Source of the DNA: an uncultured bacterium | GTDB taxonomy: Bacteria > Omnitrophota > Omnitrophia > Omnitrophales > JACQLI01 | Direction: 5' to 3' | NCBI GenBank assembly: GCA_964372875.1 | Contig: CAYJTB010000001.1 | Coordinates: 27,860-91,859, forward strand | DNA length: 64,000 nt | Part shown: piece after piece, positions 1 through 64,000 of the stretch | How the letters are laid out: every line of letters begins with the position of its first letter | Numbering within the stretch: the stretch's first letter is position 1 | The notes under the pieces: generated by a model | Told to the model about the DNA's origin: nothing | What the model saw: the letters and a program-made list of their open reading frames with translations, nothing else | Databases searched by the model: none | Position numbers and translations under genes: made by a program

Positions 1-1
1 T

Positions 2-268
2 TACCGAAGGATTCCCAAACGCGGGTTCAATCAATTTCCCAGAAAAGAATTTGCGGTGATCAATCTTGATCTTCTCGCAACGCTTGGCGAGAGCGAAATT
101 ACGCCCGAAAAATTGGTCGAACGAGGCATTATCAAAAATTTGAAAAAAGATGTGAAGATTCTTGGCAACGGGGATTTAAAAAAGGCCCTTCACGTAAAGG
201 CGCAGCGTTTTTCCGTCCAAGCCAAACAAAAAATTGAAGCGGCCGGCGGCCAGGCGGTGGTGATTTAA
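2..268 (+). CDS. rplO: 50S ribosomal protein L15, C-terminal part (gene starts upstream of window)
   Basis: Frame of ORF 56..268 is open from base 2: [25 protein letters not shown]...; L15-like sequence, directly upstream of secY. Confidence 0.85.
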
Positions 269-1623
269 TGTTACGAGCCTACGCGAATATTTTTAAAGTC
301 CCTGAGCTTACCCGCAAAGTCCTTTTTACCCTAGCGATCATCGTTGTCTACCGTATCGGGACTTATGTCCCCACCCCGGGAATTGACGGCCATGCCCTTA
401 CCCGGTTTTTTCAGTCGGTCTCCCAAACGCCCGGAGGAACGCTCTTTGGCATTATGGGAATGTTTTCTGGCGGCGCACTTCAAAAAGCCACGATCTTCGC
501 GTTGGGTATTATGCCCTATGTCTCCGCTTCTATTATTCTTCAACTCTTGACCGTCGTTTTTCCTTATTTAGAAAAATTGGCCAAGGAAGGCGAAGAAGGC
601 AGAAAAAAAATCATTCAATACACCCGTTATGGAACGGTGCTGCTTGCGATCATCCAAACTTATTTTATTTCTTTGTGGCTGGAAAATCCTAATGCCTTTC
701 AGGGAACCGTGATTGTACCCAATCCAGGCTGGGGATTCCGGCTGATGACCGTACTTACCTTGACCACCGGCACCGCTTTCATCATGTGGTTAGGCGAGCA
801 GGTGGATCAATATGGAATCGGCAATGGTATGTCCATCATCATCACGGCCGGTATTATTGAATCCATTCCCACCGCGCTTTGGCAGACCTGGGTATTAGTA
901 TCGCCTTTTGACCTTGCCCGGCAGCAGCTGAGTTATTGGAAGCTGGGGCTTTTGATCGGACTTTTTATTTTTACCGTGGTGAGCGTGATTCTTATTATCC
1001 AAGGCGAGAGAAAAATTCCTGTGCAATATGCGAAACAAATTCGGGGAAACCGGGTTTACGGCGGACAATCCACTTATCTTCCTTTGAAAGTGAACCAGGC
1101 CGGAGTGATTCCGATTATCTTTGCCCAGTCCGTGGTGCTTTTTCCGGCCACGATCGCAGGCTTTTTCCCGCACTCCGGAATTTTAAAATCAGCGGCCGGT
1201 CTCCTTGATCCAGGATCCTGGGTTTATACGACAATTTATGCCCTTTTGATTATATTTTTCACGTTCTTTTATACCGCCATTACGTTTAATCCGATTGAAG
1301 TTGCCGATAATCTTCAAAAATTCGGGGGATTCATTCCAGGAATCAGGCCCGGAAAAAATACAGCGGAGTATTTGGATTATGTCATGACCCGGATTGCGGC
1401 AAGCGGTGCGATTTTTCTAGCAGTCATTGCGCTCTTTCCTGAGCTGATTTCGTCGCCCCGGGTTTTGAATGTACCTTTTTTAGTGGCAAGCTTTTTCGGC
1501 GGTACCGGAATGCTTATCATTGTAGGTGTCGTTTTAGACACCATGAAGACGATTGAATCTCAGCTCTTAATGCGTCACTATGAAGGCTTTATTCGAAAAG
1601 GTCGTCTCCGTTCGCGGAGATAA
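268..1623 (+). CDS. secY: preprotein translocase subunit SecY
   Basis: 451-aa multi-TM protein with SecY-like stretches (GIMPYVSASIILQLL, GGTGMLIIVGV); TAATG overlap with rplO; conserved operon position. Confidence 0.97.
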   Translation: MLRAYANIFKVPELTRKVLFTLAIIVVYRIGTYVPTPGIDGHALTRFFQSVSQTPGGTLFGIMGMFSGGALQKATIFALGIMPYVSASIILQLLTVVFPYLEKLAKEGEEGRKKIIQYTRYGTVLLAIIQTYFISLWLENPNAFQGTVIVPNPGWGFRLMTVLTLTTGTAFIMWLGEQVDQYGIGNGMSIIITAGIIESIPTALWQTWVLVSPFDLARQQLSYWKLGLLIGLFIFTVVSVILIIQGERKIPVQYAKQIRGNRVYGGQSTYLPLKVNQAGVIPIIFAQSVVLFPATIAGFFPHSGILKSAAGLLDPGSWVYTTIYALLIIFFTFFYTAITFNPIEVADNLQKFGGFIPGIRPGKNTAEYLDYVMTRIAASGAIFLAVIALFPELISSPRVLNVPFLVASFFGGTGMLIIVGVVLDTMKTIESQLLMRHYEGFIRKGRLRSRR

Positions 1624-1636
1624 TTAGAACCGGCTG

Positions 1637-2293
1637 ATGCGCTTCGTTCTGTTCGGCCCGCCCGGCGCGGGTAAAGGGACGCACGCTCGAATCATGAGTG
1701 AAAAATGGAAGATCCCTCAGCTCGCAACCGGAGATATTTTGCGCCGGCACATCCGTGAGCAAACGGATTTAGGAAAAAAGGCGAAGGCCATTTTGGACCG
1801 GGGGGAACTGGCCCCAGACACGCTGGTCAATGAATTGATGAAAGACCAGCTGGCAAAACCAGAAGCCGGACACGGATTTATTTTAGATGGCTATCCAAGA
1901 ACGCTCGGCCAAGCGGAAACCTTGGATGATATTTTGAAAAGCCGGAATGAGAAGTTGGACGTTGCGCTTTACTTCAAGACCTCTCCGGAAGTGATCGTGG
2001 ATAGGTTAGCAGGCAGAAGGTCCTGCCCGAAGTGCGGTGCGAATTATCACATTCGCAATATTCGTCCCAAGGTGGAAGGCAAATGCGATGTTTGCGGAGC
2101 GGGTCTCATCCAGCGTTCGGATGACCGTCCTGAAACAGTGCAGCACCGGCTCGAAGTTTATGAAAAAGATACGGCGCCGCTTCTTAATTATTACAGGAAA
2201 AGCGGGCTCTTAAAAGAGATCTCGGGAGATCTGGGTGTCTCCCAGCTGCAAGAGGAACTTTCGAAAGTCCTGGCTAAAAAAGATCGCGGTTGA
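1637..2293 (+). CDS. adk: adenylate kinase
   Basis: P-loop GPPGAGKGT; LID with CPKCG...CDVCG zinc knuckle; follows secY. Confidence 0.95.
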   Translation: MRFVLFGPPGAGKGTHARIMSEKWKIPQLATGDILRRHIREQTDLGKKAKAILDRGELAPDTLVNELMKDQLAKPEAGHGFILDGYPRTLGQAETLDDILKSRNEKLDVALYFKTSPEVIVDRLAGRRSCPKCGANYHIRNIRPKVEGKCDVCGAGLIQRSDDRPETVQHRLEVYEKDTAPLLNYYRKSGLLKEISGDLGVSQLQEELSKVLAKKDRG

Positions 2294-3060
2294 TGATTCG
2301 TCTGAAATCGAAACGAGAAATTGAAATCATGGAAAAGGCGGCAATGATCTTGAGAAAAGTGTTTGAAAAATTGCATCCCGAAGTTCACCCCGGCATGAGT
2401 ACGCTGGAACTGGATGAAATTGCGGAGAAGGCTATTCAAGAGGCGGGCGGTAAATCGGCCTTTAAAGGTTACCGCGGGTTTCCTCGCACCCTTTGCGTTT
2501 CTATTAATGAAGAAGTGGTGCACGGCATCCCGTCAAAAAGCCGGTTGCTCAGAGAGGGCGATTTGGTCAGTTTAGATTTAGGCGTTTTTTATCAAGGTTA
2601 TTATGCTGATGCAGCCCGCAGTCTGGTTCTTGGAAAAGGAACGAGCGAGGCGAACCGGCTTGTACAAGTTGCCCGTGAAGCCTTTCTAGCAGGTTTTGAT
2701 GCGGTACAAGCCCCCGGCAAACGCATGGGCGATCTTTCACAGGCCGTCCAAGCGGTCGTTGAAAAAAATGGCTTCGGCGTCGTCCGCGATTATGTGGGGC
2801 ACGGCATTGGTCAAGCGATTCACGAAGAGCCGTCGGTGCCCAATTATGGAAAAGCCGGTCACGGAATTAAAATTGAGACAGGGCTTGTGATTGCGATCGA
2901 ACCGATGGTGACCGCCGGTCATCATGCGGTGGAAACGCTCCAAGACGGCTGGACGGTCGTGACCAAAGACGGCAAATGGGCAAGTCATTATGAAGATACC
3001 GTAGCTTTCACTGAAAAAGGTTTGGTCAACCTGACAGGCCCGGATGAGAGCTGGAATTAA
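2290..3060 (+). CDS. map: type I methionine aminopeptidase
   Basis: 256 aa; MetAP pita-bread motifs (VVHGIP, DLGVFYQGYYADAA, GHGIG, AIEPM); ATGA-type overlap with adk. Confidence 0.95.
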   Translation: MMIRLKSKREIEIMEKAAMILRKVFEKLHPEVHPGMSTLELDEIAEKAIQEAGGKSAFKGYRGFPRTLCVSINEEVVHGIPSKSRLLREGDLVSLDLGVFYQGYYADAARSLVLGKGTSEANRLVQVAREAFLAGFDAVQAPGKRMGDLSQAVQAVVEKNGFGVVRDYVGHGIGQAIHEEPSVPNYGKAGHGIKIETGLVIAIEPMVTAGHHAVETLQDGWTVVTKDGKWASHYEDTVAFTEKGLVNLTGPDESWN

Positions 3061-3279
3061 ATGCCCAAAGAAGAAGCTATTGAAGTTGAAGGAACAGTCC
3101 TTGAGCCGCTGCCCAATGCTATGTTTCGTGTGAAGCTCGACAACGGGCATCTGGTTTTAGCGCATATCTCGGGCAAGATGCGCATGCATTACATTCGAAT
3201 ACTTCAAGGCGATAGGGTGAAGATAGAACTTTCTCCTTACGACTTAACACGAGGCCGGATTACCTTTAGGGTGAAATGA
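3061..3279 (+). CDS. infA: translation initiation factor IF-1
   Basis: 72 aa S1-fold IF-1 ([25 protein letters not shown]...[21 protein letters not shown]). Confidence 0.95.
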
Positions 3280-3280
3280 A

Positions 3281-3394
3281 ATGAAAGTTAGAAGCTCAGT
3301 CAAAAAAATATGTGAGAAGTGCAGGGTCGTACGCCGCCGGGGGACCGTTTATATTATTTGCGAAAACCCCAAACACAAACAGCGGCAAGGATAA
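3281..3394 (+). CDS. rpmJ: 50S ribosomal protein L36
   Basis: Not in ORF track (<60 aa). ATG 3281: [37 protein letters not shown], canonical L36; sits between infA and rpsM. Confidence 0.9.
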
Positions 3395-3413
3395 GGAAGG
3401 ATAAAGAAAAACT

Positions 3414-3803
3414 ATGCCACGTATTCTTGGAGTTGACGTTCCAGCGGAAAAGCGGACCGAAATTGCTTTAACTTATGTTTATGGCATCGGCAATTCACTT
3501 GCGAAGAAAGTACTCGCCTTGGCCAAGATCAATCCCAATAAGCGTGCGAAAGAACTGACGGAAAAAGAAATTTATGAAATCACCAATGTGATCCAGCGCG
3601 CGGGGATTAAGGTCGAAGGCGATGTGCGCCGGGAGACCCAGCAAAACATCCGACGGTTGATTGATATTCGCTCTTACCGGGGCCAGCGCCACATCCGGGG
3701 TTTACCCGCTCGCGGGCAAAGGACTCATACCAATGCGCGGACCCGAAAAGGTCCAAGAAAGACAGTGGGCGGACTGCTTAAAAAGCCACCCGCACCTAAA
3801 TAA
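3414..3803 (+). CDS. rpsM: 30S ribosomal protein S13
   Basis: [10 protein letters not shown]...[27 protein letters not shown]13 signature. Confidence 0.95.
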
Positions 3804-3841
3804 GGTTTCGTTAACGAAAAGGAGAATCATTTTAGAAAGTT

Positions 3842-4216
3842 ATGGCGACCAAGAAAAAGAAAGTTAGAAATATAACCAAAGGCGTGGTTCACATCACAGC
3901 CAGTTTTAACAACACCGTGATTACAGTGACGGATCCCCAAGGCAATGCCATTTGCTGGTCAAGCGCCGGTGCCGCGGGTTTTAAAGGATCTAAAAAGTCG
4001 ACGCCTTTTGCAGCCCAACGGGCTTCTGAGATGGCCGCCAAAAAAGCGATGGAAAACGGTCTAAAGGAAGTTGAAGTTTTTGTGAACGGTCCGGGTTCGG
4101 GACGCGAATCTGCGATCCGGGCTCTGCAAGCCGCGGGGCTCCGGGTAACGGCCATCAAAGATGTGACACCTTTGCCTCACAATGGCTGCCGTCCTCCAAA
4201 GCGGAGGAGAGTCTAA
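3842..4216 (+). CDS. rpsK: 30S ribosomal protein S11
   Basis: [20 protein letters not shown]...[18 protein letters not shown]11 signature. Confidence 0.95.
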
Positions 4217-4842
4217 TGGCTAGGATCGTTCAAACCGTTTGCCGTCTCTGCCGCCGCGAAGGGATGAAATTATTCCTTAAAGGCATTCGCTGCACCGGAG
4301 ACAAATGCGCGATTGAAAGAAGAAACCAGCCTCCCGGACAACACGGCAGGCGCCGTCCCAAACTCTCGGATTACGGTCTGCAGCTTCGTGAAAAACAAAA
4401 GACCAAACGTATTTATGGAATGCTCGAAAAACAATTCCGCGTTTTCTTCGCCAGGGCCACGCGCGCGCCGGGCGCCACGGGCGAGAAGCTGATCGAGCTT
4501 CTGGAAAGAAGGCTGGATAATGTAGTCTACAGGCTTCATTGGGCAAGTTCGCGCCGCGAGGCCCGTCAAACGGTGAATCATAATAATATTTTTGTAAACG
4601 GCCGGGCCGTCAACATCGCATCCTTCATCGTCCGTGCCGGAGATAAGATCCAGGTTCGCAGTACAGAAAAAATGAATAAGCGAATCCGGGGGATTCTCGG
4701 GATGCTTCAAGATCGTCCTAGGGTCGAATGGCTGAAACCGGATGCTCAAGATTTGACGGCTGAAGTCTTAAGGCTCCCAACCAAGGCGGACGCAGCACTG
4801 CCGGTTGAAGAGTCGCTTATTGTGGAATTGTATTCAAAGTAA
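4216..4842 (+). CDS. rpsD: 30S ribosomal protein S4
   Basis: N-terminal CRLCRREG zinc-type region, YGLQLREKQK, S4 RNA-binding domain; TAATG overlap with rpsK. Confidence 0.95.
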   Translation: MARIVQTVCRLCRREGMKLFLKGIRCTGDKCAIERRNQPPGQHGRRRPKLSDYGLQLREKQKTKRIYGMLEKQFRVFFARATRAPGATGEKLIELLERRLDNVVYRLHWASSRREARQTVNHNNIFVNGRAVNIASFIVRAGDKIQVRSTEKMNKRIRGILGMLQDRPRVEWLKPDAQDLTAEVLRLPTKADAALPVEESLIVELYSK

Positions 4843-4886
4843 AGATAAAGCACCTAACATTGTTAGGATTCTAAGGAGGAAATTCA

Positions 4887-5879
4887 ATGGGGATTCGTTG
4901 GAAAACATTTGAAATGCCGAAGCGGCTTGAGACAGAGAAATCGAGTCTCACGCCCACTTACGGAAAATTTATTGCAGAACCTTTTGAACGGGGTTATGGA
5001 ACAACACTGGGAAACGCCTTGAGGCGGATTTTAATTTCTTCCATTGAAGGGGCCGCGGTTACCTCCATCAAGATTGAAGGAATGCTTCACGAATTTTCCA
5101 GCATGGAAGGCGTGTTGGAAGACGGCGCCCAGCTTGTTCTGAATGTAAAGAAATTGATCCTTCGTTATTACGGGAAGGAACCCAAGAAGATTACAATCGA
5201 TGTGAAAAAGACGGGGGAAATCACCGCACGCGATATCGTGGCGGATGAGACCATCGAGATCATCAACCCCGGCCTTCACATTGCGACCCTTACCAAAGAA
5301 GTCCGTTTCTACATGGAAATGGATGTCGAGCGGGGCCGGGGATATGTCCTTGCCGACCGGAATAAAAAAGAGGGCTCTCCTATCGGTGCGATCCCCGTGG
5401 ATTCTGCTTTTTCACCGGTTTTGAAAGTCAATTTTTCAGTAGAAGAAACCCGCGTCGGACAGATCACGGACTACGACCGGTTGATTCTGGAAATCTGGAC
5501 GAACCTGGCGGTTAGTCCTGAAGAAGCGCTTCTCTATGCCTCCAATATCATGCAGCGGCACCTTGACATTTTTGTCAATTACGGCAACCTGCCGCACGAA
5601 GAGGAGGAAGAGGAGGAAGAGGACAAGGAATTTCTGGATATGATCCGCAAGCCCATCAGCGAGCTTGAGTTGTCTGTGCGCAGTGCCAATTGTCTTGAGG
5701 CCGCAAACATTAAGACGATCGGGGATCTTATTCAAAAGGCTGAACCTCAAATGCTCAAGTATAAAAATTTCGGGAAAAAATCTTTAGCGGAAATTACCGC
5801 CATTCTCACGACGATGAATCTTTCGCTCGGAATGAGTATCGAAGAACGGAAGAAAAAGAAAAAAGCCGTAACAGCCTAG
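4887..5879 (+). CDS. rpoA: DNA-directed RNA polymerase alpha subunit
   Basis: NTD (GYGTTLGNALRRILISSIEGAAVTSIKIEG) and CTD (ELELSVRSANCLEAANIKTIGDL); GGAGG RBS; poly-Glu linker HEEEEEEEEDKE. Confidence 0.95.
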   Translation: MGIRWKTFEMPKRLETEKSSLTPTYGKFIAEPFERGYGTTLGNALRRILISSIEGAAVTSIKIEGMLHEFSSMEGVLEDGAQLVLNVKKLILRYYGKEPKKITIDVKKTGEITARDIVADETIEIINPGLHIATLTKEVRFYMEMDVERGRGYVLADRNKKEGSPIGAIPVDSAFSPVLKVNFSVEETRVGQITDYDRLILEIWTNLAVSPEEALLYASNIMQRHLDIFVNYGNLPHEEEEEEEEDKEFLDMIRKPISELELSVRSANCLEAANIKTIGDLIQKAEPQMLKYKNFGKKSLAEITAILTTMNLSLGMSIEERKKKKKAVTA

Positions 5880-5888
5880 GAAAATTTC

Positions 5889-6485
5889 ATGTGGCATCAA
5901 AAAAGACGTAGACGATTAGGAGTCACCACTCCTCACCGCAAGGCAATGTTAAGAAATTTGGTCAGGGGTCTGGCCATGTACCGCCGGATCGAAACCACTT
6001 TGTCCCGCGCCAAGGAGACGTCGCGTTTAGCTGATAAGATGGTCACGATTGCCAAAGAAAACACGTTATCGGCCCGAAGACTCTTGATCCGCAAACTCGG
6101 ATCTCCCGTCGTCGCCAAGATTTTTATCGATGAAATCGCCCCGCGTCTTCAAGGGCGAAACGGCGGTTACACGCGCGTTTTAAAATTGGGTCTTCGCCGG
6201 GGTGACGGCGGCCAGACCGCTTTGGTGGAGTTTTCTGTTCCCATCGAGATCGCCACCAAAGAAGGAAAGCCCAAGAAAGAGAAAAAGTCAAAGCCCGGCA
6301 AAGAAATTGTCGAGAAAGAACAGGCTAAGCCGCGTCCTGAAAAAACGAAAGAAAAAGAAGAAATCAAGGAAGCGAAAAAGCCTGAGAAAAAAGAGACGAA
6401 GCCTGTTGACAAGGAAGAAACACAAAAAAGGGGAGGCTTTCTCTCCAAACTCCGGAAATTTCTGACCGGAGACGAACCTAAATAA
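5889..6485 (+). CDS. rplQ: 50S ribosomal protein L17 with long Lys/Glu-rich C-terminal tail
   Basis: L17 core (HRKAMLRNLVRGL...GGYTRVLKLGLRRGDG); about 80 extra K/E-rich residues at the C-terminus. Confidence 0.9.
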   Translation: MWHQKRRRRLGVTTPHRKAMLRNLVRGLAMYRRIETTLSRAKETSRLADKMVTIAKENTLSARRLLIRKLGSPVVAKIFIDEIAPRLQGRNGGYTRVLKLGLRRGDGGQTALVEFSVPIEIATKEGKPKKEKKSKPGKEIVEKEQAKPRPEKTKEKEEIKEAKKPEKKETKPVDKEETQKRGGFLSKLRKFLTGDEPK

Positions 6486-6521
6486 CCGAGGGCCTTGTTG
6501 ATCCCTCTTCTCGCAGAACCC

Positions 6522-7688
6522 ATGCTGTCCAAACGAATTAGCAAGGTCACGCCGTCTCTTACCCTTTCCATCACGGCTAAAGCCAAGGCCCTCAAGGCGC
6601 AAGGCATCAATGTCATCTCTTTAAGTGCCGGTGAACCTGATTTTGATACCCCTGAATTTATTAAAGAGGCCGCGATTGAAGCACTCAAAAAAGGCGTCAC
6701 AAAATATACGCCTGTGGAAGGCACGCTTGAACTTCGAAAAGCCATTGCCTCCAAACTGAAACGCGATCAGGGTCTTACGTACGGTCCGGACCAAATCGTG
6801 GTCTCAACCGGGGCTAAACACTCCATTTATAATCTCTTCCAAGTCCTCGTCGGTGAGGGTGACGAAGTTCTCATCCCATCGCCTTATTGGCTTAGTTACC
6901 CAGAGATGGTGACTTTGGCGGGCGGGCGCAGCGTTTTTATTGAGGCGGATGAAAAAAACGACTTCAAAATCACCGCCCAGCAGCTGGAAAAGGCCATCAC
7001 TCCTAAGACAAAAATCTTAGTCCTTAATTCACCGTCGAACCCCACGGGCGCGGTTTACCGGAAAAATGAATTGGAAGCCCTGATCCTCGTCCTTTTGAAA
7101 CATCCCCAGGTTTGGATTTTAAGCGACGAGATTTATGAAAAATTAATTTTTAATAACGAGGCCCATGTTTCCATTGCCTCGCTTCATCCCGAGATGGCGA
7201 AGCGGACATTGCTTGTGAATGGTCACAGCAAGGCCTATGCAATGACCGGGTGGAGAATGGGGTATGCCGCCTGCGCTAAAGAAGTTGCCGAGGCTGCGGG
7301 AACACTTCAAAGTCACTCCACTTCCAATGCTACTTCTTTCGCCCAGTCAGGGGCGGTCGTCGCTTTAGACAAAGGGGATGCAGAGGCAAAAAAAATGTGT
7401 CAGGTTTTTGAAAAAAGGCGGGACCTTTTTGTTTCGGAATTAAAAAAGATTCCCAAGCTCAAACCCTTTTCTCCACAAGGCGCTTTTTATCTTTTCGTAA
7501 ATATCGAAGCCACGGGCATGGATTCCATGGTTTTTTCGGAACGCCTTTTAGAAGAGGAGCGGGTGGCTGTCGTTCCCGGAAAAGTTTTCGGCAGTGACCG
7601 CCACATCCGTTTATCTTTTGCCTGCTCCGAAAAGGATATCTTGGAAGCGTCTTCCCGAATCCGTCAATGGCTTGAAAAAAAGGGCTGA
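6522..7688 (+). CDS. pyridoxal-phosphate-dependent aminotransferase, class I (aspartate aminotransferase-like)
   Basis: SAGEPDFDTP, NSPSNPTG, PLP-lysine context NGHSKAYAMTGWRMGY; ATG 6522 preferred over the track's TTG 6495. Confidence 0.85.
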   Translation: MLSKRISKVTPSLTLSITAKAKALKAQGINVISLSAGEPDFDTPEFIKEAAIEALKKGVTKYTPVEGTLELRKAIASKLKRDQGLTYGPDQIVVSTGAKHSIYNLFQVLVGEGDEVLIPSPYWLSYPEMVTLAGGRSVFIEADEKNDFKITAQQLEKAITPKTKILVLNSPSNPTGAVYRKNELEALILVLLKHPQVWILSDEIYEKLIFNNEAHVSIASLHPEMAKRTLLVNGHSKAYAMTGWRMGYAACAKEVAEAAGTLQSHSTSNATSFAQSGAVVALDKGDAEAKKMCQVFEKRRDLFVSELKKIPKLKPFSPQGAFYLFVNIEATGMDSMVFSERLLEEERVAVVPGKVFGSDRHIRLSFACSEKDILEASSRIRQWLEKKG

Positions 7689-7746
7689 ATAGCCCCTTTC
7701 CCCGGTCCCTCATCCTTCACCTGTTATAATCTTCTAGAGATTTACC

Positions 7747-9654
7747 GTGGGCGGGCTTGAAAGGCTTCATGTTGGCCAGACTGTTGAACGAAGCCATTTG
7801 GAGACCCTCCTCCAGAAACTTCGTTACAAGAGGAGAGATTTTGTGTCCGGACCCGGTGAATATGCCGACCGCGGCGCCACTCTCGATATCTATCCTGTAA
7901 GTTACCGCGCTCCCATTCGTCTTAATTTCGATCTCGATACCATCGTTTCGATCCACGATTTTTCTCCCGCCGAAGGCAAGAGCCTCACCCGCTTTGACGA
8001 GGTCCTTCTCGTCCCGCTCTCGGAGCCTTTTGAATCTTCAGCCACCCGGATGCGGCAGCGTTTTCAGGCCTTCGAAGCCCTTACGGAGACGGCCGATCTC
8101 GAGCCGGGCGATTATGTGGTCCATCTCCAGTACGGCATCGCGCGCTACCTCGGAACGAAGAAGATGACGCTGAAGAAAAAGGCGGTCCGCTGCGTTGCCT
8201 TGGAGTTTGCAGATCGTGAAATCCTTTATTTGGATTCCAAAGAACCCTTGGAGCGCTACATCGGGGTTGAAGGAAAAAAACCCCGGCTTACCCGGCTTCA
8301 CTCGAAAGAATGGGAAAAAGCCAAGGCCAAGACACGGCTTGCCGTAGAAAGCGTTGCGCGAGACCTCCTTTCTCTTCAAGCGAAGCGCGAACTCTCCCAC
8401 GGCCAAACCTTTCCTAAAGACAGTGAATGGCAGAGTAAATTCGAAGAAGAGTTTCCTTTTGAAGAAACGGAAGATCAAATCAAGGCCACGGAAGACATCA
8501 AAAAAGATATGGAAGGTGCCAAGCCGATGGATCGTCTTCTTTGCGGCGATGTGGGCTTCGGAAAAACAGAAGTTGCCATGCGCGCCGCCTTCAAGGCCGT
8601 GATGGCCGGAAAACAAGTGGCCTTTTTAGTCCCCACCACGGTGCTTGCCGAGCAGCACGCCCTTGTTTTTAAAGAACGCACCCGGACTTTTCCCATCAAA
8701 ATCGAAGTCCTCTCCCGTTTTCGTTCCCGAAAAAACCAAACCGAGATATTAAAGCAACTCTGGGAAGGAAAAGTGGACGTGATCATCGGCACGCACCGGC
8801 TTTTTTCCTCCGATGTCCAGTTTAAGGACCTAGGTCTTGTCATCATTGATGAAGAACAGCGTTTCGGCGTGGCCCACAAGGAAAAATTAAAAAAGTTAAG
8901 AGAATTGGTGGATGTGCTGACCTTAACGGCAACGCCCATTCCACGCACGCTTTATCTTTCGCTGATGGGGGCGAGGGACATGTCGGTCATTAATACCCCG
9001 CCTCGCACACGACTTCCCATTGAAACTTATGTGATGGAATATGATGATCACAAAATTGCAGAGGCCATCCGCCGGGAGCTGGCGCGGGGCGGCCAAGTGT
9101 ATTTTGTCCACAACCGCGTGGCTTCTCTCCCCAGAGTTTGCGAGCATTTAAAAACCATTCTGCCGAGTGTGCGGTTTGCCGGCGCGCACGGCCAGATGTT
9201 TGCCCACGAACTGGAAAAGGTCATGAAAAATTTTCTCGAGAAAAAAATTGATTGTCTCGTCACCACCAACATTATTGAATCAGGTCTTGATATCCCTAAT
9301 GCCAATACGATCATTGTGAACCGCGCTGACCGGTTTGGTCTTGCGGATCTTTATCAGCTGCGCGGACGGGTAGGGCGGTTTGTGGGTAAGCGGCAGGCTT
9401 ACGCGTATTTTATTATTCCTCGCCATTGGGTCATGACCTTGGATGCCCAAAAAAGATTAGAGGCAATTGAGCGGTTCACGGAACTTGGAGCAGGATTCAA
9501 AATCGCCATGAAAGACCTCGAAATTCGCGGGGCAGGTAATGTTCTGGGCCATGAACAAAGCGGATTTATCTATGCGGTGGGTTTTGACCTGTATTGCCGC
9601 ATGCTCCGCAAGGCCGTGGATGAACTCAAGAACTCTCCCAAAAAGAAGCCGTGA
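7747..9654 (+). CDS. mfd: transcription-repair coupling factor, short form (635 aa)
   Basis: RNAP-interaction domain ([19 protein letters not shown]), SF2 helicase motifs ([26 protein letters not shown]), TRG motif region; only 58 nt separate the GTG start from the upstream gene. Confidence 0.8.
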
Positions 9655-9693
9655 ACATTGAAATCACAAGCATCTACTGGTTATAATGCTCCC

Positions 9694-10662
9694 ATGTTGC
9701 GTCGTCTTGTCCTTACCCTAGGTTTTCTTATTTTAGGCACCCTTCCTGCCTGGGCCCAGAAGCAGCTTGTCGATCGGGTGGCCGCTGTTATCAACGACGA
9801 AGCCATTACCCAAAGCGAGCTAGAGATGTATCTGCGTCCCATTTATGAAGGCCTGAAACAGCAATTTGAAGGCGAAGAATTAATGAACCGCTTGAATGAG
9901 ACCCGGCTTAAACTTCTAAATCAAATGATCGAAGACCGTCTTGTTTTTCAAAAAGCCAAGGCCATGGAACTCAAAGCGGAGGACAGTGAGATTGAAGAAG
10001 AAGTGGATAGGCTCAAAAAGCGCTACCCTTCTGAGGAGGCCTTGGAAAAAGAAATGACGAGTCAGGGTTACAGCATGTCAGGGCTTCGGGAAAATATACG
10101 CCGGCAAATCCTCATTCGTAAACTTCAAGACATCGAAGTAAAGTCCCGCGTTATCGTCTCACCCCGCGAGATTGAAGAATATTACAAGTCGCATATCGGT
10201 GAATTCGAACAAGAATTAAGAATGAAGCTGCTTTCCATCACCATTCGTAAAAGTAAAGAGGCCGAGGAAAAAGGACTTGTGGATGAAGCGGCGAAGAAAA
10301 AAATCGAATCCGTTGAATTCCGGATCCGGAGTGGCGAAGACTTTGAGGATTTGGCCCGTCAATTCTCTGAAGATGCCCATGCAGCCGAGGGCGGCCAAGT
10401 CGGCTGGGTCCGTAAAGGCGAATTTCTTCCCTCCATCGAAAAAGCCCTTCACGAATTAAACCAAGGAGCGATTTCCCCAGTGCTGGAAACCGCGGCGGGT
10501 TACCATCTTTTTAGGGTGGAGGAAAAAGATCCCGGGAAGGTGAGTTCGTTGGAGGAAGTACGGGAGAAAATTCGTTCGGTCCTATTCCGCGAAAAGGCTG
10601 AAAAGCGTTTCAAGGAGTGGATGGAAGAATTAAAGACCCAAGCCTACATCTCGGTCCGGTGA
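9694..10662 (+). CDS. SurA/PrsA-like periplasmic chaperone with parvulin PPIase domain
   Basis: Signal peptide MLRRLVLTLGFLILGTLPAWA; SurA_N-like helical region; PpiC domain (FEDLARQFSED......GG.VGWVRKGEF); ATG 9694 preferred to track start 9658. Confidence 0.75.
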   Translation: MLRRLVLTLGFLILGTLPAWAQKQLVDRVAAVINDEAITQSELEMYLRPIYEGLKQQFEGEELMNRLNETRLKLLNQMIEDRLVFQKAKAMELKAEDSEIEEEVDRLKKRYPSEEALEKEMTSQGYSMSGLRENIRRQILIRKLQDIEVKSRVIVSPREIEEYYKSHIGEFEQELRMKLLSITIRKSKEAEEKGLVDEAAKKKIESVEFRIRSGEDFEDLARQFSEDAHAAEGGQVGWVRKGEFLPSIEKALHELNQGAISPVLETAAGYHLFRVEEKDPGKVSSLEEVREKIRSVLFREKAEKRFKEWMEELKTQAYISVR

Positions 10663-10671
10663 CGCCTGGCC

Positions 10672-11721
10672 GTGTTGCAAAAACCCATCATTGCGATCAC
10701 ACAGGGCGATCCCGGCGGGGTCGGTCCCGAAATCATCGCAAAGTCCCTCCAGCATCCTGAAAATTTTTCCGGCGTTTTTCTTCTTCTGATCGGCACCGCC
10801 GTGGTTTTTGAATTTGTCCAAGAAGAATTTGGCATCAAACTCCCTTTAAATCCCATCCCGACCTTGGATCCCCAATTTTTAAGAGACGATTCGCTTAATT
10901 TTTTGGATGTGACGGAAGAAGCGGGATGGCTTTTAAAAAAACACTCCCTGCCCCAGCCCGATGAAAATAATCTTTTTGATATCGGCAAAGTGTCTGCGAC
11001 TAACGCAGCCATGGCCTTGGCGGCCTTGAAGGCCGGGGCGTACCAGGCAGCCACGGGTCTTGTCAATGGACTTGTCACAGCACCTGTGAATAAAGAAGCC
11101 ATTCGACTTCTCGAGCCCAAATTTGTGGGGCATACGGAATATCTGGCCAGAATCGCCCGCACCAAAGAATTCGCCATGATGTTTCTCAAAGCTAAGGACG
11201 AGAGTTCGGGACCTTTGCGGGTGACACTCGTGACCATTCATGTCCCTTTAAAAAAAGTTTCCCGGCTCGTCACTGAAGATGCCATTTTAGAAAAAATCCG
11301 TCTCACACATCAGTTCTTAAAAACCCGCCTTAAAATCGCCAAGCCCCGAATCGGTGTTTCGGCTTTAAATCCGCACGGTCATGAGACGGGGGACGAAGAG
11401 GAAAGAGTGATTTTTCCGGCCATCAAAAAGGCCCAAGAGGAAAATATCTTGGCAAAGGGTCCGGTTTCAGGCGACCGGATTTTTTACGATGCCTCCAAGG
11501 GAATTTATGATGCGGTTATCTCGATGTATCACGACCAGGCGCTGGCGCCCTTTAAATTGGCGGCCTTTGAAACAGGTGTGAATTTAACGCTGGGGCTTCC
11601 CTATGTGCGCACATCGCCTGACCACGGAACCGCCTTTGATATTGCCTACCAGGGAAATGCCAATCCCAAATCCATACAAGCGGCTCTCGCGTTGGCAATT
11701 CAGCTTGTGAAGGTTCGCTGA
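10672..11721 (+). CDS. pdxA: 4-hydroxythreonine-4-phosphate dehydrogenase
   Basis: IAITQGDPGGVGPEI, GHTEYLA, NPHGHE, MYHDQALAPFK, VRTSPDHGTAFDIA: PdxA family signature. Confidence 0.9.
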   Translation: MLQKPIIAITQGDPGGVGPEIIAKSLQHPENFSGVFLLLIGTAVVFEFVQEEFGIKLPLNPIPTLDPQFLRDDSLNFLDVTEEAGWLLKKHSLPQPDENNLFDIGKVSATNAAMALAALKAGAYQAATGLVNGLVTAPVNKEAIRLLEPKFVGHTEYLARIARTKEFAMMFLKAKDESSGPLRVTLVTIHVPLKKVSRLVTEDAILEKIRLTHQFLKTRLKIAKPRIGVSALNPHGHETGDEEERVIFPAIKKAQEENILAKGPVSGDRIFYDASKGIYDAVISMYHDQALAPFKLAAFETGVNLTLGLPYVRTSPDHGTAFDIAYQGNANPKSIQAALALAIQLVKVR

Positions 11722-11744
11722 TTTATTTAAATTAAAAGAACTCC

Positions 11745-11877
11745 GTCATCCTGAATGAAGCGACACGTCTTCGAGTGCGGCAAAGCCGCGAAGCCGTGAG
11801 GATCTGCCTTGAGATTCTTTCCGCCAAAGGCGGGCCCGCCTCTGGCGGGCGGCCATAGCCCTCGGCCTCAGAATGAC
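11745..11877. repeat. MITE-like palindromic element, variant termini GTCATCCTGAA...CTCAGAATGAC, intergenic copy
   Basis: Terminal inverted repeats plus internal GC hairpins (GGCGGGCCCGCC...GGCGGGCGGCC); lies between the convergent stops of pdxA and the GT2 gene. Confidence 0.6.
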
Positions 11878-11884
11878 AGTTTGG

Positions 11885-13558
11885 TTAGTAAACCCGGGCG
11901 GCCCTTCTCTTTTTATTCTTTCCGCCTTTAGGCGCGACAAAAAATTCCATGTATTGGCCGAGGGCCAGGCGTGTCTGTGCATCGAGCGCAGGGACAGCAC
12001 CGAAGATGGTGGCAATGGCCGGGACAAGAAGCCATTGAAGAGCCAAGAAAATCTTTTCATAGAAGGGGACTTTCTTGGGGCGTTTGGGCAGGAGATAAAA
12101 ACTCAGGATAATCGAAATCACAAGGCTTGCGATAGCCATGTTGCAGATGACACCTGCCACCCGAGGCGCATTAAAGTGGGCGACGGTCAAATTGAATTCG
12201 TAATTGGGAACAAGGGCAGGCGCCCAGCTTAAGATCATCATGATGGGGGTCCAGGTGGCCCACGAGACATTCATCTCAAGAAGACGCAGCGCTCGTTTAA
12301 ATTTAAGCCAAAACGGGATCTCCTGATGCTTCAGCATGCCCCTCACGAGAATAGGAAAATTTTCGACCCCCCATGCCCAGCGTCTTTTTTGCCGGTAAAT
12401 GGATTGGCAGGTTTTCCACAAGTTCTCACCGATTGCCACATCCATCGACAACGTAACATAAAGAGGCTCCACCCGGTAATCGCCGTTAAAAATAAGAAAG
12501 GCCTTCCAGAAAATGGCAGAATCATCGGAAACCAGATCCACCGGCCAGTAACCTACTTCGACAAGCGCCTGAAAGCTCATGCTATGGCTTGAAAAGGTAA
12601 CCAAGTGGTCCGGGTCAGTGACTTCGATCAGCTGAAAATAAGAAGACCCTGTTTCTAACACTTGGGCAAAAGAGGGGGCCTCCCAGAGATTGTTATGATA
12701 AACGGGGATGGGCTGAAAACTGGTCCGGGTCCGTTTGGGATGAATCAAATAATTATAGGTGAGGCAAGAAAAATATTCGGTACTTACGACCGTATCCGAG
12801 TCAAAACAGGAAACCACAATGTGATCGAGCGGAGTCCCGCGCGCCTCGAAAAATTTCTTGGCCCAACGCGCGGCATACGTGGCGTTGGCGCCTTTGACCG
12901 CCGCCTCTCCTGGGAGCCCATCGGGATGAATACAGTTTTCAAAGTGGAGGAAATCTTTCGCGTATTCTTCTTTTAAGACCTCCGCAATACGGACCGCCTC
13001 TTTTCCTCCGCGTTCCTCAATCGCAAGGACCACCACGATGTGGTTTTTGGGATAATTCGTTTGTCTTAAAGCCTCAAGCGTGGGTTCTAAGACACTCAGA
13101 CCTTCCCAGAGATAGGGAATAATCACGAGATGATAGATATCTTTTGGATTGGGAAAATGGATTTTATCATGTTGGAGGCGTTTCAAAGTTGCGAGATGCC
13201 TTTTTTCTGAAAAATGAATTTTCCAACCAAGCTTGGGATCGCGAATCCTTTTTTGTGTCCTCGTTATGGCGCTCTCTAAATGGAGAAAATCTTGCAGCCG
13301 GTCAAACCATTGAGCGGTTCGTTCAATTTCAAGAAGCACATAAGAGAGCACCAAAAAAATGGTGAAATAAACCAGCCGGAAAAGCCAGTAGAGATCGAAA
13401 AGAATAACCGTCACAACCCCGGCGACCGGGGCCAAGATACATACGAGTGTAAAGGAAATAAGAAGACTCCAGCTAAGCACGGCGGGGAGGATTTCCAGGC
13501 CACGCTCCAACCGCCCTTCGTTTTTACCCAGATTGTGGCGGGAATATTCAAATTTCAT
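11885..13558 (-). CDS. processive family-2 glycosyltransferase (cellulose/chitin-synthase-like), multi-TM
   Basis: D,D,D and Q-x-x-RW motifs (CFDSDTV, YRQKRRWAWG), flanking TM helices; ATG 13558 forms an ATGA overlap with the upstream gene's stop, so it is preferred to the track start 13594. Confidence 0.8.
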   Translation of the reverse strand: MKFEYSRHNLGKNEGRLERGLEILPAVLSWSLLISFTLVCILAPVAGVVTVILFDLYWLFRLVYFTIFLVLSYVLLEIERTAQWFDRLQDFLHLESAITRTQKRIRDPKLGWKIHFSEKRHLATLKRLQHDKIHFPNPKDIYHLVIIPYLWEGLSVLEPTLEALRQTNYPKNHIVVVLAIEERGGKEAVRIAEVLKEEYAKDFLHFENCIHPDGLPGEAAVKGANATYAARWAKKFFEARGTPLDHIVVSCFDSDTVVSTEYFSCLTYNYLIHPKRTRTSFQPIPVYHNNLWEAPSFAQVLETGSSYFQLIEVTDPDHLVTFSSHSMSFQALVEVGYWPVDLVSDDSAIFWKAFLIFNGDYRVEPLYVTLSMDVAIGENLWKTCQSIYRQKRRWAWGVENFPILVRGMLKHQEIPFWLKFKRALRLLEMNVSWATWTPIMMILSWAPALVPNYEFNLTVAHFNAPRVAGVICNMAIASLVISIILSFYLLPKRPKKVPFYEKIFLALQWLLVPAIATIFGAVPALDAQTRLALGQYMEFFVAPKGGKNKKRRAARVY

Positions 13559-15036
13559 GGAGAATCCTTGGAGGCCGCGGAGGCGGAAACCCAATCATCT
13601 ACCAACCGGGGAAGAATATTTGCCGGCTCGAAAAGCTGGATCCGTGACAATCGGCGGGTAAGGGGATCCGCAAAATAAACAAACCCCCGTCTTTCATCCA
13701 AAGCAATTTGAGGGACTCTTTTTGAAATTTGGAAGAGAGGAACCGCTTGGCCATTGCCTTCAAAATCCAACACCTTTACCCAGCCGCCTTCTACAAATAA
13801 AAGATAATTGTCATTGTAAAACCAAGTGAGATTAGAAATTTTTTGCTCTCCCTGATAAATTTTTCGGGGGGAAACGCCGGTTTGGAAAAATTCTTTTTCC
13901 GGTTCACGCTCAAAATCGACCAGCCAAAGTTCAGAATCTTTCCGGTAGACAGCCCGCCTGTTGAAAACGGCCGTGACCACTTCCTCCACTCTCTTGTCCA
14001 GGTAATAGGGAAGCCGGTTGGAAAAAAGCTTGCCTTGATCCGACAAGAAAAGAGCAAACGCCTCATGAAGCGGAGTGAAGATAAAAGGCCGGGAGAGAAA
14101 ATAGAAGGAATAGCGTTCCCCCTCGTCAGGACCGAAAATAAGGTGCGCCTTGGCGGCCGTGCCCAATAACGTTTTCCGGATTTCCCCTTTTTCAGTTAAT
14201 TCGAATAAACGTCTTCGGGCATCCATCACAAAAAGTTTGCGTCTGTCCGTGGTATAGCCCCGAATCCCGCCCTGCACATCAAAGAGAGGAAACCGTTCTT
14301 CAAAATCCATTTTTTTGAGGGTATCGCCTTGAAGATAAAAGAGTGCATTTTTTTGAGAGGGGCCCCAACGAAACTTATCGAAGGGTTCCTGGAGACTTCC
14401 AGCAAGCGGAGTCAGTTCCATGGGACTCAGGAATTTCACAAGAAAAGGACGAATGCCTTCTTTTTGTTTCATGAAGGCCACGGCCTTTTCGCCTAAGGGA
14501 TGCATCAGGACTTCTCCCACTGGGAAATCATATTCGCCTGAAAAATTGGGGAAAATAGGCTCGAGTTGATTTCGCTCAGGTTCAAAAAGATAGAGCCCGG
14601 AGACGTGATCGCCTTGAAGGACTACAAGTTTTCTTGTCTGTGCAGCGTGCCAGATTTTTGTGATGGGAAAATCCGTGAGCTTCTCCGAATCAAACTGAGT
14701 GGGGAAGAGCAAAATATTTTCAAAAGAAAGGACCTTATCGGCTTTGACCTCCACTTGTTTTTGCCAAGGATGCATTCCCGGCAGGCTCAAGTGAAGGTTA
14801 TAAAAACCGGATTTAAGATTACGAATGACGACAGGGGTGGTGTCTTTCAAGACCCGGTGATTGAGCTCAACCTGGGCTTGGGAGGGGTGTGAATTAAGGC
14901 TGATCAGGCCGGTGAGGAGAAGCTTGGAATGGCTGGGGCTGAAAATATAGCCCAAGGCATAGAGCACGGTCAAAGGTGCTATCACAAGGTAGGCTACGGT
15001 AAAAACCAAGAAGATTGCTTTACGTAAAATTCCCAT
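13555..15036 (-). CDS. membrane-anchored PEGA-domain protein, function unknown
   Basis: N-terminal TM helix, then PEGA-like beta-sandwich (AQVELNHRVLKDTTPVVIRNLKSGFYNLHLSLPGMHPWQKQVEV); translationally coupled to the GT2 gene. Confidence 0.6.
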   Translation of the reverse strand: MGILRKAIFLVFTVAYLVIAPLTVLYALGYIFSPSHSKLLLTGLISLNSHPSQAQVELNHRVLKDTTPVVIRNLKSGFYNLHLSLPGMHPWQKQVEVKADKVLSFENILLFPTQFDSEKLTDFPITKIWHAAQTRKLVVLQGDHVSGLYLFEPERNQLEPIFPNFSGEYDFPVGEVLMHPLGEKAVAFMKQKEGIRPFLVKFLSPMELTPLAGSLQEPFDKFRWGPSQKNALFYLQGDTLKKMDFEERFPLFDVQGGIRGYTTDRRKLFVMDARRRLFELTEKGEIRKTLLGTAAKAHLIFGPDEGERYSFYFLSRPFIFTPLHEAFALFLSDQGKLFSNRLPYYLDKRVEEVVTAVFNRRAVYRKDSELWLVDFEREPEKEFFQTGVSPRKIYQGEQKISNLTWFYNDNYLLFVEGGWVKVLDFEGNGQAVPLFQISKRVPQIALDERRGFVYFADPLTRRLSRIQLFEPANILPRLVDDWVSASAASKDSP

Positions 15037-15085
15037 GTTGTTCTAACTCCCTATTGGGCCTCATTTTATGCTACTTGGGGGTCAT

Positions 15086-15114
15086 TTGACAAGTTACGTT
15101 CCAGAGGGTATCTT
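15086..15114 (+). promoter_or_regulatory. candidate sigma-70 promoter for the giant ORF
   Basis: TTGACA, 17 nt spacer, TATCTT, about 200 nt upstream of ATG 15316 in a 280-nt divergent intergenic region. Confidence 0.35.
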
Positions 15115-15213
15115 TTGTTACAGTGAAAGAAACTCTTAAGTGAATGTTCCTAAGGGGTTAGCACCTCGACTCTATTGATTTTTTTGGGGTATGCTCGGTG
15201 CTATGGTGAGCGA

Positions 15214-15242
15214 GATTGAAATTGGCGGTGCCAATTTCAATC
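15214..15242. promoter_or_regulatory. 13-bp-stem perfect hairpin/palindrome in the giant-ORF leader
   Basis: GATTGAAATTGGC ggt GCCAATTTCAATC; could be an operator or an RNA hairpin. Confidence 0.5.
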
Positions 15243-15315
15243 GTGTCGAACCATTAGCAACAACTCCAGGGAATTTTTTTACTCTGTAATTCAGACCTTT
15301 AGGAAAGATTAAACT

Positions 15316-18300
15316 ATGACCCTACGCGCGAAAAATTTTTATCTACGCACTGTCGCAGCTTTCACCGCAATCATTTTTTGCTGGAATAGCCTTGCTTGGC
15401 CGCTTCCCGAGGTTGCGGTTCCCCAGGCCGGCAAAACTTTCGATCTCATTCCAAAAGAACTCGGAACCGTCGATGAATACGAACTGCCGGACGCTTCACA
15501 TTCCGCACCCTTTGTCATACATATTCAAGATCTCCACGCAGCACCCGAAGCTCAAGAAAAAATCCTGGACATTCTTAAATTTTTACATTCAAAAAAGAAA
15601 CTTCTCGTAGCGGTCGAAGGAGCCGCCGGAACGCTTCATCCTGAGTATTTAGATTTCTTTCCGCAATACCCGCGTGTCACAAACGCACTCGTTCAAGATT
15701 TGGTAAGTGAGAGCATGCTTACAGGGCCGGCGTTATTCGCATGGGAGAGGTATGAGAGTAAGCCGTCATTGCACCCGTCATTGCGAGGACGTAAGTCCGA
15801 AGCAATCTCAAATCCTAGATTGCTTCGTCGGGCCTTTGGCCCTCCTCACAATGACAATAGCGTCCAATTCATAGGCGTCGAGACGCCGCGTCTTTATCGC
15901 GAAAACCTTAAAGCCTATCGCGATTTTTTCCAGGATGAAGAAAAAAATCAGCAGGATTTGAAATCTTTCCAAACCTCATTGGAATCGGCCCAAACGAAGA
16001 TTTTCAATCCTGATTTGAGGAAATTTGTCCAAGAAGTCCAGAGACGTAAAGATGGAAAGTTTCAATCGGGAAAGGCCTCGCCCGATCTTGCGGCTTACAT
16101 TCGCTTTCTCGCGGATTCAAGCCGAGATCATTTGGGAGTTGATCTAAGAGATAAATTCGAACAGATCCGTTTTCCCAATCTAACCCGCATTCTTTTCTTG
16201 ATGGAATTCGAATCAAAAATCACTGCTCACCAGCGCCGGGTTCTGCATTCTGAAATTGAATCCAAAAAACTTTTTGATGAAATCACACTTCTCGAAACAA
16301 GACTGCGGCAAATACTGGTTAAAAAGCCGGAAGAAACAAAACTTCTTGAGATCCTTGATGATTTCAAGTTGCTTGAGAAGTTATTCCATTTGGAACTGAC
16401 TCGCGAGGAATATTACCAAGTCGTCAACAGGGTTTTGGAAATCAATCCGTCGAATTTACATCAGCGTTTGGCAACCATTGCTGAGATTGCTTCGACCTCG
16501 TCTGAAATGTTGTCTCGCAATGACGCCGATTACGAAACTGCTCTGCGTTTTTACCGCTTAGCCATTCGCAGAGACAAAGCCCTTCTTGAAAATGCCTTGC
16601 GAGAGGCAGCTAAAACGGAGAACTCGTCTCAAGAAAAACCACTCATCGTTCTTGTTACCGGCGGTTTTCACACTTCAGGGGTGAGCGAGCTTCTCAAAGA
16701 AAAGAAAATTCCTTACGCCGTCGTCACGCCTGCCTTAGCAAAAACCAAAGCCAATCAAGACCAATATCACAAACTGATGTCCGGCAAAATGTTCGCCAAA
16801 GAAGCCTCAAGCGCTTCGCCCAAGAATAACAATCTGGTGTGGGCGCAGATTCTTACAGCAAGAGATCGGTACCCGAGCCTCAATTCCGACGAGGATCAGC
16901 AAAAAATATTTTCCCACGCGACTGAAAAGTCCGGCGAGTATTTTCGAAAATTCTATCCCCAAATCTCCGAACCCAAACTGCAAGAACTTTTATCTCGCCC
17001 CGCCGGATTCTTTTCGCAAATCTCCCGTTCCGAATTGCAAAGTAGGAGCCAGATTACGAATTCGGCCATCGATGGCCGAATTGGCGGGAAAAGGGTACTG
17101 CCTTCACGTTTTCCGCGCTCGGAAGTGCGGGCGGTAGAACAGCGATTAGAAGTCAGTGGTCAGAAGACAGAAGGCTGGAGTTCAAAGATAGGAAAAATTA
17201 TCAGGAATGGCAGCGATTTTGGACTATCGAGGGTTTTCCAGCGTAGTCAGGCGAAGAATTATCGAATTCCAAGCCGCTTAGAAAAATCTCGAGGTGAAAG
17301 AATAGAAATCTCTTTAAAGGTTTTCATCGATAGCAGATCGTGGTCTCCTGTGACAATGATCGTTGCTTTAGCTGAAAGAGCGCATTCCAGCACGGCATCA
17401 TCGTCCGGGTCACGGCAGGCCTTTACCTTTGTTTTAGGTTTGACTATCAAAGCTTTCATATGGATCAATGAAATCATTTCTTCAAGCATTTCAGGCGTGA
17501 TCCATTTCTTGAGTTTAGGTTTTTCCAGTGAGCGAAGAAAGTCTTCCAGTAAGGCCGGAGATAAAGCCGCAATGAACTTGTCTTCTTCCAGGGATTCCAG
17601 AATCGAACGGCAAACGCCCGGAAAGGCGAGTCCGCTCACCAGCACATTCACATCAAGAACGACCCGACGCATACCGTTCCTGCCGGGCTTGCTTGACCAG
17701 ATTCAGAAGCTCTTTTCGGCTGAGAGGGTGTTTCTTTCGGCTTTTATCAACTTTGCGGGTCAGAGAACGGAAGCGTTCTCCCCAGGTCTTATGTTCAAGA
17801 CGACGGATCAGGGTAATGCGGTCACGGGATTTCAATTGATTGATCATGCGCTCAATTTGTTGAATGTCTACTTCCACGGCAATCTTAGGCATAGGATTTT
17901 ATCCTCCTCTTCGAATCAGTATAATTTATCGGCCTTGGCGGATCAAAATCAAAACATTTCTTCCGTTAAGCCTTCTAAGCAAAGTTCGACAGAACCGAGC
18001 CGAAGGGCCGCTTCCGGCCCCGAGAGCCGTCAGTCTCCGATCCTAAGCGTCGATAGACCCGGAGGGGCCCGTGGGGAGGTGCGGGCAAAAGAACAGAGGT
18101 CAGAAGTCAGAGAGCAGAGGATAGAGGTCATAAGTCAGAGATCAGAAGGAAAAATTACTTCGAGTGGCGGCGATTTTGGTAGCGTTCGATCAGGTACATC
18201 ACGCCCCAGGCAAGAAATATCAAAACCAAAACAAGAGACACGGTTATCACGTTTTATTTACCCCTTTTCCGAATCTCTTGGGCAAGCCATCCAAGAAATA

Positions 18301-21300
18301 AGAATCATGATGGCTACAATTATAGAGAGAACAGCCTTGGCCTTCAATGAAGTTTTCCAAATGTTTTCGCTCACCACGAGGGCTGCTAATACAAGGCTCA
18401 CCGCCCTCATGATCCCATCAGCAAACAAATTCCGTCTTTTAGATGGAAAAAGGGTTTTCATCTCAATGCTTCAAGCGCCGCAACCTAACACAGGATTAAT
18501 TTTAAGTCAAATATTATTTTTAGAATATGAAATATCCCGCCGCTCGGAGGTGCGGGAATACATCTCGGATTGGACGGTCTCGACCTTGGAAACGAAACAG
18601 CCGGTTTTGGCGGCGGCATTTTCAACGGACGGGAAGATTTTGGCCGCGGGCGCAAGAAACAACGTTCATCTGACCAACGGAGACCTTCGGAAATGGTCCG
18701 TGGAATTTAGGGCCCACCGCAACGAGATTGCAAAACTTATTTCTTTTCAAAGAGGAAACAGGAATTTTTTCGCCACAGCCAGCAGAATCGGCTCGATCAG
18801 CCTATGGAATTCAAACGGCGGGCTGATCCGGCGGCTGGAGCAGCTTAATCCGGAGGATTTCCAACCTGTGTTAGGGTTATCCGTTTCTAAAAATGGAGAT
18901 TGGCTGGCAGCCACGGACATGGATGTAATGAAGATCTACGATCTTACGGGAATGAGTTCCCCTAAAACAATTCCCATCACGGATCAAAGTCGCAATCATT
19001 TCGTTCAATTTTCTCCCGATGGGACGAGCATCGCCTCCACTTATTACGGCGAAATCCGAATCGAGGATATCAAAACCGGAAAACTCCGCGCGAACCTTCA
19101 TCACGAAGCTTCTCTTAAGAAGTCCATGGATACGTCAGCCTTGGCCTTTTCCAAAGGCGATGATGTCGCCGCGGCCTCCACCGACGGAAAAATCAGGATC
19201 TGGAGATGGAAAGGGGAAAGGCAGCCTCAGGTTTTAGATTTTTTGTCACCAGCCCGCGAAGCAAGCCACCTCATCTTTTCACCTAATGGAAAACGTCTCG
19301 CCGCGTCTACGGCAGATCAGATCGAAATATGGAAACTTAATGGAAAAGTGTGGCGTCATGAAGAAACAATCTATCCGCATCTGGACGCCGTGACAGAAAT
19401 TTTATTTTCACCGGATGCAAAACGGTTTATGGCCGCAGGCATTTGGCACGGAAGCGGGAGAGTCCGAATTTGGTCGAAGGAAACGCCGGCAAGGGCCGAA
19501 GTGCGGACCGACGGCATCCCGACAACCTGGTTCCGGATTTTTAACAGGCTGGATAACCTTAACCGGGAAGTGTGGAAACAAAAAGATTTAGACATCATTG
19601 ACCTGACCAACCAATTGGAGAAAAAACTCATCAGCTTATTCGGTTCGCAGCTCCTTTATGGAATCTGGACTTGGAATACTTCAGTTCGGGAAGTACGGTT
19701 TGGCCTTAGGTCGGGGCCTTTAAGTTTTGAATTGACTGCCAACCCGCATCAGGAAATCCCGGAAAGAGAAATTAAAAGGGGATACACGGTAACAATGAAT
19801 GCGATGCTTACTTCCGCTGCGGAAAGTCAGCATGCAAAAAAATGGGGAGACAGCGAACCGGAAGAAAGGGGAGAGACTTTGCTTGAAATTCCTATTGCAG
19901 AGATCGACCGCTCCCAACCTGTTATCTATTTCGGCAGTTTCTATTTTGATACCGACAAGGAAAAGAAAGAAACGATCATCAAACAGGAAATCCTTTTCCT
20001 TCCCGGAGAGGAGAGAAATTATCAAATCTATATTTGGCATAACAACGCCCTTGAAAAAACTACCTTAGAAAAAGAAGGCGGCAGGACCTACGCGGTATGG
20101 AGAACGCCGGAAGCCGAACCTTCCCTTTCGTTTCAATATGTGGCACTGCATGATGCCCAAGGCAAAGACCTGGGCGAAATAAGCCGGCTCATTCTGAAAG
20201 CCGGAAACTCGGAAACTTACAGGAACAACCTTCAATTTCTTTACGGTCCTATTTGGAGAGACGAAACGTCGAGTTTTTCTCATGGTAGCAGAACTTCCGT
20301 AAAACCATCGGTTTTTGAAGACCTTATCTCTGCTGCGCCGGGCAAAAGGATCGCTGCGCTGCTGGGTCTAGCGATTGAATATCAATATGTCCCGGAAGGC
20401 CAAGTATTCAGCCGGATGCTGCTTACCGAATTGGAAAAATTGGAGGGCCTGCCGTACGGACGAATCGCAGCGCTTCGAGAAATTGCGGAAATGAGTCCCG
20501 AGGAAGCCCATGAAAGATTTAAAGATCCCTACGACCAGCCCAGCGCGATCCCGGCCGTCATGACCCTCGTGGCCAGCCTCGCCCCGCGTCTCCTTGAAAG
20601 AATGAAAAATTGGGATCAGGAATTTTATGAAGAGCTAAAAGGGGTCCTGCAAAAACCGGATCTCAAAACTTTATTCGAGGAAGGGGAGGTCAAATTTTAT
20701 GAGGCGGATCATCTCTGGGCCGCTTCAGATAACCGATCTTTTTTCCCTGGTGTTGTCGCCTTTTCAAGGAGTAAAGACCGGCAAATCATCGTCCCAATCT
20801 ATTTCGGCAACGAACCGAAAGATGAAGACGGCAAAGTCTGGTTTAAAATCTTGGACGCCACATCGCTTGGAATCGAGAATTCAAATGCCGCCACTTACCA
20901 AGTCTACGACCACATGCTCGGGGAATTTTATAAAACACTTCATTCAGGGGAAAAACTTTATCGAGAGGGTTGGAGCATCGGCATTCCGGTCGTCCCGGGA
21001 AAGCTGGACCGGGCCGGGTTTATCCAAAAGGGACGGCATGTTCAATTTTTGGAAATGCGAAGGACCCAATCTCTAACGACGGCGACCCGGATCGGCTTGC
21101 CGGAAAATCTTGTCAAGACACAAGGGATTCTTACGGATCTTTTGAGAGAAATGAGTAAACTCGAAATTTATTTTTTTATCAGTAAGACCGGTGCAACCGA
21201 TCGGCGCATGGTGCCTGTGGATAACGTTTATGAATTTTTTTCATCCTATGCGGGGAAAAAAGGCGAGCATTGGAATGAAATCGTAAGTGAGCCCCTTCAA

Positions 21301-24300
21301 TTGACCGTGAGCTCTCCGGGTTTTAAGCGCCAGACGCTTCGGCATGCGCTTCGGATGATGCAGGAAGCGCTTCAACTTACTTATTCTTTCCCCGGCACTT
21401 TGAAAGGAAATGACCCCCACCTTTCTTTTTATCACGATAAATTAATCGAAGAGACCCAACTTTTAAAAACATCGGATCAAACCGGAAAGTGGGCCCATGT
21501 CGAATTCGAAATCGCAAGCAGCCATTTTGAAATGCCGGATCATTGGGATCAGCCCGCCGAAAATTCGCTGCGTCAAAGAATTCAGGCGTTGCGCGAGGCA
21601 TTAGAAATTCCCTTTGTCCTTATGTTAAAAGCACCTTCCGGCGCCAAGGATCCTTATCACATCGAGCCGGTGGGAAACCTTCACCAGCGGCTTCCTTATT
21701 TTGTTCTCAAAGATGATTTCTTGAAAAATCCTCACGATCCGCGTTTTCCCTATTTTTCAAAAGGCGCTCAACTCAGTTTCGGACTTGAAGCACCCATGGA
21801 TTCGGCAAGATTGGAACAAGTTAGAAATATTCTGGTTGCAAGTCTTGAAGGCCGGATGTCGGCAGCTACCCTTAAGCGTGCCATTGAAGTGACGATGCAT
21901 CAGTGGCAAAGAGAAGACTCCTTCTTTTCCGAATCCCGCTCCGAGGCACGCCGTGTGCCTCGAACGCTTGCGGTGCACCCGGTGCGGTTGGCACCGGGTA
22001 CTCCGCTATACCCGGACCGGTCGGGTCCGGGTGTTGCGGTGCAGAGTCATTGGAACTCTGCCCGTTCAGAAGTTCGAACGGAGAAGTCAGAACGTCTAAC
22101 TCGTTCCAATGCAGGCGAATTACTCAAACCGCGCAGATACCTCAAGAATAAAATCTACGGAATTGGGCGCATTACCGCTGTGGAAGGAAAATTCGGGGGA
22201 AAAGATCCTCAAGGCTCCGTCGAGGTCGCTTTTTTAAATAAACACGGATTCGAAGAAACGAAAGAATTTTCCACCTGGTCACTTTTTCAATTGCCGGAGC
22301 AAAATCCCGAAGAAGCTTTCTTTTCCGTTACCAGGCAAGAAATCGAAGATTTCAAGAATCAAAAAAGACAAGGTCAAGCAGCTTATAAAGAAGAAATAGA
22401 TAAAAAACGCATAGCCCAACGGGAGGGCAGGCAATGGATGGAAGCACAAAGCCCCACATTTTCTCTCTACGATTCGCCTTTCAGCGCAAGAGCCGGAAGG
22501 CCCCTGGCCGCAGATTATAGAAAATTGATGCAAGGAATCCAAGACCGGGCACAGGGCGAGTATCACTTGGGCAGCGCCTCCATCGTGGAACGAAAAATTT
22601 TGTTTGAAATGCTGGGCACTCGCCTGATCCCTAAGACGAACCAATCGGAAACCACCCTTCGGATCAACTTAGGCCGGAGAAAAAAGGAATTCGCAGAGAA
22701 ATTGAAAACGATTTTAGATGAAACGGGCGGGCTAAGCGCCCGGGCCGTGAGCGAGGCGGAAGAGAAAATCATGTCTCCCAAAGATAAGTCCCGTGCGCTT
22801 TCAAGCGAATGGCTGAAATTCCGGGATCCTGTTACCGGTAAATTTGCGACCGAAAAAGATATCAAACGCTGGATCCAGAATGCCATTCCGATCGTTGAAA
22901 GAATCTTAGAATATGAAGTAAAACTTCTCAAATTAGAAAAACAAATTCAAATTCATCCGCGGCCTCTTGCGCGATCCGAAGTAAGGGCCGCTGAAAGTTC
23001 TCCCACAAAGAAGGTCGCATTTTTTAACCTCAGGACCGCGGACGATTCATCCATTGTTTTGCCGCAAAGGATGTCCTATCTTCCCGTCGAGCAGCGGTTG
23101 CCTGACTATAGCGCCTGGCGGATTCGAGTGGGAAGGGAATCGGGAAATTTGCACGCATTTTTGAGAGATGTCCTTGGCCCACGCTGGCATTGGAATGTCA
23201 AAGGAGAAACTAAGGCTTATTTTCTTTATAAAAGTCTCCCGAAGAAATTCAAACAATTTATTGGTAAACGCAAACCGCCGACAGGTTTTGATATGGAAGC
23301 GCTTGGACTTTTGGTGGTTAATCGAAGCGACATTTTTTACATTCCGATGGAAGAAACTGTGAATGAATCCGTGGTAACGGTGTTAGACAAAAATGACCGG
23401 GACGCGATCAATGAATTTATAAGCCATCATGCAATGATCCAAACGGTGCCGCAGAATATCCGGATCTTTCCTCCCGTTCGATATGAGAGCGTCAAGTTTG
23501 GATTGGGAGAGGATCCCGTGTCGAGTCCCAAGCCCGGCTCCATCGAAGTTGTTTATCACCCCAGGCTCATGGTCAATGATCTTGGCAAGGCAGATAAAGA
23601 AATTATTTTCGAAACCAGTTTCGACTTAACACAATTAAGGCCCCGGAAAAAGATTACGGCTGAACTTGAGGGAAGATTCTATCAAGAGTTAAAGTCCAGG
23701 CTGCGCAATACTTGGCAGATCCGCATAGGCAACCGGACCGTGGAAATGCCTCGGGCAAAAGATTTGCCGGCTAAAGTTCAAGACGTGGAAGAAATTTTGT
23801 TGCCGGGGAATAACCGTAAAACGGCGTCTTTACATTTCAATGATGCGGTTTCGTTCTATCTCGACGGAATTTTGATGCGCTCCAATGTGCCTGTACCCAA
23901 GGATATTCACGCCTGGATTTTTTGGAAAACACGGATTCGTTTTAACGATCAGGAAATCTCGGTTGAAACGACCGAAGGCAACAATGTATTAACTTATCGA
24001 ACAGATGAAACCGGTGAACATCTGCGGGTCAATGGCGAACCGACAGACAATAGTGTTTTGCAAAACATGATTCGTCAGATGGGCTCCGCTTTTTCAATCT
24101 TGGCCTTTCAGATGGCGCGCGATCCCGAACAAACGGATTATCTTCGCGAATCCGGCAAAGAAACGATTGATGATGAATTCGACCAATGGCTCGGCCGTTC
24201 TGAGGTGCGGGAAGAAGGACAGCCTGCACAAAATGGGAATGGCCACGCTATCCAGAAAAAGCAAAGAGGCCGCGGGTTCAGGACTAAAGAAGAAGCCTTG

Positions 24301-27300
24301 CAAGCCCTTGCCGAAAGACAGGCAAAAGGTCTTTCCAGTGATCCAAAATCCCTTCAAAGGCATTTAGCCGAAGGCGGCAACCCTACTTTGCTCACCTTCA
24401 TTTATCGATGGAATCAAAAGCACCCGGAAGAACCCATTGAAATGAAATTGTTGCCTACCCGAACCCACAAGTACGAATCCAAAGGAGAAATTATTGAAGC
24501 GCTGGAAAAAAGGCGGCTGGAAAAAGGAGAATCAGCCAATTATCGAATGCAATTACGCCTTCATATAGAAGAAGGCGGCGATCGTACATTGTATCAAGCG
24601 GTTCTGCGTTGGAATCATGATCATCCAGAGGATTTGATCAATCTTCCTTTGGATCCCCATGTGGCGCATGGTCAATTGGGAAAATACCAGACCAAACAAG
24701 ACGGCTTGAATACTTTGAGTGAAAGGAAAAAACAAGGTCTGGGAAATTCAACCAGCGATCTCAGGCAAACTAAATCGGATGGGGGGGATTGGCCTCTTCT
24801 TGTTTTTATTCGCCATTGGAATAAGAAGCATCCGAAGGATCGCATTGCGCTGGAGAATGCTGACCAAAACTTCAACCGCCTGAGTCCTGTTGCGGTCTGG
24901 CATTCCCAGACGCAGGATTTCAAGACGACCGATCAAAAAAGAACCGAATGGTGGCGGGCCTTGCAGGAAGAGGCGGATCACGAAGCTGGAAAAAGGCTGG
25001 TCGAGTCTTTTATTCCTTCAGTCAATGAGATTGCCCAAAGGTTAAGCGGGGGGAGAGATTCGCATTATGAAGCGGATTTAATCCAAAACGGAAATATGAT
25101 TGTCCTTGAGACGATCTATCCCGAGCGTAAAGAAGACCAGTGGAATCCGAGCCGCGGGGTTTCCATGACCGAATTTGTCGAGACCCGTTTAAAGAAAGAG
25201 ATGAGGCACCGGACATTGCAAGAGATACGTTCCAGCGGGAGATTTTCCATCGACGAGCCCTACCGTTTTTCCAAAGGCAGAGAAAAGGAATGGCAGGTTC
25301 CCAGTTATGACGCCCAACCGCAGGAAGTCCGAATTAACAACTTGGCTGATGAGAGGGACAAGCAATCGGGCCTTCCCGTGATTTTGTTTGAGGAAAAACA
25401 TCAAATCGCCCGCGAGATCGGAAAATGGTTAATCAAAAAAGGTTTTCTTAAACAGGTCAAGCAGGAAGGGATTCAGAACCTTGCCGTTTCAATGATCGGA
25501 AGCCTGGGAGTGCTCGGATCGGCAGTCAGAGATAAAAGCGATCTTAATTTGATGGTTGTTACCGACGCAAATGAGTCGCAGGCTGAAGCCCTCGCAGAAA
25601 AACTTGCGCAGTGGATCGGGGGCCGATATCACGAGCCGCAGGATTCGGAGCCTATCCGCATCTCCGTAGGAAAAGAAGGTGATTATGAGCAAGCCATAGC
25701 AGACGGAAACGGCTTCATTAGCTTACTTCAAAAACACAAGGTGGGCACAGACCCCATCAAAGGAATTGCAAGCGTTGAAGTGATTGGAATTCCCGACGAA
25801 GACAACTCGTTTTCCGAAGACTCTCTTACCCGGCAAAAAACGCGGGCGGCTTTTCACCTGGCCTTCCAAGATCCCCGGTTAGCCGAGCAGGCAATCAATG
25901 GGATCCTTGTCCTTGAAAATGCCAAGGGGGCCGCAGAGCGTCTTGCCCAAAAATTGCCGAGCGATCAGGAAAACCTTTTCGGTTATTATGAAAAATTTCT
26001 TGCCAAACAAGCCGCCAATCTTCGCAAGTTGCAGGAATCTTCCATTGACTCAAAAGCAAGGGCCGAGGTGCACCCGAATCCGACCGATTCGGGTACTCCT
26101 CAGTCCTCGCCCGATCAGGCGAGGGCCGAGGTGCGTTCTTCTTTGCCGGAGCAACGGGCGGAAAAGAAGTTAGAAACAAGAAAGTTGGAAATTGGAGCAG
26201 GAATCAGCGGGCTTAGCGGCCGCGTTGAAACATCTAATGGGCGTGTTTTTTCCGGAAGTGATCGATTGCCAATAAAGTCAACGAGATCGCCGCAAAAATC
26301 AGAATGGCAAGGACAGCCGTCATTTAGTCTTCCTCCTTTGAGGAGCTTGCCGCAAAAATCAAGCCCAAATAAAAGCATATCACGAGTCCTCCTAGAACGA
26401 CAAGCCGCCATTTCAGGGAGAGTTTTAGGAAAAGCTCTCCTCCCAGAACTCCTGCTAATAGGACCAAAATCACATGCTGAAACAACTTTGCCAGCCAGTC
26501 CCTCCGGGCCGTTGTCAGGAATATACTTTTCACAAAATAAAATATATAGCAATATCAATTCAGAGTTAAGCGATTTTTCCCGCTCCGATGGTTCGACAAG
26601 CTCACCATCGGTCCTGAGCAAGGCCGAAGGCCGCGTCGAACGCGCCGAGGTGCACCCGAATCCGACCGATTCGGGTACTCCTCCGCACTCACGCCCAACC
26701 GGCGTGAGTACTGAGGTGTCCCTGGCGGCGCCGCCAGGGGCTCCTCCGTCCTCGCCTGAACGGGCGAGGGCCGAGGTGCGGGCAAGCGTTGAAGAAATAA
26801 TCAGGAAGCAGATGCTTTCTGGAGATCTGAAGGCCTTTGAAAAGAATTTCGAATCTTACGACCGTGAAAAGGCCTTTGAACTTTTAAATAGCATTTCGAA
26901 AATTGCCAAGGAAATTTCAGAAAGGATCCGCAAAGGAGAAGAAGAACTGATGGTAGCTGCAAACAATGGCCAAAAAATGCAAGAAATCATTGACGCGGCT
27001 AAAATCTTGGAAAATTTCCCAAATGATAAACAAATACATGGTGTCCACCTATCAGCTATTATAAATTTACAGGAAATCTTCAATCTTACACCAAAAGCAT
27101 TGCCAAGATATCGCAATCTCTTAGAAGCTATTGTTAAACACGCGTCAAAAAAAGAACAACCTCACCAGGCAGCAGCTGAAATTATCGAGAGCTTTGAAGG
27201 AGAACAGCACGCTGATTCCCAACAAGATCAATTTCAAAGGAACGAAGCACTGGAATTTTTAACCCTAGATCTGGATGAAAAAGTTTTTAAAGAAACAGTA

Positions 27301-28719
27301 ATAAAAAATCATTTTCTGACCGCGCTTCATCATTTCATTTGGGAACACAGCGACTTTGAAGATGCGAAGAATTTAGCCAGAGAACTCGGTAACTTGAGCC
27401 TAATCAGTTCTTTGTTGGGTGAGCCCCTCAGTAAAAGACAGGCCGCTTTTTATAAGCGCGCACTTTTGAGCTCTGACCGCACGCAGCAGAAGATCGCGCT
27501 TGGCTTCTTCGAGACTTTCCCTGATCTTGAAAAAATGGACTGGAAAGAGGAAGTCGTTGGTAAACTTAAAGAAATCGTAATGGATGAATCCGAAGATTCT
27601 GAATTTAGAAAATATGCCTTTGAAGCGTTGACAAACAATATTCTTCTTATAGAGCCAGCCTTTTTGGCGCCTTATTTTAAAGAGCCGCGCAGCCAACGGT
27701 TTCGAATCATTTCTTCGGATAAAAAAGGCGCTCGGATTTTATTTTCGGTTCTTCAGAAGAAATTTGGGTCGCCTTTAAAGGACCCGCCCCTTTTTAAAAA
27801 AAGTTCCGAGTCCATCATTTTATCAGGAGAATTTACGACAGGTCTGAGAAATGCTGCCATGTTGATCCGATTTGTAAGGCAGGCCTACGGCCGGGAGATA
27901 TCCTTTGATGAGTCCCGCGGCTTGCTTAAAGAGATGAAAAAGAAACAAGACAGATCCCGGCGTTCCGAAATACGGAGTGAAAGCTTGGATTCGACGTGGG
28001 AGTTGAGGGAGGATGCGAACAAAGGAAAGCTTGCGGAACTTGGAAAACAATTTGCGCCGATGATTGAGAGTCTTTGGAAACGCTCCGAGGTCAGGCACAG
28101 GCTTGCGACGGACGGATTTTTGAATCTTTCAAAGCTGATTGAAATTCCCAAAGCCGAAGCGGCTGAACCTGCGATTGTAGCTGCGCTTTTGATCCGTGCA
28201 GAACAATCCCAAACCGGAACGCCGGCTTTGGACAAACATTTGCAAGTGTGGCAGTCGCGCATGGGAATCAGTTCGGTTGCTAAAGAAAATGAAGTCGTAA
28301 TCCTCTTAGAAGGTGCGGCGTTTAAACTCGGACTCTTGGCTGCGATCGACGGAATTAGCCCGGCAGCTCCGAAGATCGGCGTTGTGGCGCCCAAGGCTTA
28401 CCATTCTTTAGTGGAAGAAGTCAGAAGCGGTCTTAGAACCGGGCAAGAACTGATCGAAGGGGAGAAGCTTCCCGAAATTTTAAATCAAATTGCTCAGATG
28501 AAACAGAAGCCAAGCCGCTTAACGATTTGGGCTTCGAAGGAAGACTCGTTCTTAACAGCAGCGTTCATCAAACGTTTTCTTAAAGATCCAAACCTGAATG
28601 TAGAAGTAAAGACCGTGACGCAGCGCGATCTTGACCGCGCCAACGCGTCTCACCCCGGCTTTGCGGAACGTATCAAGAACTTCCTCGCCGCCGTCAAATC
28701 CCTCAGCATTTCCGCTTAA
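15316..28719 (+). CDS. giant modular ORF, 4,467 codons, function unknown
   Basis: Single uninterrupted frame; AGGAAAG RBS; N-terminal TM helix; protein-like composition in most modules; junction peptide conserved with synonymous codon variation. Caveat: three segments look non-coding on this strand. Confidence 0.7.
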   Translation: MTLRAKNFYLRTVAAFTAIIFCWNSLAWPLPEVAVPQAGKTFDLIPKELGTVDEYELPDASHSAPFVIHIQDLHAAPEAQEKILDILKFLHSKKKLLVAVEGAAGTLHPEYLDFFPQYPRVTNALVQDLVSESMLTGPALFAWERYESKPSLHPSLRGRKSEAISNPRLLRRAFGPPHNDNSVQFIGVETPRLYRENLKAYRDFFQDEEKNQQDLKSFQTSLESAQTKIFNPDLRKFVQEVQRRKDGKFQSGKASPDLAAYIRFLADSSRDHLGVDLRDKFEQIRFPNLTRILFLMEFESKITAHQRRVLHSEIESKKLFDEITLLETRLRQILVKKPEETKLLEILDDFKLLEKLFHLELTREEYYQVVNRVLEINPSNLHQRLATIAEIASTSSEMLSRNDADYETALRFYRLAIRRDKALLENALREAAKTENSSQEKPLIVLVTGGFHTSGVSELLKEKKIPYAVVTPALAKTKANQDQYHKLMSGKMFAKEASSASPKNNNLVWAQILTARDRYPSLNSDEDQQKIFSHATEKSGEYFRKFYPQISEPKLQELLSRPAGFFSQISRSELQSRSQITNSAIDGRIGGKRVLPSRFPRSEVRAVEQRLEVSGQKTEGWSSKIGKIIRNGSDFGLSRVFQRSQAKNYRIPSRLEKSRGERIEISLKVFIDSRSWSPVTMIVALAERAHSSTASSSGSRQAFTFVLGLTIKAFIWINEIISSSISGVIHFLSLGFSSERRKSSSKAGDKAAMNLSSSRDSRIERQTPGKASPLTSTFTSRTTRRIPFLPGLLDQIQKLFSAERVFLSAFINFAGQRTEAFSPGLMFKTTDQGNAVTGFQLIDHALNLLNVYFHGNLRHRILSSSSNQYNLSALADQNQNISSVKPSKQSSTEPSRRAASGPESRQSPILSVDRPGGARGEVRAKEQRSEVREQRIEVISQRSEGKITSSGGDFGSVRSGTSRPRQEISKPKQETRLSRFIYPFSESLGQAIQEIRIMMATIIERTALAFNEVFQMFSLTTRAANTRLTALMIPSANKFRLLDGKRVFISMLQAPQPNTGLILSQILFLEYEISRRSEVREYISDWTVSTLETKQPVLAAAFSTDGKILAAGARNNVHLTNGDLRKWSVEFRAHRNEIAKLISFQRGNRNFFATASRIGSISLWNSNGGLIRRLEQLNPEDFQPVLGLSVSKNGDWLAATDMDVMKIYDLTGMSSPKTIPITDQSRNHFVQFSPDGTSIASTYYGEIRIEDIKTGKLRANLHHEASLKKSMDTSALAFSKGDDVAAASTDGKIRIWRWKGERQPQVLDFLSPAREASHLIFSPNGKRLAASTADQIEIWKLNGKVWRHEETIYPHLDAVTEILFSPDAKRFMAAGIWHGSGRVRIWSKETPARAEVRTDGIPTTWFRIFNRLDNLNREVWKQKDLDIIDLTNQLEKKLISLFGSQLLYGIWTWNTSVREVRFGLRSGPLSFELTANPHQEIPEREIKRGYTVTMNAMLTSAAESQHAKKWGDSEPEERGETLLEIPIAEIDRSQPVIYFGSFYFDTDKEKKETIIKQEILFLPGEERNYQIYIWHNNALEKTTLEKEGGRTYAVWRTPEAEPSLSFQYVALHDAQGKDLGEISRLILKAGNSETYRNNLQFLYGPIWRDETSSFSHGSRTSVKPSVFEDLISAAPGKRIAALLGLAIEYQYVPEGQVFSRMLLTELEKLEGLPYGRIAALREIAEMSPEEAHERFKDPYDQPSAIPAVMTLVASLAPRLLERMKNWDQEFYEELKGVLQKPDLKTLFEEGEVKFYEADHLWAASDNRSFFPGVVAFSRSKDRQIIVPIYFGNEPKDEDGKVWFKILDATSLGIENSNAATYQVYDHMLGEFYKTLHSGEKLYREGWSIGIPVVPGKLDRAGFIQKGRHVQFLEMRRTQSLTTATRIGLPENLVKTQGILTDLLREMSKLEIYFFISKTGATDRRMVPVDNVYEFFSSYAGKKGEHWNEIVSEPLQLTVSSPGFKRQTLRHALRMMQEALQLTYSFPGTLKGNDPHLSFYHDKLIEETQLLKTSDQTGKWAHVEFEIASSHFEMPDHWDQPAENSLRQRIQALREALEIPFVLMLKAPSGAKDPYHIEPVGNLHQRLPYFVLKDDFLKNPHDPRFPYFSKGAQLSFGLEAPMDSARLEQVRNILVASLEGRMSAATLKRAIEVTMHQWQREDSFFSESRSEARRVPRTLAVHPVRLAPGTPLYPDRSGPGVAVQSHWNSARSEVRTEKSERLTRSNAGELLKPRRYLKNKIYGIGRITAVEGKFGGKDPQGSVEVAFLNKHGFEETKEFSTWSLFQLPEQNPEEAFFSVTRQEIEDFKNQKRQGQAAYKEEIDKKRIAQREGRQWMEAQSPTFSLYDSPFSARAGRPLAADYRKLMQGIQDRAQGEYHLGSASIVERKILFEMLGTRLIPKTNQSETTLRINLGRRKKEFAEKLKTILDETGGLSARAVSEAEEKIMSPKDKSRALSSEWLKFRDPVTGKFATEKDIKRWIQNAIPIVERILEYEVKLLKLEKQIQIHPRPLARSEVRAAESSPTKKVAFFNLRTADDSSIVLPQRMSYLPVEQRLPDYSAWRIRVGRESGNLHAFLRDVLGPRWHWNVKGETKAYFLYKSLPKKFKQFIGKRKPPTGFDMEALGLLVVNRSDIFYIPMEETVNESVVTVLDKNDRDAINEFISHHAMIQTVPQNIRIFPPVRYESVKFGLGEDPVSSPKPGSIEVVYHPRLMVNDLGKADKEIIFETSFDLTQLRPRKKITAELEGRFYQELKSRLRNTWQIRIGNRTVEMPRAKDLPAKVQDVEEILLPGNNRKTASLHFNDAVSFYLDGILMRSNVPVPKDIHAWIFWKTRIRFNDQEISVETTEGNNVLTYRTDETGEHLRVNGEPTDNSVLQNMIRQMGSAFSILAFQMARDPEQTDYLRESGKETIDDEFDQWLGRSEVREEGQPAQNGNGHAIQKKQRGRGFRTKEEALQALAERQAKGLSSDPKSLQRHLAEGGNPTLLTFIYRWNQKHPEEPIEMKLLPTRTHKYESKGEIIEALEKRRLEKGESANYRMQLRLHIEEGGDRTLYQAVLRWNHDHPEDLINLPLDPHVAHGQLGKYQTKQDGLNTLSERKKQGLGNSTSDLRQTKSDGGDWPLLVFIRHWNKKHPKDRIALENADQNFNRLSPVAVWHSQTQDFKTTDQKRTEWWRALQEEADHEAGKRLVESFIPSVNEIAQRLSGGRDSHYEADLIQNGNMIVLETIYPERKEDQWNPSRGVSMTEFVETRLKKEMRHRTLQEIRSSGRFSIDEPYRFSKGREKEWQVPSYDAQPQEVRINNLADERDKQSGLPVILFEEKHQIAREIGKWLIKKGFLKQVKQEGIQNLAVSMIGSLGVLGSAVRDKSDLNLMVVTDANESQAEALAEKLAQWIGGRYHEPQDSEPIRISVGKEGDYEQAIADGNGFISLLQKHKVGTDPIKGIASVEVIGIPDEDNSFSEDSLTRQKTRAAFHLAFQDPRLAEQAINGILVLENAKGAAERLAQKLPSDQENLFGYYEKFLAKQAANLRKLQESSIDSKARAEVHPNPTDSGTPQSSPDQARAEVRSSLPEQRAEKKLETRKLEIGAGISGLSGRVETSNGRVFSGSDRLPIKSTRSPQKSEWQGQPSFSLPPLRSLPQKSSPNKSISRVLLERQAAISGRVLGKALLPELLLIGPKSHAETTLPASPSGPLSGIYFSQNKIYSNINSELSDFSRSDGSTSSPSVLSKAEGRVERAEVHPNPTDSGTPPHSRPTGVSTEVSLAAPPGAPPSSPERARAEVRASVEEIIRKQMLSGDLKAFEKNFESYDREKAFELLNSISKIAKEISERIRKGEEELMVAANNGQKMQEIIDAAKILENFPNDKQIHGVHLSAIINLQEIFNLTPKALPRYRNLLEAIVKHASKKEQPHQAAAEIIESFEGEQHADSQQDQFQRNEALEFLTLDLDEKVFKETVIKNHFLTALHHFIWEHSDFEDAKNLARELGNLSLISSLLGEPLSKRQAAFYKRALLSSDRTQQKIALGFFETFPDLEKMDWKEEVVGKLKEIVMDESEDSEFRKYAFEALTNNILLIEPAFLAPYFKEPRSQRFRIISSDKKGARILFSVLQKKFGSPLKDPPLFKKSSESIILSGEFTTGLRNAAMLIRFVRQAYGREISFDESRGLLKEMKKKQDRSRRSEIRSESLDSTWELREDANKGKLAELGKQFAPMIESLWKRSEVRHRLATDGFLNLSKLIEIPKAEAAEPAIVAALLIRAEQSQTGTPALDKHLQVWQSRMGISSVAKENEVVILLEGAAFKLGLLAAIDGISPAAPKIGVVAPKAYHSLVEEVRSGLRTGQELIEGEKLPEILNQIAQMKQKPSRLTIWASKEDSFLTAAFIKRFLKDPNLNVEVKTVTQRDLDRANASHPGFAERIKNFLAAVKSLSISA
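15765..15855. mobile_element. MITE-like element inserted in-frame in the giant ORF
   Basis: GTCATTGCACCC GTCATTGCGAGG...AAGCAATC..GATTGCTTCG...CCTCACAATGAC; translated SLRGRKSEAISNPRLLRRAFGPPHND. Confidence 0.6.
16475..16524. repeat. possible degenerate/short copy of the same MITE family
   Basis: CCATTGCTGAGATTGCTTCG...TCTCGCAATGAC, translated ...MLSRND; left terminus is weak. Confidence 0.3.
17059..17082. repeat. 24-bp perfect palindrome
   Basis: AATTCGGCCATC|GATGGCCGAATT, 34 nt upstream of the first RSEVR junction. Confidence 0.9.
17259..17672 (-). CDS. PIN-domain ribonuclease toxin (PIN_3/VapC-like)
   Basis: VVLDVNVLVSGL..., CRDPDDDAVLECALSAKATIIVTGDHDLL: acidic PIN residues in the canonical order; 20-nt overlap with the upstream small gene. 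Confidence 0.9.
   Translation of the reverse strand: MRRVVLDVNVLVSGLAFPGVCRSILESLEEDKFIAALSPALLEDFLRSLEKPKLKKWITPEMLEEMISLIHMKALIVKPKTKVKACRDPDDDAVLECALSAKATIIVTGDHDLLSMKTFKEISILSPRDFSKRLGIR
17653..17892 (-). CDS. putative antitoxin of the PIN toxin
   Basis: 79-aa basic protein directly upstream of and overlapping the PIN gene; strong RBS; family not recognised. Confidence 0.6.
   Translation of the reverse strand: MPKIAVEVDIQQIERMINQLKSRDRITLIRRLEHKTWGERFRSLTRKVDKSRKKHPLSRKELLNLVKQARQERYASGRS
18070..18556 (-). mobile_element. antisense cassette 2: junction, 3'-flank repeat, small membrane protein
   Basis: Same build as cassette 1; bounded by junctions at 18070 and 18541; minus-strand TTGACT -35-like box upstream of ATG 18461. 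Confidence 0.4.
18258..18461 (-). CDS. small two-TM membrane protein (paralog of 26324..26533)
   Basis: 67 aa with two hydrophobic helices. Shares MK(T/S)(L/I)F...RR..(F/L)A...LVL.A.V...SLK pattern with the other cassette protein. Confidence 0.5.
   Translation of the reverse strand: MKTLFPSKRRNLFADGIMRAVSLVLAALVVSENIWKTSLKAKAVLSIIVAIMILISWMACPRDSEKG
18556..19491 (+). other. WD40-type beta-propeller module of the giant ORF
   Basis: Repeated units such as FSTDGKILAAG, ATASRIGSISLWN, FSPDGTSIAS, ASTDGKIRIWRW, FSPNGKRLAAS..IEIWK, FSPDAKRFMAAG..RVRIWS. Confidence 0.8.
21937..22080. repeat. in-ORF array of GC-rich hairpins at a module junction (copy a)
   Basis: CGAGGCAC/GTGCCTCG; CCCGGTGC/GCACCGGG; ACCCGGACC/GGTCCGGGT; CAGAGT/ACTCTG; CCGTTC/GAACGG; flanked by RSEAR and RSEVR codons. 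Confidence 0.65.
24274..24857 (+). repeat. three tandem ~65-aa protein repeats inside the giant ORF
   Basis: GFRTKEEALQALAERQAKGL...GGNPTLLTFIYRWNQKHPEEPI / KYESKGEIIEALEKRRLEKG...GGDRTLYQAVLRWNHDHPEDLI / KYQTKQDGLNTLSERKKQGL...GGDWPLLVFIRHWNKKHPKDRI. Confidence 0.6.
25060..25230 (+). other. sigma-70 region-2-like stretch in the giant ORF
   Basis: EADLIQNGNMIVLETIYPERKEDQWNPSRGVSMTEFVETRLKKEM resembles DLIQEGNIGLMKAV..FDP.RG..FSTYA.WWIR. Confidence 0.35.
25483..25575 (+). other. nucleotidyltransferase (Pol-beta/MNT-like) motif in the giant ORF
   Basis: SMIGSLGVLGSAVRDKSDLNLMVVTD matches the G-S-x(n)-G...D-x-D minimal NTase pattern. Confidence 0.45.
26059..26136. repeat. in-ORF hairpin element (copy b)
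   Basis: AGGGCCGAGGTGCAC CCGAATC cgacc GATTCGG GTACTCCT...CCTCGCC cgatca GGCGAGG GCCGAGGTGCGT; 39 bp (26062-26100) are repeated perfectly at 26644-26682. Confidence 0.7.
26324..26533 (-). CDS. small two-TM membrane protein (paralog of 18258..18461)
   Basis: 69 aa, GTG start, two hydrophobic helices, acidic C-terminus (SSSKEED); A/T-rich TATATT box upstream on the minus strand. Confidence 0.5.
   Translation of the reverse strand: MKSIFLTTARRDWLAKLFQHVILVLLAGVLGGELFLKLSLKWRLVVLGGLVICFYLGLIFAASSSKEED
26641..26781. repeat. in-ORF hairpin element (copy c, expanded to four hairpins)
   Basis: CCCGAATC/GATTCGGG; ACTCACGCC/GGCGTGAGT; CCCTGGCGG/CCGCCAGGG; CCTCGCC/GGCGAGG. Confidence 0.7.
26782..27960 (+). 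other. alpha-helical (HEAT/ARM-like) module of the giant ORF
   Basis: Helix-rich composition with a recurrent ~40-aa helical periodicity; judged by eye only. Confidence 0.3.
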
Positions 28720-28737
28720 TCTTGTTTCAAACCACGT

Positions 28738-28766
28738 TTGACAAACATGCCAAATTGTATTACACT
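28738..28766 (+). promoter_or_regulatory. candidate sigma-70 promoter of vapBC
   Basis: TTGACA, 17 nt spacer, TACACT; ACGGAGG RBS precedes ATG 28808. Confidence 0.5.
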
Positions 28767-28807
28767 TTACCGATCGATAAGTTAATCGTATGACAACGGA
28801 GGCTTGA

Positions 28808-29017
28808 ATGACACGAGTGACAGTTTCCCCAAAATATCAAATCGTGATCCCTAAAGAAATTAGGGAAAAGTTGGATATTCGGTGCGGACAGAAGATGGCC
28901 GTCGTAACAAGAGGGGAATGGATTATGCTGGTTCCCGATCTGCCTTTGAAACATTATCGGGGGTTTTTGAAAGGTGTGAGTTCAGAGGGGGTTCGTGACC
29001 GAAGGGACCGGTTTTGA
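28808..29017 (+). CDS. vapB: AbrB/SpoVT-type antitoxin
   Basis: MTRVTVSPKYQIVIPKEIREKLDIRCGQKMAVV: looped-hinge-helix AbrB fold motif; 4-nt overlap with the PIN gene. Confidence 0.85.
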   Translation: MTRVTVSPKYQIVIPKEIREKLDIRCGQKMAVVTRGEWIMLVPDLPLKHYRGFLKGVSSEGVRDRRDRF

Positions 29018-29391
29018 CGGTCATCGATTCAAGCGGTTGGATTGAGTTTTTTAGCGAAGGTCCACTTGCCTCCCATTATGAAAAGCATTTGGGGTCTTTG
29101 TCTGAGATTGTCGTTCCTACCATTGTGCTTTATGAAGTCTACAAGAAATATAAGAGAGAAAGCGGAGAGCAAGGCGCTTTGACCGCGGTGTTTCATATGC
29201 AAAAGTGCCGGATCGTACCTTTAACAGAAGAATTGAGTTTGGAGGCGGCGGATTTAAGCCTTCAATACGGACTTGCCATGGCCGATGCGATTGTTTATGC
29301 GTCGGCACTTCAGGAAAAAGCAAAGTTAATCACCAGCGATAAAGCCTTAAAAAATCTGCCTCAAGTGGTTTACTACAGTAAATCGTCCTAA
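29014..29391 (+). CDS. vapC: PIN-domain toxin
   Basis: MTVIDSSGWIEFF..., LSLEAADLS...MADAIVYASA...LITSD: PIN acidic residues. Confidence 0.85.
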   Translation: MTVIDSSGWIEFFSEGPLASHYEKHLGSLSEIVVPTIVLYEVYKKYKRESGEQGALTAVFHMQKCRIVPLTEELSLEAADLSLQYGLAMADAIVYASALQEKAKLITSDKALKNLPQVVYYSKSS

Positions 29392-29397
29392 GATTCC

Positions 29398-30312
29398 TTG
29401 AGTTCCACGCAAATCGCCCTTCTTAAAAAATACGGTCTTGAAGTCCGTGGATTTCGCGGCCAGCATCTTTTGGTCGATCCCAACATTCAACGAAAGATCG
29501 TGGAGTTAGTCGCTCCCAAACCAGGTGAGTGGATCGTTGAGATCGGGCCGGGCCTGGGTGCGCTCACGACTGAGATTTTGGCGGACGGCGCGTCGGTCCT
29601 TGCGATTGAAAAAGACAAACGCTTCTGCGAGATCCTGGAAGGGGAGTTCGGCATCGATTACAAAGGAAAACTCCTGATCGAAAATGCGGATGTTCTCAAG
29701 ACGGATTTAAAAAAATTACTCAAATCGTCGTTACGAGCCCCAAAGAGGCGAAGCAACCTAAGCACGAAGACTGCTTCGGCGCCGCCTCGCAATGACCGGA
29801 TCAAAGTCATCTCGAACCTTCCTTACTATATAACTTCACCTGTGCTTTTCTGGCTGATCTCCAATCGTGCATCTGTGGAAAAAGCGGTTTTGATGATGCA
29901 GGCTGAAGTCGCGGACCGTTTGCTCGCCCAGCCGGGAGATAAAGATTATAGCCGGCTTACCTTGGGAGTCCGGTATTACGCCGAAGTCCACCGTGCTTTT
30001 GAAGTTTCCCGCAATTGTTTTACTCCGAGGCCCGATGTCGATTCAACGGTCGTGACGATCGATTTTCACCCGCCGTCCGCATTCCCAAAAGGAATCGACG
30101 AGGCATTTCTTTTCCATCTCATTCAAGTAGCCTTCGGTGCCCGGCGAAAAACCCTACTCAATCGTCTTACGCAAGATTCAAAAGTAGGTCGCCCTCGTTC
30201 CCAGCTCTTAGAAATTTTTCACAAGCTCGGCATCCCCGAAATGGCCCGCGCTGAAGAGCTCCTCCTCAAAGACTTCATCTCATTGACCGAATTTCTTCAA
30301 CCTAAACATTAA
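29398..30312 (+). CDS. rsmA: 16S rRNA (adenine1518/1519-N6)-dimethyltransferase, carrying an in-frame repeat insertion
   Basis: GQHLLVDPNI, VEIGPGLGALT SAM motif, SNLPYYITSP; TTG start. Confidence 0.9.
   Translation: MSSTQIALLKKYGLEVRGFRGQHLLVDPNIQRKIVELVAPKPGEWIVEIGPGLGALTTEILADGASVLAIEKDKRFCEILEGEFGIDYKGKLLIENADVLKTDLKKLLKSSLRAPKRRSNLSTKTASAPPRNDRIKVISNLPYYITSPVLFWLISNRASVEKAVLMMQAEVADRLLAQPGDKDYSRLTLGVRYYAEVHRAFEVSRNCFTPRPDVDSTVVTIDFHPPSAFPKGIDEAFLFHLIQVAFGARRKTLLNRLTQDSKVGRPRSQLLEIFHKLGIPEMARAEELLLKDFISLTEFLQPKH
29727..29796. mobile_element. MITE-like element in-frame in rsmA
   Basis: GTCGTTACGAG...GAAGCAACC..CTGCTTCGG...CCTCGCAATGAC, translated SSLRAPKRRSNLSTKTASAPPRND, placed just before the NLPY motif. 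Confidence 0.6.
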
Positions 30313-30328
30313 AATTCATTATCCGGAA

Positions 30329-30425
30329 GGACACGAGTCTCGTCGTCACTCGTAACGCCCCTGCGAGACAGTCCCCTTCTATATTGTTTCTTTTCAAGGA
30401 TCGGGGCAAGTCCCCGTGGGACGTC
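30329..30425 (+). repeat. structured intergenic repeat, copy R1 (left half of the ~180-bp unit)
   Basis: GGACACGAGTCTCGTCG.CACTCG.AACG.CCCTGCGAGACAGTCCCCTTCTATATTGTTTCTTTTCAAGGATCGGG is near-identical to the reverse complement of 32770-32847. Confidence 0.8.
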
Positions 30426-30548
30426 CTCGTTCGTGCGTCCGGCCTCGTTCTCCGCCAAAACGCGTGGCGGATCCCTGCCCACTCGGCCTTCCGAACGCGC
30501 CTCGACTGGTCCTTCCGCTGATCGTAACCTAGCAGAATCCCCAAGCCT

Positions 30549-30690
30549 GAGACGGTCCCCTTCATTAATTTTTATTTTCAAGGATCGGGACAGCCCCCTT
30601 GTGGGGCGGCGTAGCGGCCGTTACGGAAAAATCCGGAAAAGATTTTTCCGTAGGCCCACGAGTGAGGGCGACTCCTTGTCCGTTTCTATC
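30549..30690 (+). repeat. structured intergenic repeat, copy R2
   Basis: GTCCCCTTCATTAATTTTTATTTTCAAGGATCGGGACAGCCCCCTTGTGGGGCGGCG...CGGAAAAATC cggaaaa GATTTTTCCG...CCTTGTCCGTTTC; matches the reverse complements of 32488-32574 and 32671-32770. Confidence 0.8.
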
Positions 30691-30735
30691 TTGTCGCCTG
30701 AACGTTCGGCGAAGGCTGTGGGGATTCTCCCTGCG

Positions 30736-30765
30736 TTGACAATAAGAATTGCGGCATGCTACGAT
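30736..30765 (+). promoter_or_regulatory. candidate promoter immediately upstream of gatC (possibly leaderless)
   Basis: TTGACA, 18 nt spacer, TACGAT; the -10 box ends 8 nt before ATG 30773 and there is no SD. Confidence 0.3.
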
Positions 30766-30772
30766 CCTTGGC

Positions 30773-31057
30773 ATGTCGTTTGAAATCGAGCAAATTGCGG
30801 AACTTGCAAGACTCAGTCTGAAGCCTGAAGAAAAGGCCAAGTTAAAGAAGGATCTGGAATCGATCCTCGCCTATATGGCGCAGTTGAAAGCCGTTCCGAC
30901 GGACGATGTAGAGCCCACAAGTCACGTCCTTAATCTGGAAAATGTCTTCCGGGAAGATGAAATTAAGCCTTCCGATATCCGCGAAGATGTCCTCAAGTAT
31001 GCCCCTCACCGAGAAGGAAGTTTCTTCAAGGTCCCCAAGGTCATTGATCAGGAATAA
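30773..31057 (+). CDS. gatC: Asp/Glu-tRNA amidotransferase subunit C
   Basis: MSFEIEQIAELARLSLKPEEKAKLKKDLESILAYMAQL...VEPTSHV...REDE: GatC signature; ATG 30773 preferred to the track start 30749. Confidence 0.9.
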   Translation: MSFEIEQIAELARLSLKPEEKAKLKKDLESILAYMAQLKAVPTDDVEPTSHVLNLENVFREDEIKPSDIREDVLKYAPHREGSFFKVPKVIDQE

Positions 31058-32475
31058 TGTCTGATTTCAGACTCACTTTAAAAGAAGCGATCGGTTTCTC
31101 TCAAAAAAACGGGGCGGAGCCGCTTATCCAAGGTCTTTCTAAGCGGGTCCAAGACGTAGATGGAAAAATAAATGCCTATATCCGTTTTGACCCGTCAAAA
31201 ATCGAGCGGGCCAAAAATCAGGGGCTGCTCCACGGCGTTCCTATTTCTATCAAAGACAATATTTGTACGCGTGGGTGGGAGACAACATGCGCGTCAAAAA
31301 TTTTGTACGGATATACCCCTCCTTATGACGCGGCGGTGATCGAAAAATTGCGGGCTGCGGGCGCCACAATTTTTGGTAAATGCAACATGGATGAATTTGC
31401 TTTTGGCTCCTCCAATGAAACCTCGACTTTCGGTCCCGTCCACAATCCTTGGGATTTGGAAAGGGTGCCGGGCGGTTCAAGCGGCGGATCGGCGGCAAGC
31501 GTTGCGGCGGATGAGGCCTTTGCAGCGCTTGGATCTGACACCGGCGGATCGATCAGGCTTCCTGCCGCATTCTGCGGAGTTGTAGGATTCAAACCCACGT
31601 ATGGAAGAGTCTCGCGTTACGGCCTCGTCGCCTTTGGTTCAAGCTTTGACCAGATCGGTCCCATTACAAAAACCGTTGAAGACTCGGCTATCTTAATGAA
31701 TATTTTGGCGGGTTACGATGAACGCGATTCAACCTCTGCAAATATTCCGGTTCCTGATTACATCCAAGCATTAAAGCGGGGAGTTAAAGACCTAAAGATC
31801 GGAATGCCTAAAGAATTTTTTGTCAAAGGTATGGACCCGGAGATTGAAAAGGCAGTGCGCAAAGCGGGGAAAGTTTATGAAAAGATGGGTGCAACGATCA
31901 AAGAAGTAAGTCTGCCGCACACGGAGCATTCGGTCGCTGCCTATTACATTGTAGCCGTAGCTGAGGCAAGTTCCAATCTCGGCCGTTATGACGGCGTCGA
32001 ATATGGACTCCGGGCAAGTGAGAATAATTTGCGTGATATGTATTTTGAGACGCGCGATCAAGGGTTTGGCCAGGAATCGAAGCGGCGAATTCTTTTGGGC
32101 ACGTTTGTACTCTCAGCCGGTTATTACGATGCATATTATAGGAAAGGCCAAAAGGTAAGGACTTTGATCCGGCAAGATTATGAGAAGGCGTTTAAAGAAA
32201 TCGACGTTCTCTTGACTCCTGTTTCGCCGTCGCCTCCTTTTAAACTAGGCGAAAAATTAACCGATCCGCTTACGATGTATCTTTCAGATATTTTTACGAT
32301 CTCTGTGAATCTGGCAGGAGTCCCGGCCATCGTCCTTCCGTGCGGTTTCACAAAATCCAATCTTCCGATTGGAATGCAGCTTATCGCGCCGGCTTTTGCC
32401 GAAGAGACTCTCTTTCAAGCTGCATCTGGCTACGAACAGGAAACCCAATGGTTCAAACGCAAACCGAAAATTTAA
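31057..32475 (+). CDS. gatA: Asp/Glu-tRNA amidotransferase subunit A
   Basis: Amidase signature GGSSGGSAASVAA...GSDTGGSIRLPAAFCG; TAATG overlap with gatC. Confidence 0.95.
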   Translation: MSDFRLTLKEAIGFSQKNGAEPLIQGLSKRVQDVDGKINAYIRFDPSKIERAKNQGLLHGVPISIKDNICTRGWETTCASKILYGYTPPYDAAVIEKLRAAGATIFGKCNMDEFAFGSSNETSTFGPVHNPWDLERVPGGSSGGSAASVAADEAFAALGSDTGGSIRLPAAFCGVVGFKPTYGRVSRYGLVAFGSSFDQIGPITKTVEDSAILMNILAGYDERDSTSANIPVPDYIQALKRGVKDLKIGMPKEFFVKGMDPEIEKAVRKAGKVYEKMGATIKEVSLPHTEHSVAAYYIVAVAEASSNLGRYDGVEYGLRASENNLRDMYFETRDQGFGQESKRRILLGTFVLSAGYYDAYYRKGQKVRTLIRQDYEKAFKEIDVLLTPVSPSPPFKLGEKLTDPLTMYLSDIFTISVNLAGVPAIVLPCGFTKSNLPIGMQLIAPAFAEETLFQAASGYEQETQWFKRKPKI

Positions 32476-32487
32476 TGCCAAAGAGCA

Positions 32488-32574
32488 GAATCTCCGCCCC
32501 ACAAGGGGGCTGTCCCGATCCTTCAAAAGAAACATTAATGAAGGGGACCGCCTGCGTCGGACGTTCGGCCGGCG
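32488..32574 (-). repeat. structured intergenic repeat, copy R3 (inverted)
   Basis: CCGCCCCACAAGGGGGCTGTCCCGATCCTTCAAAAGAAACATTAATGAAGGGGAC is the reverse complement of the R2 core. Confidence 0.8.
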
Positions 32575-32670
32575 CATGAACGGGTGAGGAAATCAAAAGG
32601 TGATCATTCCAAATGAACGTGAACAGATAAGGAAACAGTAATAATCTGGGAAGATGCACACAGGTATGAA

Positions 32671-32847
32671 GATCGAAACGGACAAGGTGCCGGCCTCACT
32701 CGACGGGCCTTCGGAAAAATCTATTCCGGATTTTTCCGAGACGGCCCAACGCCGCCCCACAAGGGGGCTGTCCCGATCCTTGAAAAGAAACAATATAGAA
32801 GGGGACTGTCTCGCAGGGACGTTGCGAGTGGCGACGAGACTTGTGCC
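32671..32847 (-). repeat. structured intergenic repeat, copy R4 (inverted, full-length ~177 bp)
   Basis: Its reverse complement joins the R1 left half to the R2 right half, which defines the full unit. Confidence 0.8.
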
Positions 32848-32865
32848 TGCAGCGGATGGAAATTA

Positions 32866-34287
32866 ATGGAAACAGTCATTGGATTAGAAGTTCACGTTCA
32901 GCTGAAAACGAAATCGAAATTATTCTGCGGATGCCCCAACGCATTTGGCGCGGAGCCCAACCGCAATACATGTCCTGTCTGTATGGGTCTGCCGGGCTCG
33001 CTGCCGGTACTGAATCGGGAAGCCTTGCGCTTTGCGGTTAAGATCGGTCTGGCGCTTAATTGCCAAGTGGCGGACCGCCTCAAATTCGACCGGAAAAATT
33101 ATTTTTACCCTGACCTACCCAAGGCTTATCAAATTTCTCAATTCGATATGCCGGTCAATTCCACGGGCTTTCTTATGGTGGAAACTTCCAAAGATCTTAA
33201 GAAAATAGAAATCACACGCGCGCATTTGGAAGAAGATGCCGGAAAACTTTTGCACGAAGGAATCAAAGACGGAAGCCTTGTTGATTACAACCGCGCCGGT
33301 GTTCCCTTGCTCGAGATTGTTTCTGAGCCCGACCTTCGTTCGCCCGAAGATGCTTATGATTACCTCGCCACTCTCAAAGCTATCCTCCAATATCTGGAAG
33401 TAAGTGATTGCGATATGGAAAAGGGGAGTCTACGCTGCGACGCCAATATTTCCGTAAGAAAAGAAGGCGACCCGAAGCTTGGAACGAAAGTTGAAATTAA
33501 AAATATGAATTCCTTCCGCGCGGTTCAAAAAGCCGCTGAATATGAAATCAGCCGCCAAATCAAAGTGTTGGAAGAGGGCGGAAAGCTCGTGCAGGAGACG
33601 CGGCTTTGGAATGAGGCCAAAGGCCAAACCTTTTCCATGCGTTCCAAGGAATTTGCTCACGATTATCGATATTTTCCTGAGCCCGATCTTGTGCCCTTCA
33701 CGATTTCCCGCAGCGAAGTTGAAGAGGCACAAAAAACCATGCCCGAACTGCCGGTCGACCGGGCAAAACGGCTCATGCAGGAATATCAGCTCACAGAAAA
33801 AGATGCATTGAGGCTCGTGCAAGATAAAAAATTGGTGGAATATTATGAGACTTGTCTTAAAACAAAGGCCAATCCCAAACTTGTGAGTAACTGGATTTTA
33901 AGTGAACTCCTGGGTCACCTAAATCAAAAAGCTCTGGGGATTGAGGCTTCTCCAGTTTCACCCGCAGCCCTCGCCGGACTTGTGCAACTCATTGAGAACA
34001 ACACCATCAGCGGTAAGATTGCCAAAGATGTGCTTCCTGAAATGATTGAAACAGGGAAATCCGCAGAAGTGATCGTCAAAGAAAAAGGTCTCGTGCAAGT
34101 GACCGATGTGAAATTTTTGGAAGAAGCAGTCCAGCGTATTATCCAAGCCAATCCCAAATCTGTGGAGGATTACCGGTCCGGAAAAAAACAAGCCTTGGGT
34201 TTTTTGGTGGGCCAGATTATGAAAGAGACTCAAGGCAAGGCCAATCCTAAGATGGTCAATGAAATCCTGGAAAGGAAACTGTCGTGA
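32866..34287 (+). CDS. gatB: Asp/Glu-tRNA amidotransferase subunit B
   Basis: METVIGLEVHVQL.TKSKLFCGC...CPVCMGLPG.LPVLN, YFYPDLPK.YQISQ: GatB signature. Confidence 0.95.
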   Translation: METVIGLEVHVQLKTKSKLFCGCPNAFGAEPNRNTCPVCMGLPGSLPVLNREALRFAVKIGLALNCQVADRLKFDRKNYFYPDLPKAYQISQFDMPVNSTGFLMVETSKDLKKIEITRAHLEEDAGKLLHEGIKDGSLVDYNRAGVPLLEIVSEPDLRSPEDAYDYLATLKAILQYLEVSDCDMEKGSLRCDANISVRKEGDPKLGTKVEIKNMNSFRAVQKAAEYEISRQIKVLEEGGKLVQETRLWNEAKGQTFSMRSKEFAHDYRYFPEPDLVPFTISRSEVEEAQKTMPELPVDRAKRLMQEYQLTEKDALRLVQDKKLVEYYETCLKTKANPKLVSNWILSELLGHLNQKALGIEASPVSPAALAGLVQLIENNTISGKIAKDVLPEMIETGKSAEVIVKEKGLVQVTDVKFLEEAVQRIIQANPKSVEDYRSGKKQALGFLVGQIMKETQGKANPKMVNEILERKLS

Positions 34288-34297
34288 CGGGATCATT

Positions 34298-35362
34298 ATG
34301 TTAACCCTCGGCATCGAGACCTCCTGCGATGAAACCTCCTGCGCGGTTTTAAAAAATGGCGATGAGATTCTTTCCAATATTGTTTCCTCGAGCCTTGCCC
34401 AACACACACCCTTTGGGGGAGTCGTTCCCGAGATTGCGTCGCGTCACTGTCTGGAACAAATTGATTTAGTTTTTGAAACCGCGCTCGAAAAGGCCGGCGT
34501 TTCAAAAAAAGATTTGGATTTAGTCGCGGTAACCCAAGGCCCCGGGCTGGTGGGTTCGCTTCTGGTCGGACTTTCTTTTGCCAAGGCGTTGGCCTATCAG
34601 CTTAAAATCCCTTTGATTGGGGTCAATCATTTAGAAGGACATCTTGCAGCGAATTTTATTGGAAAGCCGCTTCCGAAATCTTTCATTGGTTTGATTGTCT
34701 CGGGCGGCCACACAGAACTTACTTATCACCGGAACGGCGCCATAAAAATTCTTGGATCTACGGTGGACGACGCTGTGGGTGAGGCGTATGACAAGTCAGC
34801 GAAACTTCTCGGCCTGGGTTATCCCGGCGGTCCGGTCATGGATAAGTTGGCGCAAAAGGGAAATCCCAAGGCCTTCCGGTTCACGCGGCCCAAGCAAAAA
34901 GGACGATTTGATTTTAGTTTCAGCGGAATTAAAACAGCGGTATCTGTCATTGTGAGGGCGCAAAGCGCCCGAAGCAATCTGACGCCAGTGGCGTCAGGGC
35001 TTCGTCCCGCCCCCGTTGGGGGCAGTCCTCGCAATGACCATCAGTTTGTCAACGATCTCTGCGCCAGTTTTCAGGAGACGGTAGTGCGCTGGCTTGTGGA
35101 AAAAACCATCGCCGCCTGCAGGAATAAAAAAGTAAGCGATGTGGTTGTGGGCGGGGGAGTAAGCGCCAATACAAGACTCCGTGAACTTCTTCCCCAAGAA
35201 GCCAAGCTTTATCATATCAATGTTTGGTTTCCTCCGTTTTCGCTGACCATTGATAATGCGGCAATGATCGCAAGGCGAGGCTTTGAACTTTACCAGAAAG
35301 GAAAACGAACGGATTTCAAAATTTCAGCCCGTCCCAGTTTTCCCATAGGAGAGGCAAAATGA
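34298..35362 (+). CDS. tsaD: tRNA N6-adenosine threonylcarbamoyltransferase, carrying an in-frame repeat insertion
   Basis: MLTLGIETSCDETS, GVNHLEGHL, FSFSGIKTA, GGVSAN: TsaD/Kae1 motifs; ATG 34298 preferred to the track start 34259. Confidence 0.92.
   Translation: MLTLGIETSCDETSCAVLKNGDEILSNIVSSSLAQHTPFGGVVPEIASRHCLEQIDLVFETALEKAGVSKKDLDLVAVTQGPGLVGSLLVGLSFAKALAYQLKIPLIGVNHLEGHLAANFIGKPLPKSFIGLIVSGGHTELTYHRNGAIKILGSTVDDAVGEAYDKSAKLLGLGYPGGPVMDKLAQKGNPKAFRFTRPKQKGRFDFSFSGIKTAVSVIVRAQSARSNLTPVASGLRPAPVGGSPRNDHQFVNDLCASFQETVVRWLVEKTIAACRNKKVSDVVVGGGVSANTRLRELLPQEAKLYHINVWFPPFSLTIDNAAMIARRGFELYQKGKRTDFKISARPSFPIGEAK
34946..35038. mobile_element. MITE-like element in-frame in tsaD (93 bp, 31 codons)
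   Basis: GTCATTGTGAGG...GAAGCAATC...CCTCGCAATGAC with hairpins GGGCGC/GCGCCC, TGACGCC/GGCGTCA, GCCCCC/GGGGGC; translated VIVRAQSARSNLTPVASGLRPAPVGGSPRND between FSFSGIKTA and the ..LCASFQE helix. Confidence 0.7.
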
Positions 35363-35808
35363 ATTGGTTCAGTTCCCAAGACACCCTTATGATCACAAGA
35401 CTTTTTCTTGCGACATTTCTTGCGAGCTTTATTGGGATCGAGCGGGAAATCCACGGTAAAGTAGCCGGATTTAGAACACATGCCCTAGTATCGCTGGGCT
35501 CCGCCCTCATCATGCTTGTTTCCATTGATCTTTCGGAGGCGTATCGTGGAGTGGTGGATGTGGACCCTTCAAGGATTGCGGCACAAGTCGTAAGTGGTAT
35601 CGGATTTTTGGGAGCAGGCGCTATTATCCGGTTTCGAACGGGGATCACCGGGCTCACGACAGCGGCCAGTCTGTGGGTCGCGGCCGGGGTGGGTCTTGCC
35701 TGCGGCGCCGGATTTTTCAAACCGGCTTTCGTTGCCACACTCTTCGCCCTTTTGGTTTTAGCCCTTTTTGGGACCTTAGGCAGGTGGCTTGGTTGGAAAG
35801 ACGTATGA
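35359..35808 (+). CDS. MgtC/SapB family membrane protein
   Basis: LATFLASFIGIEREIHGK.AGFRTHALVSLGSAL...AQVVSGIGFLGAGAI: MgtC N-terminal domain signature. Confidence 0.85.
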   Translation: MNWFSSQDTLMITRLFLATFLASFIGIEREIHGKVAGFRTHALVSLGSALIMLVSIDLSEAYRGVVDVDPSRIAAQVVSGIGFLGAGAIIRFRTGITGLTTAASLWVAAGVGLACGAGFFKPAFVATLFALLVLALFGTLGRWLGWKDV

Positions 35809-36692
35809 CACTCACACAAGAAACTATCGGAAAAATTTTAAAAGAGGTCGAATCGCGCAAAATTTCCAGCCAGAAGGCGTTTGGGAAATTACAAAATCTC
35901 GCTTACGAAACTTTTTCATTCGCCAGGATGGATCATCACCGTACTCTGCGCAAAGGTTTTCCGGAGGCGATCTACACACCCGGTAAAACGATTCCTCAAC
36001 TGGAAAAAATTTTCCGTTCGATCCAAAAATCAGGACAAAAGCTGATCGCGACGCGCTTGGAGGAGAGTGTTTATAAAACACTCAGGAAAAAATTCCCCGG
36101 TCTTCGCTATTCAAAGGAAGCAAGGATTGGGTATTTCTCATCCGTCATTGCGAGAAGCACCAACGGTGCGACGAAGCAATCCCGACCAGAGATTGCTTCG
36201 TCCCTTCCTACGGAAGGGACGGTTAAAGGAATCCTCTTTAGCCCTGACGCCAGTGGCAACAGGACTTCGGCTTTGTCTGGAACGCCGCCTCGCAATGACA
36301 GAGAGAAATCCATTGCGATTCTCACCGCTGGCACGAGCGATCTTCCGGTTGCGGAAGAGGCGGCCATTACGCTTGAATTAATAGGAAAGAAAGTTGTCCG
36401 GATTTATGACTGCGGTGTCGCGGGCCTGCACCGGCTTTTGGATCAAGTCTCAACATTACAAGAAGTCAAAGCCGTGATCTGCGTTGCGGGAATGGAAGGC
36501 GCACTTCCGAGTGTGGTCGCTGGCTTGATCAGTAAACCTATCATTGCAGTTCCGACCAGTGTGGGTTACGGCGCAAGCTTCAAAGGTCTTGCGGCGCTTC
36601 TTACCATGCTCAATTCCTGCGCTCAAGGTGTAGCCTGCGTCAATATTGATAACGGATTCGGCGCCGCCTGCTTTGCCGCGTCTATTGCCTAA
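35805..36692 (+). CDS. larB: LarB-like protein (PurE/AIR-carboxylase fold; pyridinium-3,5-biscarboxylic acid mononucleotide synthase family), carrying an in-frame repeat insertion
   Basis: N-terminal domain ..ARMDHHRTLRKGFPEAIY.PGKT; C-terminal IAILTAGTSDLPVAEEAA...CVAGMEGALPSVVAGL...IAVPTSVGYG; ATGA overlap with the MgtC stop sets the start at 35805. Confidence 0.75.
   Translation: MTLTQETIGKILKEVESRKISSQKAFGKLQNLAYETFSFARMDHHRTLRKGFPEAIYTPGKTIPQLEKIFRSIQKSGQKLIATRLEESVYKTLRKKFPGLRYSKEARIGYFSSVIARSTNGATKQSRPEIASSLPTEGTVKGILFSPDASGNRTSALSGTPPRNDREKSIAILTAGTSDLPVAEEAAITLELIGKKVVRIYDCGVAGLHRLLDQVSTLQEVKAVICVAGMEGALPSVVAGLISKPIIAVPTSVGYGASFKGLAALLTMLNSCAQGVACVNIDNGFGAACFAASIA
36144..36299. mobile_element. 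MITE-like element(s) in-frame in larB (156 bp, 52 codons; possibly two fused units)
   Basis: GTCATTGCGAGA...CGAAGCAATC ccgaccaga GATTGCTTCG, TCCCTTCC/GGAAGGGA ... CCTCGCAATGAC; lies in the linker between the two LarB domains. Confidence 0.7.
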
Positions 36693-36701
36693 TTCCACTT
36701 G

Positions 36702-37649
36702 ATGAGAATCGCAGTTTTTCACTGTCCAGCCGGCGCGACAGGCGAAGGAATCCTCCAGGCTTTTTTCGATGCAAGTCTTCCTGTCTCCTTCCTCAAAAAA
36801 GAACTCAAAAAAAATAAAATCGACAAAAAAATCCAGGCCCTTGTCCGCCAGGTTTCGCGCCAATTAGGGGAAGCGGGAATCGGGGGTAAACAGGCTTTGG
36901 GTTCTCTGATTTCAATAGCTGCCGTCGCAAACGCCCTTCGTTATTTCAAAATTGAGAAGTGTTTTCTAAGAAACCTCGCAATTGGAAAGAAAGGAAATCC
37001 CAACACACTCAAACTCCTTCGGGGTTTTCTTACCCACCGCCTAAACATAAATAAAGAATTGGTGACACCCTCAGGTGCCTCGGTCCTTGCAGCCTTCTGT
37101 GAAAAAGAAGATGCAATTCCCTCAATGAGGCTGGAGGCTTTAGGTGAAGGCCCGGACGGACTACGAATCAGTATGGGAGAGACGGTCAAGCCGTACCGGC
37201 GGGAACGGATTTTACTTGTTGAGACTAATATTGATGATATGAATCCGCAAGGCTTCGAACTTCTTTACGCCCGGCTTTTCGAAGCGGGTGCTTTAGACGT
37301 TTGGGTCCAGACGATTTTAATGAAGAAGATGCGGCCCGCCTTCAAACTCTCGGTTCTTTGTGAGCATACAAAACAGGGGGAAATTGCCGAAGTTATCTTT
37401 AAAGAAACCACCTCACTGGGCGTGCGATTTCTTGAACTGGACCGCTTCAGCCTGGAGCGTAAGATCGTCCCGGTCAAAACGAAATGGGGAAAGGTGCGAG
37501 TTAAAATTGCAGAACTGGAAGGCCGAAAGATGATGAGTCCTGAATATGATGATTTGAAACGGATTTCTCAAAAGACAAAACTTCCTTTTCGTGAAGTCTA
37601 TGCTAAGGTAAAAAACCAGATATGCTCGTCACCTTTATCCAAAATTTAA
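36702..37649 (+). CDS. larC: LarC-like (DUF111) nickel-insertion protein, short form
   Basis: C-terminal DUF111 pattern: LLVETNIDDMNPQ..E.L...L...GALDVW.....MKK.RPA.KLSVLC......I...IF.ETTSLGVR; divergent N-terminus. Confidence 0.65.
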   Translation: MRIAVFHCPAGATGEGILQAFFDASLPVSFLKKELKKNKIDKKIQALVRQVSRQLGEAGIGGKQALGSLISIAAVANALRYFKIEKCFLRNLAIGKKGNPNTLKLLRGFLTHRLNINKELVTPSGASVLAAFCEKEDAIPSMRLEALGEGPDGLRISMGETVKPYRRERILLVETNIDDMNPQGFELLYARLFEAGALDVWVQTILMKKMRPAFKLSVLCEHTKQGEIAEVIFKETTSLGVRFLELDRFSLERKIVPVKTKWGKVRVKIAELEGRKMMSPEYDDLKRISQKTKLPFREVYAKVKNQICSSPLSKI

Positions 37650-38368
37650 TCGCGCTTTTAAGCGCAGGGCTTGGCGCACTGCTCGCCATTAGCTTTGGCG
37701 TGTCCCACCGGAATTTGTGTGCCCTTATCAGTTTCGCAGCCGGAACCCTTTTTGCTACGACTCTTTTTCATATTATTCCCGAGGCTGCTTCATCTCTTCC
37801 GATGCTTGCCATCCTTATTGCATTAGGATCGGGGTATGGGTTTTTTTATTTTTTGAGCCGCTTTGTCTTTCACGTGTGCCCCGCCTGCGCGGCGTCACAT
37901 TTTGATGAACAGACAGCCACTAAATTTCGCAGCATTGCACTTCTTTTGGCAACTGCATTGGGGATTCATTGTGTCTTCGATGGGGTAGCCATTGCGTTGG
38001 GAGAGGAGTTAGCGAACAAGGCTAATTGGTCTATCTTTCTTACGATCACCATCCATAAATTTCCGGAGGGCCTTGCCCTCACAGCCCTTTTAATGAAGTC
38101 GGGATTTAACCGCGCAAGGTCGCTTTTTGTTACCTTTGTCCTTGAAACTTTGACCTTGCTGGGGTGGGTTTTAGGCACGTTTTTAATGCAAGATCTATCC
38201 TTAGGAAGCTGGTTTTACTTGATCCTTTTGCACATCGGAGGGGGATTTATCTACCTGGCCCTTCACGCCCTCATTAATGAAAGCAAAGAGCATTCGCCTA
38301 GCTACATCCTCTTCTTTTTCCTGCTTGGGGTTGGCCTTATCGGCCTGACCAATTTCATACCCTCCTAA
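37622..38368 (+). CDS. ZIP-family divalent-metal transporter
   Basis: 8-TM profile, HKFPEGLA motif, HxxPE (FHIIPEA). Confidence 0.8.
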   Translation: MLVTFIQNLIALLSAGLGALLAISFGVSHRNLCALISFAAGTLFATTLFHIIPEAASSLPMLAILIALGSGYGFFYFLSRFVFHVCPACAASHFDEQTATKFRSIALLLATALGIHCVFDGVAIALGEELANKANWSIFLTITIHKFPEGLALTALLMKSGFNRARSLFVTFVLETLTLLGWVLGTFLMQDLSLGSWFYLILLHIGGGFIYLALHALINESKEHSPSYILFFFLLGVGLIGLTNFIPS

Positions 38369-38555
38369 ACCGCCCAAAAGTAAGCTCAAAAAAACCTTTC
38401 GTTTTAGACTCTTTTTAAAGCTGCTATCTAATGCTAAGGATCGTTCAGTCCTGGCATAATAGGCTAGCCAACATTCCTTTGTATTCCGTAATTACTAAAT
38501 GTATAGTTAAAGTGATTATTAAGAATTTAATTAGTTAAATGAAAACGAGGAAGAC

Positions 38556-40496
38556 ATGAAGATAAAAATCGAAGGTTCAACTAATAAGCTTGTAAAGGTG
38601 ATCAGCATTTTCCTGTCTTTATCTTTGATTTTCTGGGTTTCGGTCCCGGTTTCTTTTGCTGGTTCACCGTTTGAGGCTCCTGAGACTGACCCAAATTCCA
38701 CCACTCCTACGATTGACATTGAAAATCCTGAAAATCCTCCCGCGGAAGAAGAATTTCCCGACCCGGCAGCTTTGGGATCCGACCAAGAGACCACCGAAGA
38801 ATTTGTAGCGACAGAGGAAGGAACCCCTTTGTCTGACCCCATTTTTCTTGATGATCCTCAGGACCAAGCCCTTCTCGATGCATTGATTGACGCCGGTGCA
38901 GACCAAGCGACGATCGACGCTTTTCTGACAAGCGTTGAAGTAGAAAACACAGTAGCGCTGCCGGATGAAGAAACGAATCCCAATGAGGACCCTTTTTTGA
39001 TGGGTCAAACGGAGGAATCCATAGAGGGTACAGCGTTTGAAGATCCTGCCCTTACCGGTCCGAGTAATGAAGCGGCAGAAAATGTAGATCTTGAAGCGGA
39101 AACAAGTGACCCAGAAATGATTGAGATGGCGACCTTGGAGGGAGAAGAGGAAGTTCTCCAGAATATGTCGGAAGAAAATTCAACGGAGGAAACCGTCATC
39201 CCGGAAGAAACTACAGACCCGGAGGCTGAAGTCATAGAAGACCCCACGAATACTGAAGAGGCGTTGGATCTTGAGGCGCTCCAGTTGGAACTTGAACAGC
39301 AATTGCAGATAGAAAACCCTGATTGGACTCCGGAGCAGATTACACAACAGGCCGAAGAAATCATTAGTTCAATCTTTGGTGAAGAAACGGTGAGTGAAGA
39401 AGCCCAAGCGGTGGAAGAAGACTTCGATATGGCGGCATTTGAAGAACAGCTTCATGATCCAAATTTTGATTTAACCTCTGAGGAAATTGACGGAATCCTC
39501 ACTTACTTTAATAGCAATGGAGAAGAGGGGGAGCTTTCAGAAAAACAATGGCTTGTTTTAGAGGAAATTTTTAGTGGCAAGACCAAAAGTACTGAAACGG
39601 AAACTACAGAAACTACCGAAGAAGACCCTCTACCGAAAGTTATGGAGACACCCACCGAAACCATTGAAGAAGATTCCATGAAAACGGTGGAGACAACCAC
39701 CGAAACCACGAGTGAAGAAACCACAAATAATGAAGACGCATCTTTAAATGACTTTCTTGAGCAACTCAATAGCCGGTCAAATAACTCGGATTTCACTTCT
39801 GACCAAGCAGCGGCAAATGCCGCAGCGGCCAACGCAGGTGGTGGCGGAAGCACCGGCGGAGGATCCAGTTCAGACAGTTCTTCTTATGGCGGAGGCGCGC
39901 GTCTCTCAAGCATGGGAACCATGCCCAATGTTTCCCAATGGGGCTCTGCCGTCATCCCCGTTTCACTTGTGAACAGAATTTCAGGGCTTAGAGAAATGCT
40001 CAGTCGCATTAAATCCGGCCAGATGGATTTGCTCAGCCAATTTAATAGAGAAATCTACGCCTTGGTCTCACTTTTCAAAAGCCAAGGCCTGATGGTTCCC
40101 GAAGAAATTCTGAACCTTATCAGAGAAGCTCAAAGCGTTCAGGTAAGTGAAGGCATTCGAGTCGAAAATAAAAGTAAAAATGTTGAATTCAAAAGGACTT
40201 CCATCGTTGTTGATCAAGTCGAACAATCTGAAATTTCAGAACAAGCACCAACCGAGCGAACAATGGTCCAGGCCGAGCAGCAACAAGTCTCAAATGAGAC
40301 TGGGACGGAAGATGATTTTGAAGTGAGCGATCAAGTGAGCGATCGTATTCAAGAAGCTGAACATATTCAAGTCGCGGTAAACCTGGCTGAAAAAAATAAT
40401 ATGATCATTTCCCGTGTCGCAAACACTCACTTGGTGGTTACTCCTGTGGTCACACCGGTTTTCTCCCAGCAGCCACCGGCAGGGCAGACGAACTAA
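38556..40496 (+). CDS. secreted, extremely acidic low-complexity protein, unknown function
   Basis: Signal peptide ...FWVSVPVSFAGSP; about 400 aa rich in E/T/D/P; Gly/Ser tract; more ordinary C-terminal ~200 aa; AGGAAG RBS. Confidence 0.6.
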   Translation: MKIKIEGSTNKLVKVISIFLSLSLIFWVSVPVSFAGSPFEAPETDPNSTTPTIDIENPENPPAEEEFPDPAALGSDQETTEEFVATEEGTPLSDPIFLDDPQDQALLDALIDAGADQATIDAFLTSVEVENTVALPDEETNPNEDPFLMGQTEESIEGTAFEDPALTGPSNEAAENVDLEAETSDPEMIEMATLEGEEEVLQNMSEENSTEETVIPEETTDPEAEVIEDPTNTEEALDLEALQLELEQQLQIENPDWTPEQITQQAEEIISSIFGEETVSEEAQAVEEDFDMAAFEEQLHDPNFDLTSEEIDGILTYFNSNGEEGELSEKQWLVLEEIFSGKTKSTETETTETTEEDPLPKVMETPTETIEEDSMKTVETTTETTSEETTNNEDASLNDFLEQLNSRSNNSDFTSDQAAANAAAANAGGGGSTGGGSSSDSSSYGGGARLSSMGTMPNVSQWGSAVIPVSLVNRISGLREMLSRIKSGQMDLLSQFNREIYALVSLFKSQGLMVPEEILNLIREAQSVQVSEGIRVENKSKNVEFKRTSIVVDQVEQSEISEQAPTERTMVQAEQQQVSNETGTEDDFEVSDQVSDRIQEAEHIQVAVNLAEKNNMIISRVANTHLVVTPVVTPVFSQQPPAGQTN

Positions 40497-40500
40497 GTCT

Positions 40501-40529
40501 TTGACACCTTTTAGGGCAGTCGTTACAAT
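40501..40529 (+). promoter_or_regulatory. near-consensus sigma-70 promoter abutting hisG (probably a leaderless mRNA)
   Basis: TTGACA, 17 nt spacer, TACAAT; the -10 box ends 8 nt before ATG 40538 and there is no SD. Confidence 0.5.
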
Positions 40530-40537
40530 CCTGCCCT

Positions 40538-41413
40538 ATGCCCCATAAACTCAAACTTGCACTCCCTAAAGGAAGCCTCGAAGAAGCCACTTATGTTTTG
40601 ATGCGTAAGGCGGGCTTTAATACCAGCGTTTCAAGCCGTTCTTATTTTCCTACGATTGATGATCCGGAACTCGAGGTGGTTTTGTACCGGCCGCAGGAAA
40701 TGCCCCGTTATGTAGAAGATGGGGTGGTGGATGCCGGTCTCACAGGCCACGATTGGGTCGTTGAAAATAATTCCAAAGTCCTCGAACTGTGCGAACTCAC
40801 TTATTCCAAAAGAACCAAAAACCCCGTGCGCTGGGTTTTGGCTGTACACGAGGATTCTCCTTATAAAAATGTCAAAGACCTTCAAGGTAAAAAAATTGCC
40901 ACCGAGCTCGTCAAGGTCACCGAGAGTTATCTCAAAAAACACAAAGTAAAAGCCGAGGTGGAATTCTCCTGGGGTGCCACCGAAGTGAAGCCCCCGAAAC
41001 TGGCCGATGCCATTGTGGAAGCCACGGAAACCGGTTCGAGTCTGCGGGCCAATCACTTAAAAATTATCGATACGGTTCTTGTCTCCACCACGCAATTTAT
41101 TGCGAACAAAAAAAGTTATGCCGATCCCTTCAAGCGCAGAAAGATGGATAATATTATCCTTCTCTTAAAAGGCGCCATCCTTGCGCAGGACAAAGTCGGG
41201 CTCAAAATGAACGTGTCGAAAAAAGATTTGCAGAAAATCCTGAAGATTCTACCCGCAATGAAAAAGCCAACGATTTCCAATCTTTCGGACGATAATTGGT
41301 ATGATGTGGAAACAATTACCGATGAGTCTGTGGTGCGCGAGCTGATTCCGGAACTTAAGAAAGCGGGCGCCACCGGGATTATTGAATATCCGCTGAATAA
41401 AGTTATTCCGTAA
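40538..41413 (+). CDS. hisG: ATP phosphoribosyltransferase, long form
   Basis: [24 protein letters not shown]-terminal regulatory domain present (291 aa). Confidence 0.9.
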
Positions 41414-41422
41414 CTATGAATT

Positions 41423-41461
41423 GTCATTGCTTCGCCCGCTTAAACGCGGGCTCGTCATGAC
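41423..41461. repeat. mini palindromic element related to the MITE termini
   Basis: GTCATTGC ttc GCCCGC ttaaac GCGGGC tc GTCATGAC, just after the hisG stop. Confidence 0.4.
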
Positions 41462-41482
41462 GATACAGATAGAGGAGGCCCA

Positions 41483-41581
41483 ATGCCCTGGCCGAAAAAA
41501 CAACGTAAGCGAAAGATGAATAAACATAAGCGGAAAAAGAAACTCCGCAGGCACCGGCATAAGAAAAAGTCCTGGTCGTAA
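41483..41581 (+). CDS. 32-aa highly basic protein, ribosomal bS22 (AURKAIP1-like) candidate
   Basis: Not in ORF track. AGAGGAGG RBS 5 nt upstream; MPWPKKQRKRKMNKHKRKKKLRRHRHKKKSWS resembles mycobacterial bS22 (..[20 protein letters not shown]..). Confidence 0.55.
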   Translation: MPWPKKQRKRKMNKHKRKKKLRRHRHKKKSWS

Positions 41582-41587
41582 ATAGTT

Positions 41588-42457
41588 TTGACGCTTGATT
41601 CACCTGCTAAGCTGAATCTGTTTTTGCGTGTCTTAGGAAAGCGAAAAGACGGTTACCACGAGCTGGTAACCGTCTTTCATCGCATCTCCTTAAGGGATAC
41701 GCTCACCCTCAAAAGAAGATCCCAAGAAGGAATCCGGATTCTTTGTTCTGCCCCGCGGGTCCCCCTCCAAGATAATTTGATTGCACGCGCCTTCCATCTG
41801 CTTAAGAAAAAATATCCTTTTCCGGGCGGAGTGAATGTCCGCCTCGTAAAACGAATCCCCATGGGCGGAGGCCTTGGCGGAGGGTCCAGCAACGCGGCAA
41901 CTTTTCTCTTAGGTATGAACCGACTTTCTCGCCTCAGGCTTACTCAAAAACAACTTATGCAGTTGGGCGGCGAACTGGGTTCCGACGTCCCTTTTTTTGT
42001 CAGCGGCATGCGGCATGCGCTGGGGTTAGGACGGGGAGAGAAAATCCGTCTTCTTCCTTATAAGGAGAAGTTCTGGTTTCTTCTCTTCCCAAGCGCCCAA
42101 GGTCTTTCTACCGCTAAAGTTTACGCACAACTACGCTTACAGCGTCCCGCACCTTCCTTGACACATGCAATACGTGATGCTAAACTCACTCCCACTTTTT
42201 CGGAAAATGGGAATTTGGTTCGGCCCGAAAAATGGTTAGCCAACGACTTAACGGAGAGCGCAGATCGAATCAAACCTTCCCTAGGGAAGACGCGAGAAAG
42301 ATTAAGTGGCTTACACCTTGGAGTTTGTCAAATGTCCGGAAGCGGCCCCACTTTATTTATGATGTTCCGTTCTAGAGCGAAAGCTCGACAAGCCCGCCTT
42401 TCGATTCGAAAACGTCTTAAAAAAGTCCAAGGCATTTTTCTCTGTCATTCTTTTTAA
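41588..42457 (+). CDS. ispE: 4-diphosphocytidyl-2-C-methyl-D-erythritol kinase
   Basis: PAKLNLFLRVLGKR.DGYHEL, GHMP motif PMGGGLGGGSSNAA; TTG start. Confidence 0.9.
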   Translation: MTLDSPAKLNLFLRVLGKRKDGYHELVTVFHRISLRDTLTLKRRSQEGIRILCSAPRVPLQDNLIARAFHLLKKKYPFPGGVNVRLVKRIPMGGGLGGGSSNAATFLLGMNRLSRLRLTQKQLMQLGGELGSDVPFFVSGMRHALGLGRGEKIRLLPYKEKFWFLLFPSAQGLSTAKVYAQLRLQRPAPSLTHAIRDAKLTPTFSENGNLVRPEKWLANDLTESADRIKPSLGKTRERLSGLHLGVCQMSGSGPTLFMMFRSRAKARQARLSIRKRLKKVQGIFLCHSF

Positions 42458-42460
42458 GCT

Positions 42461-42874
42461 ATGAAAATCACCGAAGTCCGAATATTTCCTAAAGAGGGTC
42501 CGGATAAAAAATTGCGGGCCTTTGCCACAATTACCTTTGAAGATTGCTTTGTCGTCCGGGACATCAAAATCATCGAAGGGAATAAGGGTTATTTTGTGGC
42601 CATGCCTTCCCGCCGGGTGAAAGAACCTTGCTCCAAATGCGGGCACCGGAATGTGATCCGCTCGTTTTATTGCAATCAGTGCGGGGCAAAGCTTGTGGTC
42701 CCGCCTGTCCGCAATATGGATGCCGAGGCCCTTCAGGCGGAGCATAAAGATGTGGCCCATCCGATTACAGTGGAATGCCGCGAATATATCCAGCAAGCCG
42801 TTCTTGAGGCTTATCAAAAAGAAAAGGATAAGCTCTACACATCCTCGTCTCCGGGGCAGCAGCCTCATCCCTAA
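42461..42874 (+). CDS. spoVG: SpoVG-family protein with an inserted CxxC...CxxC zinc ribbon
   Basis: MKITEVRIFP....KLRAFATITFEDCFVVRDIKIIEG.KGYFVAMPSRR and ...DVAHPIT.ECREYIQQAVLEAY flank CSKCGHRNVIRSFYCNQCG. Confidence 0.85.
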   Translation: MKITEVRIFPKEGPDKKLRAFATITFEDCFVVRDIKIIEGNKGYFVAMPSRRVKEPCSKCGHRNVIRSFYCNQCGAKLVVPPVRNMDAEALQAEHKDVAHPITVECREYIQQAVLEAYQKEKDKLYTSSSPGQQPHP

Positions 42875-42909
42875 TTTTGGTTTGTCATTTCAAACCCGAA
42901 TCAAAATTT

Positions 42910-42980
42910 TGCCCGATGGTGAAATGGTATCACACCGCCCTTTGGAGGCGAGGTTCCTGGTTCGAGTCCAGGTCGGGCAG
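42910..42980 (+). tRNA. tRNA-Gln (anticodon UUG)
   Basis: Hand-folded cloverleaf: acceptor TGCCCGA/TCGGGCA (U1-A72) with discriminator G73, as in bacterial tRNA-Gln; D stem GTGA/TCAC; anticodon loop CTTTGGA; T arm CCTGG TTCGAGT CCAGG; CCA not encoded. Confidence 0.8.
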
Positions 42981-43027
42981 AACTTCGACTCGCTTCGCTC
43001 GCTCAGTCCAAGGAAGATAGAAAATAA

Positions 43028-44140
43028 ATGATAATCCCCCTCGTTGATCTTAAAGCGCAATACGATTCCATCAAAAATGAAATCCAAGAAGCCATTTCCC
43101 GGGTTTTGGAAACAAGCCAATTTATTCTTGGAACCGAGGTGGAAAAATTTGAAGAAGAGTTTGCTTGCTACCTGGGTGTGCGCTATGCCATCGGAATCAA
43201 TTCAGGCACTAACGCAATTTATCTCGCACTTCTTGCTTTGGGGATCAAGCCGGGCGATGAAGTCATCACGGTTTCCCAGACTTTTATTGCAACCGTCGAC
43301 GCCATTTATTGGACCGGTGCCCGCCCGGTATTGGTGGATATTGATGAAGCAACCTTTACCATGGATCCCAAAAAATTTGAGGCGGCGATCACCCAAAAAA
43401 CCAAGGCGGTGATTCCTGTTCACCTCTACGGCCATCCGGCGGATATGGACCAGGTCCTAGCCGTCGCTAAGAAGCACAACCTTTGGGTCATTGAAGATGC
43501 CTGCCAGGCCCACGGAGCTCTCTATAAAGGAAAACGCGTCGGCGGTTTGGGGCACGCCGCTTGTTTTAGTTTTTATCCGGGAAAAAATTTGGGGGCCTAC
43601 GGCGAAGGCGGTGCCGTTACTACCAACGATGAAAAACTCGCAATCCTTATTAAGAAACTAAGAAATCACGGAGGCCTTAAGAAGTATTCACATGAAATCC
43701 CGGGTTTTAATGCGCGCCTGGAAGGAATCCAAGGGGCGATCCTCCGGGTCAAGCTTCCTTATTTGGACCGGTGGAATGACCTGAGACGACAACATGCAAG
43801 CGAATACGAAAAAAGTCTTCAGGGGTTGGGAATTAAATTTCCCTCCGAGGCTTCTTATGCGCGAAGTATTTTTCATGTGTATGTGATCCGCGCACCGCAA
43901 CGAGATTCTTTAAATGATCATCTGAATGAACAGGGAATCGGTTGTGCGATTCATTACCCCATCCCCAATCACTTGCTTCCCTGTTTTCAATCGTTAGGTT
44001 ACCGTCTAGGGGATTTGCCGGTGACGGAAAAAATTTCCAAAGAAGTTCTGTCACTTCCTTTGTTCCCGGAATTAAAAAAAGAACAAATTGAGGAAGTAGC
44101 CGGCCAGGTCCGTAACTTTCTTTCCACCCCCGTTTGTTAG
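43028..44140 (+). CDS. DegT/DnrJ/EryC1/StrS-family sugar aminotransferase
   Basis: [12 protein letters not shown]; FE.EFA.Y.G..YA.G.NSGT.A..LAL; [16 protein letters not shown] (PLP-lysine context). Confidence 0.9.
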
Positions 44141-45144
44141 AACCTCTTTCAATTCTTGGAATAGGCAGCGTTCCTTTTTCTCAAAATAAAAATTCCTGCA
44201 AAGAAATCTTTGAGAACTGGGACATTCCCTTCTGGCCTCAGTATCCCCGGCGAACCCTTCGGGAAAACCTTGTCTTTCAGTTCCTCAGTTCTTTTCCCGG
44301 CCTCGCCGTTTCAGATAAAAGCGCAACTTTTAATAAAGAAGAATTTTTGGCGGGGGAGGTAACCTACCGCAAGGCGCTGGAGCAGGCATTGACCCAAAAG
44401 GATCCCCTATCTTTTGAGCCGCCTTCTGATTGGGCGCTCGGATACGCCCAAATGAAAGAGCTTTTAGCCCAAAGCCTTTCTTCTCAACCTATCGTTAAGC
44501 TTCAAATCACAAGCCCGGCCACCGTTTGGTGCGCCTTTTTTAAAACCCGAGTTAACGATTTTGCCTCTAGGGTGTGGAAGATCCTGAACCTAACATTAAT
44601 AGCCTCAGGTCTTAGCCAAATCCGCCGGGTTTTGTCTTTGGATAAAACACCCCTTATTTTCATCGATGAACCTCTTCGTCAAAACGAAACCGGCTATTTG
44701 CAAGAAATGGTTCAGACTTTTAAAAACGAAAAGGCGTTGGTGGGACTTCATCTTTGTTCGAATCAGGATTGGAGCGGGTATGAAAAGTTAGAGTTTGACG
44801 TATTTCACTTTGACCTCACGATCTATAAGGAGCTTTCTTTAAAGCTAAAGGATTTCCTTCGCCAATTGCTCCACCGAAAAGGGTGGCTTGCCTGGGGGAT
44901 TATGCCCGCTACAGCTATTGAGGCTTCTTCAGTCACGAGCTCCACCCAAAATCTATTAATGTGGGCCAAGAAGATCGCGGCACCCGATTTAAGCGTTGAA
45001 CAAATCCTTGACCAATCACTTTTGGCTCCCTCCTGCGGCCTGGGAACGCTGACTTTTGAGCAAGAAGAATCAATCTTCCGTCAACTCCGAGCGCTTTCAC
45101 GGGAGTTAAAGCATTTAAGAAGTCACCTTACAGAAGAAAATTAG
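44134..45144 (+). CDS. hypothetical protein
   Basis: 336-aa ORF with protein-like composition; overlaps the DegT gene end by 7 nt; no motif recognised. Confidence 0.5.
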
Positions 45145-45153
45145 AAATCAGCC

Positions 45154-45181
45154 TTGACACTACAAAACCTGCTTGTATACT
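45154..45181 (+). promoter_or_regulatory. candidate sigma-70 promoter
   Basis: TTGACA, 16 nt spacer, TATACT, about 110 nt upstream of ATG 45292. Confidence 0.45.
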
Positions 45182-45291
45182 TTCAATAGTTATTGCGACG
45201 AGTGGAGTTAGCACTTCTTCAGATCTCATTAAAGTTAAAAGCACAAGAGCCGAAAATTAAAAAACAAGTTGCATACCATAAGGAGGAAGGA

Positions 45292-45726
45292 ATGAGAAGG
45301 CATATCCTGTCGTTGGGCGTTTTGTTTTTCGTGATTGTTGGATTTTCCGTAACTGCAGCACCGACGACGTCGCTTGCACAATCTGGAGCACCTACCGAAG
45401 AATGGAGCCAAGGCCAATTTGCCCTTTGGGTGGTTAAGGCTGCCGGTGCGATCAGCAAGCTTCCTCCTGCCGCAACCGGATCAGACGCTATCGTCTTTCT
45501 GACCAAGCTGGGAGTTATTCCTGAAGATGGCTGGAAGAAAGACGGAAAAATAACCAAAGAGTTTCTATTAAGCTTACTAGGGGATGACTCGGAAGGTGCC
45601 GAAGGTCTCAGCTTCGATGACTTGATTCAAAGACTCCAAGATCAGGTTAATACGCTTGTTACTCAATGGAACGAAGGATATTTTAGCGGGTCAACAGATA
45701 CAGCGGCTTCTTCGATTACTCCCTAA
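45292..45726 (+). CDS. secreted hypothetical protein
   Basis: AAGGAGGA RBS; signal peptide MRRHILSLGVLFFVIVGFSVTAAPTTSLA; ATG 45292 preferred to the track start 45193. Confidence 0.6.
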   Translation: MRRHILSLGVLFFVIVGFSVTAAPTTSLAQSGAPTEEWSQGQFALWVVKAAGAISKLPPAATGSDAIVFLTKLGVIPEDGWKKDGKITKEFLLSLLGDDSEGAEGLSFDDLIQRLQDQVNTLVTQWNEGYFSGSTDTAASSITP

Positions 45727-45795
45727 TACCATTGACGCTATCTTACTCTTAATATTCAATAAATTTGAGACTAACGCTTAACCTTAAAGAGGTGA

Positions 45796-47214
45796 ATGAT
45801 GAAAAAGCATGAGCTAAAAGCGAATTGGGCGGTGGGGAGTTTAATAGTCTTTTTTGCATTCTTATTGTCACTGACACCCCTTTCCTCCGCAGATGAGGGA
45901 GCAGCGACAGAAGCTAGCTCTGGGAATATGTGGTCAAGGATGAAAAATAGTTTGTCTAATCTCGGCTCCGGACTGCCGAACATATTTTCAGAGCTTTCCC
46001 CTGCAGATGTGGGAGTGAAGCCGAGAATCAAACCTCATTTCAGTTTTACCCAAGGTTTTAATTCCAATGCAAACTTAGGCCAAAAGCAAGCAGACGCTGC
46101 ATGGAAGGCCCGCATGGCTCCAGGGATTACTATTTCCATCCCATCCGGGAAGCTTTACACGGAAATGGATTACACGTACGGTCTTTCTACCACACAGGGA
46201 AGACGTACTTCTGATACGGTCAATACGCATAATTTGAATGCCTTAGCCCGGTATGACCTGAGTGAAGAGACGATTGTGGGATTAGGAAATAACCTGCAAA
46301 TCAGTGAATTGCCCGGTCAGGCTGGAAAAACCTTTTGGCTAGACACGGCCACGGGCCAGATCTCCCATCGACTTTCACCTAAATTGTTAGGGACGTTAAC
46401 CGATACGTTCCAGTGGTACAAAGATTCCATCAAGACTACGCCTTTCCGTGTAGGTGGAGGTGACGCTTTCAGAAACAAAGAGTTCAGAAATACCTATTAC
46501 GACAATGGCGTCGGTGCAGACCTCGCTTATGATGCTCTAGAAGACCTCACTGTAGGCCCTGCTTTTAGATGGAATATTCGTGAATATGTGGATTCGGAGG
46601 GAAAAAGTTACTGGCAAATCCTGCCTGCCACAACCGCCAATTATAAGCTTGGGCCCAAAACAACGGTAAACGGTAATGTGGGATGGGCTTATAGAAGATT
46701 TAACGATAAAACGAGTACCACTGTCGGATCTTCCACGTCTGAAATTGTTTACGGAGCCGGTGTTAGCCATCTTTTGGGTACGAAGTTTATTTGGTCGGTT
46801 GGTTATGCGAAGACCCTTCAAGATACCTTTGACACTAATTTCATCTTTCGCGACCGGCCGGGCTCAAGCGCAACAGAAATGGATGATTTGGACCGTCAGT
46901 TCCGAGCGCTTATATCTCATCGTCTTAACACGAATGCCATTTATCGCTTTACAGAACGGCATAGTGTCGATGCGTTTGCAGATGCATCTTTTGTGCACGG
47001 CCATGAAGATGACAACGTGATCCAACGTCAAAAGAGTCATGAAAAAACAATGCAAGTCGGAGCGGGGTATAGCTACCGGGTAAACCGCTATATTACCCTC
47101 GATATCCATTACGCTTTTGGGAGGCGTTTTACAGCGGACAATAACGAAGCTGTTGGGGCACGTAACGAATACACCTTCCATAAGGTAACAGGCGGCGTAA
47201 ACCTAACAGTCTAG
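45796..47214 (+). CDS. putative outer-membrane beta-barrel protein of the polysaccharide locus
   Basis: Signal peptide; alternating amphipathic beta-strand pattern; aromatic-rich C-terminus (..YTFHKVTGGVNLTV); directly upstream of the export gene. Confidence 0.55.
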   Translation: MMKKHELKANWAVGSLIVFFAFLLSLTPLSSADEGAATEASSGNMWSRMKNSLSNLGSGLPNIFSELSPADVGVKPRIKPHFSFTQGFNSNANLGQKQADAAWKARMAPGITISIPSGKLYTEMDYTYGLSTTQGRRTSDTVNTHNLNALARYDLSEETIVGLGNNLQISELPGQAGKTFWLDTATGQISHRLSPKLLGTLTDTFQWYKDSIKTTPFRVGGGDAFRNKEFRNTYYDNGVGADLAYDALEDLTVGPAFRWNIREYVDSEGKSYWQILPATTANYKLGPKTTVNGNVGWAYRRFNDKTSTTVGSSTSEIVYGAGVSHLLGTKFIWSVGYAKTLQDTFDTNFIFRDRPGSSATEMDDLDRQFRALISHRLNTNAIYRFTERHSVDAFADASFVHGHEDDNVIQRQKSHEKTMQVGAGYSYRVNRYITLDIHYAFGRRFTADNNEAVGARNEYTFHKVTGGVNLTV

Positions 47215-47282
47215 TCGTTCACCACGCTTCTCAATCCTCAAGAGGAGTTGATGAAGCAGGCATTACCATCCTCTCTTTTGAA

Positions 47283-48173
47283 GTGAGCGGGTTTAAGATT
47301 AAATTTCTCCTCAGTGTAATCTCGTTACTGGTGATTGTCCCCAGTGTCGTTATATCTGCGCCCAAGCAAGATAATTACATTATCGGCCGGGACGACGTTT
47401 TAGATATTACGGTCTGGCAATCCCCCGACCTGACCAAATCCGTTACGGTCCTTTCAGACGGCACCATTGAATATCCTATTCTTGGCGTTCTACCTGCCGA
47501 AGGAACCACTCCCGCAGCTCTCGCAAAAGCAATCAGTGATAAACTTGCGCAAGGATACGTTAAAGAACCCAGGGTAAACGTTGCGGTTAAAGAATATAAC
47601 AGCAAAAAGATCCTGGTCTTTGGCGAAGTTGCGAAACCGGGTCTTTATAAACTTAAGGGTGAAGTGCCGGTTCTCGAATTACTTTTTATGGTGGGAGGTG
47701 CTAACATGACTGCCAAGCGGATGACCATCATTCGTCCTCCGGCCGGTAATAGTGAAAAATCGGCAACGCCCGTTGCTTTTGGAGGTGAAGAAGCCAATGT
47801 AAATACGACTTCCATTGAAATTGATTTAATCTCCCTGTTATCCAAGGGAAATCTTTCTCAGAATGTATTCATTAGGCCGGGGGATACCGTTTACGTTTCG
47901 TCAGGGACAGGGCAACGTTTTTATGTCCTGGGTCAAGTGATGAATCCAGGCCCCTACGAGTGGAGTCAGGATATTACCGTTTTGGAAGCCATTAAAGCGG
48001 CGGGTGGGGTGAAGGAAAAAGGCGCACCTAACCGGATTAAAGTCAGAAAAACTTTCAATGGACAGAAAGAGGATATCAAAGTGAATGTTTTAGAGATTAT
48101 GAAGGGGAAGAAAAAAGATGATGTCGTGATTAAGCCCGGTGACACAATCATTGTCCCCGAAAGCTGGGTATGA
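47283..48173 (+). CDS. polysaccharide export protein (Wza/Poly_export plus SLBB domains)
   Basis: YIIGRDDVLDITVWQSPDL...G.I.YP.LG; SLBB-like GEVAKPGLYKL and GQVMNPGPYEW; GTG start. Confidence 0.8.
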   Translation: MSGFKIKFLLSVISLLVIVPSVVISAPKQDNYIIGRDDVLDITVWQSPDLTKSVTVLSDGTIEYPILGVLPAEGTTPAALAKAISDKLAQGYVKEPRVNVAVKEYNSKKILVFGEVAKPGLYKLKGEVPVLELLFMVGGANMTAKRMTIIRPPAGNSEKSATPVAFGGEEANVNTTSIEIDLISLLSKGNLSQNVFIRPGDTVYVSSGTGQRFYVLGQVMNPGPYEWSQDITVLEAIKAAGGVKEKGAPNRIKVRKTFNGQKEDIKVNVLEIMKGKKKDDVVIKPGDTIIVPESWV

Positions 48174-50368
48174 CGGAAAGTAAACGTCCGCCCTACGCGG
48201 TCAACCGGCATCAAGATCTGCCCGTTGAATCCCTGAATCTCGAGGCCGGAATCCAGCCTTATCTCCACATTCTCAGAAATAGAAAAGGCGTCATCGCGGC
48301 ATGCGTTTTTACTACGCTTCTTATCGCCTTTGTCGCTAATATAACGCAGCGGCCTGTTTATCAGGCGGCGACAGAACTTCTTTTAGAGCCTAAAGAATCC
48401 AAAGACGCCCTCACGAGCGATTCCAATAAATCGACCCTTATGCAAGACCCTACGCTCATGATGACGCAATTTAGACTGATACGAAGCCGTCCTCTGGCGG
48501 AGCGAGTATTGGAGAAGGTGCAAAAACCAGAAAATCGGGAATCTTTGTTGTCTTCTTTTGGCGTTAAAGCCGGAGGAAAACGTCAAGACGGCGGCATTTT
48601 TTCAGAAAAGGAAAAGCAAAATTTAATCGGACGCATCCAGACATCATTGGCGGGAGCCCAACCAGACCGGAATGTGCGTCTCATTAAAATCTTATCGACA
48701 GGCTATCAGCCGCAAGTCGTTGCCTTGGTCTCCCATGCTGCGAGCGAGGCCTACATCGAACTCAATCATAAATCCAACATGGAATCGTTCCGGCAAAGTT
48801 TTATGATGATTTCACAGAATCTCGCGGAGGTGCGCGAAAAGATAAAAACGGGGGAGCTCGCCTTTCAAAAAATTGATTCTGAAGTAAAACTTTTGGAAGC
48901 ATTGAAAATTTACGGCGAAAGACACCCGCTCGTCATTCAATTACAGAACGATATTCCCCAACTGGCCCGAAGACTTAAAAGGGAAATTCAGAGTCTAGAA
49001 TCCATTCAAGTAGGACAAAGAAAAGACTTAACGACGCTTTTAACGGTTCCCAACACCAAATTAGAAGATCTCCAAAAAATCGAAACGGATCTTTATAACC
49101 TTAAACCCATCTTGGAGCAAGAAGTGACAAGTCAGAAAGAGATGTATAACTCCATCTTTCGAAAACTTCAAGAAGTGGGTGTTTCGGGCGGAGGAAGTGT
49201 TTGGGTAGATGCCGAGATTGTGGAACCGGCTTCCGCACCATCAAGCCCGATTCGCCCCAATAAAAAATTAAACTTGATTCTTGGTTTCTTCACCGGTATT
49301 GCCTTGGGAATTGGGTTGGCCTTCTTCCAAGAATACTTAGACAGCAGCGTGCGAAGCTTAGAAGACGTTCGCGGTTACCTTAAACTCTTTCCTCTGGGCA
49401 TGGTTCCTTTTGTACAGTTTAACGTTGTCCAAAAAAACGGGGGAGCAAAAACCGAGGATGAAATTGCCATGAATAGAATGAGATCTCCCCGGACTTTTTG
49501 GCTTGCGAACGATTCCGATATTCCCTTATATGTAGCTGAGGCCTACCGGATTATTCGGGCAAATTTGGCATTCGGTTCAATTGACTCTACCTTAAAAATT
49601 TTGCAAGTTACGAGCGCTGTCAAAGGTGAGGGTAAAACCACCACCACCGCAAATCTTGCCGTCAGTTTAGCACTCGCTGGGGAAAAAATTTTAATTGTTG
49701 ACGCGGATATGAGGCGTCCTGCGCTTCACAGGATTTTGGATTTGGAGGGGGTCGAGGAAGGCTTAAGCGATGCGTTGACTCATGAAAAATCCTGGGAATC
49801 GTTCGTGATGCCGACCGCCACACCCAATCTTTTCTTCTTGAGTGCAGGCTCCATCCCGCCCAATCCAGCCGAACTTCTTTCGTCGCGCAGAATGAAAGCG
49901 TTTATGGAAGAACTGACCCAGCATTTTGATCGTGTGATTATTGATTCGCCGCCTGTAATTTCAGTGGCCGATGCCGCCGTGATTGCTTCACAAGTGGACG
50001 GCACCATTCTTGTGTCACGTGCCGGATTTGTCCCTCGCCATTTGTGCCTGCAGGCGAAATCAGCGATCGAATCAGTCAACGGCAGGATTGTGGGATGCGT
50101 CCTCAATAGTGTTCACTCCGCTCACCTGCCTTACTATTATCACCAGTACTATCATGAGTATGGGCGTTATGATGAGGATAAAACCAACGCTTCCAAAAAC
50201 GACACTGACGAAGAGCCGGTGCTCAAAGAACCTTCAACCACACTGGATAAATTGAAAGTCCTCAAAGAGCCTTTGCTTATTTTGCTTTCCTCCGGCTGGG
50301 CCCGGCTAGGCGAGCAATTCAAAAAGGGTCAGCCGAAGAAGGAGTCAAAATCATCTGTTGGCGCTTAG
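48170..50368 (+). CDS. polysaccharide co-polymerase / BY-kinase (Wzc/GumC-like)
   Basis: Wzz-like N-terminal domain with 2 TM helices and a coiled coil; Walker A VTSAVKGEGKTTTTANLA, A' LIVDADMRRP, B VIIDSPPV; Tyr cluster LPYYYHQYYHEYGRY. Confidence 0.85.
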   Translation: MTESKRPPYAVNRHQDLPVESLNLEAGIQPYLHILRNRKGVIAACVFTTLLIAFVANITQRPVYQAATELLLEPKESKDALTSDSNKSTLMQDPTLMMTQFRLIRSRPLAERVLEKVQKPENRESLLSSFGVKAGGKRQDGGIFSEKEKQNLIGRIQTSLAGAQPDRNVRLIKILSTGYQPQVVALVSHAASEAYIELNHKSNMESFRQSFMMISQNLAEVREKIKTGELAFQKIDSEVKLLEALKIYGERHPLVIQLQNDIPQLARRLKREIQSLESIQVGQRKDLTTLLTVPNTKLEDLQKIETDLYNLKPILEQEVTSQKEMYNSIFRKLQEVGVSGGGSVWVDAEIVEPASAPSSPIRPNKKLNLILGFFTGIALGIGLAFFQEYLDSSVRSLEDVRGYLKLFPLGMVPFVQFNVVQKNGGAKTEDEIAMNRMRSPRTFWLANDSDIPLYVAEAYRIIRANLAFGSIDSTLKILQVTSAVKGEGKTTTTANLAVSLALAGEKILIVDADMRRPALHRILDLEGVEEGLSDALTHEKSWESFVMPTATPNLFFLSAGSIPPNPAELLSSRRMKAFMEELTQHFDRVIIDSPPVISVADAAVIASQVDGTILVSRAGFVPRHLCLQAKSAIESVNGRIVGCVLNSVHSAHLPYYYHQYYHEYGRYDEDKTNASKNDTDEEPVLKEPSTTLDKLKVLKEPLLILLSSGWARLGEQFKKGQPKKESKSSVGA

Positions 50369-52595
50369 CGAAGTTGAAGTTAAAGAAAAGTCTTCTTTCC
50401 GTTCCTTCCTGAATTTTTTTCTCCCGGGCGCTGCCTCCCTTTTTTTAATTTTTTCTCCCTGGCTTTACGGCCTGCGTCACTTGCCGGATAAGCTCTTTGC
50501 CCAAACCCTCATTTTTGCATTATCTTCAGCCACTTTTCCGTTTCTAAAATGGAAAAATGTCCTCAACCGGGGCAGCCGTAAACTTGATCGTTGGGTTTTT
50601 GCCTCGCTAGCCCTTGGATTTTGCTACATCCTTATTTCTGTGATTCCTTCTTTGAGTTTTCTGGCCTTTCTACAGTTGGCAGGGTGCGTTTCTCTTTACG
50701 TATTGATTCGCTCGGCCTCTACTCAAGAAAAAGAGTTTCTTTTTTTTCTAAGTTCAATCGTATTTTGCGGGGTCTTTTATGCGGCCTATGGGCTTTTTCA
50801 ATATTACGGATTTTTACCCCACCCTTATTGGTTCGAAGGGTGGTTTTTGGCGTCTCGCTTTATTAACGGCGGACATTTCGGGGTCTTCCTCCTTACCCCT
50901 TTTTTTATGGCAGGTTCTTTAATGCTTTCCACCCGAAAACTATTCCTACGCGGCGTGCTTGCGCTGTCGCTCCTCGTGATGGGCTGGGCCTTTTTGCTTA
51001 CGCATTCCAGGGCCCCGTGGCTCGTTCTGGCCTTCGGAAGCTGTTTTTTTCTTTGGGTTCTAAAACGAAACCATCTTTTATCTCGAAAAGAAATCCTTGG
51101 GGTTTCTTTTTTCCTGGGAACCTCCTTGGGACTCATGGTTCTTTCCGGAGGAATGAAGGAAATTGTTTCCCGCTTTGGACAGATGTGGGGCAAGACTTCC
51201 GTGATCTTTGATCCTCATGCCTCGGGCCAATTCTATACGGTATTTTACCGTTTGAGACTTTGGCAGGAATCTTTGGCAGCCATTCTTGCAAGACCTTGGG
51301 GTTGGGGCCTTGGAACTTTTGAAAATATCTTTCCCCAATTTCGTACGCACTCTGACCGTTTCCGTATCGATTACGCGCATAACGAAATACTTCAGATCGG
51401 AGTCGACCTGGGAATCATCGGCCTTCTTTTTTTAGCAGGTTTTCTTATTTATTATTTCAAGAGGATGGGAAATTTTTTGAGAAGTCCCGTTCCTTCACGT
51501 TCCTATAAAATTTATGCCGCAGGACTCATGACAGCAGTGGCAAGTCTTTTTCTCGTGAGCCAAGTGGATTTTCCGCTGCGAGTTTATGCCAATAGCTTCT
51601 TTTTCGCAGCCGTTTTGGCTTTGTCTTCTTCGCTCTTTGGTCTTTTGCCTCCCCATTCAAAATCCGAACGTGAGATGCCCGTTTTTTTTCAACCCCTTTT
51701 GCGCATCGGACTTCCGGCCCTCTTGGCAGTGTTGACATTTTTTTCGGCAAGGGAATATCTGGCTCAGACCTATTATTCTAAGGCAATCGAGTTAGACAAA
51801 AATTTTGAATGGTCCAAGGCCTTAACGGAATATGAGCGCGCCGTAGGGCTCTCACCACTCCGCTCAGAATATTACGAAGGCTTAGGCGGTCTTCTTCAAA
51901 AAAAAGAAACACTTTCATTTAACCGTAAGGAAAAAAAGAGGTGGGGAGAGCGTGCGCTTTGGGCATACGAAGAAGCGGTCAAAAGAAATCCTTATCAAGC
52001 GTTTAGCCACTACAGGCTTGCATTGATTTATCAAAACAAAGGTAATCCCGAAGAAGCCAAAAAGCAGTTTAAGAAAGCCATTTCCTTAGAGCCTCTTAAC
52101 GCGGCTTACGTCTCTGAATATGGCCTCTTTGCCCTTAAAAATAAATGGAAACAACAAGGTCTTTGGGCGTTCGAAAAATACACGCAAATTCCCTTCAAAG
52201 AAAATGCCCGGTTTACCACAATTCCGGAACTCTTGGAAGCCGTCTATCCCTACACGACCGAATATCTGGATTTAACAAGGATGATTCCGAACACGGCCGA
52301 CGGCCACTATCAATTAGGGACCTTTTTAGGAACCAAAGGGCGCTGGGAGTCTGCGGATCAAGAATTGGAAAAGGCCATCAAAGCGGCGAAGAGACAGGGC
52401 GGCCCATTTTCTGAATATTGGACCGGAACGGCAAAACCCGTTGCTAATTTTTACTTCTCCCAAAATCGTTTAGACCAAGCACAAAAGCTGTATCAAGAAG
52501 CCGTGAAAAAAAATCCGCACGACACGGAATCTATAAACCAACTGCAGCAAATTGAACAGATGAAAAAACCCTCTGTCCCGCAGGTTACCTTATGA
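50358..52595 (+). CDS. O-antigen ligase/polymerase-like (Wzy_C) membrane protein fused to TPR repeats
   Basis: More than 10 TM helices, LTHSRAPWL and YAHNEILQIGVDLGIIG motifs; C-terminal TPR units (..AIELDKNFEWSKAL.EYERAV.L.P..). Confidence 0.7.
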   Translation: MALSEVEVKEKSSFRSFLNFFLPGAASLFLIFSPWLYGLRHLPDKLFAQTLIFALSSATFPFLKWKNVLNRGSRKLDRWVFASLALGFCYILISVIPSLSFLAFLQLAGCVSLYVLIRSASTQEKEFLFFLSSIVFCGVFYAAYGLFQYYGFLPHPYWFEGWFLASRFINGGHFGVFLLTPFFMAGSLMLSTRKLFLRGVLALSLLVMGWAFLLTHSRAPWLVLAFGSCFFLWVLKRNHLLSRKEILGVSFFLGTSLGLMVLSGGMKEIVSRFGQMWGKTSVIFDPHASGQFYTVFYRLRLWQESLAAILARPWGWGLGTFENIFPQFRTHSDRFRIDYAHNEILQIGVDLGIIGLLFLAGFLIYYFKRMGNFLRSPVPSRSYKIYAAGLMTAVASLFLVSQVDFPLRVYANSFFFAAVLALSSSLFGLLPPHSKSEREMPVFFQPLLRIGLPALLAVLTFFSAREYLAQTYYSKAIELDKNFEWSKALTEYERAVGLSPLRSEYYEGLGGLLQKKETLSFNRKEKKRWGERALWAYEEAVKRNPYQAFSHYRLALIYQNKGNPEEAKKQFKKAISLEPLNAAYVSEYGLFALKNKWKQQGLWAFEKYTQIPFKENARFTTIPELLEAVYPYTTEYLDLTRMIPNTADGHYQLGTFLGTKGRWESADQELEKAIKAAKRQGGPFSEYWTGTAKPVANFYFSQNRLDQAQKLYQEAVKKNPHDTESINQLQQIEQMKKPSVPQVTL

Positions 52596-53926
52596 CCCTG
52601 TTAGGACCCGAAATCAAAATTTTTCTTATCCTTTTAGGAGCGGTTTATTTTTCCATCTGTTTTCTAAACGTGAGTCTGGGTTTGGCTTTTCTGTCTCTTG
52701 CCATGATTTTTTCTCCCGAGCTGCCGATTGCGAGTGTAGGTCTGCGGACTTTGACGATCCGGATCGAAGATATTTTAATTCCTATTTTACTTTTGGCATG
52801 GCTTGCCCGCCGGGCCGTTAAAAGAGACCGAGAACTTTTGACACCGACCCCCATCAATAAGCTCATTTTTTTTATTTTATCCATGAACGTTATCTCCACG
52901 ATTTGGGGGATTATCCACGGTGGCTACATCTTCCAATTGTCTTCTCTTTTTTATTTTCTTAAGACCGTCGAGTTTTTTGTTATTTTCTTTTTGGTAGTCA
53001 ATTATGTAAGAACCCCCCGCCAAATCAAATTTTTTCTCTTCTTTGCCCTGCTTACGGTTACCATGTTGAGTATTTATGCTCTGACCACCGTCCCTAACAA
53101 CGAAATCTTTTCTGATCACCGTGTGACCGCGCCCTTTGAGGGAACCCCTGAGCCTGCTTCCATCGGCGGCTACATGGCGTTCCTTCTTTTGATCATTGTT
53201 TGCTTGTTTTTATATGAATCGAGACCTCCGATGAAATGGTTGTACGGCACTCTCGGTGTAGTTACCTTTGTTCCTTTTCTCTTTACGCTGAACCGGACCT
53301 CTTATATTGCTTTCGCAATCGGCCTCATTTATGTCGCCGTGACCGCAAGAAAGAAATGGTTTTCTATTTTTCTGGCCCTATTTTTGCTGACGTCTCCTTT
53401 GTGGGTCCCGGACTCCATTAAACAAAGAATTGCCTATACCTGGGAAGATGCGGTGAATCCTGGCAGGGAATGGGGCGTGGACCAATCGACCCAGGAGAGA
53501 ATCACTACTTACAAAAAAATGTGGCACACTTTGAAGTACAGTCCTATTATTGGATGCGGCCTCGGTTCTTACGATTTTCTCGACAGCCAATATGCCCGCA
53601 CGCTCCACGAAATCGGACTGGTCGGACTTGGGCTGTGGCTGTGGCTTTTTCTGAGACTTTTTCGAATCGGCCGCTGGCTTTTCAAAAATCTTCCGGACGG
53701 TATAATGAAAGGAATAGCCCTGGGATACAGCGCCGGCGTGATCGGAATCCTAATGCATGGTTTTGGCGCGATCACTTTTTATATTGTGAGAATCATGGAA
53801 CCATTCTGGTTTGTGAGCGGATTGATCCTGTCTCTTTATATGATTACGGCTTCCCAGATGAACGAGCAAGCAGAGGAGACAGAGGCTGAAGAAAAACCCG
53901 AACTTCCTCAGTCGGTGTCGGTATGA
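52592..53926 (+). CDS. O-antigen ligase/polymerase-like (Wzy_C) membrane protein
   Basis: Multi-TM; LNRTSYIAFAIG and ARTLHEIGLVGLGLWL motifs. Confidence 0.65.
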   Translation: MTLLGPEIKIFLILLGAVYFSICFLNVSLGLAFLSLAMIFSPELPIASVGLRTLTIRIEDILIPILLLAWLARRAVKRDRELLTPTPINKLIFFILSMNVISTIWGIIHGGYIFQLSSLFYFLKTVEFFVIFFLVVNYVRTPRQIKFFLFFALLTVTMLSIYALTTVPNNEIFSDHRVTAPFEGTPEPASIGGYMAFLLLIIVCLFLYESRPPMKWLYGTLGVVTFVPFLFTLNRTSYIAFAIGLIYVAVTARKKWFSIFLALFLLTSPLWVPDSIKQRIAYTWEDAVNPGREWGVDQSTQERITTYKKMWHTLKYSPIIGCGLGSYDFLDSQYARTLHEIGLVGLGLWLWLFLRLFRIGRWLFKNLPDGIMKGIALGYSAGVIGILMHGFGAITFYIVRIMEPFWFVSGLILSLYMITASQMNEQAEETEAEEKPELPQSVSV

Positions 53927-55140
53927 AGCTTGGAAAATGGCAAGCCGCACTTTTTATTTTTGCCGCGGCTCTTTTAGTTCGTTTGGCCATGATCGGCGTT
54001 TGGTATCACACCGGCCAGGATCAGCGGATGATTGCCTCGGACGGCTTTGGTTATTATGAAATCGCGCAAAATTTAGCCGAAGGGCAAGGGTTTAAACTCG
54101 AAGGAAAACCCACCCTCCGGCGGGTTCCTCTTTATCCTCTTTTCATTGCCTTAACAGATAAAGGACTTTCTTTTCCCAAGGGGGTTCAAGCGGCTCAAGC
54201 CTTTTTGGGGGCGATGAGCTGCGTCGTGATTTTCTTCCTGGGCCGTGAACTCTGGAATGAGAAAGTGGGTTGGATCGCCTCGCTCCTTTACGCCCTCGAT
54301 TATTTGGCCATCAGACAGGTTGCTTCCGTGATGCCGGAGATTCTTTTTGTTTTTCTGCTTCTCGGAAGCGTGTGGCTTATGGTTCGATCTCAAAACCGGT
54401 GCCGTATTTTTCCCGATATGGTCGTTTCGGGCATCCTGGCCGGTTTGGCGGTGCTCACGAAAGAAGTGATGGTTTTCTATTTTATTCTTTTGGGAGCTTG
54501 GTTTTTTTGGGGTTTCAAAAAGCAGGCGGCCGGCGTTTTTCTTCTGGGCTTTTTTCTTGCAATCACGCCTTGGGTGGTTCGGAATCGTGTCGTTTTTGGC
54601 CAATGGGGGTTGGTGATGGCTAACGCCGGCCACATGCTCTATTTGGGCAATAACCCGCTTATTTCAAGCCGGTTCGTAGGGGAAGAGTGGGATTACAACG
54701 GTGACAGCGGATTCCCTCAAAACGACCCCTCCATGCCGCGTTTGTTTACTCCGGAGGCGGACCATTATCTTTCGAAAAAAAGTTTGGTATTTATCCGGAA
54801 TCACCCGAAGCGGTTTTTCCAGCTTACTAAAGACAAAATCATCCGGTTCTGGTTTCCTTTTTACCTCGGTTCCCCGCCCCTGGGAAAAGTTCTTACCCTT
54901 TTAACTTATCTCTCTGTTTTCATCTTGGGTTGGATGGGTATCTTTAAGTCCGTCCCGCGGTGGAAAGAGATGGTCCCCATGGTGGGACCTATTATTTATT
55001 TAGCATCGGTTTATGCAGTCACCATCTCCGGCATCCGTTATCGCTACCCGGCCATGCCGTTTTTAACCCTGTTTGCGGCTTACATGCTCCGCCGGCTCTG
55101 GGAAAGCCGGGTGAAAAAAGTTTCTCTCGTGAGCGTATGA
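53923..55140 (+). CDS. GT39/ArnT-like (PMT_2) membrane glycosyltransferase
   Basis: N-terminal ..SDGFGYYEIAQNLAEGQGF.. loop typical of ArnT/PMT_2; multi-TM. Confidence 0.65.
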   Translation: MKLGKWQAALFIFAAALLVRLAMIGVWYHTGQDQRMIASDGFGYYEIAQNLAEGQGFKLEGKPTLRRVPLYPLFIALTDKGLSFPKGVQAAQAFLGAMSCVVIFFLGRELWNEKVGWIASLLYALDYLAIRQVASVMPEILFVFLLLGSVWLMVRSQNRCRIFPDMVVSGILAGLAVLTKEVMVFYFILLGAWFFWGFKKQAAGVFLLGFFLAITPWVVRNRVVFGQWGLVMANAGHMLYLGNNPLISSRFVGEEWDYNGDSGFPQNDPSMPRLFTPEADHYLSKKSLVFIRNHPKRFFQLTKDKIIRFWFPFYLGSPPLGKVLTLLTYLSVFILGWMGIFKSVPRWKEMVPMVGPIIYLASVYAVTISGIRYRYPAMPFLTLFAAYMLRRLWESRVKKVSLVSV

Positions 55141-56180
55141 TTCGAATTGCCTTAGTAGGTTATGGTCACTGGGGGCCCAATTATCTGCGTAATCTCCAAT
55201 TTTTGGAAGGAGTCGAAGTGACAGTCGTTTGTGATAAAGATCCCTCCGCACTTCAAAGATCGAACAAAGGTTTCCCTCATGTAAAGACCTTAAGTGATTT
55301 CAATCTCATTTTGCGCGATCCTAAGATTGATGCAGTGATCATTACCACGCCGGCAAATACTCATTACGAACTGACAAAAAAGTCCCTCCAGGCGGGTAAG
55401 CACACGCTTGTGGAGAAACCACTTTCCCTGAATGTCGAAGAAGGTAAAGAACTTGTTGCGCTTTCTGAAGAAATTAAAAAAATCCTGATGGTGGGGCACA
55501 CCTTTCTCTACAACCCGGCAGTTCGAAAAATGAAGGAATATTTGGATAAGGGAATCCTCGGAAAAATATATTACCTCCAAGCCGCTCGCACGCATTTGGG
55601 ACTCATCCGCAGCGACGTAAGCGCTGTCTGGGATTTGGCGCCTCATGACATTTCTATCTTTTCTTATCTTCTGGACAAGTGGCCCACAAGGGTTTCAGCG
55701 ATCGGCACGTGTCACTTGAATCCTCAATTGGAAGACGTCGCCTTCCTTAATTACTTTTATGACAATAACATCTTAGGCAATATCCATATCAGCTGGGTGG
55801 ACTCCAACAAATCAAGGCAGGTGGCGGTGATCGGGAGCAAGGCGAGGATTGTTTTTGATGACCTCAACTCGCTGGAACGGCTGCGGATTTTTGAAAAGGG
55901 GGTCAGTATCGACAAGCCTTACGCCAATTTTGGCGAGTTCCAGCTGCTTCTGCGTGACGGTGATATCATCAGTCCCAAGGTAGATGCGGAAGAACCGCTC
56001 AAAAGTGTTTGCCTCGAATTTATCGATTGCATTCAAACGGGCCGGAAACCTTTGACTGATGGTGCCAACGGCCTTGGTGTGGTGCGTGCGATGTGCGCAG
56101 CGCAGGATTCCATCAAGCGGGGCGGGGAGCCGGTAGAAATTCTTTATGACGATGTTATTCTTGCGGGAAAAAGATCCTAA
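55137..56180 (+). CDS. Gfo/Idh/MocA-family NAD(P)-dependent sugar oxidoreductase
   Basis: MIRIALVGYGHWG Rossmann start, EKPL motif (VEKPLS); ATGA overlap with the upstream stop sets the start at 55137. Confidence 0.85.
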   Translation: MIRIALVGYGHWGPNYLRNLQFLEGVEVTVVCDKDPSALQRSNKGFPHVKTLSDFNLILRDPKIDAVIITTPANTHYELTKKSLQAGKHTLVEKPLSLNVEEGKELVALSEEIKKILMVGHTFLYNPAVRKMKEYLDKGILGKIYYLQAARTHLGLIRSDVSAVWDLAPHDISIFSYLLDKWPTRVSAIGTCHLNPQLEDVAFLNYFYDNNILGNIHISWVDSNKSRQVAVIGSKARIVFDDLNSLERLRIFEKGVSIDKPYANFGEFQLLLRDGDIISPKVDAEEPLKSVCLEFIDCIQTGRKPLTDGANGLGVVRAMCAAQDSIKRGGEPVEILYDDVILAGKRS

Positions 56181-56186
56181 TTTTTC

Positions 56187-57293
56187 ATGAAAGCTCTTGT
56201 AACAGGCGGGGCAGGGTTGATCGGTTCGCACCTTGTCGATCTGGCGATTGAAAAAGGGTACGAAGTCCATATTCTTGATAACGTAGAATCTCAAACTCAC
56301 CCCCACGGCAAACCGGCCTGGATTCATCCTGGCGCCCGTTATATTGAAGGAGACATCCGGAACGACTCCGATTTAAAACAGGCGCTCCAAGGCGTGGAAT
56401 ATGTTTTTCATCAATGCGCCTTCGGAGGTTTCACGGAAGAAACTTCAAAGTATTTCGACGTCAACGTCTTGGGAACCTCGCGGCTTTTTGAATGCATCGC
56501 GGCCAACCGATCCCCAGTTAAAAAAATTGTGGTGGCTTCAAGTCAGGCAGTTTACGGAGAAGGCGCTTATTCCTGCGAAAAACACGGACTCCAGTTTCCC
56601 GCGCAGAGGACGACAGAAAATTTGCAGAATAAAAACTGGGAACTCTGCTGTGCCGATTGCAACGGTCTCCTTCGTTCCGCTTTGACTTCGGAAGAAAAGG
56701 TTTGTGCCGGCCAAACTCCTTATGCGCTCTCCAAAGAATTTGAGGAAAGGCTCGCGCTCTCTTACGGCAGAAGGCTGGGGATTCCCGTGGTGGCGTTGCG
56801 CTACGGCGTAACTTACGGTCCGCGGCAGTCGGTTTTCAATCCCTACACCGGCGTCGTTTCTATTTTCTCGACGCAGCTTCTCAATAACCTCTCCCCCCTC
56901 ATTTACGAAGACGGCCGGCAGACCCGCGATTTTATTTTTGTGGGAGACGTGGCCCGCGCCAACCTTTTTGTGATGGAAAACACATCCGCCGATGGCCAAG
57001 TGTTTAACGTGGGAACAGGAAAGCCAACGGGGATCGCGAGTCTTGCGCGCATGCTGGCTGAGATCTACAAAAAATCGATGGAGCCCGAGATCTGTGGAAA
57101 ATTCCGCCAAGGAGACGTCCGTCATTTAGTCCTTGATCCCTCCAAATTAAGAAAACTTGGCTTTTTCGCACAAACGTCTTTGTCTGAGGGCTTATCCCAT
57201 TTTGCCCAGTGGATCGGGTCCCAAGGAAAGGTCGAAGAATATTTTTCCAAGGCCTACGAGCGCCTTAAAGAACATCGCATCGTATGCGATTAA
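56187..57293 (+). CDS. NAD-dependent nucleotide-sugar epimerase/dehydratase (extended SDR)
   Basis: ALVTGGAGLIGSHL; catalytic YALSK; about 40-aa Cys-containing insertion (CEKHG...CCADCNG). Confidence 0.85.
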   Translation: MKALVTGGAGLIGSHLVDLAIEKGYEVHILDNVESQTHPHGKPAWIHPGARYIEGDIRNDSDLKQALQGVEYVFHQCAFGGFTEETSKYFDVNVLGTSRLFECIAANRSPVKKIVVASSQAVYGEGAYSCEKHGLQFPAQRTTENLQNKNWELCCADCNGLLRSALTSEEKVCAGQTPYALSKEFEERLALSYGRRLGIPVVALRYGVTYGPRQSVFNPYTGVVSIFSTQLLNNLSPLIYEDGRQTRDFIFVGDVARANLFVMENTSADGQVFNVGTGKPTGIASLARMLAEIYKKSMEPEICGKFRQGDVRHLVLDPSKLRKLGFFAQTSLSEGLSHFAQWIGSQGKVEEYFSKAYERLKEHRIVCD

Positions 57294-58876
57294 AAAAATT
57301 CGATCTTTTTTGGGTAGGATCCCTCTTTCTGATTTATTTTCTTTATTGGATTCCAATGATTCATTTCCAACCCTTCCTTTCGACAGGCGATATAGGAAGG
57401 GACCTTTATGCTTTTGAATCCGTTCTTCATGGACTCCGTCCTTGCCGCGATTATTGGTGGCAATACGGACCGCTCATGCTGCTTTACTACGCCTTTTGGT
57501 TTCTTGTAGGAGGGATCAATTTGCTGAGTGTGCGTATCGGGCTGGCTGGGATCTATCTTCTTTGCGGTCTTTTTAGTTATGCCTCGCTCCGGCTTTTTAC
57601 TTCTGCACCCACGGCCTGGCTTGCCTCTCTGGGTTTTTTAAATTTTTCTATGGGGTGGACTTTTAACCACATCGGAGCGGTACCTTTTTTATTGGCATCC
57701 GTTTTTTGTCTCTGGAAGTTTTTTCTCACGCAAAATCTCCGTTGGCCTTATCTAGGGGTCCTTAGTTTGGTGCTCACAGCACTCGTGAAGACCAGTATCG
57801 GCATACCTTGTTTTTTTGCTTTTTATCTTTCTCTTTTAATTTATAACGAATTTCTAGGGCCCAAGCTGAACGCCCGCCCTCCGCTTGCCCGGAAACACTT
57901 TATTCTTCTTCCACTTCTTTTCGCCGTGCCGGTGGCCGGAGTTTATATCTTCATGTATTGGGGACTCACTTCCCGCGAGTTACAGCAATGCCTTACGCTT
58001 GGTCCGCAATATCGACGAACATTGTCTACGCCTTGGATGAACGTTAAACATCTCATCCTTCGCTTTACGGTCTGGGAACGAATCCGTTTGTGGAGCCTAG
58101 GGGCGTTTACTCTTTTGTTAATCCTTGCCGGTCTGGGATTCAGAAAAAGAAAACTCGAGAGCCTCCAACAAGACGCTGCTCTTGCCGCAGGGATATCTCT
58201 TGTCTTCTATGCCCTGGCCAGTTCGGCCGAATATGTCATGATGGGAGAGGTGATTTACCGGTTTGATTTTTGGTTCTTTCCTGTATTGATCTTGGTCCTA
58301 GGATTTTTGGCGGAACGGGCCAGCAGTCTTTTCCCCCGGCCATGGAAAATTGCTTTTGGCGCTTTGATTTTTGTAGCCCTCGCAGGTCTTCCTTTTTGGA
58401 GGGTGAAAGAAGCTTTAGCAGAGAGAATCCCAGACCGTTATTTGGATTTGCCGAGGGGGAAGGTCTACGTTGGCGGTCCTCTCGTTTCTCTTCAAACGAT
58501 CAAAGAGGGTGCCCAGTTTCTGAGGGAGAATTCTAGGAAAGATCAAAGTTTTTTGGCGATTCCCTATGAGCCCCTTTATGGTTTTCTATCTGAGCGCCGG
58601 CACGCCCTCCCGGAAATGATTTTCATGGTTCATATGCAGATTCAGGAGGATGACGAGGAAAAATGGATCACCCAAATGGAGGCCAACGAAGTCCCTTGGG
58701 TCCTCATCTCCAACCGATATCGATCTGAAGAAGCGGGGATCGGTGAGTTTGGAAAGACCCATTGCCGGAAACTGGCGGCTTATATTTTTGACCATTACCG
58801 AGAGGTCAAAACCCTCGGTCCGTGGGGGTCTGACCCTGACAAAACCCACGCGATTAAGCTTTTGAAGAGAGCCTAA
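57284..58876 (+). CDS. multi-TM membrane protein, possible glycosyltransferase (GT-C-like)
   Basis: About 12 predicted TM helices plus a soluble C-terminal domain; locus context. Confidence 0.45.
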   Translation: MRLKKFDLFWVGSLFLIYFLYWIPMIHFQPFLSTGDIGRDLYAFESVLHGLRPCRDYWWQYGPLMLLYYAFWFLVGGINLLSVRIGLAGIYLLCGLFSYASLRLFTSAPTAWLASLGFLNFSMGWTFNHIGAVPFLLASVFCLWKFFLTQNLRWPYLGVLSLVLTALVKTSIGIPCFFAFYLSLLIYNEFLGPKLNARPPLARKHFILLPLLFAVPVAGVYIFMYWGLTSRELQQCLTLGPQYRRTLSTPWMNVKHLILRFTVWERIRLWSLGAFTLLLILAGLGFRKRKLESLQQDAALAAGISLVFYALASSAEYVMMGEVIYRFDFWFFPVLILVLGFLAERASSLFPRPWKIAFGALIFVALAGLPFWRVKEALAERIPDRYLDLPRGKVYVGGPLVSLQTIKEGAQFLRENSRKDQSFLAIPYEPLYGFLSERRHALPEMIFMVHMQIQEDDEEKWITQMEANEVPWVLISNRYRSEEAGIGEFGKTHCRKLAAYIFDHYREVKTLGPWGSDPDKTHAIKLLKRA

Positions 58877-58903
58877 AAGGTGTGCTAAGATACCCCGATT
58901 TCA

Positions 58904-59608
58904 ATGAAGGTAACCCTCTTAATCCCCATTATTAACGAGCTTCAGGGCATGAAGGAAATCCTGCCCCGTATCCAAAAAGACTGGGTGGATGAGATCATCG
59001 TTGTGGATGGCGGTTCCACCGACGGAGGTTATGAATATGCGAAAGAGCACAGCCATATCATCACCCTCAAACAAAAATCCAGAGGCCTTTTTAACTCTTA
59101 TGTGGAAGGTGCGGGAATCGCCCTAGGAGATGTCATCATTACGTTTAGTCCCGATGGCAATTCGGTACCTGAGCGAATTCCGGACTTAGTTCGCAAGATC
59201 GAAGAAGGTTACGACATGGTCATCGTTTCCCGCTATTACCAAGGGGCTAAAAGCGAAGACGACAATTTTATCACCGCTTTCGGAAATTGGTTTTTTACCC
59301 AAACGATCAATCTTCTTTTTCGCGGCCGCTATACTGATTCTCTCGTTATTTTTCGCGCTTGGCGTAAAGACTTGCTCGAAAAGTTGAATATCAACGGGAT
59401 CCCGCAAACTGGTTTTGAACCTACGATGAGTATTCGTTGTGCAAAAAACCATTTAAAGGTTGCAGAAATCCCAGGCGATGAGCCCGACCGGATTGATGGG
59501 CTGGGGAAGGTCAATCATTTTTACGCCGGTTTATCCATTCTTTCCTGCATCACCAAAGAGTTTTTTTCAAACCAGTATCAGAATCATTATGAATATGTTC
59601 AAAAATAA
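58904..59608 (+). CDS. family-2 glycosyltransferase
   Basis: VTLLIPIINE...IIVVDGGSTDG...TFSPDGN: GT-A DxD-type fold motifs. Confidence 0.85.
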   Translation: MKVTLLIPIINELQGMKEILPRIQKDWVDEIIVVDGGSTDGGYEYAKEHSHIITLKQKSRGLFNSYVEGAGIALGDVIITFSPDGNSVPERIPDLVRKIEEGYDMVIVSRYYQGAKSEDDNFITAFGNWFFTQTINLLFRGRYTDSLVIFRAWRKDLLEKLNINGIPQTGFEPTMSIRCAKNHLKVAEIPGDEPDRIDGLGKVNHFYAGLSILSCITKEFFSNQYQNHYEYVQK

Positions 59609-60569
59609 AAAGGTTCTTGTGGCGGGTGGGACCGGGCTGATGGGAGTTCCCCTCGTTGAACTCTTAGTCGAGCAAGGAGCCAAGGTTAGAATCGCTTCTT
59701 TGGACGATGTCTCACGCGCCCATCCCGAAGCAGAATTTATTCATATCGATCTGAAAAACATAGAAAATTGTCTTAAGGTTTGCGACGGGATGGATTTTGT
59801 TTTTAATCTCCTAGGGGTGAAGGGTTCCCCTGCCGCCACGGCCTCTAAACCCGCCAGTTTTTTTGTCCCAACCATTTTGATGGCGACCAATTTGATGGAA
59901 GCGGCAAGAGTCAAGGAGGTAGACGGCTTTCTGGGGTGCAGTTCGATCTGTGTTTATGCGCCGGACGAAGTTCTCTATGAAGATAACGCCTGGAAAGGAT
60001 TTCCTTCCGAAAAAGATAAGTTTGCAGGCTGGGCCAAACGGATGGGGGAACTCCAAGCCGAGGCCTTCAAGATCCAATACGGATGGGACCGGATCGCCAT
60101 CGTGCGTCCTGCGAACACCTACGGTCCTTACGATAGTTTCGCCAAAGAAAGTGCTATGGTCGTTCCCTCTCTCATCCGGCGTGCAGTCGATGGAGAAAAT
60201 CCTTTGCGGATTTGGGGAGACGGTTCGGCCGTTAGAGATTTTATCCACGCAAAAGATGTTGCTCGCGGAATGATTTTCGCGGCGGAAAAAATGATCGGTA
60301 AGCCCATCAACTTAGGCAGCGGGACCCGGGTTACGATTAAAGAGTTGGTCGATTTGATTGTGAGTAATCTCGATGTGAAACCTGAAATTATTTGGGACAC
60401 GGCCCAGCCCACGGGAGATCAATGCCGAGTGATGGATATTTCAAGGGCCCGATCGATCGGTTTTGAACCCCAGATATCGCTCAAAGAGGGGATTCGGGAA
60501 GTCATGGAGTGGTACAAAACAAACAAGACTCATGTGAACAATCGTTATGATGTCTTTGTCTCAAGATAG
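59589..60569 (+). CDS. NAD-dependent epimerase/reductase (GDP-L-fucose-synthase-like extended SDR)
   Basis: KVLVAGGTGLMG; YxxxK (GWAKRMGE); ATG 59589 preferred to the track start 59460. Confidence 0.8.
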   Translation: MNMFKNKKVLVAGGTGLMGVPLVELLVEQGAKVRIASLDDVSRAHPEAEFIHIDLKNIENCLKVCDGMDFVFNLLGVKGSPAATASKPASFFVPTILMATNLMEAARVKEVDGFLGCSSICVYAPDEVLYEDNAWKGFPSEKDKFAGWAKRMGELQAEAFKIQYGWDRIAIVRPANTYGPYDSFAKESAMVVPSLIRRAVDGENPLRIWGDGSAVRDFIHAKDVARGMIFAAEKMIGKPINLGSGTRVTIKELVDLIVSNLDVKPEIIWDTAQPTGDQCRVMDISRARSIGFEPQISLKEGIREVMEWYKTNKTHVNNRYDVFVSR

Positions 60570-60581
60570 AAAGGAATAAAA

Positions 60582-61115
60582 ATGAAAAAAGCTGTGATCA
60601 TCACAGGAAAACTTGTTCAGGACCACGAATTTATTTACCCGTACTACCGTTTACAAGAAGAGGGTTACGAGGTGGACGTTGCCATCCGTGGAAAAGAGAC
60701 GGTACAAGGCCAAATCGGCGTCCGCGTCGTTCCCACCAAGGATATTTCTGATTTAAGCGTGGAAGATTTTGATTTGCTGGTGATCCCCGGCGGCGCCAAG
60801 GCCTTGGAATATTTAAGGCAGGATCAGGAAATTCTCAAATTCATTGCGGACTTCTACCGCGCCGGCAAGGTGATCTCAAGCGTCTGTCACGGCGCCCAGC
60901 TTCTGATCTCCGCCAAGATTGTGAAAGGCAAAAAGATCTCCGGCTACTACAGCATTAAAGACGATATTGAGAACGCAGGTGCAACGTATGTGGACGCGCC
61001 GGTCGTGGTGGATGACCGGATCGTAACTTCCCCTCATTATAAATATCTGGGTCCTTGGATGAAGGAAACGATCGCACAAGTAGAACAAGCGAGTCTTGCC
61101 CGAGTCGGCCGTTAA
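60582..61115 (+). CDS. DJ-1/PfpI-family protein
   Basis: DLLVIPGG...; nucleophile elbow SSVCHGAQLLISA. Confidence 0.85.
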   Translation: MKKAVIITGKLVQDHEFIYPYYRLQEEGYEVDVAIRGKETVQGQIGVRVVPTKDISDLSVEDFDLLVIPGGAKALEYLRQDQEILKFIADFYRAGKVISSVCHGAQLLISAKIVKGKKISGYYSIKDDIENAGATYVDAPVVVDDRIVTSPHYKYLGPWMKETIAQVEQASLARVGR

Positions 61116-61764
61116 AACGCGCAAAGCTGTCATTTTCGATTTTGACGGAACGCTGGCCATGACCATGGAAGATAATTTCAAGGCGTGGCAGTCCGCCATG
61201 TCGGAATATGGAATTAAGATCAAACCCGAAGATTATTATCCTCTCGAAGGCGCCAAGGTGAATGAAGTCGCGGGAAAAATTTTTGCTCAATACGGCATCC
61301 AAGGCGTGAAGGAAGAGGAAGTGGTGAAGAAAAAGGAAAAGCATTACCTTGAAAATTACCATTTCCAGTTTTATCCCGGCGTTGAGACCTTAATCGAAAG
61401 ACTCCGTTCGCGTCATGTTCCCCTGGCGCTTGTGACGGCAGGCCTCCGGAGCCGGCTCGACCACTCCGTTCCCAAAACTTTCCTCCAACAATTTGATGTG
61501 ATGATCACAGGAGACGAGACCAAGCAAGGCAAGCCTTCGCCCGAGCCTTACCGGAAGGCTATGGAAAAACTCCATTTAAAACCTGAGAATTGTGTCGTGG
61601 TGGAGAATGCGCCGCTCGGGATCCAATCGGCGAAAAGGGCGGGCGCTTACTGCATTGCGCTTTGCACCACTTTGAGTAACGGTTATTTAAATGAGGCGGA
61701 CGAGGTCTTAGATTCCTTCGAAGATCTTCAAAATTCAGACAACATCAAAAAGTTTCTCCAATAA
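61096..61764 (+). CDS. HAD-superfamily hydrolase (beta-phosphoglucomutase-like subfamily IA)
   Basis: Motif I VIFDFDGTLA, motif II LVTAG, motif III/IV KPSPEPY...VVENAPLGIQSA; start codon uncertain. Confidence 0.8.
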   Translation: MPESAVKTRKAVIFDFDGTLAMTMEDNFKAWQSAMSEYGIKIKPEDYYPLEGAKVNEVAGKIFAQYGIQGVKEEEVVKKKEKHYLENYHFQFYPGVETLIERLRSRHVPLALVTAGLRSRLDHSVPKTFLQQFDVMITGDETKQGKPSPEPYRKAMEKLHLKPENCVVVENAPLGIQSAKRAGAYCIALCTTLSNGYLNEADEVLDSFEDLQNSDNIKKFLQ

Positions 61765-62459
61765 TGGGTATCGACGCTAATTTACAAAATGTCGTGGTTC
61801 ATAAACCGTGGGGTTATGAATATTTGGTTTATCAAAACGACAAGGTCGCGATTTGGTATTTGAGAATTAATTCCGGGGAAGCCACGTCGCTTCATTGTCA
61901 CCCTAGAAAAAAAACAGGTCTTATCCTTCTCTCGGGCGAGGCCGTGGTGTCTTTTCTCAATGATTCCATGACGATGAAAGCCCCCTCCAAACTGATGCTC
62001 CGCCCCGGGCTTTTTCATTCTACCAAGGGAAATTGTCCGGAGGGGATTGGGATTTTAGAACTTGAATCACCTGTAGATAAAGAAGACCTGGTGAGATTTG
62101 AGGATGATTACGGGCGCGAAGGCAAGGCCTATGAAGGACCGGATAAAATGTCGCCTTTGCCGGATCACTTTATTCGTTTCCAAAATCCCGAAGACGGAAA
62201 GACCCGGGAATACCGTATGGATAACCAAGTGATTCGGGTTGAGAAGTTGACGAATCTTTCTCATCTTTCCCAAAAGCCGGCTGAGACAATTATCGCCGTT
62301 TTGGACGGCGGCTTGGTCAGTAAAACAGGCGAGCCGATCACTACACCCGGAGATGTAGGGACTTTTGCCAGTCTCATCCGTCTGTCGCAAGCCTTTGAAG
62401 CGCCGGAGGGGATTTTACTTTTGACGCTGGAAAATACAAAACCCGAAGATTTAAAATGA
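61764..62459 (+). CDS. cupin-domain protein (type II mannose-6-phosphate-isomerase-like)
   Basis: KPWGYEYLV....VAIWYLRINSGEATSLHCHPRKKTGLILLSGEAVV. Confidence 0.7.
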   Translation: MGIDANLQNVVVHKPWGYEYLVYQNDKVAIWYLRINSGEATSLHCHPRKKTGLILLSGEAVVSFLNDSMTMKAPSKLMLRPGLFHSTKGNCPEGIGILELESPVDKEDLVRFEDDYGREGKAYEGPDKMSPLPDHFIRFQNPEDGKTREYRMDNQVIRVEKLTNLSHLSQKPAETIIAVLDGGLVSKTGEPITTPGDVGTFASLIRLSQAFEAPEGILLLTLENTKPEDLK

Positions 62460-63379
62460 CCGAAACGCTCACGAGTCCGAAGGGACGCTCCGCTTCTTTA
62501 GGCCTTATTCCCGGCCTCGCTAAAAAATTTCCTCGCCAGAAGACGCTCGAGATGTTCCAAAAAATCTGCATCAACCGCGCGTTTGAAATCGAAGTGGCAG
62601 CACTTTATCCCAAAGGGATCATGAAGATTCCCGTTTATCTTTCGCTGGGACAGGAACAAATTCCGGCTGCAATCTCCACCGTCAAAAAAGATTTCCTGAT
62701 CTTCGCCCAACACCGGTGCCATTCCTATTACCTTTCTTTTGGGGGAGATATGAGAAGACTTGCGGATGAACTGCTGGGCCGCGAAACGGGCTGCGCGCGC
62801 GGAATGGGCGGCTCGGCCTCTATTCATGATCCCTCCATCGGCATGTTTGGCCATAGCGGACTCATGGGCGATCAGGTTCCTGTCGCTGTGGGTGCGGCAC
62901 TGGGTTCCGGAAAACCTGTGTTAACCGTGGTAGGAGATGCCTCAGGTGAAGAAGACTATGTTTATGGCGCCATGGGTTATGCGGTCACAAAAAAACTTCC
63001 CCTTCTTATGATCTGTGAGGACAACAATCTTTCCATCCTTACTCCGATTTCAACGCGCAGATCCTGGAGCTTGGTGGATGTTGCCCGGTCCCTTGGTATG
63101 GAGTCCGTTGATATCACGGACGACCCGTGGCTCGTTGCGCATTACACGGAACAATTTTTAGGAAAACTCCCCGCATTTATTAATATCCGTACGTGCCGCA
63201 ATCTTTGGCATGCCGGCCCGGGAACCGACGGTCCGCCGGAGTGGAACCGGTTTGAACTCATCAAAGAAGAAATGAAAAACCTCGGCCTTGAGGCTGAAGC
63301 AGAGCAGATCGAAAATGAGGCCGTCCAAAAAGTGAAGAAAATATGGGAAGAACGGTTGCCGAAACCATCCAAGCCATAA
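62456..63379 (+). CDS. thiamine-diphosphate-dependent dehydrogenase E1 component, alpha subunit
   Basis: TPP-binding motif GDASGEEDYVYGAMGYAVTKKLPLLMICEDNN. Confidence 0.8.
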   Translation: MTETLTSPKGRSASLGLIPGLAKKFPRQKTLEMFQKICINRAFEIEVAALYPKGIMKIPVYLSLGQEQIPAAISTVKKDFLIFAQHRCHSYYLSFGGDMRRLADELLGRETGCARGMGGSASIHDPSIGMFGHSGLMGDQVPVAVGAALGSGKPVLTVVGDASGEEDYVYGAMGYAVTKKLPLLMICEDNNLSILTPISTRRSWSLVDVARSLGMESVDITDDPWLVAHYTEQFLGKLPAFINIRTCRNLWHAGPGTDGPPEWNRFELIKEEMKNLGLEAEAEQIENEAVQKVKKIWEERLPKPSKP

Positions 63380-64000
63380 CGAGAAAACATCTCGTTGAAA
63401 ACCAGGGCCTTCTTTTCGGCCAGTGTGTGACCGCAGTCGGTTGGATCGGCGGTACCGTCCCTCAGATGACTGAAGAAGAGGGGATTGTGGAACTTTCCAT
63501 GTCCGATGTGGCCGGACCCGGGATTGCGGTGGGTGCGGCACTTGCCGGCAGGCGGCCCATTTATGTGATCCGTTATCAAGGCTTCATGTGGTACAACGCT
63601 TCACCGATCGTCAATTACGCCGCCAAATCCAAAGAAATGTGGGGCGTGCCGTGCCCTATTTTTGTACGTGCCCTTGCCATGGAAGGCGGGATGGGTCCGG
63701 TAGCCTCTGGGGCTCATCACAGTATGGTGATGCGGATGCCGGGAATTCCGATTGTTGCGCCCATGACACCGGGAGAATGGACCGAGGCCTGGGACTGGTT
63801 TATGACGCATGACGACCCCATGTATGTGAGCGAGCATCGCCGCAGTTTTACTATCAATGATGAAATGGAACCCGCTCTTCACCCGCAGGCTGACATCACG
63901 ATCTTCGGAATCAGTGCAGGCCGGCTGAATGCCATTGAAGCAGTGAAGCAACTCGCCACTCAAGGAATCACTTGCGACCTCATTCATCTTGCATGGCTCA
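63343..64000 (+). CDS. E1 component beta subunit / transketolase-like pyrimidine-binding protein (runs off the window)
   Basis: Not in ORF track (no stop in window). ATG 63343: MGRTVAETIQAITRKHLVENQGLLFGQCV...ELSMSDVAGPGIAVGAALAGRRPIYVIRYQGFMWY...; overlaps the alpha subunit gene by 37 nt. Confidence 0.75.
   Translation, partial: MGRTVAETIQAITRKHLVENQGLLFGQCVTAVGWIGGTVPQMTEEEGIVELSMSDVAGPGIAVGAALAGRRPIYVIRYQGFMWYNASPIVNYAAKSKEMWGVPCPIFVRALAMEGGMGPVASGAHHSMVMRMPGIPIVAPMTPGEWTEAWDWFMTHDDPMYVSEHRRSFTINDEMEPALHPQADITIFGISAGRLNAIEAVKQLATQGITCDLIHLAWL

Follow-up and report, generated by a model that had tools for sequence, protein, structure and literature searches.

Among described repeats, those most similar to the element analysed here are the CGTC REPs, which carry a CGTC or TGTC tag, a stem that starts with A/T and a CCA tail, and which occur as dimers, according to the family descriptions in Di Nocera et al. 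2013 (PMC3733652). The same descriptions give TGTC and CCTC as variants of the terminal motif, a stem of 8-9 bp, a loop of 4-5 nt, a tail that is short, unpaired and mostly CCA, and a predominance of inverted dimers whose spacer varies and is often structured; they place the repeats in Alphaproteobacteria and several other phyla and assign them no dedicated transposase (PMC3733652). Two families of R. conorii belong to this superfamily in that account, RPE-6 as CGTC-1 and RPE-4 as CGTC-4 (PMC3733652). Where intragenic REP dimers are described there, they encode 20-37 residues, for example SFPRKRES...DSRFRGND, with 20-30 aa in R. conorii (PMC3733652). In-frame palindromes within genes are cited as the hallmark of the Rickettsia RPEs (Ogata et al. 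2000, 2002, via the discussion of them in PMC10969869).

The DNA analysed is a window of 64,000 nt, the whole stretch to which all positions below refer (assembly GCA_964372875.1, contig CAYJTB010000001.1, forward strand, 27,860-91,859). It comes from an uncultured bacterium of the lineage Bacteria; Omnitrophota; Omnitrophia; Omnitrophales; JACQLI01, whose placement in Candidatus Omnitrophota follows from named LarB homologues. Omnitrophota are a candidate phylum known for tiny cells and giant genes, and the present lineage has ultra-small cells and compact genomes, as in Rickettsia. The tRNA-modification gene tsaD, which is normally essential, lies in the window at 34298-35362 (+) as an intact gene of 354 aa (ATG at 34298, stop at 35362). 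Within it, at 34946-35038 (+), we identified a palindromic element of 93 nt that has the form of a REP dimer (REPIN-like) and supplies TsaD residues 217-247 in frame. The insert comprises 31 codons without a stop codon in the frame of the ORF 34298-35362 (translation VIVRAQSARSNLTPVASGLRPAPVGGSPRND); a codon-aligned 31-codon element had been placed here by an earlier reading made from the letters of the window (the sequence-only reading), and its coordinates, length and translation were exact.

The insert is bounded by terminal inverted repeats of 12 nt each, GTCATTGTGAGG on the left (34946-34957, +), where a preceding T gives the TGTC variant of the CGTC tag, and CCTCGCAATGAC on the right (35027-35038, +), which is read as P-R-N-D. 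The two repeats are complementary at 11 of 12 positions, the lone mismatch being a T:G that is G-U-compatible on the sense strand, and the right flank has C where the tag would call for G or A. Module hairpin 1 (GGGCGC-AAA-GCGCCC, 34956-34970, +, arms 34956-61 and 34965-70) takes the position that a GCGNAGC mini-hairpin has in other family members. It is followed by an inner stem, CGAAGC/GCTTCG, which carries the family motif CGAAGCAATC (34970-35004, +, arms 34970-75 and 34999-35004) and encloses a central hairpin of 9 bp, CTGACGCCA-G-TGGCGTCAG (+, arms 34979-87 and 34989-97), and then by module hairpin 3 (GCCCCC-GTT-GGGGGC, 35009-35023, +, arms 35009-14 and 35018-23). The five stems together give a four-way junction. 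All three perfect hairpins of the sequence-only reading are present, the middle one with 9 bp instead of the 7 bp given there; overlooked in that reading were the terminal inverted repeats, the CGAAGC/GCTTCG stem and four further window copies of a dispersed REP-type family.

The minimum free energy of the insert is -58.7 kcal/mol, compared to -33.2 +/- 3.5 for dinucleotide shuffles (z = -7.3), a value reached by none of 200 of them; the fold is not due to chance. Despite the coding context the stems are near perfect, which would be expected either of a recent insertion or of selection for structure; the latter would imply some DNA- or RNA-level function of the tsaD element. No Rfam family matched the element at gathering thresholds across the whole window or at E = 10 across the region (one tRNA elsewhere was the only match), and a scan for intrinsic terminators found none inside the element.

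The sequence-only reading had also spoken of exactly 31 extra codons and had named an ortholog alignment and a structure model among its checks. The element is indeed 31 codons long, but the net gain is only 21-24 residues: in the ortholog alignment, which also contains relatives with empty sites, the window TsaD is 21 residues longer than its closest insert-free orthologue (354 vs. 333 aa), and 5 residues of T. maritima TsaD are replaced by 29, a gain of ~24. Because the net gain is smaller than 31 codons, ~10 native loop and helix residues are missing from the window TsaD. In the structure model the insert forms a helix extension and a low-confidence loop on a confidently predicted core.

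Outside tsaD, the terminal 12-mer brings to light further copies, with 10 occurrences in the window (at most 1 mismatch) compared to 0.47 expected. We denote as family A the copies with the architecture of the tsaD element, of which the window holds four more (host-gene identities from Pfam). Two of these lie in frame in a giant ORF of 4468 aa (15313-28719), one of 79 nt at 15777-15855 (+, SLRGRKSEAIS...PPHND) and one that is a half or decayed copy at 16480-16524 (+, EIASTSSEMLSRND). A degenerate copy of 70 nt at 29727-29796 (+, SLRAPKRRSNL...PPRND) lies in frame in rsmA/ksgA and is missing from the orthologue in the syntenic relative L003, and a second, composite copy of 156 nt, or 52 codons, lies in frame in the linker of larB at 36144-36299 (+, VIARSTNGATKQS...PPRND). 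Every one of the five family A copies in these four genes is stop-free and keeps the frame of its host. The module CTGACGCCAGTGGC..CAGG.CTTCG is common to the larB and tsaD copies, which therefore have a shared source within this genome. The tag is TGTC in tsaD and CGTC in larB, the giant ORF and rsmA, and the tail of the window copies is CTG, CCC or CTC, not CCA. The only extragenic copy in the window, 133 nt long, belongs to a sister family that we denote D (11745-11877, no strand assigned, GTCATCCTGA...TCAGAATGAC) and lies in the spacer where pdxA and the following gene converge; family D has ATCCT/AGGAT in place of ATTGC/GCAAT at all four corresponding positions.

To follow the family beyond the window, we scanned one genome per species as well as a viral collection with the pattern GTCATTGYGAG-N50-80-CTCRCAATGAC. 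At least 120 genome stretches belonging to many phyla and at least 120 viral contigs carry this architecture, with the matches listed spanning Alpha-, Gamma- and Deltaproteobacteria, Bacteroidota, Chloroflexota, Patescibacteria, Planctomycetota and Cyanobacteria, and with the family abundant, among the matches listed, in Bradyrhizobium and Sphingomonadales. The 254 distinct elements among the matches listed follow one plan, (C/T)GTC-ATTGC-GAG-module-GAA-GCAAT-CCA, then a spacer and the reverse complement. The stem of the family begins with AT (ATTGC...GCAAT) and is continuous for 5 bp, after which come GAG, the module and GAA. Dimers were recovered in all scans, and the spacer of the tsaD copy is structured. 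The usual module is GCGNAGC (CGAAGC in 54, CGCAGC in 46, CGTAGC in 15 and CGGAGC in 9 arms), which we take to be a very stable GNA-loop DNA mini-hairpin; otherwise a longer GC-rich hairpin stands in its place, which is the form in the window copies.

Among 130 copies, GTCAT is preceded by C in 87 and by T in 37, and the mirror position holds G in 90 and A in 36. RNAalifold analysis shows covariation of this tag pair (-1/+1), with C:G in 25 sequences and T:A in 9, and double changes in 12-18 sequences for each of the three pairs that follow AATC. Arms belonging to one element resemble each other more closely than they do the arms of other elements: in 33 of 148 elements the two agree at all 5 nt compared, where 12 such cases were expected and 1000 shuffles gave no more than 25. 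In other phyla, the CCA tail after GAAGCAAT is present in ~100 of 148 arms. No target-site duplication of 1-8 bp occurred above chance, the flanks being Y/R. Unbiased clustering of adjacent ORFs yielded no recurrent neighbour gene, barring phage structural genes in viral contigs, and 1.5 Mb of loci contained no credible longer, autonomous form, sought as an ORF enclosed by two termini at a distance of 0.4-4 kb. A candidate association with small GIY-YIG nuclease genes was dropped after phmmer with the GIY-YIG protein of the insert-bearing relative L001 found none in 120 element-bearing loci.

Compared to the published CGTC REPs, the family has the CGTC tag, the AT-start of the stem, the CCA tail and the arrangement as inverted dimers; the right-hand tag is absent in the tsaD and rsmA copies (flank = C), and the continuous stem is 5 bp plus a mini-hairpin vs. 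the 8-9 bp of the published family description. By comparison of text and peptides, the element thus fits within, or very near, the CGTC-tagged REP superfamily, although its membership appears incomplete. One close member is CGTC-3 of Rhodopseudomonas and Bradyrhizobium (VIAGLDPAIH...DARVKPGHD), which shares the CGTC tag, the sequence ATTGC...GCAAT followed by CCA, and the occurrence as dimers, as far as its description goes (PMC3733652); the likeness of the stems was obtained by back-translation of the peptides published for it. CGTC-3 differs in that its stem is described with 9 bp and a loop of 5 nt, whereas here 5 bp are followed by GAG, GCGNAGC or a GC hairpin, and GAA. Going by descriptions and peptides, the element would be a CGTC-3 variant or else represent a family of the CGTC superfamily that has yet to be described.

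The resemblance to RPE-6 and RPE-4 extends to in-frame palindromes in housekeeping genes, dimers that encode 20-37 aa, no dedicated transposase known and hosts with small genomes, as well as to tags at the outer ends and to peptides that start with S-F/L- or V-I- and end with -R-x-N-D (SFPRKRES...DSRFRGND vs. SLRG.../VIAR...PRND). Insertion in frame at fold-compatible sites, as in RPEs, is found in five copies in four genes, the tsaD insert falling in a low-confidence loop and helix extension. RPE-6 and RPE-4 differ in their stem (ATTCCCGC vs. ATTGC plus a mini-hairpin here) and in their host (Rickettsiales vs. Omnitrophota), and, unlike in RPEs, several families have here settled repeatedly in one loop, and nested elements occur. 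A named Rickettsia RPE family was ruled out because the SFPRKRES and VIPWLDHGI peptides and their stems differ from VIAR.../SLRG..., which leaves kinship at the level of the superfamily only.

REPINs are reportedly mobilised by RAYT transposases, as is said by Bertels and Rainey and by Nunvar et al. They resemble the present elements in consisting of inverted REP pairs that form a long hairpin, in lacking target-site duplications and in having arms that evolve in concert, but they carry a GTAG tag, are linked to a single-copy RAYT gene and are extragenic, whereas the elements described here carry CGTC/TGTC and are mostly intragenic in Omnitrophota. A REPIN-RAYT system was rejected on account of this tag and of the absence of RAYT or any recurrent flanking gene at the loci examined. 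Classical MITEs (Correia, ERIC, QMITE) are likewise short, non-autonomous and bounded by terminal inverted repeats, with occasional in-frame fusions, but they are IS-derived with target-site duplications. Although terminal inverted repeats are present here too, neither a duplication (1-8 bp) nor an autonomous parent IS was found (1.5 Mb of loci), and an IS-derived MITE was rejected. A full-text search of the published literature with sequence strings of the element returned unrelated primers only, and no link between Omnitrophota and REPs was found in the literature searched.

The placement of copies relative to genes differs between phyla. If a copy is counted as intragenic when it has a stop-free frame that extends for 50 codons or more to each side, 12 of 14 copies qualify in the Omnitrophota loci, whereas 17% of the matches listed from other phyla do so, compared to 66% for random positions in the same loci. 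The intragenic share is significantly different between Omnitrophota and other phyla (p = 6e-7, Fisher's exact test). Among the matches listed, copies in viral contigs and many phyla are mostly extragenic, and element lengths in other phyla show no multiple-of-three bias (46, 46, 38). Within an 11-gene syntenic block, in-frame inserts number three in the window, three or four in L001 and none in L003. The most economical reading is that REP-type insertions have been fixed unusually often in this Omnitrophota lineage. Earlier descriptions treated protein-coding palindromes as peculiar to Rickettsia and a small number of further genomes; here intragenic palindromes, known from Rickettsia, occur at high frequency in an Omnitrophota genome. 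Moderately interesting additions to the known phenomenon are the recurrent hot-spot loop described below and the phylum-level shift from extragenic to intragenic placement. The contrast between phyla can serve as a natural experiment on the ways in which genome architecture or weak selection admits selfish DNA into essential proteins.

Of the 53 internal insertions that measure 6 residues or more among the 120 closest homologues of the window TsaD, 47 are located in this one loop. At least four repeat families have entered it: A, D (RHSEA...RFAQDD), a GTAG-type family (VGAGLRARP...GQPRGVAPT) and a fourth family (PLTPTLSP...GERVRVRG). On a TsaD tree from which the loop was left out, the states A, B, C, D and 'none' are intermixed down to the level of sister sequences, which implies repeated gain and loss of inserts. 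Three relatives from independent assemblies (L001, L002 and L127) have a family A copy at the identical tsaD position, while the loop holds a minimal terminus-to-terminus remnant in L126, a single half unit in L131 and a family D dimer in L128, and the site is empty in L003 and L125. Family A inserts have at least two different starting codons within the loop, and they are therefore not all the result of one event. Between the window and L001, the insertion points in tsaD are one codon apart, the variable modules differ and synonymous sites are saturated. In L001 a family D unit of 35 nt is nested inside a family A dimer. Recurrent occupation like that of the TsaD loop is seen in the inter-domain linker of LarB, and insertion-tolerant sites are mapped in TsaD, LarB and RsmA.

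The protein around the insert is strongly conserved. The window TsaD matches PF00814 at 9e-89 (Pfam) and solved TsaD chains at ~4e-83 (PDB), and the PDB alignment is split exactly at the insert, query residues 2-220 and 250-348 corresponding to T. maritima 2-221 and 227-325. All columns that are invariant across 119 homologues are kept, including H111, H115 and D319. Outside the loop, dN/dS is 0.067-0.077 for all three pairs among the window, L001 (insert-bearing) and L003 (insert-free), and as a ratio of ~0.07 indicates, the host tsaD is under strong purifying selection. The AlphaFold (AF2) model of the window TsaD has a pLDDT of 91.5 and, in Foldseek comparison to TsaD structures, a target-normalised TM-score of 0.91-0.93 at ranks 1-9 (with E. 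coli, Salmonella and Aquifex at the top), 0.90 to 8iey_A and 0.83-0.86 to T. maritima chains. Insert residues 217-225 are modelled as the continuation of helix 209-225 and the next helix starts from residue 247; the stretch 231-250 is a low-confidence loop (pLDDT 53-66). The sequence-only reading had regarded tsaD as single-copy, and as far as the 64-kb window extends, there is no second tsaD. Judged by its conservation and its model, the host tsaD is functional.

The observed anatomy of the element, the membership of its copies, their coding context, the constrained host gene, the hot-spot loop and the extragenic placement in other phyla are, in our assessment, very probably explained by a selfish REP-like inverted dimer that sits in a tolerant surface loop of TsaD, is translated, is useless to TsaD and belongs to a set of copies from which frame-breakers were purged; the translation of the insert, its neutrality and the mechanism of mobilisation are the parts that we infer. 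The element would be a palindromic repeat, non-autonomous and built from a REP-like unit as an inverted dimer, that inserted in the one insertion-tolerant surface loop of TsaD and is presumably transcribed and translated together with the gene. Its first nine residues would lengthen the preceding helix and substitute for the lost native residues, and the rest would form a flexible loop away from the conserved core. Selection would have purged copies with stop codons or broken frames, which would account for the fact that every coding copy seen is in frame. To TsaD the element is most likely of no use, and its hairpins would serve its own propagation through recognition of single-stranded DNA hairpins by a putative enzyme. 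The lack of target duplication and the presence of single-strand hairpin modules suggest a mobilisation mechanism of the HUH or Y1 type. In the most economical reading, a selfish REP dimer may land anywhere and become visible only where the protein tolerates an insertion.

The insert is most likely translated with the gene rather than removed. The sequence-only reading had left open whether it is tolerated in the protein or taken out before translation, and purifying selection, retention of the invariant residues and frame-preserving copies favour tolerance. For a random insertion of a family member, the probability of being frame-compatible and stop-free is 0.16, whereas this was observed in 5 of 5 copies (p ~1e-4), which points to selection on a translated sequence. 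If the mature TsaD were instead made without the insert, through RNA splicing, translational bypassing or protein splicing, as the very stable RNA fold and the normally essential function of tsaD might suggest, then stop-free coding copies that keep the frame would be a needless constraint. In the giant ORF and rsmA, moreover, the copies are 79 and 70 nt long between their termini, and excision at the termini would therefore shift the frame. Without the 31 codons, the segment from KTA to DLCASFQ would be reduced to 7 residues, compared to 13 in the shortest of 119 homologues, which makes removal before translation unlikely. The five window copies, and nearly every insert in homologues, use the hydrophilic frame ...RND at their right terminus, and the open frame ...LAMT is rare; this recurrent reading points to selection on the peptide. 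An intron, intein or bypass element was also rejected on its own features: Rfam gives no match even at E = 10, 93 nt is far below the size of group I or II introns, 31 aa is far below that of inteins and the termini are not those of inteins (C/S...HN), and the stop-free insert has no take-off/landing arrangement for bypassing. We consider removal very improbable. Slightly less probable still is that the tsaD copy is a decaying pseudogene or a chimera of assembly made by the repeat. Repeats can mis-join contigs, and the exact window TsaD protein is found in a single assembly, on one contig only; however, tsaD continues on both sides of the insert, collinear and in the same frame, the invariant residues are all kept at a dN/dS of 0.07, and an equivalent insert of the same family was assembled independently in the same loop of L001, L002 and L127.

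A different alternative to a useless selfish insert is co-option, in which selection acts on a DNA or RNA structure within the ORF (one that makes translation pause between subdomains, or that affects mRNA stability or RNase processing, for example) or the peptide has a lineage-specific function in TsaD. The near-perfect stems in a coding context and the G-U-compatible T:G on the sense strand as the mismatch of the terminal repeats are consistent with it, as are the element residues that form part of a modelled helix and the repeated occupation of the same inter-subdomain positions in TsaD and LarB. Perfect stems are, however, explained equally well by recent insertion, the insert is modelled with low confidence, and sister lineages without it show identical constraint on the remaining protein. 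Unrelated repeat families replace each other at the site, and decayed or truncated remnants are common (L126, L131 and the rsmA copy), and we regard co-option as quite unlikely. It is unlikely, too, if slightly less so, that REP palindromes act in this Omnitrophota clade as a systematic generator of lineage-specific loops, with a few permissive landing pads of essential enzymes (the TsaD helix-loop, the LarB linker and an RsmA loop) that are recolonised and with structure or peptide under selection; new elements would then possibly enter resident palindromes preferentially, as the nested copy of D in A might illustrate. If true, this reading would amount to a new, structure-targeted route of protein evolution, beyond the survivorship of random insertions. 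For annotation, repeat insertions of this kind would explain many of the odd low-complexity stretches of metagenomic proteins, among them VIARS..PRND, SLRGA..RRSNL and VGAGLRARP, and HMM matches that are split in two, as was the TsaD match in the PDB search, can reflect repeat insertions rather than fusions or frameshifts.

A unit of family D (35 nt, GTCATCCTGAGGCCCCTATGGGGCCTCAGGATGAC), the sister family of A with ATCCT/AGGAT in place of ATTGC/GCAAT, lies inside a dimer of family A, the CGTC/TGTC-tagged palindromic element found in tsaD, both in the insert-bearing syntenic relative L001 (8397-8483) and in a further relative, L127 (2397-2483). This nesting shows that these palindromic elements insert into one another. 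The nested element sits at the 5' end of gatB as annotated, and the N-terminal extension of gatB that holds it may be untranslated. Family D also supplies the window's single extragenic copy: 133 nt long (11745-11877; GTCATCCTGA...TCAGAATGAC; ΔG −63 kcal/mol), it fills the convergent spacer between pdxA (ending at 11721) and a minus-strand gene (ending at 11885).

Another palindromic family, encoding the peptide PLTPTLSP...GERVRVRG (opposite-strand reading, FLPPLWGKVRMGV), occupies the same loops of TsaD and LarB homologues, namely the TsaD insertion hot-spot helix-loop and the LarB inter-domain linker (carriers P0007, P0012, P0027, P0031, P0065, P0083, P0084, P0097 and P0210).

The termini of the family A element were identified in at least 120 viral contigs of IMG/VR (L205-L324), and phages or prophages are therefore a candidate vehicle for its spread across phyla. 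The viral-contig copies are frequently flanked on both sides by genes for phage structural proteins (portal, terminase and tail-like ORFs). L001 carries a tandem pair of GIY-YIG nuclease genes (16350-16999), identical to one another and each encoding 104 aa; a phmmer comparison covering 120 element-bearing loci found no link between this nuclease and the repeats. Approximately 2 kb of the window (38365-40505), between a zip-family transporter gene and hisG, is missing in L001 and in L003, the syntenic relative with an insert-free tsaD.

The giant plus-strand ORF of the window (15313-28719; 4468 aa), whose syntenic counterpart in L001 comprises 8492 aa, contains a WD40 beta-propeller (approximately aa 1064-1376) and a peptide motif, R-[S/A/G]-E-[V/I]-[R/H], that occurs 14 times. 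Because codon choice differs among these occurrences, the motif is conserved as a peptide rather than as repeated DNA, and it is a possible marker of linker or of processing sites. Within the same ORF, duplicated ARAEVHPNPTDSGTP segments adjoin a 48-nt imperfect palindrome (26706-26753) with 26-nt arms that are 85% complementary.
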